A program made the translations under genes and the position numbers. 64,000 nucleotides of DNA, taken from Heptranchias perlo. Lineage: Eukaryota. Shown here in pieces: positions 1 through 64,000 of the stretch. The stretch's first letter is position 1. Each line of letters begins with the position of its first letter. The notes beneath the pieces are model-generated. The model was not told the DNA's origin. It ran no database searches and saw nothing but the letters and a program-made list of their open reading frames with translations. The DNA lies in NCBI RefSeq assembly GCF_035084215.1, contig NW_027139453.1:8866001-8930000 (forward strand), in the 5' to 3' direction.

Positions 1-1035
1 TCTTATTTACTGTATCAAAACCCTTCATGACTTTGAACACCTCTATCAAATCTCCCCTTAACCTTCTCTGCTTATGGATAACAACCCCAGTTTATAAAAG
101 ACTTTGGGTTTCCTTTTATTTTACCCACTGAACTCTTCTCATACACTGTCTTTGCCCCTCTTATTTCCTTTCTCAGTTGTCCCCTGTACTTTTTGTATTC
201 AGCTTGTTTCTCGACTGAATTATCAACCGAACGTTTTCTATCCATTTTTATCTCTATATCTTCAGTCATCCGGTGAGCTCTAGCTTTCAGTGCCTTTCTT
301 TTCCCCGCCGTGGGAGTGTGTCTAGTCTGTACACGAACTATCTCTTCTTTGAATGTGTAACATTGCTTCATTACTGTTTTACCTTTTGGTTTCTTTACTT
401 GTCCCATTGCCACCCCACTTTTGCTTTGCACAATCGTTCTTTTTGTCATTTAATCACTCCTGCCCTCCACCATATCAACCTTTTCTTCTTTCCTCCCCTT
501 CCCCATTGCCTCCACCGCCCCCACCCCCGCCTTTTTTTCCCTGGCTCTACACTGACTAAAAGAATGTTAAATATCCAACTTATTTCAGTTCTGGTGAAAG
601 GTCCCCGGCCTCAAACGTTAACTTTGTTTCTCTCTCCACAGAAGCTGCCTGACCTGCTCAGTGTTTCCGGCATTTTCCGCTCTTATTTTAGATTTGCAGC
701 ATCTGCAGTATATAGATTTTGTTATGAAACATATTATGATTTGTTAACTCCCATTTTTGGGAAGAACAATTATATCCATTTGTGTACTAGAATAACCTGC
801 AACTGTTTAATTTGCCCTCCATGAAAATTAACATCTTTCTCTGTATATTTTATATTAAAGTCACCAGTTATTATTTTGCAGTGAAGCCCGATTTTAATAC
901 TCATTCGTTTGCCCAACTGAAATGTCTATTTTAGAAACAAGGCGGAATGATCCATTGTTCTGTGCAATTTTCGGTTGCAAATCGGAAACTATAAACAGCC
1001 AAAGCTACAATCGTTTTTTAAACGCTTCAAATCAC

Positions 1036-1088
1036 CCAACACTGTCAGTTTCGCCCCGTCACCAAAGAAATAATCGTAGCCTTCAGAA
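1036..1088 (-). CDS. TRBJ: TCR beta J segment J8 (SEGYDYFFGDGAKLTVL)
   Basis: FGxG motif; phase-1 donor GTGAT (1031-1035); 12-RSS CACTTTG 1089-1095 / 12 nt / AGCAAAACT 1108-1116. Confidence 0.9.
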
Positions 1089-1391
1089 CACTTTGTTTTA
1101 ACCCAGCAGCAAAACTAATCTGACCAATAAAGGTGCGGGGTATTGGGGGATTATAAAGGTCATGTTTGCTTGTCCACAACAAGCTACAATTGAGAAATTG
1201 CCCATTTTTAACCACGTTACCTTGCATACAATTCAAGAATTAGTCATGACCCTTCTCTCTCTCTCTCTCTAGCCTGGTAGCGTCCATATTTTAAATCATT
1301 GAAAAAACAGTCTTTCAGCAACCTTAAAGCACTTTCCTCCGAATCTTGACAACATAGATTTTCAGAGTTGACCCAACATTTCTCAACTCAC

Positions 1392-1441
1392 CTGTCACCC
1401 TCAATTTGGTGCCACTTCCGAAGTAATATTGTTATCCAGAA
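1392..1441 (-). CDS. TRBJ: TCR beta J segment J7 (SG*QYYFGSGTKLRVT), germline in-frame stop in the 5' part
   Basis: FGSG motif; donor GTGAG 1387-1391; RSS CACAGTG 1442-1448 / 12 / ATCAAAACC 1461-1469; TAA at 1432-1434. Confidence 0.92.
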
Positions 1442-2459
1442 CACAGTGCGAGACTCTTGTATCAAAACCTCCTGAGGCAAAATTGGGTTTTTGCCCTTTA
1501 TTACAATTGGCCCCATATTCATGTTATCTGCTTTCTTTAATTTATACATTATCAACTCTACATTTCTAGTTTGCGAACAAACTCAAAGAATCATAAAATG
1601 ATACAGAATAGAAGGACGCCCATCGTGCCTGTGCCCTGCTCTTTGAAAGAGTTCTCCAATTAATCCCACTCCCTTGCTCTTTCCCCGTTGCATCTGAAAA
1701 TTTATCCACTTCCAGTATTTATCCAATTCCGTTTTGAAAGTTACTATTGAATCTATTTCCACCGCCCTTTCAGGCAGCGCATTGCAGATCAGAACAACTC
1801 GCTGAATTAACAACAAAATCGCCTCATCTCGCCTCTGGTTCTTTTGCTAATTATCTTAAATCTGTGTCCTCTGGTTACCAAACCTTTTGCATAGAAACAG
1901 TTTCGCCTTACTTACACTATCCAAATCTTCACGATTTTGAACACCTCTATTAAATCAACCCCTTAACCTTCTCTGCTCTATGGAGACAAGCCCAGTTTCT
2001 CCAGTCTCTCCACATAACTGAAGTCCCTCATCCCTGGCACCATTCTAGTAAATCTTCTCTGCACTTTCTCCAAGATCTTGATACCCTTTGCGAAGTGTGG
2101 TGGCCAGAATGGGACGCTACACTGCAGCTGGGGTAATTTATAAAGGTTTTCCTTGTTCAATTCCTTATAAATCCTTAATCTTTGAATGTTCTTTTCATCT
2201 TTATCAAATTTTCATTGCAAACCCCTTGACTCTTTATCGTTCTAGCTCAGTCACCTCATCAACTCGCGTTAAACATTAGGTACAGGATTAGATCATTCAG
2301 CCTCTGATATAATTGATAGTTATCACAAGGCGATTCCCACAGGCACAATGGGTCAGCAATTTTGTTTTCGGAAATATTTGATATTCCATATCGGGTTCAG
2401 AAGCAATCGATGGAATCGAAGCATGAATAAGATTATGGTTACACTCATGTGTTCGTATA

Positions 2460-4370
2460 CAGTGGAGTTCCCAGGGGTCAGTATTAAGACCACTGCTGTT
2501 TTTGACATTTATATTAACGACCTGGACTTAGGTATAGAGGGTATAATTTCAAAGTTTGCAGATGACACGAAACGCGGAAATGTAGTAAACAATGTTACGG
2601 ACTTCAGGAGGACAGAGGAAGCTGGTGAAATGATCAGACACATGGCAGAGGGAATTTAATGCAGAGAAGGGACTAAAGGTAATGCATGCAAGTTTGCTGA
2701 TGACACAAAGCTAGGTTGGAAAGTAAGCTTTGAGTAGGACACAAAGAGTCTGGAAGGGGATATGGACAGGTTAAGTGAATGGGCAAGAATATGGCAGATT
2801 GAGTATAACGTGGGCAAATGTGAGGTTATTCACCTTGGTAGGAAGAATAGAAAAACAGAATATTTTTTAAATGGTGCGAAATTATTGAATGTTGATGTTT
2901 AGAGGGATTTGGGTGTCATCCTGGACGAAACACGGAAAGTTTACATGCAGGCACAGCAAACAATTAGGGAGGCAAATGGTATGTTACCCTTTATTGCAAG
3001 GGTTTCGGAGTACAAGAGTATGGAGGTTTTGCTGCAACTGAACAGGATTTGGTGAGACAACACATGGAGTACTGCGTACAGTTTTGGTCTCCCTATCTAA
3101 GGAAGGATATACTTGCCTTAGAGGCGGTGCAGCGAAGGTTCAGTAGATTAATTCCGGGAATGAGAGGGTTGTCCTATGAGGAGAGATTGAGTAAAATTGA
3201 CCGATACTCTTTGGAGTTTAGAAGAATGAGAGGTGATCTCGTTGAAATACATAAGATTTTGAGAGGGCTTGACAGAGTAGGTGCTGCGAGATTGTTTCCC
3301 CTAGCTGGAGAGTCTAGAACTATTGGGCCTAGTCTGAGGATCAGGGGTCAGCCATTTCGGACTGAGATGAGGAGAAATTTCTTCACTCAGAGGATTGTGA
3401 ATCTTTAGAATTGTCTACCCAGAGGTCTGTGGATGCTGAGTCGTTGATTATGTTCAAGACTGATATCGATAGATTTTTGAACTCGAGTGGAATCAAGAGA
3501 TTTGGGGATTGGGCAGGAAATTGTTCAGGCCGAAGATCAGCCATGGACTGTTTGAATAGCGGTGCAGTGTCGACGGAACGTATGGCCTACTCGTGCTCCT
3601 ATTTCTTATGTTCGTATGCTCTTAGAAGTGTGAAGGGATAAGTTTTGGTAGGAAGAATGAGGAGAGGCAATAAAAAGTACATGGTACAATTTTAAAGTGG
3701 GTGCAGGAATTGAGAGATCTGAGGGTGGATAATGCTTCGAAGGTGGTAGGACAAGTTGATAAGGTTGTTAAAAAGGCATATGCGATCCTTGGCTTTATTA
3801 ATAGAGGCATGGAGTACACAAGCAAGGAAGTTATACTAAACCTTTAGAAAACACTGGTTAGGCCTCAGCTAGAGTATTGTATTCAATTCACGGCACCGCA
3901 CTTTTGGAAAGATGTCAAGACCTTAGAGAGGGTGCACACGAGATTTACGATAACTGTGCCAGGGATGAGGGGCTTCGGTTATGGGGAGAGACTCGGGAAG
4001 CTGGGATTGTTCTCCTTAGAACAGAGAAGGTTAAGTGGAGGCTTGAAAGAGGTGTTCAATATCATGAACGGTTTTGACAGAGTAAAGAAGTAGAAACTGT
4101 TTCCAGTGGCAGAAGGGTCGGGAGACAGAGGTCACAGGTTTGATGTAAGAGCCAGAGGCGATATATGATGATCTGGAAAGGGCGGTGGAAGCAGATTCAA
4201 TAATAACTTTCGAAAGGTTAATTAGATAAATACTTGAAGGGGGAAAATGTTAAAGGGCGACGGGGAAAGAGCAGAGGAATTGAACTAATTGGATAGCTCT
4301 TCCAAAAAGCTGGCACAGGCATTATGGGCCGAATGCCCTCCTCTTGCGCTGTACCTACTATGATATTATA
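2460..4370 (+). mobile_element. Degenerate CR1 LINE RT/3' fragments (at least two)
   Basis: [15 protein letters not shown] and RRMRGDL motifs in ORFs 2348..2659 and 3049..3408; CR1-type tails. Confidence 0.85.
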
Positions 4371-4512
4371 TATCAGGCCCATGGCGCTGTATCTAGGTTG
4401 ATAGCATGGCCATTTTCAATTTCAATGAAACAATACTCTCTCAGCTCTCATGACGTGAATCTCTCTGACACCACTTTAATATGACGAGCCAAAATGGTTC
4501 CATATCACTTAC

Positions 4513-4564
4513 CGACAACAACGAGTTTTGAGCCATGGCCAAATATATAATCGTTATTTCCTGA
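4513..4564 (-). CDS. TRBJ: TCR beta J segment J6 (SGNNDYIFGHGSKLVVV)
   Basis: FGHG motif; donor GTAAG 4508-4512; RSS CACACCG 4565-4571 / 12 / AATAAAACT 4584-4592. Confidence 0.88.
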
Positions 4565-5001
4565 CACACCGTTACACAGTCGTAATAAAACTAGTGACTC
4601 CTCAATTCTCCACACAACTGCCAGTAAGCACAGTTGGATCACTTTGGGTAGAGCTAAATTCATTTCCCCTCCCTGTCGCTCTCCATCTCTTTCTGTTATA
4701 CTTTTTCTCCTCGTCTCTGCCTCTTTCCTCCTGCCTTTCTCTCAGTTCCCAATTCTGTGCCGTTCTTTCTGTATTTCTCTCTCCCCCAGTCTCTCTCTAT
4801 ACCTGGTTGCCTCTTCCTCTCTGCCTATCGCTCCCCTCAAACTAACTTTTCTCCTACGTTTACTTGTTTTAATTTGTGCTTCTTTATTACAACTCGTCTT
4901 TCCTCTACATTTCATATTCTCTCCACTTTCAAACTCGTCGACACAATCAGTGCCCAGCCACCAGCAGTTAATTGATATATTTTGATCAACATCTCATTTA
5001 C

Positions 5002-5059
5002 CCAAGACGGTTAACTTAATGCCGTCTCCAAAAAATGGAAGACGAGTTGTTCCTGCTCC
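5002..5059 (-). CDS. TRBJ: TCR beta J segment J5 (GAGTTRLPFFGDGIKLTVL)
   Basis: FGDG motif; donor GTAAA 4997-5001; weak RSS CACATCA 5060-5066 / 12 / AAAAAATAT 5079-5087. Confidence 0.82.
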
Positions 5060-5189
5060 CACATCATAATCTCCCATCAAAAAATATTCTTGAATGGTGT
5101 TGCAGCATTTTGGACCGCCCCACTTACTTATATCTGATATTGGCCCGTAGCTAATACGAACTAACTAGAACAACAAAAACTTGCATTTA

Positions 5190-5730
5190 TACATAAGGAG
5201 ATATTAGGACAGGTGACCAAAACTTGGTCAAAGAGGTAGGTTTTTAGGAGCGACTGAAACGAGGAGAGGCAGAGAGACGGAAAGGTTTAGGGAGGGAATT
5301 CCAGAGCTTAGGACCGAGGCAGCTGAAGGCATGGCCGCCAATAGTGGAGCGATTAAAATCGGGGATGTGCAAGAGGCCAGAATTGGAGGAGCACCGAGAT
5401 CTCGGAGGGTTTTTGTGATGGAGGAGGTTACAGAGATAGGGAGGGGCGAGGCCATGGAGGGATTTGAGATTAAGGATGAACATTTTAAAATCGAGGCTTT
5501 CCCGGACTGGGCGCCAATGTCGGTCAGCGAGCATCGCGGGTGATGGGAGAAAGGAACTTTGTGAGAGTTAGAATACGGGCAGCTGAGTTTTGGGTGAGCT
5601 CATGTTTCTGGAGCGTGGAAAATGGGAGGCCGGTCAGGGGACCATTGCAGTTGAGGAGTCCAGAGGTAAGAAAGGCACAGATGAGGGTTTCAGCAGCCGA
5701 TGAGCTGAGGCAGAAGCGGAGGCCATAGTT
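5190..5730 (-). mobile_element. L2-type LINE 3' fragment (related copies ~8760-8960, 34200-35100, 43950-44075, 51550-51950)
   Basis: FKMFILNLKSLHGLAPPYLCNLL...AFSCLGPKLWNSLP, typical of the L2 ORF2 C-terminus. Confidence 0.75.
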
Positions 5731-7188
5731 AATATAAACTTATAAACTAACCAGGATGTTTGGAATTAAAACTGACATCCCCAATACTTCCTGTACAGTT
5801 AACTACTTAATCCTCTTACTGTTCCCAGAACTCTTATCAGGACGGAGTTAAAACCTTTGACCTATCTCGAACTTGTGCACCCGGCGTGTTTAGATCAGCC
5901 ATGATCTCAATGAATGGCAGAGCAGGCTCGAAGGGCCTAATGGCCTACTCCTGCTCCAATCTCTTATGTTCTTATGTGTTCTTAGGTAGCTCTTCAACTG
6001 ATAACAACTGACAACATAGGAACAGGAGCAGGCCATTCAGCCCCTTGAGCCAGTTCCACCATTCAAAATGTTATGGCCGATCTATTTCTCAACTCAATCT
6101 ACTCGCCTTGGTTCTGTAACGTTAATGCCCCAGCCTAAGAAAAAATATCAATCTCAGTTTTGAAACTTTCAATTGACCCACAGCCTCAACAACTTTTTGT
6201 GGGAGAGAGTTCCAAATTTCCACTCCCCTTTGTGTGAAGAAGTGCTTCCTGACATCAACCCTGAACGGCCGAGCTCTAATTTTAAGAGTATGCCCCCTTG
6301 TTCTGGACTCCCCCCACCAGAGAAAATACTTTCTCTCCGCCTACCTGATCAAATCCTCATGGAGGATACATAGAGTTATGTACAATGTACACTACAGAAA
6401 CAGGCCATTCGGCCCAACTGGTCTATGCCGGTATTTATGCTCCACACGAGCCTCCTCACATGCCTCTTCATCTCACGCTATCAGCATAACCTTCTATTCC
6501 TTTCTCCCTCATTTGTTTATCTAGCTTCCCCTCAAATGCATCATTTCTGTTCGCATCAACTACACTCTGTATTAGCGAGTTCCACATACTTACCATTTTT
6601 CTGAGTAACGAAATTTCTCCTGAATTCCCTATTGGATTTATTACTGACTATCTTATATTTAAGGCCTGTAGTTCAAGTCTCCCCACAAGTGGAAATGTCT
6701 TCTCCACATCGATCCGGTCAAACCCTTTATAATCTTAAAGACCTCTATCAGGTGACCCCTCAGCCTTCTCTTTTCTAAAGAAGAGAAATCCAGCCTGTTC
6801 AGCCTTTCCCGACAGTTATATCCCCTCAGTGCTGGAATCATCCTTGTAAATCTTTTTTGAACCTTCTCCTGTGCCTCTATATCCTTTCTCATAATATGGA
6901 GACCAGAACAGTGCACAGAAAAATGGACTCTCATCTTTTTTAATTCTATAGCCGTGTCCTCGTTTTGTGATCAAGTTGAATACTTCTGTTTGCATCTCCG
7001 CTGATCTGAGTATTTTAGTAAAACTCCTCTCTGTTCGCTTTCAAACTCCTTTCCTACAGTGAAAATTAATTCGGCTCTCCAAATCTCGCTTCGGAAGCTA
7101 AAGTGTTACAATCAACTTAATTCGTTCCTATATTTGCAAATTCGTGAATTGAGCCAACGTTTCTACCATTAGACATATTTTCGCTTAC

Positions 7189-7237
7189 CTAACACGACCA
7201 GCCTCGTCCCATCTCCGAAGTAAGCTTCATTGTTGTA
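7189..7237 (-). CDS. TRBJ: TCR beta J segment J4 (YNNEAYFGDGTRLVVL)
   Basis: Typical TRBJ EAYFG motif; donor GTAAG 7184-7188; RSS CACAGCA 7238-7244 / 12 / AAGAAAACC 7257-7265. Confidence 0.93.
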
Positions 7238-7930
7238 CACAGCAGTATGGGGCAGTAAGAAAACCCCCTCTGCAATCTCGATCGCTCGATCTATTCTAGT
7301 GGTGTTTCAGACGGTTTTGACTTTGGCAATGTCCCGTAAAGGTTATTGGAACATAAGAACTTTGGAACATCGCGATAAAGCGACATAGGGAAATATGATC
7401 AGGAGAAGACCATTCAGCCCCTCGAGCTTGTTCCACTATTCAACTAGATCATGACTCATCAGCATCTTAACTCCATTTACTCGCCTTGGTCCATTAAGAC
7501 CCTCGAACAGCAACATTCTATCAATGTCAGTTTTGAAATTTTCAATCGGCCAACAGCATCAAGAGTTTTTTTTGGGGGGAGAGAGCTCCAGATTTCAACT
7601 AACGTTTGTGTGAAGAAATGTTTTTTGCCATCACCCATGAACGACCCAGCTCTAATTTTAAGGTTATGCCCTCTTGATCTGGACTCCCCACCAGAGGAAA
7701 TAACTTCCCCCTATCAATCTTATGAAATCCTTTAACCATCTTAAACACCTCAATTAGATCCCCTTAATCTTTTATACTGGAGGGAATACAAGACTAGTCT
7801 GTTCAACCTGTCCGCGTAATATAACCCTTTTATATTGCAAATACAGAAACATTACCCCAACCAACCGTTGAACATTGTTTATACATATATTCTGAACGAG
7901 AGAAGAAACAGAAAAACACAGTTACCTTAC

Positions 7931-7978
7931 CCAAAATAGCCAACTTGGTCCCGTCGCCGAAGTAAAGTGTGTTCCCTG
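7931..7978 (-). CDS. TRBJ: TCR beta J segment J3 (GNTLYFGDGTKLAIL), non-canonical RSS
   Basis: FGDG motif; donor GTAAG 7926-7930; heptamer CGCAATG 7979-7985 lacks the invariant CAC; poor nonamer TCATGAACA 7998-8006. Confidence 0.85.
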
Positions 7979-8175
7979 CGCAATGCTCAATTCTTAGTCA
8001 TGAACAGGCCCGGGATTTCCCCATTCTAACTGAAAGCGTCGGGGGCTCTTACAGGCAAATAGTAACGAAGCATGTCTCGTATAGAACAGGTTTTGTAAAA
8101 CTAAACATTTTAATCATCAGTAAACAATTTATCTACCGTTTGGGAGAGAGATTAGAGACATGATAATTGACTCAC

Positions 8176-8223
8176 CCAGAACTGTTAATCTGGTGCCTTC
8201 TCCGAAGTAATACACGTCTGTAG
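8176..8223 (-). CDS. TRBJ: TCR beta J segment J2 (TDVYYFGEGTRLTVL)
   Basis: FGEG motif (also in ORF 8129..8329); donor GTGAG 8171-8175; RSS CACAGTG 8224-8230 / 12 / CTCAAAATA 8243-8251. Confidence 0.93.
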
Positions 8224-8269
8224 CACAGTGATACCCCACCGTCTCAAAATAGTTAGGTCTGGGTTCCAG

Positions 8270-8650
8270 TCTAATCTGTACCATCCCATTCCAATCTGAA
8301 TTATCTCGTTCTAATCTGCACCATCCCATTCCAATCTGAATTATCTCGTTCTAATCTGTACCATCCCATTCTAATCTGTATAATCCCATTGCAATCTACA
8401 GATTCCATGTATGATTCAATTATAATCTGCATGGAACCCATTCCAATCTACAGGGAACCCTTTCTAATCTGTATCATCCCATTCTAATCTGAATTATCCC
8501 ATTGTGATCTGTGTAATCCCATTCCAATCTATAGATTCCATGTATGATTCAATTATAATCTGCATGGAACCCATTCCAATCTGCAGGGAACCCTTTCCAA
8601 TCTGTATCATCCCATTCTAATCTATAGATTCTAGGCTAATCTGTATGAGT
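8270..8650. repeat. Minisatellite of ~20-bp subunits (TCTAATCTGTACCATCCCAT-like) between J1 and J2
   Basis: Visible tandem periodicity. Confidence 0.85.
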
Positions 8651-9020
8651 TCATTTATAAACTCATCTTCGGTTAAGTTAAGTCTGTGTTCAGACCACGC
8701 TAGATTTCCCATGTTGCATTCAACCAGTTGTGTGTACCACCTCCAACTTTACTGAGTTTACATACATCTTAAGGGAGAAGAGAGAGGTAGAGAGGCGGAG
8801 AGGTTTAGGGGGGAAATTCCAGAGCTTTGGGTCTAGGAAGCTGAAGGCACGGCCGCCAATGATGGTGCGATGTGAATGGGAGGATGGACAAGAGGCCAGA
8901 ATTGGAGGAGCACGGAGATCTCGGAGGGTTGTAGGGCTGGAGAAGGTTACAGAGATGGGCAACAACGTTAGAATTCATACAGCTGGACAGGAATTTTTGT
9001 TAAAACTGCCGTTTTCTTAC

Positions 9021-9068
9021 CTAATACCGATAGTGCGGTGCCTGTTCCGAAGTAGGGAGTGGTCCCAG
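9021..9068 (-). CDS. TRBJ: TCR beta J segment J1 (GTTPYFGTGTALSVL)
   Basis: FGTG motif; donor GTAAG 9016-9020; weak RSS CACGTCA 9069-9075 / 12 / ACATCAATA 9088-9096. Confidence 0.85.
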   Translation of the reverse strand: MGPLPTSEQAPHYRY

Positions 9069-9518
9069 CACGTCACGAAATCCTCTTACATCAATAGCGT
9101 CGGCAAGAAACAGCTAAAAGTGGGTGTCTAAGCATTTCACCACCTCAGGGCGTCCCAAACCACTTGACAGCAAATTAAGCAATATTTTGAAATGTAGTCA
9201 CCATTGCAACGTTGGAAATACGACAGCCAATTTGCTGCACGTACTGTACTATGGCAATGACCAGATCGTCTGTTTTTTTTGTGAGGTTTGCTGAGGTGTA
9301 AATATTGGCGTTCACGGAGCATATTAAAGGTTCGTTTCTTTTAATGATACAAAACGGTTAGGTTTTCCATAAAAGAGCCCTGGGTTATATGGGTGGATTA
9401 TTCTAATGCACCTTTTAAAAGTAAATGTCCCAGCTCTCACAGTGATACAGGTGTGAAGCTCACGCTTTTAGCGTGTCCCCAGCGCCCTTGCTGATCTTTC
9501 GAGTCTCGTGTCGACGTA

Positions 9519-9557
9519 GGTTTTTGTGCGGGGGTTGCATTGGATTCTATCACCGTG
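9519..9557 (-). promoter_or_regulatory. D 3' 23-RSS
   Basis: Minus strand CACGGTG + 23 nt + ACAAAAACC (consensus nonamer). Confidence 0.97.
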
Positions 9558-9569
9558 CCCCCCTGTCCC
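9558..9569 (-). CDS. TRBD: TCR beta D segment GGGACAGGGGGG, open in all 3 frames (GTGG / GQG / DRG)
   Basis: 11/12 identical to mammalian TRBD1 GGGACAGGGGGC; flanked by 5' 12-RSS and 3' 23-RSS, the TRB-type configuration. Confidence 0.97.
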
Positions 9570-9597
9570 CACGATGATACAAACTCCTACAAAAAAG
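9570..9597 (+). promoter_or_regulatory. D 5' 12-RSS
   Basis: CACGATG + ATACAAACTCCT (12 nt) + ACAAAAAAG. Confidence 0.96.
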
Positions 9598-9599
9598 AA

Positions 9600-9667
9600 A
9601 TATCAGATCGAAAGCAGCACCGCTCCGCCTCTCAACAGGCACTGGAGGATTCAGCTGGTGACGTCGC
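9600..9667 (-). promoter_or_regulatory. Candidate D-beta germline promoter
   Basis: GATA (TATCA 9601-9605), GC-box-like CTCCGCCT (9623-9630), E-box CAGCTG (9652-9657) and CRE-like TGACGTCG (9659-9666) immediately 5' of the D 12-RSS. Confidence 0.45.
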
Positions 9668-9784
9668 TTGAGATTGAGGTATTGGAGATTAGTTAGCATT
9701 CAGGAGCATAGGAACAGGCCATTCAGCCCCTCGAGCCTGTGACATGTGAACTGGAGTCGGCAATTCCGCCCCTTCGACCCTGTT

Positions 9785-10100
9785 CCATAGGAAAAGGAAG
9801 AGGCCATTCAGAACATCCAGTTTGTTACACGGGAAAAGGAGGAGGCCATTCAGAACCTCCAGTCTGTTGCACGGGAACGGGAGGAGGCCATTCAGAATCT
9901 CCAGTCTATTACACTGGAATCGGAGGAGGCCATTCAGAACCTCCAGTCTGTTACACGGGAGCAGGAGGAGGCCATTCAGAATCTCCAGTCTATTCCACGG
10001 GAATAGGAGGAGGCCATTCGGAACCTCCAGTCTGTTACACAGGAATACGAGTAGGTCATTCAGCCCCCTCGAGCCTCTTAGAGAGGAACAGGAGGAGGTC
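9785..10100. repeat. 42-bp minisatellite (~7 copies) just 5' of D
   Basis: GGAGGCCATTCAGAACCTCCAGTC recurs every 42 nt (9841, 9883, ...). Confidence 0.9.
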
Positions 10101-10679
10101 TTTCAGCCCTTCAAGTCTGCCAGGCTTTTTTCTTCTGTCACTTGAAAATGTCCCCACAATGTGCAGGACCTCGGGAAGTAACGGCACTGTCTCTCAAACA
10201 GACTACATTTTATACATAAATACAATAACTCTTGCACACTGTAATCTCCGAACCGATCTCTCAGAGCACCCTGTGTACCAGGTGCACGCTCGTCGGCCAG
10301 GTGTCGTGTTTAGATTTGTAACGCTATTATCTTTTCAGTTTATCTTTGTTCAAACCGCCGCACTTCCCCATACGTCTGCCCCAAACTAAAACGCCGAGAG
10401 ACCAAACGTTTAATTCTCTTCATATGGAACGTTATCTCCATCTGAATGAAGCTCCGGGTTATGGTCTAAACACGAAGTGTCTAACAACAAAAGCAGACGT
10501 TAAAAGAAGAAATGGGAAACCGGCGTTTGAATATTTTCAAAGAAAGGCGAATGTGCGTTCAGTTCAGTAAGTAGATTTATCTTTGTCCTTTTGCAAACAT
10601 GGTACAATGTTTAAATCAATTGTTGCTTTCAAATGTTCCCCGGACGCAACAGAGTTATGAGCAATTATGTCATTCTTGT

Positions 10680-13390
10680 TTGGAAATTATTCCAGGGATA
10701 GTGGACTTTAGTTACGTGGATAAGCTGGAGAAGCTGGGGTTGTTCTCCTTGGAACAGAGACGGTTGCGAGGAGATTTTATAGAGGTGTTAAAAATCATGA
10801 AGGGCCTAGACAGAGTACATAAAGAGAAACTGTTCCCATTGGCGGACGGGTCAAGAACCAGAGGACATAGATTTAAGTTGATTGGCAAAAGAACGAAAGG
10901 TGACATTAGGAAAATCTTTTTTAGACAGCGAGTGGTTAGGATCTGGAATGCATTGCCCGAGAGGGTGGTGGAGGCAGATTCAATCGTCTTTTTAAAAGCG
11001 AACTGGATAAGTCCTTGAAAGGAACAGCATTTGCAGGGTTACAGGGATAGAGTAGGGGAGTGGGACTAGCTGTATTGCTCTTGCATAGAATCGGTGCGGA
11101 CTTGATGGGCCAAATGACCTCCTTCCTTGCAGTAAGCTTTCTATAATTCTATAAATTTGGTTAGACCGTACTGAGAATACTGCGCTCAGTTCTGGATTCC
11201 TTATTACAAAAAGGGTATAGAGGCACTCGAGAATGTGCAACAAAGATTTACCAGGATGATACTAGAATTGAGAGGTTATACATATCAGGAAAGACTTAAC
11301 AGGCTGGGGCTCTTTTCTCCAGAAAAGGGAAGATTGAGGGGTGACCTGATGGAGGCCTTTAAGATTATGAAAGAGTTTGATAATGTAGACGTAGAGAAGA
11401 TGTTTCCACTTGTGGGGGAGACCAAAAATAAGGGCCATAATAAAAGATATTCACTAATAAATCCAATAGCGAATTCAGGAGAAACTTGTTTCCTGACAGA
11501 GTGATGGAGCCGAAAAGCATAAGTGCATTTAAGGGGAAAGTACATGAGGGAGAAAGGAATAGATGGATAAGCTGATAGGGTGAGATGAAGTAGTGTGGAA
11601 GGGCTCTCGTGTGAAACATAAACACCATCATAGACTAGTTGGGCTGAATGGACTGTTGCTGTGCTACAAACTCGATGTAATACTCCAATACATCGACTTC
11701 AGCAGCATTACACGTGTGAATGTGGTTCCGATTATATGAGCTCCTTTGGTTTATAACCTAAACGCTTGTGTAAAATGCTGTTAAGAGGATTTGTCCACCA
11801 TTAGGTTTGTGACATCGCTAACATAAGAAGATAAGAAATAGGAGCAGGAGTAGGCCATTCGGCCCCTCGAGCCTGTTCCGCCATTCAATAAGAGCATGGC
11901 TGATCTTCAACCTCAACTCCACTTACCTGCCCGATCACCATATCCCCTGATTCCCTTGGAGCCGGGACATCTGTCCATCGCAGTCTTGAATATATTCAAC
12001 AACTCAGCATCTACAACCCCCGAGAGTAGAGAATTCAAAAGATTCACAATCCTCTGAGTGAAGAAATTCCTCCTTATCTCGGTCTTAATTGTCCGACCCC
12101 TTATCCTGAGACGATGCCCCCTAGTTCTAGACCCGCCAGCCAGGGAAAATAATCTCTCAGCATCTACCCTTTCAAGCTGCCTCATAATCTAATGTTTCAA
12201 TTAGATCACCTCTCATTCTTCTGAACTCCAGAGAGTAGAGGTCCATTATACTCAACCTCTCCCAGGAATTAAGCGAGTGAACCTTCGCTGCACGACCTCT
12301 AAGGCAAATATATCCGTCCTTAGATAAGGAGACCAACACTGTACACAGTACTTCATGTGAGACCTCACCAAAGCCCTGTCCAATTGTCGTAAGACTTCCT
12401 TACTTTTGTGCTCCAACCCTCTTGCAATAAATGCCAACATTCCATTTGCTTTCCTAATTGCTATACCTGCATGCTAGCGTTTTGTGTTTCTTGTACGAGG
12501 ACACCCAAGTCTCTCTGAAAACCAACAATTAATCGTTTCTCACCATTTAGAAATTATTCTGCTTTGCTATTCTTCCTAACAAAGTGAATAATCTCACATT
12601 TCCCCACATTATACTCCATCTGCCACCTTCTTGTCCACTCACTTAACCTGTCTATATCACTTTGCAGACTCTTTGTGAGGTCCTCACAGTTTACTTTCCC
12701 ACTTCGCTCTCTATCATCAGTAAACTTGATACATTACACTCGGTCCATTCATCTAAGTCATTCATAGAGATTGTAAATAGCTGAGGCCCCAGCACTGACC
12801 CTTGCGGCACCTAGTTACAGCTTGCCAGCCTGAAAATGACCAGTTTATCCCTACTCTCTGTTTTCTGTCCGTCAACCAATCCTCAATCCATGCTAATATA
12901 TTACTCCCAACCGCAAGAGCCCTTATCTTGTATAACAACCTTTAAGTGGCGCCTTATCGAATGCCTTTTGAAATTCCAAATATACTACATCCACTGGTTC
13001 CCCTTTATCTACCAGTTAGTTACATCCTCAAAAAACTCGAATAAATTTGTCAAACACGATTTGTCTTTCATAAAACCATGTTGACTCTGCCTAATCATAT
13101 TATGATTTTCTAAGTATCCTGTTCACACTTCCTTAATAATGGATTCCAGCATTTTCTCGACGACTGATGTCAGGCTGACTGGCGTGTAGTTCCCTGTTTA
13201 CTCACTCCCTCCTTTCTTGCACAGCGGGGTTACATTTGCTAGCTTCCAATCCACGTGGTCTGTTCTAGAATCTAGAATTTTTTGGAAGATAATAACCAGT
13301 GCATCCACTATCTCTGCAGCCACCTCTGTTGGAACCCTCGGATATAGGGTCAAGGGGATTTATCAGATTTTAGTCTCATTAGTTTCTCAA
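10680..13390. mobile_element. Cluster of CR1 3' fragments on both strands
   Basis: LEKLGLFSLEQRRLRGD (+) and YCVQCWSPYL (-) motifs. Confidence 0.85.
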
Positions 13391-13799
13391 GTAACGCATA
13401 ACGAACAGAAAAAAGTCGCCGGTTTTTAGTCTAAATGGTTGCGGTGCAAATAATGTTTAATCCAGCAAATTTTCGGTCGCCGTTAACTACAGTGGAGATC
13501 TGAGCGGCGAGAATGGACTTTTTTCAGCATTCGACAGGGTGACGCAAATGGTCCATTGATTTTGCGATGGATTGGGACATGGCTTATCTCACTTATTCCG
13601 CAAATCGCTGAATATTCTTTTCTTACAATTTAATAATGGCGCCCGCCGTTAATACATCGTTAATATATCTCAATTTCCCAGCAGTTCCAGGCCAGAATGG
13701 ACGGTTGGGTGTATTGTGCGACAGATAAATATGTAGCAATTGTAGATGAGAGAAACCTTCACATGGAGAATAATGGCAAGATATCAATTTGCTCTAATG

Positions 13800-15130
13800 A
13801 CACGATTACTGACACTATTAGACACTATTACTATTCGACACTATTACTGCTCAAGTTACTGATAATGATATACTGCTGGTCCAGTTACTGATAACGACAC
13901 TATTGCTGCTTAAGTTACTGATAATGGCACTATTACTGCTTCAGTTACTGATAATGGCACTATTACTGTTCCAGTTACTGATAATGGTACTATTACTGTT
14001 GCAGTTACTGGCAATGACACCATTACTACTCTAGTTACTGACAATGACACGATTACTGCCCCGGTTACTGATAAAGGCAATATTACTGCTCCAGTTACTG
14101 ATAATGACACCATTACTGCTCTAGTTACTGATAATGACACTATTACTGCTCCAGTTTCTGATAATGGCACTATTAGTGCTCCAGTTACTGATAATGAGAC
14201 TTTTACTGCTCCAGTTGCTGATAATGAGACTTTTTTTGCTCCAGTTACTGATAATGAGACTATTACTGATCCAGTTACTGATAATGAGACTATTACTGCT
14301 CCAGTTGCTGACAATGAGAAAATTACTGCTCCAGCTACTGATAATGTGACTATTACTTCTCCAATTAGTGATAATAACACTATTACTGCTCCAGTTACTG
14401 ATAATGAGACATTACTGCTCCAGTTACTGATAATAACACTATTACTGCTCCAGTTGTTGATAATGACTTCATTACTGCTATTGTTACTGACAATGGCACT
14501 ATAACTGATCCAGTTACTGATAATGACACTACTACTGCTCCAGTTACTTATAATGACACTATTACTCCTCCAGTTTCTGATAATGACACTATTACTGCTC
14601 CAGTTACTGATAATGACACTATTACTGCTTCAGTTACTGATAATGACACTATTACTGCTCCAGTTACTGATAATGATATAATTACTGCTCCAGATACTGA
14701 TAATGACACTATTACTGCTCCAGTTGCTGATAATGATATAATTACTGCTCCGGTTACTGATAATGAGACTATTACTTCTCCAGTTACTGATAATGACACT
14801 ATTACTGCTCCAGTTACTGATAATGGCACCATTACTGCTCGAGTTACGGATAATGACACTATTATTGCTCCAGTTACGGATAATGACACTATTACTGATC
14901 CAGTTACTGATAATGACATTATTGCTGCTCCAGATACTGATAATGGCACTATCACTGCTCCAGTTACTGATAATGACACTATTACTGATCCAGTTACTGA
15001 TAATGACATTATTGCTGCTCCAGTTACTGATAATGGCACTATTACTGCTCCATTTACTGATAATGACACTATTACTGTTCCAGTTACTAATAATGACACT
15101 ATTACTGCTCCAAATACTGATAATGTGAAA
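13800..15130. repeat. 30-bp minisatellite CCAGTTACTGATAATGACACTATTACTGCT (~44 copies)
   Basis: Tandem array producing the spurious (VIVSLSVTGA)n ORFs. Confidence 0.97.
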
Positions 15131-15179
15131 ACAAATGCATCATTGCGTGGCTTTCTCTGAACCAGGTGTGCAGTTAAGC

Positions 15180-15950
15180 ATCGAAATAAATAATTTTCAT
15201 TTTCATAGCGCCTTTCACCACTTCAGTTCCCAAAGCACTTAACAGCCAATGATGTGCCTTTGAAGTGTAGTCACTGTTGTAATGTAGGAAAAGCGGCAGG
15301 TAATTCGCGCATAGCAAGATCCTACAGACAGCAATAAGATAAATTGCTAGATAATCTGATGTTGATTGACGGGTAAATATTGGCTAGGACACCAGGAAGG
15401 ACTCTCCTGCTCTTTTTCCAATAGTTTCTATGGGAACGGCGACTTCGTTTAACGTCTCATTCGAAAGTCGGCACCTCCGACAGTGTTGAACTCCCTTACT
15501 TCTGCCCCTCTGACAGTGCAGTACACCCGTAGTACTGCCCCTCTGACAACGCAGTACCACTCTCAGTACTGCCCCACCAACAGTGCAGCACTCCGTCAGT
15601 ACCGGATGTCCGATAGTGCAGCACTCCCTCAGTACTGACCTTCCGACAGTGCAGCGCTCCCTCAGCACTAGCTGTCCGACAGTGTAGCACCCTCACATTA
15701 CTGCCCCTCCAACAGTACAACACTCCTTCAGTACTGGATGTCTGAAAGTGCAGCTCTCCCTCTGTACTGCCCCTCCAACAGTGTAGCACTCCCACAATAC
15801 TGACCCTCCGACAGTGCAATACTCCCATAGTACTGACCCTCTGGCAATGCTGCACTGGGAGTTTCAGCCGAGATTATATGCTCAATTTTCTGGAACCCAC
15901 TACCTCTGACTCAATGGCGAGAGTGCTACCCACTGAGACATGCCTGACAT
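15180..15950 (-). mobile_element. Deu-domain tRNA-derived SINE with an internally expanded 33-bp array (other copies ~35945-36740, 44570-45310, 46750-47165, 51070-51300, 59830-60520, 61070-61545)
   Basis: Shared blocks GAAGTGTAGTCACTGTTGTAATGTAGGAAA..GCAGC, GTTTAACGTCTCAT and CCGACAGTGCAGCACTCCCTCAGTACTG. Confidence 0.7.
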
Positions 15951-16459
15951 TCGTCATCTAAAGGACAGATTCCTCCCCACGTGTTGAAGCTCTTGCATTG
16001 CTTGAAAGGAATCTGTTGTGCGATGTTTGCAGATGAACTGTCATCTTAGAAAACCCAAGATTCACAATGGAGGCACAGATCCTTGCATTTTTTCATTTAG
16101 TTTCCAACCGTGACTCAGTTAACAAAAGGCGTTTGAAGCTTTGGCGGAAAGTTGGTGCTAGGTGGCGCAATTGCTTTCATAATAGTACTGGGTTTGCACA
16201 TCATTTCCTGCCGCCCCCGTTCCGATTATGTCTCTCCTGCTTTATCCCCCTCCACATTTATTCCAACACCCCCACCCCCACCCTGCGCTTTGTCAAATTC
16301 CTCGAACTCCCTCCGTAACTGCACTGTGGGAGATCCTTCATTACACGGACTGCAGCGGTTCAAGAAGGCGGCTCACCACCACCTTCTCAAGGGCAATTAT
16401 GGATGGGCAATAAATGCCGGCATCGCCAGCGACGCCCACATCCCATGTATGAATAAAAG

Positions 16460-18300
16460 TAAAAGGGTCCAGTCTTTAGCAGTGGATCAAATTATCTCCA
16501 TTCGTGTCAGAGGCAGACAACGAGGTCATGTTGACTTCATATCCCCATGAATCAAATTTAGTCCTGATCTATCATCAACTCTCATTGTGGAGAGTCGACA
16601 CCCGTTTGCCACTGACACATATTGACTGTGTCCACTTCCACTAGGAATCTACTCTTAAGATAACATTCTCCGTCTCCTGTCGCTTTTCAGTCCACACGAC
16701 CATGAGGCGAGTGTTTACATACTGAACTGTGACTGCCGCCGGCCGACACACGAATTAAGAGCAGGAATAGGCCATTCGGCCCCTCGAGCCTGCTCTTCCT
16801 TTTGATAAGATCATGGCTGATCATATTGTGACCTCAGCCCTACTTTCCCGTCTATCTACTATAACCTTTGACTCCCTTGTTAATCAAGAATCTATCTAAC
16901 TCAGCCTTAAAAATATTCAATGACCCTGCCTCCACCGACCTCTGGGGAAGGGAATTCCACAGACTCAAGACCCTCTGAAAGAAAAACATTCTCCTCATCT
17001 CCGGGAGACTCTTATTTTTAAACTATGGCCCCTTGTTCCATTCTCTCCCTCAAGGGGAAATATCCCCTCAGCATTTACCCCTTCTAGTCCCCTGAGGATC
17101 TTATATGTTTCAATAAGATCACCTCTCATTCTTCTAACCTCCAGGGTATACAGGCCCAACTTGTCCAACCTTTCCTCATAAGATAACCCCCTCTTCCCAG
17201 GAATCAATCGAGTGAAACTTCTCTGAACCGCCTCCAAAGCAATTATGTCCTTTCTTAAATGAGGAGACCAAAACTGCATTTCAAATGTGAATCTACCATC
17301 TTCTCCGTATCTCCTTCTCCTCCAAATCTCCCAAGCTCTTTGTGCCTTGGTCAAGTGAGCCCCATACCACAGTATGTGACGTGCCAGTGTCAGCTAGCAA
17401 TAGTTTTGGGCGGTCTTCAATCCGTCCTTTGGAATTAGGTCCTCCATACTGTTGCTGGTGCAACGCACATAAGGTTACCTTGACCAAAGAGGCTGCAAGC
17501 CGACATTTCATCTGTCACTGACTTTCATGAGGTAGCGCTGAGCTGTTTATGCTTCCACGACTGGGGGTGGGGCAAGAGAGGGGAATGCTGGGGAAGGGTA
17601 GAATTCTATCTCCTGTCGCGGAGCGTCTATCTCAGATTTTAATCTTTCCTCCAACTCCTGCATTTTCTTTTGACAGTGGTTATGATTCCCCTCTCCTGCT
17701 ACACGAGGCTGGTCGCCCTGTTTCAGACTTCGGACTCCCCGTCGGGCACTACTTAAATCACCGACCTCCTTTATCCACCTTTTATCCTGACCTTCCTGTC
17801 GTTGTAGCTCGGCGTTACATGATACTAAATTTCTGGCTGCATTTGCCCCTACGGTTTGAATGTGGTCTCCTCACTCAGCCAAAGTCCGGTTGCAAGAAGC
17901 TATACGAGCTGATTCAATTTCCAGTTTTTGTTCCATAAACTATTTGTTGAGCTCTGCCTCGGTTTCTAATTGTTACTTGAGTTTTATAATTTAACGTCCT
18001 TCTCATAACACGACTATAATTTTCCAGTTTTCCTTATTCACATGTTTTTCTTTGGTTAGTGTCTGAAGCAACTCTCCAAACTGTTCGAGGTATTCTGCAT
18101 TCTCTGTCAAAGAGATTTATTAACTCTTGGATAATAGAACGACACGAGATTTCCGAATTCTTGTCCTAGACTTAAGATATATCCTTTATTTAGTCTTTTC
18201 TCTTTTTCAGTCTCTTTTTTCTTATCAATGCCAATCACAAGATAAAAGGGGTGCTGCCAGTTTGCTGACAGCCATCACATTTCAGTGCAGCTGAGATGAT
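16460..18300 (-). mobile_element. Degenerate LTR-retrotransposon (Gypsy-like) gag-protease relic split by a CR1 fragment (~16750-17280)
   Basis: LLADTGTSHTVV in ORF 17293..17511; after the CR1 insert the reading continues ...ENVILRVDS*WKW, resembling the ILG.DFL protease motif. Confidence 0.5.
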
Positions 18301-18384
18301 TATCACAACGTTTTCAAAATTGATGCCCTGCAATTAACAAGACATCGTTGTTTGATTACAGTTACACACAACATTAAGTCTTTA

Positions 18385-18760
18385 CACATCAATTCACACT
18401 CACAAATACTGAACACGACTATAATCAGATCAATTCACACTCACCAATACTCAACACGACTTCAATCAGATCAATTCACACTCACCGATACTCAACACAA
18501 CTTCAATCAGATCAATTCACACTCACCAATACTCAACACAACTTCAATCAGATCAATTCACACTCACCAATAGTCAACACAACTTCAATCAGATCAATTC
18601 ACACTCACCAATACTCAACACAACTTCAATCAGATCAATTCACACTCACCAATACTCAACACAACTTCAATCAGATCAATTCACACTCGCCAATACTCAA
18701 CACAACTCCATTCATATCAATTCACACAACACAACTTCATTCAGATCAATTCACACTCAA
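18385..18760. repeat. 41-bp minisatellite (~9 copies) 3' of the V1 RSS
   Basis: ACTTCAATCAGATCAATTCACACTCACCAATACTCAACACA at 18541, 18582, ... Confidence 0.92.
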
Positions 18761-18960
18761 CAGTGCAGCACTCCCTCAACACTGCTCCTCCAACAGTGCA
18801 GAGCTCCCTCTGTACTGACCCTCCGACAGTGCAGCGCTGCCTCAGTCATGCCACTCCGACAGAACTATGATAACTCTCTTCTTCAAAGCAATCATTTTGC
18901 GACCATGCTTTACACTGGAAGGGTTTTTGTCAGGGTTGTGAATCATCCTGAACCGCTGTG

Positions 18961-19266
18961 CCCCATCACCGGCGGCGCAATAATACAACGCCGTGTCGGT
19001 CCGTCCCAGGCCTGTAATCTTGAGCGTGGATTTCTTATCGCCGTCACTGCGCACCATTTGAAATCTGGCCTTAAATTCCTCTTCCATTTCTGCTTGCGAC
19101 GACCAAACGATTTTGCCAATTAACAGCAGCCCCCCTCCAGCGGATTTGTACCAAAGCATGCTGGAGCGTGCAGTTCCATTCTGGAAACAGTTTAGTTCCA
19201 CGCTTTCTTGTTGAGTTACAACGATCGAAAGGGGCCACTGAGATACGAGATCTGAGAGGGAAAAAC
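18961..19266 (-). CDS. TRBV: TRBV exon V1 (D-proximal; SQWP...NC...WYKS...YYCAAGD)
   Basis: Cys23/Trp41/Cys104 present; acceptor TTTGTAG; 23-RSS CACAGCG 18954-18960 / 23 / ACAAAAACC 18922-18930. Confidence 0.95.
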
Positions 19267-19902
19267 CTACAAAGGAATTGGTGAACAATGAAGATCATTC
19301 AGCGACACAATCAATTATGTATTGACTACACAACCTGAAAAGGACGTTCCGTTTATCAATAAAAAAACCGGCCAGCAACGAATTAGTAAAAGTTAGAAGC
19401 AGAAAATTTACATAGAATCGTGCAGCACAGAAGGAGGCCATTCGGCCCCTGGCGCCTGTGCCGGCACTTTGAAAGAGCTATCCAATTAGTCGCACTTTTC
19501 ATCTGTTCTTTCACCATAGCCCTGTAAATATCTCCTTTTCAAGAATTTATCCAATTCCCCTTTAGAATCTGCTTCAATTACACTTTTCAGGCAGTGCGTT
19601 CCAGATCGTTACAACTTGCTGTGTAAAAAAAACACAATTCTCCTCTCCTCCTCTGTTTCTTTTGCCAATTATCTTAAATCTGTGCCCTTTGGTTACCGAC
19701 CCTCCTGCCTGTGGGAACAGTTTCTCCCTATCGATTCCATCAAAACCTTTCACACAATAAAAACATGCACTGGTTAAATAAAACATTATTGCAATAACAT
19801 ATTAAATAATCGATTATTGATGTATAATCGTCCCGCCATATTCATATTACTATAATTGATTAGATGAATCTAAGAGAGACGTTGCCTAATCGGGACGTTT
19901 AC

Positions 19903-19948
19903 GGGTCTTCAGACATAAAAGAGTTAGTTGCAGAAAATGTAAATGCAT
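19903..19948 (-). CDS. TRBV: V1 leader exon (MHLHFLQLTLLCLKT)
   Basis: 46-nt hydrophobic exon from ATG to a phase-1 GTAAA donor, 70 bp downstream of the CRE-ETS-CRE motif. Confidence 0.85.
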
Positions 19949-20017
19949 CTTCGTCAGAAGCAATCGGTCGGTTGCAGCTTTGCAGGTTGTGAGTTACCCT
20001 TGGAATTAGCAGATGGA

Positions 20018-20045
20018 GCGTCATAACCGGAAATTACGTCACCTG
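20018..20045 (-). promoter_or_regulatory. V1 promoter CRE-ETS-CRE composite plus E-box
   Basis: Plus strand GCGTCA-TAA-CCGGAA-A-TTACGTCA-CCTG; same spacing upstream of V2 and V3. Confidence 0.75.
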
Positions 20046-21829
20046 CAACCTTAAATCCGCGAACCGCAAAATGAACAGGCAAAAAGCCAAAAACAAACAA
20101 GAGCCCTTCAAAGCCACAATCAGCAACCTCATGGCTTGTCACATCACTCATTAAATCAAAAGGCCAACCACCGTTCAATGTGGAGTTAAGAGCGGCGTGT
20201 CAGGAGACTATACGATCGAATGAAGGATTAGCCCCAGTGATGCATCTGCACAAGATTTACCTACATCACAATCCCCCTTCCCATTTACTGGCACAGGTGA
20301 TAATGAGAGAACTTTCAAATGGGATTTGGACAAATACATGAGGAAGAAAATTACAGGGCTTGTAGAGAAAGTGCAGGGCAGTGAGACGAATTGGATTGCT
20401 CTTTGAAAGACCCGGCACAGGCACGATGGGCCGAATGTCCTCCTTCTGCGTTGTATGATTCTTTGATTGCAACTGTATCCAGGACTGGAATCCTGTATCA
20501 ATAGCAGAGACCCTGAGAACGTTGTTGTAGATATGTGCACAATTTAATCGTTCACGGAATGTTTAATCCAGTGTAAAATCGCTTTTTTAAACATATATTT
20601 ATCGAATTCAATAGAATTTACGGCACAGAAACAGGCCATTCGGCCCGACAGATCCATGCCGGTGTTTATGCTCCACTCGAGCCTCCTCCCTCCCTAAATC
20701 ATCCATCCCTATTAGCATTTCCTTCTATTGCTTTTTCCATGGTGTACTTATCTAGCTTCCCCATAAATGCATCCATGCAATATATAACGTTGTGAGCTAT
20801 TATCTGTTTCAATTATTTAGCAGAGAAAATTGATAAATTGGTTCACGACGACTACTGATGACTTTTATCAGTTCAGAAAATGAAGCTTACGTCACGTCAG
20901 ACAATACATCGATCACATAATAAAATATTGCTTCATTACACAAGCACACAAACGTGGAGCAAAAATTTAATAAATCACGCCAAGCAGTTTATGAAGGACT
21001 ATTAAAAAAAAGTCAATGAAGTCGGGAAAGGAAATAACGGTGTTGGTTGTAGGCTCATGTGAAATCTGCAAAAAAAAAGAGCGAAAGTGGGAAAGTGGAA
21101 ATTTGATGTGAAATAAACCGGAGGTTGTCGATTACAGAACCAGAGTAGATGATGATGGATTTGAATTTGTATGATTTATTTGCACGAGCTGCTCCGAATG
21201 TTGCCACGCTGATGTGAGCAATTCCCGGCCCATTGTCATTGATTGCGTGTCGACAAACTGGGGGCGATGGTAGCCGCGCCGCAAAGGTTACTGAGTCACC
21301 AGAAAACACCATGGCCGATTGCAGCCCTCATTGTTCAATGACAACTGCACCGTGGCTGCAGTGTGTACCATCCACAGGATGCACTGCAGCAACTCGCCAA
21401 GGCTTCCTCGACAGCACCTCCCGAACCCGCGACCTCTACCACCTAGAAGGACAAGGGCAGCAGGCACATGGGAACAACACCACCCGCACGTTCCCCTCCA
21501 AATCACACACTATCCCGACTTGGAAATATATCGCTGTTTCTTCATCGTTGCTGGGTCAAAATCCTGGAAGTCCCTTCCTAACAGCAATGTGGGACTGCAG
21601 CGGTTCAAGAAGGCGGCTCACCGCCACCTTCTCAAATGGCAATTCGGGATGGGTAATAAATGCCAGCCTCGCCAGCGTCGCCCACGTACCATGAACGAAT
21701 AAAATAAGGGGAATGCTTTTTGGATCACATGGCCTTTTCTACACTTTGTCGCTGGTCCTCTTGGCGGGTAATTAATACGAGTGCCCGGTGTCACATAGAG
21801 AGCTTTCGGCCTGGAGCAGCATTACATTT

Positions 21830-24800
21830 CATCTGCCACTGTCCTCCTCACTGTTCACAACACTTCCAAGCTTTGTGTCATCTGCAAATTTTGAAATTTT
21901 AACCTGTACACCCAAGTCCAAGTCATTAATATATCTGGGGAGTCCAGAACGAGGGGTCACAGTCTCAGGATCCGGGGTATGCCAATTAGAAACTTGATGA
22001 GTAGAAATGTTTTCACTCAGAGGGTGGCGAACCTGTGGAATTTGCTACCACAGCAGGCAGTGGAGGCCAATCATTAGATATATACAAGAAGGAGATAGAT
22101 ATATTTCTTAATGCTAAAGGGATCAAGGGATATGGGGGAAAAGCGAGAACAGGGTACTGAGTTGAACGATCAGCCATGATCATTTCGAATGGCAGACCAG
22201 GCCCGAAGGGCCGAATGACCTATTCTTGCTCCTATTTTATATGTTTCTATGTTTCTAACAAGAAAAGCAATGTTCCCAGCACCAACCCCTGGTGAACACC
22301 ACTGTACACCTCCCTCCAGTCCAAAAAAGCAACCGTTGACCACTACTTTCTGTTTCTTGTCCCTTAGCCAATTTTATATCCATGTTGCTGCTGTCCCTTT
22401 ATTCCATGGGTTGCAATCTTGAAGATAAGCCTATCGTGCGGCACTTCATCAAACGCCTTTTGAAAGTCCATATACGCCATTTCAACTGTCTTGCCCTCAT
22501 CTACCCTCTCTGTTACCTCATCAAAAACTCTATCAGGTTAGTTAAACACGATTTGCCGTTAACAAATCCGTGCTGGCTTTCCCTAATCAATGCACACGCG
22601 CCCAAGGGACTGTGAATTCAGTTCCGAATTATTGTTTCTAAAAGTTTCCCCACTATTGAGGTTAAGCTGACTGGCCATTAGTTGCTGGGTCGAACCTTGC
22701 ACAATTTCTTGAACAATGGTGTAACATTTGCAATTCTCCAGTTCTCTGCCACCACCTCTGTATCTATGGATGTTTGGAAGATTATGGCCAGCACTCCAAC
22801 AATTTTCACCCTTACTTCCCTCAGCAACCGAGGATGCATTCCATCCGGACCGCGTGACTTATCTACTTTAAGTACAAATAACCTTTCAATACCTCTTCTT
22901 TATCAATTTTTATCCCATCCAGTATCTCAACTATATCTTCCTTTTCTGAAGTATCCCATATACCTTTAGTTAAAAAAATCTATCAATCTCAGATTTAAAA
23001 TGAGCAATTAAGAGAGCATCAATTGCCATTTGCGGAAGAGAGTTCCAAACTTCTATTACACTTCGCTGTAGAAGTATTTCCTAACGTTAGTCGTGAAAGT
23101 CTTGGCTCTAAGTTTGAGATTATGTCCCCTGGTCCTGGACTCCCCAACCAGCAGAAATTGTTTCTATCCTATCAGCTCCCCTTAATATCTTGAAAACTTC
23201 GATCAAATCACCCCTTAAACTTCTAAATTCCAGGGAATTCAAAGGTAGTTTGTGAAATCTCTCCTCGTAATTTAACCCTTGGAGTCCTGGTGTCATTCTA
23301 GTAAATCTACGCTGCACTCCCTTCAAGGTCAACGTGTCCTTCCTAAAATGCGGTGCCTAGAACTGAACACAATACTCCAGGTGTGGTCTGAACAGGGCTT
23401 TGTATAGCTGCAGCATAAATTCTACCCTTTTGTATTCTAGTCCTCTCGATATAAAGGCCAGCATTCCATTAACCTTTCTGATTATTTCCTGTACCTGTCC
23501 ATGAATTTTTAATGATCTATGTGCATGGACCCCAAAGTCTCTTTCGACCTCCACTGCTTCGAGCTTTCCGCCATTGAGAAAGTAGTCTGATCTCTCCTTT
23601 TTAGATCCAAAGTGGGTGACCACACATTTGCCTGCACTGAAATCCATTTGCCAAAGTTTTGTCCATTCACTGAAACCATTAATTGCTCTCTGTAATTTTA
23701 TGCTTCCATCTACACTGCTTACAATGCTGTCTGTCTTTGTGTTATCGCCAAACTTGGATACGCGGCTCTCTCTCCTGTCATCCAAGTCGATAATAAATAC
23801 AGTGAATACTTGATGCCCAAACACCGATCCCTGTGTGACACCACTAGTCATACCCTGCCAACTTGAGCACCTGTCCATTATCCCTACTCTCTGTCTCCTG
23901 CAGCTCAGCCAATTTTATAACCACATCAATAATTTATGCTCAATTCCATGAGCTTCAACTTTAGCTAACAGCCTCTTACGAGGGGCTTTACGAAAGCCTT
24001 CTGGAAGTCCAAATAAACAACATCCATTGACATTCCGCTGTCTACTACTTTAGTCACCTATTCAAAAAACTCAATCAGGATCTTCAGGCATGTGCTATCG
24101 TTTACAAATCCATGCTGGCTCTTTCTGATCAGCTAAATATATTCAATTTGTTCACTCACTCTATACTTAATTATAGAATCAGGTAATTTGCTAGGCTAAC
24201 TGGTCCAAAGTTCCATAATTTCTCTCTCTCGCCTTTCTTAAATAATCGAGTGGCATGTGGAAATTTCTGATCTAAGAGAACGGTTGAATAACCGAGAGAA
24301 GTTTTGAAGATTATAGTTAGGGCATTTGCAATGTTCTCACCTATTTATTTTGAACCTTGAGATGGAAACCATCTGGTCCTGGGAACTTGTCACTCTTTTG
24401 TGCCATTAATTTCTTCATTACTGTTAATTTGCTTACGTTAAATATGGTGAGTCCCCGTCCCCGATTCAAAATTAGTTGCCTTGGGGATCTGGCATCTCTT
24501 CATCAACTGTAAATACTGATGCAAATTAATTATTTACCATGTCCGCCGTTCCCTTATTTTCCTTTGCAATATCAACTCTATCCGCTTTCAATGGACCCAC
24601 ATTTCCTTTGAAAACCGTCTTATTCCGAATATAATTGTGAACATTTTTGTGTGGATTTTGATATCCCTTGCAAGTTTCTTTTCATTCTCCCTTTTTGTAG
24701 CTCCCACTATATGTGTTGTCACCCTTTGCTGTTTTTCGTATCTCTCCCAGGCGCCAGGATCTGTGTTATTTTTTGCATTTTTGTACGCTTGTTCTTTCAG

Positions 24801-25700
24801 TTTTATGTTGTCCATTACCTCTTCTTTCGTGCATGGCTGATTTTTTGTCAAGTAAAGCTCTTGACCATTGGGTGTAATCTGGTTCTGTATCATGTTAAAT
24901 TATTTCATGAACACCGCCCACTGATTTTCTGTCGTTTTACCCATTAACAGATTTGCCCAGTTTACTGTGGACAGCCGCTGACTCATCCCGTTGAAGTTGG
25001 CCTTACCTAAATTCAGAATCTTAGTAGCTGACACGGGTTTCTCCCTTTCAAACAGAACATTGAACTCCATCATATTCTGATCACTATTTGATAAATATTC
25101 AGGCACCGTTAGGCTGTTAACTAAATCTGGCTCATTACTTAATGTTAAATCTAATATGGTCTGTTCCCTTGTTGTTTTCAGGACATATTGTTGCAGAAAG
25201 CTGTCCTGAACACACTCAAGAAATTTGCTACCTTTCTGACATGAGCTCGTCTGCTTATCCCAATCACTATGAAAGAAAAATCACTCACCTGCCTTTGCTA
25301 CATGCATGTCTAATCTCTGCATTTATACATTCTGCCATTTCACAGCAACTACCAGAGGGACGATACACAACTCTCACTGCAGTCGTAAATATTTTCCTAT
25401 TTCTTAATTCTACCCATAAAGTCTCGACTGCCTGCTTACCTCTCGTTATATCCTGTCTTATCATTGAATTAATTCGGTCCTAACTCACTGGGCTATTCCG
25501 CCACTCTAACAGTTTTTCTATCCTTCCTACAGACTTGATAACCTGGTGCATTCATTTCCCAGTCTTTATCGTCCTGCAGCCATGTCTCAGTAATGGCTAC
25601 CGTGTCATACCCTGTAAGTTGAATTTCTGCCTGCAATTCGTTCAACCTGTTCCTTATACTCTGTGCGTTTGCATAAAGAACGCTTATTTGGGTCCCATAC
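21830..25700 (-). mobile_element. Degenerate CR1 LINEs (endonuclease through RT relics)
   Basis: ORFs 23357..23878 (SGVTQGSV..PHLEYCVQF), 24588..24893 and 24900..25106. Confidence 0.85.
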
Positions 25701-27704
25701 CGTAATTGACTGCCTTCTGGAAGTCGACATAAACATTCCCCTGTCCATTACTTTAGCCACGACTTCAAAACATTCAATTAGGATCGTCAGGCATCTGCTG
25801 TCCTTTGCAAATCCATGCAGACTCCCTTTGCTTCTGCTCTAATGTTGTTTTTCTCATTATTTCTTATTTCTCTCCCCTAATATAATTACTTTACATCTTT
25901 CAGTTTTTGCGTTGTTTGTAGTGCATAATTTTTAACTTTCCTACTCGTTTCCTTTTCGTTTGTTTTTGAATTATCATTTTTACTACCTTTTCCACCTGAC
26001 CGCTCCCCCTCCACATTTACAAGTTTAAAGTCCATGTGACCGCCCTATTTATCCTTTATGCTGGGTCATGGTGCCAGCCTGGTTAAGGTGGTGTCCGTCC
26101 CAACGGTACAGTTCCTTCCTGTCCCAGTACTGATGTCATTGTCGCATGAAATGTTGCCACTCTTTCTCTTATCACTCCTTCAGCCACGTGTTCACCTCGC
26201 TAATCTGCGTATCCCCATGCCAATTTGCACGTACCTCGGGTGATAATCCAGCGATTATTGCTCTTAGGACCTCATTATTTGAACCATATTCTGTTCGCAA
26301 TTATATATTGCGATAAGTACATCAAGAGAAGGCATTTACAGGGCAATGCGAATAGGGCAGAAGAGTGGGTCAAATTGGATAGCTGTATCAAACAGGAACG
26401 TTGCGGTGAATGGCCTCCTTCGATGCTGTATCATACTATGATACAATGACACAATGACACTATTTGAAGCAATGCAAATGTAACAAATTAAGAACATAAG
26501 AACATGCGAAATAGGAGCAAGAGCAGAGCATGCAGCCCCCGAGCTTGTTTCGCCATTAAATAATTTCATGGCTGATCTTCGACCTCAACTCTACTTTCCA
26601 GCCTGTTCCCCACATCCCTTCATTCCACGAGAGTTTAAAATTCTATCGATCTCAGTCTTGAATATATTCAACTACTGAGTATACTGAGCTTCCACAGCTC
26701 TCTGGGATAGAGAACCCCAAAGATTCACAACCGTCTGAGTGAAGATATTTCTCCTCATCTCAATGCTAAATGGCCAAGAACTTACCCTGTGACAATGATC
26801 CTCAGTTCTAGACGCTCCAGCCAGGGGGTACAGCCTCTCAGCGTCTACTATGCTAAGCATTCTTGCAATCTTATATGTTTCATTGAGATCATCTCTCATT
26901 CTTCTAAACTCGAGAGAGTATAGGCCCACTCAATCTCTCCTCATGTCACAACCCTCTCATCCCAGGAATTAATCTCGTGAACCTTTGTTGCACCGCCTCA
27001 AAAGCAAGTATATCCTTCCTTAGATAAGGAGAGCAAAACTGTACGCAGTTCTCCAGGTGAGGTCTCATCAAAACCCTGTACAAATGCAGTTAGACTTCCT
27101 TACTCTCGTATTCCACCTCCTAACAATAAAGGCCAACATACCATTTGCCTTCCTAATTGTTTGATGTACCTGCATGTTACATTTCTGTGTTTCTGGTACA
27201 AGGACATCCAGATTTCTCTGAACACCAACATTCAATAGTTTCTCATCAATTAAAAATATTCCGTTTCTCTAGTCTTCCTACCAAAGTAAATAACTTCACA
27301 TGTCCCCTCATTATACTTGTTCTGCCACCTTCTTGGCGACTCAGTTAACCTGTCTATTTCTCTTTGCAGAGTCTTATTGTCCTCCTCACATTTTACTTTC
27401 CCACCCAGCTTTGTAACGTCAGTAAACTTGGATAAATTATTCTCGGTTCCTTCATCCAAGTCATAAATATAGATTGTAAACAGCTGAGGCCCAAACACTG
27501 ATCCTTGCGGTGCTCCATTAGTTACAGCCTGCCAAACTGAAAATGACCCTTTTATTCCAACTCTGTTTTCTGACCGTTAACCAATCCCCTATCCATGATA
27601 ATATAGTACCCAAAAACCCAAGAGCCCTTATGTTATGTACCAACGTTTTGTGTAACAGCTAATGGCTTTTGAAAATACAAATATACGACATCTACTGGTT
27701 CTCC

Positions 27705-29210
27705 TTTTTTTATTCGTTCATGGGATGTGGGCGTCGCTGGAGAGGGGGGCATTTATTGCCCATCCCTAATTGCGCTTGAGAAGGTGGTGGTGAGCCGCCT
27801 TCTTGAACCGCTGCAGTCCGTGTTGTGAAGGTTCTCCCACAGAGCTGTTAGGAAGTGAGTTCCAGAATATTGACCCAGCGACGATGAAGAGACGGCGATA
27901 TATTTCCAAGTCAGGATGGAGTGGGAATTCGAGGGGAACGTGCAGGTGGTGTTGTTCCCATGTACCTGCTGCTCTTGTCCTTCTAGTTGGTAGAGGTCGC
28001 GGGTTTGGGCGGTGCTGTCGAGGAAGCCTTGGCGGGCGAGATGCTGCAGTGCATCCCTATGGATTTTAGACACTGCAGCCACAGTGCGCCGCTGGTGAAG
28101 GGAGTGAATGTATAGGGTGGTGGATGGGCTGCCAATCAAGCGGGATGCTTTGTCCTGGATGGTGTGGAGCTTCTTGAGTGTTGTTGGAGCTGCACTCATC
28201 CAGGCAAGTGGAGAATATTCCATCACACTCCTGACTTGTATATTGTAGATGGTGGAAAGGCTTTGGGGAATCAGGACGTGAGTTCCTCGCCGCAGAATAC
28301 CCAGCCTCGGACCTGTTCTTGTAGCCATAATATTTATATGGCTGGTCCAGTTAAGTTTCTGTTGAATGGTGACCCCCAAGACCTTGATGATGGGGGATTC
28401 GGCGATGGTAATGTCATTGAATGTCAAGGGGAGGTGGTTTGACACTCTTTTGTTGGAGATGGCCATTGCCTGGCGCTTGTCTGGCGCGAATGTTCCTTGT
28501 CACTTATGAGACCAAGCCTGGATGTTGTCCAAGTCTTGCTGCATGCAGGCTCGGACTGCTTCAGTATTTGAGGGGTTGCGAATGGAACTGAACACTGTAC
28601 AATCACCAGCGAACATCCCCATTTCTGACCTTATGATGGAGGGAAGGTCATTGATGAAGCAGCTGAAGATGGTTGGGCCTAGGACACTGCCCTGAGGAAC
28701 TCCTGCAGCAATGTCCTGTGTCTGAGATGAATTGCCTCCAACAAGCACTAACATCTTCCTTTGTGCTCGGTATGACTCCAGCCACTGGAGAGTTTTCCCC
28801 CTGATTCCTATTGACTTCAATTTTACTACCGTTCCTTGGTGCCACACTTGGTCAAATGCTGCCTTGATATCAAGGGCAGTCACTCTCACCTCACCTCTGC
28901 AATTCAGCTTTTTTGTCCCTGTGTGGACCAAGGCTATAATGAGGTCTGGAGCCGAGTGGTCCTGGCGGAACCCAAACTGAGCATCGGTGAGCAGGTTATT
29001 GTTGAATAAGTGCCGCTTGATAGCACTGTCGACGACACCTTCCATCACTTTGTTGATGATTGAGAGTAGACTGATGGGGCGTTAATTGGCCGGACTGGAT
29101 TTGTCCTGCTTTTTGTGCACAGGACATACCTGGGCAATTTTCCACATTGTCGGGTAGATGTCAGTGTTGTAGCTGTACTGGAACAGCTTGGCTAGAGGCC
29201 GAGCTAGTTC
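27705..29210 (-). mobile_element. Second CR1/L2-clade LINE family inserted into a minus-strand CR1 (host ~26490-27700 and ~29210-29690)
   Basis: ORF 28500..29048 (QFGFR, ALDIKAAFD, GVPQGSVLGP); A-tailed 3' end ...CATCCCATGAACGAATAAAA; same 3' end at ~16320-16460 and ~21310-21710 (+). Confidence 0.85.
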
Positions 29211-29719
29211 TGCTTACTAATCTTTTTGGCAACTTTTTAGGCCTCTTCGCTTTAAGCTAATACTATCCTTAGCTTCTCAAGTTCGCCACGGTTGGATCAC
29301 TCTTCGCGGGAATGATGTTATTCCTCAAGGGAATGGATACTCCTTCAAAATTATGAAATATTTCTTTAAATGTTCGCCATGGCTATTTGCCATCATAACT
29401 TTTCATCTAATTTCCTAATTAATCTTGGCCAACTCGCCCTTCATACTTATGTAATTGACTTTATTTAAGTTTAAGACTCTAGTTTCGGACTTAATGATTT
29501 CTCTCTCGAACTCAAAGTGAAATTCTGTCATATTATGACCACTCTTCCCCAGTCGATCCCTTACTATGAGATTACTAATTAACCCTGTTTCATTGCACCA
29601 GAGGAGGTATAAAATAATTTATTCCCTGGTTGGTTCCACGATATATTGTTGTAGGAAACTGTCCCGAATACATTCCAAGAACTCATCGTACAAACTATTT
29701 ATTATTAATTTCCTTCCCT

Positions 29720-30000
29720 CGTTCTTTTCCCTTCTTTCTCTCTTTCTGTCTCTCTTTATTTATTTGTTTGCTTTTGTTTATTTTTCTTTCCTTCATTTTT
29801 TTTCTTTCGTGTTTCTTTTTCTTTATGTTTTTCTTTCATTTATTATTCATTTTTTTCCTTTCTTTCTCCCTTCCTCGTTTTTTCGTTCTCCCTCGTTCTT
29901 TCCTTCTCTCTCCCTCTTTGTTTATTTTTGTCTTTCTCTCTTTCTTTCTTTATACCTTTTTCTTTAACTCTTTTCCTTCTTTTCGATTCTCTTCGTTTCC
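29720..30000. repeat. (TTTC)n-like pyrimidine microsatellite (similar tracts 4670-4850 and 32095-32280)
   Basis: Low-complexity sequence. Confidence 0.9.
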
Positions 30001-31196
30001 TTTACTTGACCTGACTTAATAAATCACAATATGCAGATTATTCAGTTTCCTTTGCAAATAAAAACAAAGAGTGAAACAAAATAACGTGGGTAGTCATTGG
30101 TATCTGGCGTCGCGAGAAAACAACAGACATAAGGAAGTCTAAGTGTTTTTTTGTGCTAAATGGTCGAGAAGTGATGGCGTTACAGGGAATCGTCGACCTC
30201 CTGCATTCTTGCTCATTCTGCGCCGAAGCGTGTACTGGTACAGGATACAATGGAGCTACAGCGAACCTAGTGGTTACAACCTGAAACTACAAGCACCTGG
30301 GATTTCAGGCTTTCCCAGTCTCACCGATTATGTAGATATTTTCAAGTAACATATTCAAATTGATCCGCCTTCCAATTTTCTCCTCTCCTTCAGGTGCTGT
30401 CGCTTGTTACATGGATTGCGTCGAATATACAGCGCAGAATGAGGCCATTCGACCCAAGAGGTCTATGGTGGTGTTTATGCTCAACAGGAGCCTTATCCCA
30501 CCCCTCTTCTTCGAACCCTATCAGCATGCTCTTCTATTTATTTTACCCTCATGCCTAGCTGCTCCTTAAATACATCTGTAATATTCGTCTCAACCACACA
30601 ACGTGGTAGCGAGTTCCACATTCTCACCACTCTCTTGGTAAAGAAGTTTCTCTTGAATTCCTTATTGGATTTATTAATGACGATCTTATATTCATCAACC
30701 CTAGTTTCGGTCTCTCCCACAAATGGAAAACGCTTCACTACCTCTACCCTTTCAAATCATTTTATAATCTTTAAGACCTCTATCAGGTCACCACTCAGCC
30801 TTCTCTTTTCCAGATAAAAGAGCCCCAGCCTGTTCAGTCTTTCCTGATAGTTGTAACCTCTCAAGTTGAGGCAGCGTCTCTTGGGCATCGGCAGCCATTA
30901 TTCACGTGCGAGCGCAGAGTATGTGCGTTGACAGAATGTTCGATCTTGGGAAGATGAGGACGGGGTAAGAGTGTTCTCATCTGACGCCAATTAACACGCC
31001 CACTTTCCTGGAGATAGTTCCCCTGATGGCAACTAAGAGAGCCAATTCCGGTCCGTGCCTGCAATTGGCCAAATGCTGCACACACAGCGCGGATTGAACG
31101 GGTGCAGTTCTGCACTCAGTCACACGGGGGCGCTCCTCTATGACGTCAGTGTTCGAGGGTTTTTGTCAAGGCGCCAAATGAACCTGAGTCGCTGTG

Positions 31197-31505
31197 TCCC
31201 ATCACCGGCTGCACAGAAATACACCGCCACATCAATGGGTTTGACACTGTTGATCTTCAAAATGGATTTCTTATTTTCCATTGTCCGTGTAATGACAAAC
31301 CTGTTTTCAAAATCATTTTCATACTGAGCGTCACCACCTGTATAAATAGAGCCGATTAAGACGAAGCCCCCGCCGGTGGACTGATAATACCACAGCATGT
31401 AATTGCGCAGCGTCCCGTTCTGAAAACAGTTCAGTTCGGCGGATCCTCGATCGTTAACGCTGAGAAAGCGGGGCCATTGATGCACCACATCGCCCCGGGA
31501 AACAC
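31197..31505 (-). CDS. TRBV: TRBV exon V2 (VHQWP...NC...WYYQ...YFCAAGD), same family as V1/V3
   Basis: Open V frame; acceptor TTTCCAG; RSS CACAGCG 31190-31196 / 23 / ACAAAAACC 31158-31166. Confidence 0.95.
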
Positions 31506-31886
31506 CTGGAAACAGTAATTGGGGAAAGAATTAGGATGCTTTATGTTGCACGTGCGACAATAGATGTGGGAGTTGCGCCGAATTAACGATATAAATTAAA
31601 TCTACAGCCAAATCTCCTACAAATACCTGGGACAATACAACTGTAAAATTGAACCGGAAAAGCTGCTTTAGGGTGAAAATATTACAAGGTTACACTAATA
31701 TTAATAACAGTTATTGACCAAAAAATAATAGATTAAAGAATCAACTATCATGTATTAAATAATTAATTGCTTGTATATCATTAATCGCGGTGACGTTAAC
31801 GAATTGCATTATTTAGGACATTAATTATCCTTTTCCGTTGATCAAGAATATAAATGAACAGTGACTGTCGTTCAATTTTAACATAC

Positions 31887-31932
31887 TCAGCATCATAAAG
31901 TAAACAGAGAAGACGAGGAAATTTAATCACAT
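31887..31932 (-). pseudogene. TRBV: V2 leader exon with a stop at codon 2 (M*LNFLVFSVYFMML)
   Basis: 46 nt and phase-1 GTATG donor like the V1 and V4 leaders, but reads ATG TGA. Confidence 0.78.
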
Positions 31933-32009
31933 CTTTGCGGGTTTCTAAGACACGTTCTGCTGCTTGTTCTGGCTTTAAGGGTGCGACCCAGGGTACATGC
32001 AAAATCGAA

Positions 32010-32032
32010 CGTCACAAGCGGAAGTGGCGTCA
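32010..32032 (-). promoter_or_regulatory. V2 promoter CRE-ETS-CRE composite
   Basis: Plus strand CGTCA-CAAGC-GGAA-GTGG-CGTCA. Confidence 0.75.
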
Positions 32033-32447
32033 AGACAACGATCTCTGTTCCTGTCGTTAAGTTATAATATTATCAGAGAATTAAATTATCCATTTGTTTG
32101 TTTCTTTCTCTCTTTCTTCCTTCCTTTCTGCCTTCCTTGTTTCTTTATTGTGTTCTGTCCTTTCTTGCTTTCCTTCCCTCTTACATTATTCACCTGCCTT
32201 TTCCTTCTTTCGTTTCTTTCCTTCTTTCTTTCCACCTTTCTATCTTTCTATCTTTCCTTCCCCTTTCCCAATTCACCCTACACTTTTGCATCTCTGCAAA
32301 TTTCTTCATTTTAGTTTCTCTTCAAGATGTTTTCAAGTAGAAGCGAGCAGAACATTAAATGTAGCATGGAGTGTGAGGTGGCTCGTCAAACGACTGTGTC
32401 TCGGTGACAGATTTTGTAAGGGCGCCCGATTTGTCTGCGGCACTGTG

Positions 32448-32756
32448 CACCATCACCAGCTGCACAGAAATAATCCGCCGCATTTGAGGGGTTAACGCTC
32501 TGAATCTTCAAACTAGACATCTTATCGTTCATAGTGCGTGTGATTTCAAATCCAGTTTTGAAACCATCTTCATATTCAGCTTTGCTGCTTCTGTAAATAT
32601 ACCCAATGATCGTCAGTCCTTGCCCAGCGGACTGCTGGTACCAGAGCATGTTATCTCGGGCTGTTCCATTCTGATAACAATTTATCTCGGCCTCTCCACC
32701 CTGGACAACAGCAATCGAACGGGGCCACTGATGTATCACATCCGCCAGCGGACAGT
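32448..32756 (-). CDS. TRBV: TRBV exon V3 (IHQWP...NC...WYQQ...YFCAAGD), apparently functional
   Basis: Open frame; acceptor TTTACAG; RSS CACAGTG 32441-32447 / 23 / ACAAAATCT 32409-32417. Confidence 0.95.
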
Positions 32757-33239
32757 CTGTAAAAGAGAAGTGAGATTTTTTTTAAAATCGGATAAAATTA
32801 AGAAATTTTCTTCGCTGTTCAACTTTTGGCCTGGGCGTGCAACTGGCATTGCAGAGCCGCGCCTGTATAACGGGCGGCCGATACGCAACGCTGGTTCTAT
32901 GATTTAAAATATTCCCGGATATCTCTGGGATTATCGACAAATTATCAATAGAATCGCAATTTTCTTGCAGTTAGGTAAGATAAAAAAGGATTATTTAAAT
33001 TTCATTTATAATGAGAACAATTTATACATCAATAGACAGTAAAACAGCTAAAATCACTTTAAGCAATCAATAGGCAAAAAGCTTACAGTTTAAAATAAAT
33101 TATCGATATTTAATAATTGATTGCTCATATATTAATGCTCGATAATAATATTAAGGCATGGCACGATGTAGTTTAGTAAATATTTTCGGTGGTAATGTGA
33201 TATTAGAATAACACTTATAATCATTTAACGTTATCTTAC

Positions 33240-33288
33240 ACGGCAACAGAAATAAAAGAGCAAAGAACAGCAAACACAAATGCATCAT
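33240..33288 (-). CDS. TRBV: V3 leader exon (MMHLCLLFFALLFLLP)
   Basis: Hydrophobic; phase-1 GTAAG donor 33235-33239. Confidence 0.9.
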
Positions 33289-33370
33289 TGAAGGCAATCG
33301 ACGATATAATGCGGCAGATGAGGCCTGACAGAAATTGCGACGCTGATTCTTATGCATATGTAAAATGAAA

Positions 33371-33393
33371 CGTCAGAACAGGAAGCTGCGTAA
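33371..33393 (-). promoter_or_regulatory. V3 promoter CRE-ETS-CRE composite
   Basis: Plus strand CGTCA-GAACA-GGAA-GCTG-CGTAA. Confidence 0.72.
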
Positions 33394-34429
33394 ATAAAAG
33401 GAAAGAATTTGCATTGATACAGCGCCTTCCGCGACCTCGGGCCGTCCCAAAGCGTTGGACAGCCAATTAAGTACTTTTCGAAGTGTAGTCACTGTTGTGA
33501 TGTAGGAAACGCGGCAGCTAATTTGTGAACAGCATGATCCCACAAACAGCAGTGTGATAATGAGTTCCCCTCATCTCCTCATCTGGTCTTTTTACCAATT
33601 ACCTTAAATCTGTGTCCTCTGGTTACCGACCCTTCTGTCAGTGGAAATAGTTTCTCCCTATCTACTCTATAAAACTCTTCACAATTTGAACACCGCTATT
33701 AAATTACACCTTAACCCTCTTTTCTCAAAGGAGAACAATCCCAATTTTGACATCTTTCCTAAATTGTGATGGCCAGAATTGGACACAATACTCCAGCTGA
33801 GTCCTAACCAATGATTTATAAATGTTGAGCATAACTTCCTTGCTTTTGTACTCTATGCCTCTACTTATAAAGCCCAGGATCCGATACGCTTTTTTAACAG
33901 CCTTATCAACTTGTCCTGCCAGCTTCAAAGACGTGTGCTTGGAAACTCTCAGGTCTCTCTGATCCAGCACTCCTTTTAAAATATGTACCCATAGCCTCGC
34001 CCTATCCTTTTCTGCCAACCATCCGCAGCCTACATCCCCCTGCGCTGCCTTTGGCCTCCAATGCCGGCTTTCTGTGCAAAACTTTCCCTTTACCCACTAA
34101 TGGTAACAGAGCAATCATATTCTCCAAAACAACTTTTATTGATATAGCGCCTTCACCGAGGACAACACGTCCCAAGGCGCTTCACAGGAGATTATCAGAC
34201 ACAATTTGTCACCAAGCCACACGAGGAGATAATAGAATAGGTCACCAAAAGATCGGTCAAAGAGGTAGGTTTTGAGGAGATCATTGAGGGAGGCGGAGAA
34301 GCGGAGAGGTTTTGGAGGGATTTCCAGAGCTCACGGTCCAGGCAGCTGAAAGTACGATCGCAAATGATGGAGCGATTAACAACAGGGATGCGCAAGAGGG
34401 CAGAATTGGAGGAGTGCAGTGATCTCGCA

Positions 34430-35070
34430 GGGTTGTGGGGGCTGAAGGTGGTTACGGAGATAGGGAGGGGCGAGGGCCATGGAGAAATCTCGTAGGGTTG
34501 TAGGGCCGGAGGACGTTGCAGAGATAGGGAGGGGCGAGGGTAATGGAGAAATCTCGTAGGGTTGTAGGGGCTGGAGGAGGTTACAGAGATAGGGAGGGGC
34601 GAGGGCCATGGAGAAATCTCGTAGGGTTGTAGGGGCTGGAGGAGGTTACAGAGATAGGGAGGGGCGAGGGCCATGCAGAGATCTCGGAGGGTTGCATGGC
34701 CGGAGGAGGTTATGGAGATAGGGAGGGGCGAGGGCAATGGAGAGATCTCGGAGTGTTGTAGGGCCGGAGGAGGTTACAGAGATAGGGAGGGGCGAGGGCC
34801 ATGCAGAGATCTCGGAGGGTTGTAGGGCCGGAGGAGGTAACAGAGATAGGGAGGGACGAGGGCCATGGAGAGATCTCGGAGGGTTGTAGGGCCGGAGGAG
34901 GTTACAGAGATAGGGAGGGGCGAGGGCCATGGGGAGATCTCGGAGGGTTGTAGGGCCGGAGGAGGTTATGGAGATAGGGAGCGGCGAGGGCCATGGAGAG
35001 ATCTCGGAGGGTTGTAGGGCCGGAGGAGGTTACAGAGATAGGGAGTGGCGAGGTCCATGGAGAGATTTGT
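34430..35070. repeat. 64-bp tandem array (~10 copies) amplified from inside an L2 fragment
   Basis: Unit starts at 34801, 34865, 34929. Confidence 0.92.
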
Positions 35071-36849
35071 GAACAAGGATGAGAATTTGAAAATCAAGGT
35101 GTTGCCAGAAGAAGGGGCAAAAATAATTTATTCATTTATCTCATAGTTTCTCTTCATTTTTCACGACTAACTCTGTTCTGCACTATAGCCCTTGAAACTT
35201 CAACTAAGTTTCCGATATGAAAACGGCGCCTCCAAGTATTAAAGTAAGTTGCCCCTGTTATACCAGAGCTCCCCACAGCGATACTTGATAGAAGATGATT
35301 GCATTGAAACGAAAGGTCGTGATGGCTATGGTAAAGTCGCAGCCTTCACGTATAATGATACATTATCGTCGGTTTTAACAAAGAAATTAACTAGTTTCAA
35401 ATAAATTAATGCCAGAATAGCAGATAGAAGAATGCCATGCACGTTAAGCGTGCGAGGGTAATATCAGGATGATAGATCTGGCAGTCCCTGGATCGTTTTT
35501 GATCCAGTGGAAGGTGATATTTCTGAACTTATATGATTGTTGAGACTCGATGAAGTAACTTTAGACAATAGAACGTATGTAAGATATAACCAATTCCCTC
35601 TCACCCACTGTATGCTTAATACACCACCCCCATCTGGTTCAAATCTATGAATTAAGTTAAGTTCCTATTTTTCATCCAGGTGAATCAATAAAAGAGTAGA
35701 ACTATCAATGAGAGTAAATTTAATAATATTCCAACTATATTGATATTATTTTGAAACGGTTCAGGAGGCGCCATCTCTACAAACGCTTTAGAAATGTTAC
35801 CCTTAATTATTGGGGATTCAGGTGGTTTCGAGACCGAACAGATTCAATCACGGGAAAAGAAATAAACATTTAACGTGTAAACAATACTTATAAACACATT
35901 GGCGTTAATGAATTCGAACAACACCAACAATTAGAAGAAAGAAGGAACTTGCATTTCTAATCACGCCTTTTACGATCTCAGGACGTCCCAACGCGCTTAA
36001 CAGCCAATGAAGTATTTTTGATGTACAGTCTCTATTTTAAAGCAGGAAAACCGGCACTAATATGCGAACAGCAAGATCCCACTGTAATGAGATCACTTTT
36101 AGTGATGTTCGTTGAGGGATAAATATTGGCCCAGGACACCGAGGACAACTCTCATGCTCTTCTTCCAATAGTGGCCGTGGGATCTTTAACGTCCACCCCC
36201 GAGGGCAGAAGGGGCCTCGGTTTAACATCTCATCCGAAAGACAGGAATCTCCGACTGTGCAGCGCTCCCTCAGTACTGCCCCTCCGACAGTGCAGCACTG
36301 CCTCAGTACAGCCCCTCCGACAGTCCAGCACTCACTCAGTACTGACCCTCTGACAGTGCAGCACCAGCTCAATACTGCTCCCCCCGACAATGCAGCATTC
36401 CCTCAATACTGACCCTCTGACAGTGCAGCGCTCCCTCAGTACTGAACCTCCGACAGTGCATCGCTCGATCAATACTGACCCTCCAACAGTGCAGCACTCA
36501 CTCAGCAGTGACCCTCCGACAGTGCAGTACTCCCTCAGTACTGACCCTCCGACAATGCAGCACGCCCTCAGTAGTGACCTTCCAACATTGCAGCGCTCCC
36601 TCACTACTGACTCTCCAACAGTGCAGCGCTCCCTGAGTAATGACCCTCCAACAGTTTTGCACTGCCTCAGTACTGACACTCCGACAGTGCAGCGCTCTCT
36701 CGGTACTGATCCTCCGACAGTGCAGTGCTCCCTCAGTACTGCCAAGAAGTCAAGCAAACCGCAGGATTTGGAGAGTTTTTGGAATCAGCAAAAGGTGACC
36801 AAAGTGTTGATAAAGTGGGAGATATTAGAATGTAAGATTTGGACTTAAA

Positions 36850-39800
36850 GGAAAGAGGGTAGCGAATGGAAACGTGAGCCCCTTAGAGGCTGAGACAGGG
36901 GAAATTATAATTGGGAGTAAGTAACTGGCAGAGACGTTAAACACATATATTGTATCTGTCTTCACAGTGGAAGATACAAAAGATAATGGGGATCCAAGGG
37001 TCTTTCGAGAGTGTGGGACTTAAAGTAATTAATATTGGTAAAGAAAAATTAATGGAGAAATTAATGGGACTAAAAGCTGACAAATCCACGGGACCTGATG
37101 GCCTACATCTGAGGGATCTAAAAGGGGTGGCTGCAGAGATAGTGGATGCAAGGATTGATAGTTGTGATCTATCAAAATTCACTAGATTCTAGAATGGTCC
37201 CAATGGATTGGACGACAGCAAATATAACAACGCTATTCAAGAAAGGGTGAGAGAGAAAGCCTGAGGGGGAGTTAGCCTGACATCAGTCGTCTGGAAAATG
37301 CTGGAATCCATTGCAGTAACATGGCATTTATAGAATCTTAATATGATTAGGCAGAGTCAAGAGAGTTTGATGAAAGAGAAATCGTGTTTGACAAATCTAT
37401 TAGAGTTTTTTAAAGATGTAACTAGCAGCGTAGATAAAGGGAACCAGTCGGCGTAGTGTATCTCGATTTTCAAAAGGCATTCGATAATTTGCCACACAAA
37501 AGATTTATCACACAAGATAAGGGCTCATGGGGATGGGGTGATATATTAGAATGGAAAGAGGATTGGTCAACGGACAGAAAGCAGAGAGTCGGGATGAACG
37601 TGTCATTTTCAGGTTGGCAGGCTGTATCCAATGGGCTGCCAAAAATATTGGTGCTGGGGCCTCAGCTATTTACAAACTATATTAATGACTTAGATGAAAG
37701 GACCGAGTGTGATGTATCCAATTTCGCTGGCGATAGAAAGATGGGTGGGAAAGGAAACTATGAGGAGGACACCAAGAGTCTTCAAAGAGATATAGACAGG
37801 TTAAGTGAGTGGGCAAGAAGGTGGCAGATTGAGTATAATGTGGGGAAATGTGGGGTTATTTACTTTGGTAGGAAGAATAGAAAAACAGAATATTTTTAAA
37901 TGGTTCGAAACTGTTCAATATTGGTCTTCAGAGAGATTTGGGTGTCCCTGTACACGAAGCATAGAATGCAGGTCCAGAATGCAATTGGGAAGGCAAATGG
38001 TATAATAGACTTTATTGCAAGGGGACAGTCAGGAAGTCTTGCTGAAATTGTACAGGGCTTTGGTGAGACCACAATGTGCACAGTTTTGGTCTCCTTACTT
38101 AAGGAAGGATAAATCTGTCTTACAGACGGTGCAACGAAGGTTCACTAGATTGATCCCTGGGATGAGAGGTTATCCTATGAGGAGAGATTGAGTAGAATGG
38201 TCCTATACTGTCTCGGGTTTCGAAGAATGAGATGTGACCTAATTGAAACATATAAGATTCCGAGGAAGCTTGACAAGGTGGATGTTGAGAGGCTGCTTCC
38301 CCTGGCTGGAGAGTCTAGAACCAGGGGTCATAGTCTCAGGATAGGGGTTGCAAATTTAGAACTGAGATGAGAAGGAAGTTCTTCACTCAGAGGTTTGTGA
38401 ATCTTTGGAATTCCCTACCCCAAAGGGCTGTGGATTCTGAGTCGTTGAGTATATTTAAGACTGAGATAGATAGATTTTCGTCTCAAGGGGAATCAAGGGA
38501 CATGGGGATCGGGCGGGAAAGTGGAGTTGAGGTCGAAGATCAGCCATGATAAAATTGATTGGCGGAGTAGGCTCGAGGGGCCGTATGGCCTACTTCTGCC
38601 AATAGTTCCTATGCTCTTATGTTCTTATGCACTGCCTTCACCCCGCCAAACATTGCGGTACTCCCTCAGTACTGCCCCTCCCACAGTGCAGCACTGCCTC
38701 GTTACTGACCCTCCGACAGTGCAGTACTCCCTCAGTATTGAACATCCGACAGTGCAGCCCTCGCTCAGTACTGACCCTCCGACCGTGCAGCCCTCCCTCA
38801 GTACTGACTCTCCGACATTGCAGCACTCGCTCAGTACTGACCGTCCGACAGTGAAGCACTCCCTCAGTATTGGCACGAGGAGTGTCGACCTGGGATTGTT
38901 GGGCTCGAGTCTCAGGAGTTTCATTCGAACCCACGACCCTCTGACACGGAGGCTCATTGATTTCTGCAACTCAAAAAAGAGGCTCGGTCCCAGCTGCCTT
39001 TTGGTTACCTTTTTCTGAAGTTATAACCTTCCTTCTTATTCCCAACAATATCAGATTTAAATGAGAACAGAGGCAACGTTTGTTTGCATATTTGTAGGAC
39101 TTCTATCACATTCAGTAACGATCAGCGTAGAAAACAAGGCTCCGTTGCTTTCCTGCAAACCATATCATGTCTCGACATACGTCACAAAAAGTCTCGTTAC
39201 GTCATGCCAATTCACGGTACATGCAGGCACAGCAAGCAATTAGAAAAGTAAATGGCATGTTGGCCTTTATTGCAGGGTGGTTTGAGTACAAGAGTAAGGA
39301 ATTCTTGCTGCAATTGTACAGGGCTTTGGTGAGACCTCACCTGAAGTACTGTGTACAGATTTGGTCTCCTTATCTAAGGAATGATATATTTGCCATATAG
39401 GCGGTGCAACGAAGGTTCACTAGATTGATCCCTGGGATGAGAGGGTTGTCTTATGAGGAGATAGATTTCCTCATTAAGATGGAGAGTGAAGTAGTTGAAT
39501 CCGAAATTATGTTCCTGGATCTAAATATAGGAAATTACGAAAGTATGAAGTGCGAGTTGGCTATGATTGATTGATGAACTTTACTAAAAGGGATGACGGT
39601 GGATAGGCAATGGCTAATATTTAAAGAACGTGTGCAGGAATTACAACAATTATTCATTCCTGCTGGTGCAAAAATAAAACAGGAAAGGAGGCTCAACCGT
39701 GGCTTACAAATGAAATTAGAGATAGCATTAGATCCAAAGAGGAGGCATGTAAAATTGCCAGAAAAAGCGGCATGCCTGAGGATTGGGAGCAGTTCAGAAT

Positions 39801-42030
39801 TCAGCAAAGGAGGACAAAGAGATTGATTAAGAGAAGAAAATAGAGTATGAGAGTAAACTAGCAGGGAACATAATAACTGACGATAAAAGCTTCTATAAAT
39901 ATGTGAAGAGAAAAAAATAGTGAAGACAAATGTAGGTCCCTTGCAGTCAGAAATGGGGGAAGTAATAATGGGAACAAAGAAATTGCAGAACAATTAAACA
40001 CATACTTTGGTTCTGTGTTCACAAAGGAGGACACAAATAACCTGCCAGAAATCTTAGGGAACCAAGGGTCTGGTGAGAGGGAGGAACTGAAGGAAACTAG
40101 TATTAGTAAAATAAATAGTGCTAGGGAAAGTAATGGGGCTAAAGGTTGTAAAATCCCCAAGGCCTGATAATCTACATCCCAGAGTACTAAATGAAGAGGC
40201 CGTGGAAATAGTGGATGCATTGGTGATCATCTTCTAAAATTCGATAGATTCTGGAACAGTTCCTACAGATTGGACGGTGGCAAACGTAATCCCACTATTT
40301 AAAAAAGGAAAGAGAGAAAAAACAGGGAATTACAGACCAGTTAGCCTAACATCAGTATTGGGGAAATTGCTGGAGTCTATTACAAAAGATGTGATAACAG
40401 AACACTTGGCGGGGATTAACGGGATTGGACAAAGTCAGCATGGGTTTATAAAAGGGAAATCATGCTTAACAAATCGACTGGAGTTTTTTGATGATGTAAC
40501 TAGTAGAATAGATAGGGGAGAACCCGTGGATATGGTGTATTTGGATTTTCAAAAGGCTTTTGATAAGGTCCCACACAAGAGGTTCGTGTGCAAAATTAAA
40601 GCACGTGGGATTGGGGGCAATATACTGGCATGGGTTGAGAATTGGTTGACAGACAGGAAACAGAGAGTAGGAATAAACGGGTCTTTTTCCGGGTGGCAGG
40701 CAGTTACTAGTCGGGTACCGCAGGGATCAGTGCTTGGGCCCCAGCTATTCATAATATATATCAATGATTTGGATGAGGGAACTAAATGTAGCATTTCCAA
40801 GTTTGCAGACGAAACAAAGCTGGCGTGGAATGTGAGCTGTGTGAAGGATGCAAAGAGGCTCCAATGTGATTTGGACAAGTTGGGTGAGTGGGTAAGAACA
40901 TGGCAGATGCAGTAAAACGTGGATAAATGTGAGATTATCCACTTTGGTTGTAAAAACAAAAAGGCAGAATATTATCTGAATGTTGATAGGTTGGGAAAAG
41001 GGGAGGTGCAGCGAGATCTGGGTGTCCTTGTGCACCAATCGCTGAAAGCGAGCATTCAGCGGCAGCAAGCAGTTAAGAAGGCGAATGGTATGTTAGCCTT
41101 CAATGCAAGATGATTTGAGTACAGGAGCAGGGATGTCTTACTGCAGTTATACAGGGCCTTGGTGAGACCACATCTGGTGTATTGTGTGCAGTTTTGGTCT
41201 CCTTATCTGAGGAATGATGGCATGCCATGGAGAGAGTGCAATGATGGTTTACCAGACTGATTCCTGGGATGGCAGGACTGACGTATGAGAAGTGATTGGG
41301 TCGATTAGGCCTATATTCACCAGTGTTTAGAAGAATGAGAGGTGATCTCATCGAAACATATAAAATTCCAACAGGATTAGACAGATTAGATGCAGGAAGG
41401 TTGTTCCCGATGGCTGGTGAGTCCAGGACCAGGGGTCACAGTCTCAGGATATGGGGTATGCCATTTAGAACCGAGATGAGAAGACATTTATTCACTCAGA
41501 GGTGGGTGAACCTGTGGAATTCTCTACCACAGAAGGCAGTGGAAGGGATCAAAGGATATGGGGTAAAAGTGGGAACGGAGTACTGAGTTAGACGATCAGC
41601 CAGGATCACTTTGAATGGCGGGGCAGGCCCCAGGGTCCGAATGGCCTACTCTTCCTCCTATTTTCCATGTTTCTATGTTTCTATTAAATTTTGAGTAGAA
41701 TGGGCTTTTTCTGTCTGGTGTTTCGAAGAATGAGAGCTAAACTCATTGAAACATATCAGATTCTGAGTGGGGTTGACAGTGTAGATGCTGAGTGGATGTT
41801 TCCCCTGGCTGGAGAGTCTAGAAGTCGGGCGCATAGTCTCAGGATAAGGGGTCGGCCATTTAGACTGAGATTAGGAGGAATTTCTTCAATCAGCGAGTTG
41901 TGAATCTTTGTAATTCTCTACCCCAGAGGGCTCTGGATGCTCAGTCGTTGATTATATTCAAGGCTGAGGTCGATAGATTTTTCGACTCTCGGGGAATCAA
42001 GGGATATGGGGATCGGGCGGGAAAGTGGAG
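36850..42030 (+). mobile_element. Series of degenerate CR1 RT/3' fragments
   Basis: ORFs 37456..37899, 40277..40915 (YRPVSLTS, YLDFQKAFD, FADET) and 41296..41586. Confidence 0.88.
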
Positions 42031-43034
42031 ATAAGAACATAAGAACTTAAGAAATAGGAGCAGGAGTAGGCCAGCCGACCCCTCGAGCCTGCTCCGCCAT
42101 TCAATCAGAGCATGGCCGCTCCGTATCTTAACTCTATTCACTATCTTGGTTATGTAACCTTTAATAAGCTTTGCTAAGAAAGATCTATCAATCAGTTCCA
42201 GATTTCCTCTAAACTTAGTGTGAAGAAGTTCTTCCTGACATCACCGCTGAACGGCCTAGCTCTAATTTTAAGGTTTTGCTCCTTTTTTTCTAGACTCTCC
42301 CAACCAGCGGAAATAGTTTCCCTTTATTTACCTTATCAACTGCTTTAATCGTCTTAATCACCTCAATTAGTTCAGCCCTTAATCTTCCATACTCGAGCTT
42401 ACCTAATCACATAGCATTTCATAAAATTTACAGCACAGAAACAGGCCATTCGGCCCACCTGGTCTTTGCCGGTGTTTATGTTTCACACGAGCCTCCGTCC
42501 ACCCAACTTCATCTCACCCTATCAGCAAATCCCTCTATTCCCTTCACCCTCTTGTACTTATCCAATTTCCCTTGAAAATAAACTTTTCTATTCACCTCAA
42601 CTATTCCTTGCGGCAGCGGGGTCCACATTCGAACCACTTTCTCAGTTAAAAGGCTCCTCCTGAATTCCCTATTGCATTTATTGTGACTATTTTATATTCA
42701 TGGCCCCATGATTTATACACCCCCACGAATGGAAACATCTTCTCTACGTGTAACCTATAAAACCCTTTCATGATCATAGAGATCTCTAGAAGGTCAACCT
42801 AACGTCATTATCACATTGTTATTTTGGGGATTTGCTGTGTGTAAACTGCTTACCGCGTTGTCCTATCTTACAACAGTTACCACACTTCCTTAAACAATGT
42901 ATTTCACTGGCTGTGAGGCACTATGGGACGACATGGGGTCATGAAAGGCCCTTTATAAATGCAAGGCCGTTCTTTCCTCACGTTGCAACGCGGTGGGTTT
43001 TTGACTGGCCGTTGAACGAGTCTGCATCGCTGTG

Positions 43035-43337
43035 TATCTGCAGTCGCACAGTAATACACCGCCGTGTCTGCAGGTGCGGCCCTGGGCACCTTTAGACTAG
43101 AGTTTCTATCACCGTTTCCAGTAATTTCAAAATGGGTTTGATCCTTCTCTTCGTAATGAATCGTTCCTCCGACTTGTATATAGCCGATCAAGGTGAGACC
43201 TTGTCCAGCCGATAGGCGATACCAGAGGATGGATTGAGGTGTAGCGTCCCGTTCATAGCAGTTTATTGCTGCGAGTTTGCCTTCGGGAATCACCAGTGTT
43301 AGTGGCCTTTGAAGAGGCAGCAATCCTTGCGTTGGAT
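43035..43337 (-). CDS. TRBV: TRBV exon V4 (LQRP...NC...WYRL...YYCATAD), apparently functional
   Basis: Open frame; acceptor CATTAG; RSS CACAGCG 43028-43034 / 23 / TCAAAAACC 42996-43004. Confidence 0.93.
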
Positions 43338-44108
43338 CTAATGAAACAAAGGAAGAAAATTTATGGAATCAGACGGTACGGAAGGAGGCCATCCGGCCCA
43401 CTGTGCTGTGCTGGCTCTCTGCACGAGATATCTAATTAGTCCCACGCATATCTGCTCTTTCCCCATGGCCCTGCAAAGTTCTCCCTGTCAAGTATATATC
43501 GAATTCCCATTTGAAAGTTACAATTTAATCTGTTTATCACAGTATCATATTAGGTACTGCACAGGAGGAGGCTATTCGGCCCATCATGCCTGTGGCGGCT
43601 CTTTGAAATAGCTATCCAATTAGTCCCACTCCGCTGCTCTTTCCACATAGTCCTGTATATTTTTACCCTTGAAGCATTTATCCAATTCCATTTTGAAATT
43701 TCCGATTCAATCTGGTTGCATCACCCTTTCGGACAGTGCATTCCGGATCATTGCAACTCGCTGCGTAAAAAAGGCATTCTCCTCATCTCACCTCTGCTCC
43801 TTTTGCAAATTATCTTACATCTGTGTCTAACATTTGTAGCGAAATGTCGTGGCTCCGCCAGAAGAACAACTCAATTGCAAGTGAAATAAGTCCCAACAAC
43901 ATCCGATCAACATGTAACATGTATTATCTTAACTCGCTCCATGTCCCGTTCACCTAACACCCCCTGTGCTCGCTGATTTCCACTGGATCCCGGTCCACCA
44001 AAGCCTCGCTTTTAAAATTCTCAGCCTTATTTTCAAATCCCTCCGTGGCCTCGTCCCTCCCTATCTCTGTAACTCCAAAAAAGTCTGATTTCAATGCAGG
44101 ATACTCAC

Positions 44109-44154
44109 ACGGCATGAGAAGTGGACAAATAGCTAATATAAAATATATTTGCAT
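44109..44154 (-). CDS. TRBV: V4 leader exon (MQIYFILAICPLLMP)
   Basis: 46 nt; phase-1 GTGAG donor 44104-44108; ETS/CRE-like CCGGAAGTGACATC at 44261-44274. Confidence 0.88.
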
Positions 44155-45427
44155 TTTGGATGGAAAATTCCCGAATCCGTTGCTGCAAAGATCGTGTTCT
44201 CACACCGAGTGCCTCCGATTGGATCAGAATTGCAGTCCAGGTCCGCACCCAAGCCATGCCCCGGAAGTGACATCTTTTCCACGGAAGGCACGTCGACGTT
44301 CGCGTTGCGTCTTGCCTTTCAATCGTGCGTTGGTGCTGGTGTTTTCTGCGGATAGTTTAAAACATAAATTTCGGGCTGAGGACAAAATGGGCGTAGATCA
44401 GAATTAGTCTGTAACAACCACAATGCCACCTTGCATTTCTAAAGCGCCTTTAACGAGAGCTTTGGGAAGCACAGGTCCAAAGTCACATGTTCCTCCTACT
44501 TTCAACAAGTCATGTCTCGAAATACTCAGAGACTGCATTGCAGAATGTTATTTATAATTGGGCTAGAAATGTCTGCCGTGGGTCAGTTGGTATCACTCTC
44601 ACCTTTGAGTCAGAATTTTCTGGGAGCTGGGTTCTGGCATTCCCAATCCAAAGATTTGAGCCCCGGATTCTGCCTGACGCTCCAGTGCAAAACTGAGGGA
44701 GTGCTGCACTGTCAGAGGGTCAGTGCTGAGGGAGTGCTGCAATGTCGGATGGACAGCCCTGGGAGAGCGCTGCGCTATCAGAGTGGCAGTACTCAGGGAG
44801 CGCTGCATCGGCGAAGGGGCAGAGCTGAGGGAGCGCTGCACTGTCCGAGGGTCATGACTGAGGGAGCGGTGCACTGTCGGAGCGTCAGTACTGAGGGATT
44901 ACTGCACTGTCGGAAGGTCACTACTGGGTTAGTGCTGCACTGTCAGAGGCTCAGTACTGAGGGAGTTCTGCTTTCTGGGAGATGACTCTTTCGGATGAGA
45001 CGTTAAACCGACGGCCCCTTTTGCCCTCTCAGGTGGGTGCAAAAGATTCCAAGAAGATAGTCTCGAGGAAGAGCAGCGGTGTTCCCCCCCGCCCCCCACC
45101 CGGTGTCCAGGGGCCAAAATTTATCCGTAAACCAACATCACTAAAATGATCAGATGATCTGGTCATTATCAAATTCTTGTTTGTTGGATCTTGCTGTGCG
45201 CAAATTTGTTGCTGCGATTCCTACGTTGCAACAGTGACAATACTTCACCTAAAAAGTACGTCTTTGTCTGAAAAGCGCCTTGGGACGTCGAAAGCGCTTT
45301 AGAAATATAAATTCGTTGGTTTGTTTAGTGAGTTGTTCACATGATACCTGGTCACGGGTGGTAATAAGTTCACGGCGGGAAGATGGGCGTGTTTTGTATT
45401 ATACTGCGGCTGGTTTGGGTCACTTTG

Positions 45428-45715
45428 CGATAATCGCCCAACAGTAATAGCTCGTAGAATCTGTCAGCTCGGAGCCATTCAGGTGCAGGGTAAAGGGTTT
45501 TTTTGATGCTTCAAGTTGCGCTGCGAATCAGTTCGGGCCCAAAGCTGCCTTACTCATTGCACATTCACCCTATTGCCTCTCTCCCTTGCCTGTTCCAGGA
45601 CACGCTGTGGTTGCTCATGCTCGCTCTCTTCAAACTGCAGCCGACAGTGAGTGGTTCTTAATGTCGAATAGCTGCCTCGGTGGATGACTGGACCACAGTG
45701 GGTGCAGCCCGAAAC
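45428..45715 (-). pseudogene. V pseudogene V5 (PTVVQS..*EPLTVGCSLKRASMSNHSVSWNRQ..*FAAQLEASKKPFTLHLNGSELTDSTSYYCWA), V-delta-like
   Basis: Cys/Trp/YYC framework with stops (45658-45660, 45565-45567, 45528-45530) and a frameshift; heptamer mutated to CAAAGTG 45421-45427 / 23 / ACAAAACAC 45389-45397; missed by the ORF track. Confidence 0.85.
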
Positions 45716-45914
45716 CTTAGATTAGATATTAAACAAAATAACAATGACAAAAGCCAAGAGAGGACCGAACTGTTCAAGTGAAGCATGAGACAAGGTTGCT
45801 CTCCTTCCCGATAACTTTCGCTTCTACACTTTGTGTCTGAGCCCAGTCGCTAACGTTTCTTCTATGGTGATGGAGCGATGCAGGCGAGCAGAGTCCGGTT
45901 ACATCCACGTCCTG

Positions 45915-46420
45915 AAACACACACACACTCACAAGCGCACAAACACTGACGCACAGATACACACTCACACATGTAAACATACACACATGCACACCAACAC
46001 ATACATACACACAGAAACGCTCTCAAACTCCGACACAACCACACACACGCACTCAGTGACACACACACAGAAGCACGTCAAACACATCCAAAAATATACA
46101 TACAGACACATACGTACACACATACACACTCTCACGCACACATGCTCACACAATACACTCACACATGCACACACTGAGACACACAATACACTCACAAACT
46201 CACANNNNNNNNNNNNNNNNNNNNNNNNNNNNNNNNNNNNNNNNNNNNNNNNNNNNNNNNNNNNNNNNNNNNNNNNNNNNNNNNNNNNNNNNNNNNNNNN
46301 NNNNNNNNNNNNNNNNNNNNNNNNNNNNNNNNNNNNNNNNNNNNNNNNNNNNNNNNNNNNNTCACACACAAACTCACACACACATTCACTCTGACACACA
46401 CTGACACACACTCGCACACT
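45915..46420. repeat. (CA)n-like microsatellite containing the assembly gap
   Basis: CA-rich tract; N run 46205-46361 (157 N). Confidence 0.97.
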
Positions 46421-48049
46421 CAAATAAATACATGGACTTTCCATCGGGAAATATTGCCTTCAGCAGCCGGAGTTGTACATAATTTGAACTCTGCAGCCCA
46501 CGGTAAACTGAAACCAACCTTAAGAGCGAGGGCGGACAACTCAGTGCAGGCCCAAGATAAAATCTGGGTGATCCGCTGGCCTGTAAGGAACAATACCTGG
46601 CCGAAACCGGATATTGTTTTCATGGCAGCTGGGAGAAGCTAAGCTCCAGAACTAATTAAAATAAATGATTGAAATAGTAACATTTTGTTCGATTCCAACT
46701 GTCTTGCAAACTAATTTCCCGTCATAGATTAACACGGGTTCGGTTTTAAGGTGTCAGCCTTGGCTGAGATGCTAGCACTTTCGCCTTCTGAGTTACATGG
46801 TTGTGGGTTCAATGCTCCCGACAGGGACTCGAGCACAAAATCCAGGGCGATGCTCCTGGTCAGTACTCAGAGAGTGCTGCACTGTTGGAGGTGCCGACTT
46901 TTGGATGAGACTTTAAACCGAGGCCCTCTCAGGTGGACGTGAACGATCCGACAGCCACTAGAAGGGGAGTTCTCGCTGTGCTTTGAGCCAATCGTTACCT
47001 CTCAACGAACATCAATAAAAAGGAAGTTATCTGGTTATTATGTCATTGATGTTTGTGGGATCTTGCTGTGCTCAAATTGGCTGCCATATTCCCTACATTA
47101 CAAGAGTGACTGCACTTCAAAAAGTACGTCAATGGTTGTGACGCGCTTCAAGCCGTCCTGAGATCACCTGATGACAAAACACTTCCACAAAATCCATTGT
47201 CTGAGCGATAAGGTGACAAAGATTGAGGCCATTCGACTTGAGAAACACACGGCCTTTCTCGCGAGGAGACAGGGAGCGTTATTTATCGACAACAGCAAAA
47301 TTGCTCTCACTCAAGGGAAATGCCAGCGGATGTGACGAATTACGCTGGAAAACCGACGAGCCAATCATGTGGTTGGATCACAAAAGTCAACAGATTGAAC
47401 AAATGAGAAGCATTTCCTGTGATGCCCTTGTGTTTGCGAAATCCTGAACACGGGTTTAAGACAATAGAATCGTAGTACCTTACAGCACAGAATGAGGCCA
47501 TTCGGCCCATCGTGCCTGTTCCGGCTCTTTGAAAGAGCTCTCCAATTAGTCCCGCTTCCCACGCTCTTTCCCCACAGTTCTGTAAAACTTATGTTCGTTA
47601 ATTCTAGCAAAATTGCCTAGGTTATGACATCTATCTCTTTCTTTAGTTCTTCCTTTCTTTCTTTCCTTCTTTATTTATTTTCCATCATTCCTTCCTCATT
47701 TAGTCAGCTCTGAGCAAAAACTAAATTGGATTTGATATTCCACCAGCGTTCTCCAAGTTTCCTACCAGAGCTTGAACGGGAGAGGGCTGTGAAGGGGAGT
47801 ATTAGGAAAAATAACTTCACAATACAGAAGTCGGTATTAATATCTTTGTATTATAAGAATGTTCCCGTGGGATCGAAGCTTAACATATGGTTTAGATTAG
47901 GTTGTTAGCATTGCACAGGTGAAAGCTAAGCAAGGAAGGAGATGTCAGTTAAAGGCAATTTAAGAAGCTGGTTTGTGTAAAGAATTATAGCCTATTTTGG
48001 AGACAATATCTCTTTGCTTCAGTTGTTATCATGCTATTCAGGTGTGATG

Positions 48050-51000
48050 TGTCAGGTGGGAAAGTAAGCTGTCAGGAGGACTCAAAGAGAGATAAAGACA
48101 GGTTAAGCGAATGCCCAGGAAGGTGGCAGATGGAGTATAATGTAGGGAAATGTGAGGCTATTCACTTTGGTAGGAACAATAGAATAACAGAAAATGTTTG
48201 AAATGGTGAGAAAATATTAAATGTTGGTGTCCAGGGAGTTCTGGGTGTCCTGGTACAAGAAACACAGAGAGTTAGCATGCAGGTGCAGCAAGCAATTAGT
48301 AAAGCAAATGGAATGTTAGCCTTTATTGCAAAGGGGTTCGAGTGCAAGAGTAAGGAAATCTTACTACAGTTATACAGAGTTTTGGTGAGACCTCACATGG
48401 AGTACTGCGTACAATTTTGGTCTCCTTATTTAACGAAGGATATAGTTGCCTTAGTGGCGATGCAACAAAGGTCCACGAGATTAATTCCTGGGATGAGAAG
48501 GTTGTCCTGTTAGGAGAGATTGAGTAGAATGGGCCTATACTCTCTGGAGTTTAGAAAAAATGAGAGGTCATCTCATTGAAACATATAACATTCTGAGGGG
48601 GCTTGACAGGGTAGGTGCTGAGAGGTTAATTCTCCTGGCTGGAGAGTCTGGAACTATGGGTCATAGTCTCAGGATAAGGGGTCGGCCATTCAAGACTGAG
48701 ATGAGGAGAAATTTCTTCAATCAGATGGTTGTGAATCTTTGGAACTCTCTAACCCAGAGAGCTGTGGATGCTGAATTGTTGAGAATATTCAAGGTTAAGT
48801 TAAATAGACTTTTGGACTCCAGGGGAATCAAGGGAATATGGGGATCGGGTGGGAAAATGGAGTTGTGGTTGATGATCAGCCATGATCTGATTGAATGTCG
48901 GAGCAGGCTCGCGGGGCCGTATCACCTACTCCTGCTCCTATTTCTTATGTTTATAACTATGCAGAATTGTCTCAACTTCTCTTGATAAAACATGGAATGC
49001 CTTCCAATTCCACTGAGAATGGAGTATAAGTGTTGCAACGTTGCCAACTAGTGGTGCAGTAGCATATGACAATTAAGGACCGCATAATAATAATTTCGAA
49101 AGTGATAGGTTTAAAGAAAGTAACGTGTCATTACCTCGGATGTGTCTTTCAGGCATAAAAACCTGTACTGTTTTCAGCAATTCTTTGCTATTCAGTGCTG
49201 AGATTTATTAGAATTTCACACACCCCGATGGATACAAACGTATATAGTTTCTTTTTCAATGTGTGGCTATTAATTAAACCAACAAATTGATCTAACTCAG
49301 GCGTGGGGAATTATATCATTTGGATAAGACTACTCCGTTGAGTTAACATAGTGCAGACCCTCCCACTCGAGCTACAGTGGGATATCGGGAGAACCACTGC
49401 CGAATTTCCAGGACATTGCGGGTTTTCCCCTCGCTTTTTTTTCTGCCGACACGTAATCCTAACACATGAAGGCTAGGCTGAGGTGTTATTACTACGAATT
49501 AAACATGAGTCAGTGAGAAAGAAAGACATTTATACAGGGCTTTCAGGAGGCAAAGCGCTTTACAGCCAACAAAGTATATTTTTTGAAGCGTGGTCACTGT
49601 TGTAATGTAGGTAACGCGGCAATCAATTTGCCCACAGCAAGCTCCCACAAGCAGCAATACAACAATGACCAGATAATCTGTTCTGTAGTGAGGTTAGTTG
49701 AGGGATAAATGTTGGCCAGGACACTGTGGGGATCTCCCCTGCTCTTAGATTCATAGAATCTTATCCTCTTACAGAAGGAGGCCATTCAGCCCTTTGTACC
49801 AGTGCTGGCTCTTTGAAAGAGCTGTCCAATTTATTACCACACGCTAGCTTTTTCTCCATAACCATGCAAATGAGTCCTCTTTAAGTACATGTCCAATCGC
49901 CTTTTGAAAGCCCCGATGGAATCTGCTTACACCCCCCACCCACTTTCAGGGAGTGCGCTCTATATCATAACAACACTCTGTGTGAAAACATTTCTCCTCA
50001 TTTCCCCTCTAGTTCTTTGGCCAATTATTTTAAATCTAAGACCTCCTATTACCGCCCCACCTTCCAGAGGAAACCGGCTCTCCCTACTTGCTCCATCAAA
50101 ACCCCTCATAATATTGAAAACTTCTATTAGGTCTCCCTATAACTGTCCCTGCTCTCAGGAGAACATTCCCAGATTCTCCAAATTCTCCACATAATTGAAG
50201 TCACTCATCCCTGATATCATCCTGGTAAACCTCCTCTGTGCTTTCTCCAAGGCCTTGATATCCTTCCGAAAGTGCGGTGCCCAGAATTGTACGCAATACT
50301 CCAGCTCAGGCCTAACCAGTCATTTGGAAAGGTTTATCATGACTTCCTTGTTTATATATTCAATGCCGCTATTTACAAACCAAGTTTCCCATACACTTTC
50401 TTCACCACCTTTTCAACTTGTTCCCCCACCATCAAAGATTTGTGAATATTAAACCCCCTCTGCTCTTGCATCCCCCTCAAAAAACGACTTTAGATTATAT
50501 TGCTTCTCAATGTTGTTCCTCTCAAAGTGCATCACTTCACACTTAAACGCATTAAATTGCATCTGCAATATGTCAGCCCATTTCACTAGTCTGTTTATGT
50601 TCTCCTGAAGTTTGTTACTATTCTCCTCACTATTTACTACGTTGCCAAGTTTTATATTATCAGCAAACTTCGAAATTTTACTCCCTATACCCAAGTCCAG
50701 ATCAATTATATATAACAAGAAAAGCAATGGTCACGTTACCGACCCCTGGGGGACCACACTGCATACTTTTCTCCAGTCAGAAAAACATCCGTTCACAACT
50801 ACTCTCTGCCTCCTATCCCTTAGCCAATTTCCCACCGAAGTTACAACAGCCCCTACAATCCCATGTGCTTCTATTTTCCGAATCAGTCGATTAAATTTGT
50901 GACTTCATCAAATGCTTTTTGAAAGTCCATATATACAAAAGCTGCTGAGCTACCTTAATCAACCGTCTCTGACCCTTCATCAAAGAACACAATCAGGTTA

Positions 51001-51060
51001 GTCAGACACGATTTGCCTTTCGCTAATCCGTGCTGGCTGTCCTTTATTAACCTCTGCTTC
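48050..51060. mobile_element. CR1 fragments (+ 48050-48955; - ~49750-51060) with a SINE piece between
   Basis: [12 protein letters not shown] and SKFADNIKL motifs. Confidence 0.8.
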
Positions 51061-51991
51061 TCCGAAGTGAGACAATAGTGGCCGTGGGATCTTTTACATT
51101 AACCCGAGAGAGCAGGGACGGGGTTTTGGTTTAACGTCTCATTCAAAAGACGGCACTTCCGACAGTGCGGCACTCCCTCAGCACTGGGCTGGAGTGTCAA
51201 TCTAGATGTTATACTCCAGCCTCTGGAGTTGGACTTGAACCCACAACCTTCCGAGTCAGAGGTGATAGTGTTACCAACTGTGGCTCGGCTGACACTGAGA
51301 GCTAGTTATTTAAAATATGTTCTTTGCATCGAAAAAGTCAGATAGATAAAGGAAAGACCTGGAAGTGCGTAGCTGAAGTATATTAGACGTTAGTGTATTC
51401 GAGAGCCCTGCGTTCGATTCCTGATGGAGTGATCGGGCGAATTCTCCTCTATGTATTGGCTGTGAATGTCCATTCCAAATTTAGTTCGGATCGCTTTCAA
51501 TGGATAACAACAACTTGCATTTATATCACACCTTTAATATTGTAAAATGGCGCTTCACAGGGGCGTTATCAAACAAAATTTGACAGCGAATCATGTAAGG
51601 AGATATTAGGACAGGTGGGGCACCTTTTAAGGAGCATCTTAAAGATGGTGAGAGAGGTAGAGAAGCGGAGAGATTTAGAGAGGGAATTCCAGAATCTAAG
51701 CCAAGGAGTGCTGAAAGGCACGGCCGCCAATGGTGGGGCGAAAGGAGTGACAGGATAGAGAAGAGGCCAGAATTGAGGGAACGCAGAGATCTCGGGGAGT
51801 TGTAGGGCAGGAAGACGTAACAGGGATAGGGAGGTGCTTGGATTTGAAAACAGTGATGAGAATTTTAAAATGGAGCCGTTCCAGGACCGGAAGCCAATGT
51901 AGGTCAGCGCACACAGAGGGTGATGGGTGAACGGGACTTAATTCGACTGTGAGATTTTGTCTGGACATCCTCAGATTTTAACAACGCTGTG

Positions 51992-52264
51992 TGCATCCTT
52001 GCGCGCCGAACAGTAATAGGTGCCGCTGTCTTGGCTGCGAGAGTTTGTCAGGGGCAACATGAATTTGTTGTTTCCAGACTCCAGTTTAAACGCAGTCCTT
52101 TTTCTGTACTCAGATGCAAAAAATATATCCGATCTGCTTGTACCAGTAAAACCAATAGTCGCTTATGTTGCCCTCCCTGATGCGTCAGTAGAACGTAACT
52201 CCCTCCCCTGGGACCAGGACGGTGGTCACCGGGGACTGGACGATGAGGCGTTGGGGCCGAACAC
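51992..52264 (-). pseudogene. V pseudogene V6 (RLIVQSPVTTVLVPGEGVTFY*RIREGNISDYWFYWYKQ..ESGNNKFMLPLTNSRSQDSGTYYCSARKD), V-delta-like
   Basis: Cys23 codon is TGA (52185-52187); internal deletion/frameshift; acceptor CTTAG; RSS CACAGCG 51985-51991 / 24 / ACAAAATCT 51952-51960; possible ATG-less leader relic ~52749-52794. Confidence 0.87.
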
Positions 52265-53159
52265 CTAAGAGATTATAAACAAAAAAGAAGGGCAGAATGA
52301 GCAGGAGTGGGCAAGAGGGTCGGCAGGGAGGCCCAGAGGAGCAGAGGCAGGAACAGAAGAGAGAGAGAAAGAAAGGAAGCCCAAATAGTAGGCACGGAAC
52401 GCAAAGCTACCTTCACACTTATGTTTACTCTACAGGTTAAGTCCAATAAAAGGTCAGGTTTATTGAACAGATTAAATTATAAATGCGCGTAAATGAAAAG
52501 GACAAAGACAAAGAAGCTTGGTCCGGCTGGTAAAGACGTGAATTAAATAATGTTTGGGGTGGGTCTACTCATCAGATCAGTTATTGCACCACTGATCAAT
52601 CGTGACTAGTTCTCTTCTCAAACAACATCAGCTTATTCCAATTTGCTTCACCAAGAGTAGTAAATAAAGCAATAAATCATCATTACAAACAGTACACGAT
52701 TTCAATTGAACAAAATGTGGATTGAAACGTTCGCTCTCTCGGACATACAGGAAATGGAGAGCAGAAATATGGAAAGCCAATAAACAGCGACTAAGAGCTC
52801 AGCCTCTTTCACAAAACAATCCCAAACTATTTGAACTTGAGTTGAGCTGGCGCTCTATAAAGAGGGTCATAACGCCGCGATTGCCGCTGTGGGAAGTATT
52901 TGTAAATAACAAAACCGCTTCTCCCCTCGGGAGCGCCGATCGCAAAATTGCGCACTCCCATCCACTATTCGTTACCATGTTCGCCCCGACCACACCGCAC
53001 GAGTGGAACCATTAATGGGAACAGAGCTTTCCAGTCACAGACCTACCCAGCGTTGCTCTCAAATCCGTTTAATAGATGGATACAATCATCAGAAATCCAG
53101 CCCTTGCAGCCGTTCTCTTATCAACCTCTGCATGATAATATAAGGCAATCTCTCCGCGG

Positions 53160-53510
53160 AGAGAATGAGAGAAAGAATGAGAGGTAGGGGCAAGAGAGGG
53201 AGAGAGAGAGACGGGAACGGTGAGAAATAGAGAGAGAGAGAATGAGAGAAAGGCGGAGAGAGGGAGAGTAACAAAGAGAGAGACAGAAAGAGAGAATAGG
53301 AGAGCGGGAGAGTAACAAAGAGAGGGAGAAAGCGAGAGAATGAGAGAGAGGCGGAGAGAGGGAGAGTAACAAAGAGAGAGACGGAGAGAGATTGAGAGAA
53401 GGGAAAGCGAGAGGCAAAGAGAACAAGAGAGAGAGCGAGAGACAGAAACGGAGAGAGAGAAAACGACAAAGACAGAGAGAGAATGAGAGTGAGAGAAAGA
53501 GAGAAAACAC
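53160..53510. repeat. (GA)n-like purine microsatellite
   Basis: Low-complexity sequence. Confidence 0.92.
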
Positions 53511-54699
53511 AGTGTTTTTAAAAAATGTATATTACGTTTCTTATAATATCGATCAAGGCTCGGTTCCAATGGAAATGTTGGAGGTTTTTTGAGGAACGTT
53601 GTGTCCGCTGAGGGGAATGAGCCTCAAATCAATGGGTTAAGCTTCACCTGGAGTATTGTGTCCATTTCTGGGCACCACACTTTAAGAAGGATGTGAAGGA
53701 CTTAGAGAGGGTGGAGAAGAGATTTACTAGAATGATTCCAGGAATGAGGAACTTTTGTTACGTGCTAGATTGGAGAAGCTGAGGTTGTTCTCCTTGGAGC
53801 AGAGAAGGTTGAGAGGAGATTTGATAGAGGTGTTCAAAATCATGAAGGGTCTGAACATAGCAGATGGAGAGATATTTTTCTCATTGGCGGAAGGGTCAAG
53901 AATCAAAGGGCATAGGTTTAAGTTGATTGTCAAAAGAATCAAAAGGAAAAACTTTTTTACGTACCGAGTGTTTAGGATCTGGAATACACTTCCCGAGGAG
54001 GTGGTGGCGGCTGATTCAATCATGGCCTTCAAAAGGGGACTGCATAATTGCTTGAAAGGAAAAACAAACTGCAGGGCTGCAGAAATAGGGCAGGGGAGAA
54101 TGGGACGAGCTGGATTGCACTTGCAGAGAGCTGGCACGCACTCAATAGGCCGAATGGCTTCCTTCCGTGCTGTGGCCTTTCTATGATTCTATGATTCTAA
54201 GGCCTTGGAGAGGGTATGCAGTAGATTTACCAGAATGGTAACAGGGATGAGGGACTTCAGTTATGTGGAGAGATTGGAGAAGCTGGGAATTTTCTCCTTA
54301 GAGACGAGAAGGTTAAACCATAGACTTGTACACCACAGAAGGAGGCCATTCGGACCATCGTGCCTCTGCCAGCTCTTTGAAAGATCTATCCAATTAGTTC
54401 CACTCACCCTACTCTTTCCCCGCAGCCCTATTTTATTTCCTTTTAAAGTATATATCAAATTCCCTTTTGAACATCACTATTAAATCTGTTTCCACTGCGC
54501 TTTGAGGCAGTGAATTCCTGATCATCACAACTCGCTGCGTAACTTTAAGTAAAAACATTCCCACTACCATAAAATTTCTTTCTATTGGTCAGCTGTAATT
54601 TCGCAAACCACCGACAGCAAAATCGGCAAGTCCCTCATTGTTTTCGTTACTTGAATTTCCATTGAAGGAAACGTTCTCCCAGCTCCAGCATAACAATAA

Positions 54700-55150
54700 T
54701 AAAACCAGAACATGCTGGGACAGCTCAGCAAGTCAGGCAGCATCTGGGGAAAGAAACAGAGTTAACGTTTCAGGTCGAAGACCTTGCGTTGGACTGGAAG
54801 ATGTTGGCAGAGTTAATGTTTTTGAGCAAGTACAGAGCCAGGGAAAGGGGGGAGGTAGGGGAGGCGAGGAAAGAACAAAAGGGAAGGTCTGTGATAGGGT
54901 AGAGGGCACGAGTGATTAAATTGCAAAAGGGATGACGGTGCAAGTCAAGAAGGGTGGTAATGGGACAGGTTAAGAGACAAAGATTGGTCAGGAGTTGCTG
55001 GAAATGGCAGCAGCAGAAACATTACCAGCACGAGCTGACCGAAAAAATGGGTGCAGTGGTTCTGATCTGAAATTATTGAAATCAATGTTGAGTCTGGTAT
55101 GTTGTAAAGTGTCTGAACGACAGATGAGGTGCTGTCCCTCGAGCATTGCA
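54700..55150 (-). mobile_element. Penelope-like element 3' fragment (related copy ~400-720, +)
   Basis: Minus-strand LEGQHLICRSDTLQHTRLNIDFNNF resembles the GIY-YIG C-terminus; shares AGAGTTAACGTTT..GG flank with 400-720. Confidence 0.55.
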
Positions 55151-55315
55151 AACTGATCCTCATCAGAGACGAGAGTATTTTAAAAAGGCTGAATCTCACT
55201 TGTGCAGCTGACACTTAATGAATCCAAGGTTGTGGGGAGATTTGATAGAGGTGTTCAAAATCATGAGGGGTTTCGATAGAGCAAATAAGGAGAAACTGTT
55301 TCCAGTGGCAGAAGG

Positions 55316-58154
55316 CAGATGAACTCAGGGCATGGATGGGTACATGGGACTGGGATGTTATAGCTATTACTGAAACATGGATAAGGGAGGGGCAGGACTG
55401 GCAGCTCAATGTTCCAGGGTACAGATGCTATAGGAAAGATAGAGCAGGAGGTAAGAGAGGAGGGGGAGTTGCGTTCTTGATTAGGGAGAACATCACGGCA
55501 GTAGTGAGAGGGGATATATCCGAGGGTTCGCCCACTGAGTCTATATGGGTAGAACTGAAAAATAAGAAGGGAGAGATCACTTTGATCGGATTGTACTACA
55601 GACCCCCAAATAGTCAACGGGAAATTGAGGAGCAAATATGTAAGGAGATTACAGACAGCTGCAAGAAAAATAGGGTGGTAATAGTAGGGGACTTTAACTT
55701 TCCCAACATTGACTGGGACAGCCATAGCATTAGGGGCTTGGATGGAGAGAAATTTTTTGAGTGTATTCAGGAGGAATTTCTCATTCAGTATGTGGATGGC
55801 CCGACTAGAGAGGGGGCAAAACTTGACCTCCTCTTGGGAAATAAGGAAGGGCAGGTGACAGAAGTGTTAGTGAGGGATCACTTTGGGACCAGTGATCATA
55901 ATTCCATTAGTTTCAAGATAGCTATGGAGAAGGATAGGTCTGGCCCAAAAGTTAAAATTCTAAATTGGGGAAAGGCCAATTTTGATGGTATTAGACAGGA
56001 ACTTTCAGAAGTTGATTGGGAGAGTCTGTTGGCAGGCAAAGGGACGTCTGGTAAGTGGGAGGCTTTCAAAAGTGTGTTAACCAGGGTTCAGGGTAAGCAC
56101 ATTCCTTATAAAGTGAAGGGCAAGGCTGGTAGAAGTAGGGAACCTTGGATGACTCGGGAGATTGAGGCACTAGTCAAAAAGAAGAAGGAGGCATATGACA
56201 TGCATAGGCAGCTGGGATCAAGTGGATCCCTTGAAGAGTATAGAGATTGCCGGAGTAGAGTTAAGAGAGAAATCAGGAGGGCAAAAAGGGGATATGAGAT
56301 TGCTTTGGCAGATCAGGCAAAGGTGAATCGAAAGAGCTTCTACAAATACATAAAGGGCAAAAGGGTAACTAGGGAGAGAGTAGGGCCTCTTAAGGATCAA
56401 CAAGGTCATCTATGTGCGGAACCACAAGAGATGGGTGAGATCCTGAATGAATATTTCACATCGGTATTTACGGTTGAGAAAGGCATGGATGTTCGGGAAC
56501 TTGGGGAAATAAATAGTGATGTCTTGAGGAGTGTACATATTACAGAGAGGGAGGTGCTGGAAGTCTTAACGCGCATCAAGGTAGATAAATCTCCGGGACC
56601 TGATTAAATGTATCCCAGGACGTTATGGGAGGTTAGGGAGGAAATTGCGGGTCCCCTAGCAGAGATATTTGAATCATCCACCGCTACAGGTGAGGTGCCT
56701 GAAGATTGGAGGGTAGCAAATGTTGTGCCTTTGTTTAAGAAGGGCGGCAGGGAAAAGCCTGGGAACTACAGACCAGTGAGCCTGACATCTGTAGTGGGTA
56801 AGTTGTTAGAGGGTATTCTGAGGGACAGGATCTACAGGCATTTGGAGAGGCAGGGACTAATTAGGAACAGTCAGCATGGTTTTGTGAGAGGAAAATCATG
56901 TCTCACGAATTTGATTGAGTTTTTTGAAGGGGTAACCAAGAAGATAGATGAGGGCTGTGCAGTAGACGTGGTCTACATGGACTTCAGCAAAGCATTTGAC
57001 AAGGTACCGCAAGGTAGGTTGTTACATAAGGTTAAATCTCATGGGATCCAAGGTGAGGTAGCCAATTGGATACAAAATTGGCTTGACGACAGAAGACAGA
57101 GGGTGGTTGTAGAGGGTTGTTTATCAAACTGGATGCCTGTGTCCAGCGGTGTGCCTCAGGGATCGGTGCTGGGTCCGCTGTTATTTGTTATTTATATTAA
57201 TGATTTGGATGAGAATTTAGGAGGCATGGTTAGTAAGTTTGCAGATGACACCAAGATTGGTGGCATTGTGGACAGTGAAGAAGGTTATCTAGGATTGCAA
57301 CGGGATCTTGATAAATTGGGCCAGTGGGCCGATGAATGGCAGATGGAGTTTAATTTAGATAAATGTGAGGTGATGCATTTTGGTAGATCGAATCCGTCCA
57401 GGACCTACTCCGTTAATGGTAGGGCGTTGGGGAGAGTTATAGAACAAAGAGATCTGGGAGTACAGATTCATAGCTCCTTGAAAGTGGAGTCACAGGTGGA
57501 TAGGGTGGTGAAGAAGGCATTCAGCATGCTTGGTTTCATTGGTCAGAACATTGAATGCAGGAGTTGGGATGTCTTGTTGAAGTTGTACAGGGCATTGGTG
57601 AGGCCACACTTGGAGTACTGTGTACAGTTCTGGTCACCCTATTATAGAAAGGATATTATTAAACTAGAAAGAGTGCAGAAAAGATTTACTAGGATGCTAC
57701 CGGGACTTGATGGTTTGACTTACAGGGAGAGGTTAGACAGACTGGGACTTTTTCCCTGGAGAGTAGGAGGTTAAGGGGTGAGCTTATAGAAGTCTATAAA
57801 ATAATGAGGGGCATAGATAAGGTAGATAGTCAAAATCTTTTCCCAAAGGTAGGGGAGTCTATAACGAGGGGGCATAGATTTAAGGTGAGAGGGGAGAGAT
57901 AAAAAAAGGTCCAGAGGGGCAATTTTTTCACTCAAAGGGTGGTGAGTGTCTGGAACGAGCTGCCAGAGGCAGTAGTAGAGGCGGGTACAATTTTGTCTTT
58001 TAAAAAGCATTTGGACAGTTACATGGGTAAGATGGGTATCGAGGGATATGGGCCAAGTGCAGGCAATTGGGACTAGCTTAGTGGTATAAACTGGGCGACA
58101 TGGACATGTTGGGCCGAAGGGCCTGTTTCCATGTTGTAACTTCTATGATTCTAT
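55316..58154 (+). mobile_element. Young 5'-truncated CR1 LINE (ORF2 APE endonuclease + RT) nested in an older CR1 3' fragment
   Basis: ORFs 55336..56607 (ITETW, GDFN, SDH) and 56608..57774 (YRPVSLTS, GVPQGSVLGP, FADD) separated by one TAA; ends in TTCTATGATTCTAT; host sequence resumes after the insert. Confidence 0.95.
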
Positions 58155-58566
58155 AAGGGTCGGTAACCAAAGGACACAGATTTAAGATAATTGGCAAAAG
58201 AGCCAGAGTGGGGGCGGGGAATGAGAAGAATATTTTTTAACGCAGCGAGTTTTGATCTGGAATGCGCTGCCTGAAAGGGCGGTGGAAACAGATTCAGTCG
58301 TAACTTTCAAAAGGGAATTGGATAAATAGTTGAGGAGGAAAACTTTGCAGGGCTGTGGGGAAAAATCAGGGAAGTGGGTCTAATTTGATTGCGCTTCCAA
58401 ACAGCCAGCACAGACAAGATGGGCCGAATGGCCTCCTCTTGTGCTGTATCATTCTGTGATCCCCACAATGATTACATGAAGTTAAAATCTACTGGATCAA
58501 ATGGTAATGCTCGTGAACTCCGTGCACTGAATGAGCAGTCGGGACATTATTTTTTTGCTGAATGCG

Positions 58567-58580
58567 GTGTCCTCTGGCGG
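58567..58580 (-). promoter_or_regulatory. CTCF-like motif 3' of V7 RSS
   Basis: Minus strand CCGCCAGAGGACAC, 30 bp from the nonamer, same orientation as the V8 site. Confidence 0.45.
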
Positions 58581-58649
58581 GGGAGACGGTTCACTGCATC
58601 CTGTTCTGTTGCTTTTCGTCTCAGAGTTGGGGTGTTTCCACACGCCGTG

Positions 58650-58943
58650 CATCACTGCACCCGCAGAAGTAGACGGTAGTGTCCCACGGGGAGGTTACAG
58701 CGAGTTCCAGAGTAAACTGGGCATCGCTGGGACTCTGAGCGACAAATGGTTCGGTCGTGTAATTAGAAACGTGGCCCGCACCGACCGATTGGAAAAGAAG
58801 GGCGGGTTCCCGGTTTGCTGCTGGTCGGCACCAGAATATGGTGGGATCGTTAGTGTTCTTCAGGATACAGTACATTACCACTGATTTTCCGGAATGAACA
58901 GAAACAATAGTCGGTGTTTGTTCAACGAGCGAAGTGCACACAC
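58650..58943 (-). pseudogene. TRBV: TRBV exon V7 (LVEQTP...YC...WCRP...YFCGCSD), open frame but defective splice acceptor
   Basis: ORF 58621..59016; RSS CACGGCG 58643-58649 / 23 / ACGAAAAGC 58611-58619; expected acceptor reads AA|GT where paralog V8 has AG|GA. Confidence 0.85.
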
Positions 58944-59670
58944 TTTGCAAATGGAGGAAACAGTCAGGTTTGTTTTCATAGAATCGTAGAGCGAAGAAAG
59001 AGGCCATTGGGCCCATTATGCTTGTGCCGGCTCTTTGAAAGAGTTACCCAATCTGTCCCACTCCCCAGCTCTTTCCCCATAGCCCTGTACATTTTCCCGT
59101 GAAGTATTTATCCGATTCCATTTTGAAAATTACTGTTGAATCTGCTCTCACCGCCCTTTCAGGCAGTGCATTCCAGATCATCACAACTCATTGCGTAAAA
59201 ATATTATTCTCATCTCCCCTCTGGTTCTTTTGCCAATTATTTTAAATCTGTGTCCTTTGGTTACCGACCCTTCTGCCACTGGAAACAGTTTCTCCCTATC
59301 TACTCTGTCAAAACCCCTCATCATTTTGAACACCTCTATTAAATCTCCCCTTCACCTGCTCTGCTCGAAGGAGAATAACTCCAACGTCCCCAGTCTCTCC
59401 ACGTAACTGAAGTCCCCCAGTCCTGGTAACATTCGGGTAAATCTCCACTGTACCCTCTCTCAGGCCTTGATATCTTTCCTATAGTCTGATGCCCAGAATT
59501 GACCACAACGCTTCAGCTGAGACCTAATCGTAGATGTATAAAGGTTTTGCAGAATTCCTTGGTGTTCTACTCAATACAGATCTGTGTATTCGAGGATTAA
59601 TCCATCCTAAGCAAAAAACATATTGTGAAACATACCTTTCTTTCCGACTTTTAGCTCGGTTTTGAATTAC

Positions 59671-59731
59671 CATAAATGAATGCAATCGACCAGAATAAAT
59701 ATGACACTTGGACAAGCAAGTTTAGTTCCAT
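59671..59731 (-). CDS. TRBV: V7 leader exon (MELNLLVQVSYLFWSIAFIY)
   Basis: ccATGg start; 61 nt; phase-1 GTAAT donor; TATA-like sequence ~59801 and TGACGC ~59826 upstream. Confidence 0.72.
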
Positions 59732-60578
59732 GGATAAGCACAGGGTGATGGAGCCTGTGTGGGAACATCCAGTCCGGTCCTTTCTCCGCTGCTGAGTCGT
59801 AATATATATGAAGCGTTAGTTTGTGGCGTCATTTCTCAGCCGTGGCGAGAACTACCGCCTCTGAGTCATCAGGTTGTGGGTTCAAGCCCCGCACACGAGA
59901 ATTTAGCACAGAAACCAGGCCGGCACTACCGGAGCGACTAATAAGGGGGTGCTGTAAGGACTGTACTGATGGAGGGCAGTACTGAAAGAGTGCTCCACTC
60001 TCGGAGGGTCAGTATTTACGGTTTGGAAGGGCAGTACTGAGGGAGTACTGCACTGTTGGAAGCGCAGTACTGAGGGAGTACTGCACTGTTGGAAGGGCAG
60101 TACTGAGGGACTACTGCACTGTTGAAAGGACAGTATTGAGTTAGTGGTGCACTGTTGGACGGGAAGTACTGGAGCACTGCACTGTCGGAATGTCAGTATT
60201 GAAGGAGAGCCGCACTGTCGGAGGGGCAGTAATGAGGGAACGCTGCACTGTCGGAATGTCAGCACTGAGGGAGCGCTACACTTTTTGGAATGTCAGTACT
60301 GAAGAAGCGCTGCACTGTTGGCGGGTCAGTGCTGAGGGAGTGCTGCACTGTTGGAGCGGCAGTACTGACGGAGTGCTGCACCATTGGAATGCCCTTACTG
60401 AGGGAGCTCTGCTCTGTAGGAAGGGCAGTAATTAGGGAGTGCTACACCGTGATAGACACTGAGAGCCTGCTGCACTGTCGAAGAGGCAGTTCTGAGGGAG
60501 TGCTGCACTGGCGGAAGGTCCGAAACCCGACTTCCATCGCGTGCAATTTCCATCTGAGCAATTACGTTCCGTCGATTG

Positions 60579-60592
60579 CTGCCACCTGCTGG
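60579..60592 (-). promoter_or_regulatory. CTCF consensus motif 3' of V8 RSS
   Basis: Minus strand CCAGCAGGTGGCAG fits CCASYAGRKGGCRS at all positions, ~57 bp from the nonamer. Confidence 0.6.
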
Positions 60593-60687
60593 CAGAAAAG
60601 AAGCGGTGAATTTCCAGCTGGTGCTGCCAGCTGCCATTCATCCAGTGTGTTTTTTGTAGCTGCGGAGCCACTTTCTCAAACGCTGTG

Positions 60688-64000: not shown

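Follow-up and report, generated by a model that had tools for sequence, protein, structure and literature searches.

Organization of the TRB locus

The window, a stretch of 64,000 nucleotides of the Heptranchias perlo genome, covers part of the TRB locus, which is located on the minus strand and hosts the V segments V5 and V6. Six J-beta segments (1400..9080, minus strand) feature FGxG motifs at 9051, 8206, 7961, 7219, 4543 and 1422, and C-beta exon 1 lies about 6 kb beyond the window end. The D-beta segment (9526..9600, minus strand) has a core at 9558–9569, flanked by 12- and 23-spacer RSS, and would be the partner for any V-to-DJ join. Four conventional TRBV, V1–V4 (18960..43340, minus strand), are located downstream of V5, and four more, V7–V10 (58649..63800, minus strand), upstream of V6, which bears out the eight further V segments counted in the first-pass annotation. 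The placement of V5 and V6 in the TRB array with TRB-oriented RSSs, also described there, was confirmed; the array faces D-beta, J-beta and C-beta. V5 and V6 share a block with V4, a native TRBV; the second TRB cluster lacks this block entirely. The TRB region of the genome contains many duplicated fragments, and TRB duplicates in the assembly diverge by 3–15%.

Structure of V5 and V6

The V5 V-exon (45428..45715, minus strand, running from 45715 to 45428) is a pseudogene with three stops (45660, 45567 and 45552) and a frameshift near 45528. It retains Cys23 (45639), Trp41 (45597) and Cys104 of the V-set framework; the first two are 13 residues apart, and Trp41 and Cys104 are separated by 154 nt. 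A CA repeat and an N run are found upstream, a splice acceptor is present, and the 3′ end resembles that of V8. The RSS (45389..45427, minus strand) is correctly oriented, with a 23 spacer and the nonamer ACAAAACAC. Its heptamer, CAAAGTG, has a broken CAC, a point missing from the first-pass annotation. An intact heptamer CAC is needed for RSS function, so the V5 RSS is predicted to be non-functional.

The V6 V-exon (51992..52264, minus strand, running from 52264 to 51992) also has a splice acceptor and is a null copy in the window: its Cys23 codon reads as a stop (52187), and a deletion at 52129–52136 shifts the frame. Trp41 (52145) and Cys104 are kept, 133 nt apart, and the Cys23-to-Trp41 distance is 13 residues, as counted from coordinates, Cys23 being lost in this copy. 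The deletion site is marked by an 8-nt repeat (52129..52136, minus strand), consistent with a microhomology deletion of an inferred 26 nt, the length following from a 3-letter overlap of contig loose ends and from the restored frame. Such loose ends of DNA- and RNA-run contigs flank the deletion on both sides, and their closure is in frame. The V6 RSS (51952..51991, minus strand) consists of CACAGCG, a 24 spacer and ACAAAATCT. The heptamer CACAGCG occurs in 5 of 14 TRB versus 8 of 137 TRA/D genes, and the GAT that precedes it in V6 in 7 of 14 versus 10 of 137. A scan of 1.5 kb upstream of V5 and V6 revealed no convincing leader, whereas plausible ones were found in five of seven intact neighbours.

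The loops between Cys23 and Trp41 are indeed longer, as first noted: 13 residues in V5 and V6 against 10–11 in all 16 TRBV, and the peptides quoted for them are present in both segments. The claim of a very short CDR2 needs some correction. CDR2 is short in both, but part of the shortness of V6 is the deletion in the window copy; in other V6 versions the Trp41–Cys104 distance is an inferred 53 codons, against 56–59 in the 16 TRBV measured. The TRBV layout of Heptranchias perlo (10–11; 56–59) is thus not matched by V5 and V6 (13; inferred 53). A 13-residue loop was also measured in IgH (3/3), the IgH-like V at TRD, IgL-lambda (4/4) and sigma-cart. Since the IgL-lambda of the same shark has a layout of 13/55, the 13/53 type is not delta-specific. 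The shark gene C240:826095, labelled TRDV2-like here after a sequence motif, has a layout of 14/55.

Versions of V6 in sequencing reads

All read runs come from a single sample. Four versions of V6 were found across 52004–52113 in the DNA run X1, and Cys23 is restored in all X1 and X5 contigs that cover 52185. In the non-window versions Cys23 is kept, the inferred deletion of 26 nt is missing, and none of the listed differences introduces a stop; at least three of them retain Cys23 and, at the sites listed, an unbroken frame. The window V6 is, therefore, not a lone relic but one member of a multi-version family, and the non-window copies, judged by these sites, are likely intact. They are absent from the assembly. 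Their position in TRB clusters is inferred, because the TRB duplicates of the assembly diverge to a similar degree.

One of three putative RNA libraries (X5) covers V6, from 51945 to 52778, in unspliced and unrearranged form. Its contigs extend through the V6 intron and RSS, and the upstream intron and 5′ region (52265..52778, minus strand) is covered by a version about 90% identical to the window. One version in X5 carries a canonical 23-spacer RSS with ACAAAAACT, and the RSS version with deeper coverage keeps the 24 spacer. The RNA nature of X5 is a guess, and no V6-containing run is recorded as RNA; carry-over of genomic DNA is made less likely by the contig total, 115 M letters for X5 compared to 1,914 M for DNA. 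Transcription of the non-window copies is likely, given the putative RNA nature of X5. The runs X6 and X7 gave no cover over V6, which by itself is no evidence on expression. No V-Dbeta-Jbeta or spliced joint is listed for the contigs, which drop rare junctions.

The first-pass annotation regarded both segments as pseudogenes that could once have made V-delta/C-beta hybrids. This understates V6, whose other versions look intact and transcribed; no such hybrid chain was seen. Nevertheless, all members of the group might be dead or leaderless orphons, with the RNA being read-through or antisense from an open locus and no chain made. The damage to V5 and to the window V6, the failure of the leader scan, the exclusively unspliced and unrearranged contigs, the 24 spacer of the deeper-covered version and the abundance of duplicated fragments in the region are all in line with this explanation. 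The three or more versions with Cys23 and an open frame at the listed sites, one canonical 23-RSS among the versions, and the fact that contigs lose rare junctions, which makes the missing ones uninformative, leave it rather doubtful, and we prefer a reading in which some V6 copies work.

Similarity searches

Scored against a profile of the genome's V genes, the read-throughs of V5 and V6 reached 33.3 and 31.9 bits, while the maxima of 500 shuffles each were 5.1 and 7.5; scores so far above the shuffle maxima mean that their V identity is not due to chance. In Pfam searches, V6 matched V-set with 23.2 bits, below the cut-off of 26, and the V5 pieces gave no match. Alignment against 175 V genes of the same genome placed TRB as the lowest-scoring class for V5 (maximum of 46 vs. 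75), and class profiles gave V5 30.2 bits for TRA/D, the highest value, and 16.0 for TRB, which was among the worst. The top alignments of V6 were to Ig-type genes (94, 86, 85 and 84, with 74 for TRB). Its class profiles scored 33.1 (IgH-like), 30.3 (sigma-cart), 28.7 (TRB, just 4.4 bits under the best) and 22.8 (TRA/D). The closest match to V6 in the genome is an Ig-like V of the delta-proximal cluster, with 30% identity. Identity to the TRDV2-like gene is 19% for V5 and 22% for V6; this gene is outside the top 15 for both and is exceeded by many Ig and TRA genes. By these comparisons V5 leans towards alpha/delta and V6 towards Ig-like types, both with what appear to be beta-like 3′ ends.

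The rest of the assembly, including C94, C885, the inverted V array and the other TRB cluster, contains no close copy of V5 or V6. DNA-level matches to 800 kb of TRA/D (C240:0.8–1.6 Mb) and to 100 kb of TRG did not go beyond hits of 23–28 nt, and a recent transfer from either locus was rejected on the absence of longer matches.

Germline V segments are frequently unannotated as proteins. Searches of longer public proteins with the V5 5′ piece returned 12 candidates, none of which scored; the V6 read-through had no candidate among public proteins of near length, and the TRDV2-like gene aligned with the V5 pieces gave 27 candidates, none at E ≤ 0.001. The V6 5′ piece had 22 matches among 1.84 billion representatives, namely multi-domain Ig-type and repeat proteins and one lambda-like V array, with no V6 ortholog. 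These protein negatives are weak, the queries being short and broken and the intact TRDV2-like gene being equally matchless. PDB sequence searches were dominated by multi-domain antibodies and allowed no classification, with the same outcome for an intact control. In the literature, non-beta V genes in shark TRB were not found, the key nurse shark papers lying outside the reach of the search.

Phylogenetic analysis

Tree rows were drawn from 180 catalogued V genes after removal of those shorter than 84 residues or with >75% identity to a row already included, which left 76 rows in addition to V5 and V6. A further set of 54 rows kept 18 of 38 TRA/D rows, with three near-duplicates removed. The sets comprise shark V genes other than IgL-kappa and IgNAR, hence no mammalian or bird TRDV.

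The grouping named in the first-pass annotation as evidence against its claim, a supported position inside TRBV, was not recovered. None of the four ML trees puts V5 or V6 within TRB, and the careful full tree unites the 10 TRB rows in a clade (90/87) from which both are excluded. Both have long branches, and their position shifts from tree to tree. The AU tests rejected none of the placements tried: p = 0.31 and p = 0.28 for a TRB+V5+V6 clade, 0.45 for TRB+V5, 0.40 for TRB+V6, 0.49 for the TRDV2-like placement and 0.46 for V6 paired with the Ig-like V at TRD, a pairing seen in one of four trees.

It is, therefore, necessary to consider that V5 and V6 represent a divergent native TRBV family, or two, with a lengthened CDR1 and a shortened CDR2, and that intact V6 would form ordinary beta chains with unusual loops. 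Besides the unrejected TRB clade, the beta-like 3′ ends and heptamer and the shared block with V4, absent as a whole from the second cluster, agree with this. V6 ends in CSAR, as mammalian TRBV20 does. For bamboo shark, 24 TRBV families are named (PMC10322711). Against a native origin stand the position of V5 and V6, never inside TRB in the ML trees, the rank of TRB for V5, last of the classes in alignments and near the bottom in profiles, and a layout shared by none of the 16 TRBV. A native origin is, on balance, somewhat unlikely; if it were true, the range of germline CDR1 and CDR2 shapes known for beta chains would still be broadened. Ancestry outside TRBV is preferred here.

The first-pass annotation assigned this ancestry to a delta clade, in which case V5 and V6 would be what is left of V-delta segments that had entered TRB. 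The careful C20 tree did recover (TRDV2-like,(V5,V6)) at 88/87, and the similar layout of the TRDV2-like gene, itself some 22 kb away from D-delta and J-delta, the TRA/D profile as the best one for V5 and the AU result also fit. However, all three members are long branches, the grouping is missing from the other three trees and is lost in the framework-only tree, where CDR columns were dropped, and the identity of 19–22% is under that of many Ig and TRA matches. The TRA/D profile score of V6 is low, and the TRDV2-like label itself comes from a motif, with trees free of mammalian and bird TRDV. The label “delta clade” is not established from these sequences, and such an origin seems very unlikely.

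Possible origin and role of V5 and V6

The reading that we favour, at nearly an even chance, is that an old non-beta lineage has long been present in TRB, that V5 is dead and that the V6 family includes working copies joining D-beta/J-beta. In this view, V5 and V6, with their antibody/gamma/delta-type loops, are residents of a shark TRB array. Their lineage, of putative origin outside the TRBV clade, would have settled there long ago; long residence is suggested by the lack of close copies elsewhere and of DNA matches in TRA/D or TRG, and by the beta-like 3′ ends. The other V6 versions would have full-length open frames and lie in TRB clusters, the X5 RNA would reflect sterile transcription of an accessible V, and joins to D-beta/J-beta would yield beta chains whose V domain is not of the beta type. 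The full claim, that sharks maintain within TRB an expressed V family with several copies and antibody/delta-side ancestry, and that it rearranges to D-beta/J-beta/C-beta, is quite unlikely to hold in all its parts.

V-type mixing among receptor loci is documented for TCR-delta, including NAR-TCR. VH-delta and TAILV are V segments of the Ig type that belong to the TCR-delta locus or are joined to it (PMC12227049; PMC12529555). What V5 and V6 would share with them is a V segment of foreign type, followed by a 23-type RSS, within a TCR translocon, but VH-delta and TAILV serve C-delta and come from a linked IgH/TRA-D complex, whereas V5 and V6 are located in TRB and not in TRA/D. V6 also differs from VH in its shorter CDR2, an identity of at most 30% and an unstable tree placement. 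According to a 2025 model, TCR-beta was relocated from the Ig/TRA-D complex because, under MHC restriction, VH on beta would be a disadvantage (PMC12227049). If shark TRB does house a living V family of non-beta type, this would be an exception to the model or a remnant of the joined receptor complex of the ancestors. It would also be the first mixing of V types at the beta locus, which is taken in current models to be shielded from it. Beta chains of this family, with a long CDR1 and a clipped CDR2, would probably serve MHC-independent or non-classical recognition.

Mammalian TRDV2 and the shark TRDV2-like gene share the long CDR1 loop and short CDR2 with V5 and V6, and the shark gene joins them in one tree; the low identity, the three trees without the grouping and the beta-like 3′ ends set V5 and V6 apart. 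Shark IgL-lambda and sigma-cart V have the same 13-residue CDR1 loop and are 28–30% identical to V6. However, lambda and most sampled sigma-cart genes are germline V-J joined miniclusters, whereas V5 and V6 are free V segments with a 23-type RSS in a TCR array and group with neither in trees. Conventional shark TRBV, of which six families are expressed in nurse shark (PMC5931798) and 38 genes are listed by their coordinates for bamboo shark (supplementary file 16 of PMC10322711), agree with V5 and V6 in locus, orientation, 23-type RSS and 3′-end motifs. The loop lengths and framework of V5 and V6 are unlike those of all 16 TRBV measured in Heptranchias perlo, a comparison made within this genome. 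NAR-TCR V share a short Trp41–Cys104 distance and are V genes moved between shark loci, but they have no Trp41, a far shorter CDR2 and their own D-J, and a NAR-type identity was rejected, as V5 and V6 never grouped with NAR-TCR V in the trees.

V5 and V6 are unusual V segments of the TRB array

The TRB cluster of the window (G000:C1286:8866001-8930000, assembly and contig labels first) lies on the minus strand and contains a D-beta, six J motifs and ten V segments. D-beta (9558-9569, minus strand) is flanked by 12- and 23-spacer signals. Immediately beyond the window end come another J, the seventh, and exon 1 of C-beta, and upstream of the window the V array goes on with a CAWS-ending family. 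The J at 1422 (window 1400-1450) has a stop slightly upstream of its FGxG motif in the same frame and is possibly a pseudo-J. At 62844-63800, V9 follows the V10 RSS downstream at a distance of only about 320 nt; the leader scan found no own leader for V9 or V2, and leader sharing is possible.

V5 (45715-45428, minus strand) and V6 (52264-51992, minus strand) both carry lesions. As the first-pass annotation had proposed, they are genuine, unusual V segments: a profile built from the genome's own V genes gave 33.3 and 31.9 bits, respectively, versus maxima of 5.1 and 7.5 for 500 shuffles of each. The Cys23-Trp41 interval has 13 residues in both, compared with 10-11 in all 16 TRBV measured, which have 56-59 codons between Trp41 and Cys104. 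V5 has three stops, one frameshift and a broken heptamer CAC. In the window copy of V6 the Cys23 codon is a stop, the frame is shifted and the RSS spacer is 24. The leader scan found none convincing upstream of V5 and V6, and plausible leaders for five of seven intact neighbours.

V6 versions and transcription in sequencing reads

The assembly contains one V5 and one V6. Contigs of the public DNA run X1 contain four V6 versions across 52004-52113, one window-like and three with 9, 12 and 15 letter differences; since all runs are from one sample, at least two loci are required. Cys23 is restored in every contig of X1 and of the putative RNA run X5 covering 52185; either only the assembled copy has the stop, then, or the assembly is wrong there. 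The loose contig ends at 52129 and 52136 show that the window V6 lost sequence at an 8-nt repeat, and their three-letter overlap implies a missing length of 26 nt. Restoring it would mend the frame and give 53 codons between Trp41 and Cys104, and CDR2 would thus be short in intact V6 copies too. No stops were found among the listed version differences, which leave out differences near contig ends. In one version the RSS has a 23 spacer and ACAAAAACT. Counting the intron as well, the versions diverge by about 10%, in keeping with additional TRB duplicates that the assembly lacks. On the preferred reading given below, the V6 family is polymorphic for a null copy.

Run X5 contains non-deleted V6 versions over 51945-52778, two variants of which are missing from X1; the putative RNA runs X6 and X7 had no cover on V6. 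The X5 contigs total 115 M letters versus 1,914 M for DNA, a difference that speaks against carry-over of genomic DNA. They span the intron and RSS, and the V6 sequence seen is therefore unspliced and unrearranged. The earlier designation of both segments as pseudogenes thus holds for V5 and the window V6, but the other versions, which keep Cys23, lack the deletion and are covered in X5, make V6 more alive than thought. No V-D-J or leader joints occur among the listed V6 contigs, and contigs lose rare junctions; the suggested V-delta/C-beta hybrids are unproven. On function, a less likely reading, which overlaps with the other alternatives, is that all copies are sterile.

Ancestry of V5 and V6

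The V-gene catalogue covers TRB, 800 kb of the TRA/D and 100 kb of the TRG region, and IgH and IgL samples; V5 and V6 were compared with 175 of its genes by frameshift-aware alignment. The top matches of V5 were TRA/D (75), with TRB the lowest class (46); those of V6 were Ig-type (94, 86, 85, 84), with TRB at 74. V5 and V6 align with 26% identity and no internal gaps, and in framework columns are mutual best matches (34%).

Both segments fell outside TRB in all four ML trees, at varying positions. The first gave no resolution; the second joined them with a TRDV2-like gene (C240:826095) at 88/87, through three long branches; the third placed V6 beside an Ig-like V at TRD and the fourth (framework columns) beside IgL-sigma, both with V5 within TRA/D. 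AU tests rejected none of nine constrained placements, TRB included (p = 0.31; p = 0.28 under a mixture model).

Our preferred reading, still short of probable, is that an old lineage on the Ig/gamma/delta side of the V family took up residence in TRB long ago; V5 would then have decayed, and the V6 family would have been copied along with TRB duplications and, in one tissue, be transcribed as germline sequence. No DNA-level link of V5 or V6 to the 800 kb of TRA/D or the 100 kb of TRG was found, so any transfer must be old. RSS joining is governed by the 12/23 rule, and 23-RSS V6 copies would be compatible with D-beta, predicting beta chains whose CDR1 is long and whose CDR2 is short.

A divergent native TRBV origin is less likely. 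The AU tests keep it and the 3' ends are beta-like, which counts against a foreign origin: GAT precedes the heptamer in 7/14 TRB versus 10/137 TRA/D genes, the heptamer CACAGCG occurs in 5/14 versus 8/137, and the V5 end resembles that of V8; however, all four trees place both segments outside TRB. Strict membership in a TRDV2 clade is improbable, as V5 and V6 share only 19% and 22% identity with the TRDV2-like gene and three trees differ from the one joining them, leaving the delta-clade label of the first-pass annotation unproven. That gene, a neighbour of D-delta and J-delta, is called TRDV2-like after a sequence motif. The TRBV and TRDV2 clades are candidate homes of V5 and V6.

V5 and V6 would work like VH-delta and TAILV of the delta locus, but belong to neither. 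In PMC12227049, V mixing at TRA/D is documented and the same at beta is argued to be disadvantageous. Six expressed beta V families are given for nurse shark (PMC5931798); for bamboo shark, PMC10322711 lists coordinates of 38 TRBV and of two D-J-C sets, and a V5/V6 ortholog may already be among these TRBV. A literature search, several key papers lying outside its reach, returned nothing on V genes of non-beta type in the TRB locus of a shark.

Other receptor loci in the assembly

A second, full TRB cluster lies 4 Mb off on the same contig (G000:C1286:4.90-4.98 Mb). Its C-beta exon 1 is 100% identical, and V genes and flanks are 85-97% identical; it is without the V4-V6 block and has one additional V of the V1-V3 family. 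Parts of TRB also lie on two small contigs, and the genome has an inverted array of V segments. The inverted array (G000:C1286:8679813-8816232, plus strand), 3' of C-beta, comprises about ten V segments of the CAWS family, which also occurs 5' in normal orientation; it resembles the inverted 3' TRBV of amniotes, as described in PMC11754216. A third beta-like type of C domain is represented by a truncated exon (G000:C1286:8822470-8822650, plus strand) on the opposite strand, 37 kb beyond C-beta and 6 kb downstream of an inverted V, with no J motif found between the two; its peptide recurs on C885 near 3826. A D-J-C set at G000:C94:13924-27862 includes four J motifs; its C-beta is divergent, sharing 70% DNA identity with the C-beta of the window cluster, and no V segments were found on this 63-kb contig.

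Elsewhere, the genome contains germline-joined light chains, V genes of NAR-TCR and, at the delta locus, Ig-like V genes, a combination that identifies it as that of a cartilaginous fish. In the D-delta-proximal cluster (G000:C240:817691-826095) a single TRDV2-like V accompanies four Ig-like V genes, and two full IgH-type C exons lie within the TRA/D region (C240, 1062047 and 1105097). A separate contig (G000:C1079:405494) has TRAV-like V copies that carry RSS, several of them with stops; these are alpha-type orphons. Contig C885 also has a V1 identical to that of the window and a D-beta site (G000:C885:10153) whose 5' signal abuts a 23-RSS with no D core between; either the D was lost in the germline or the site is a joint of the signal type.
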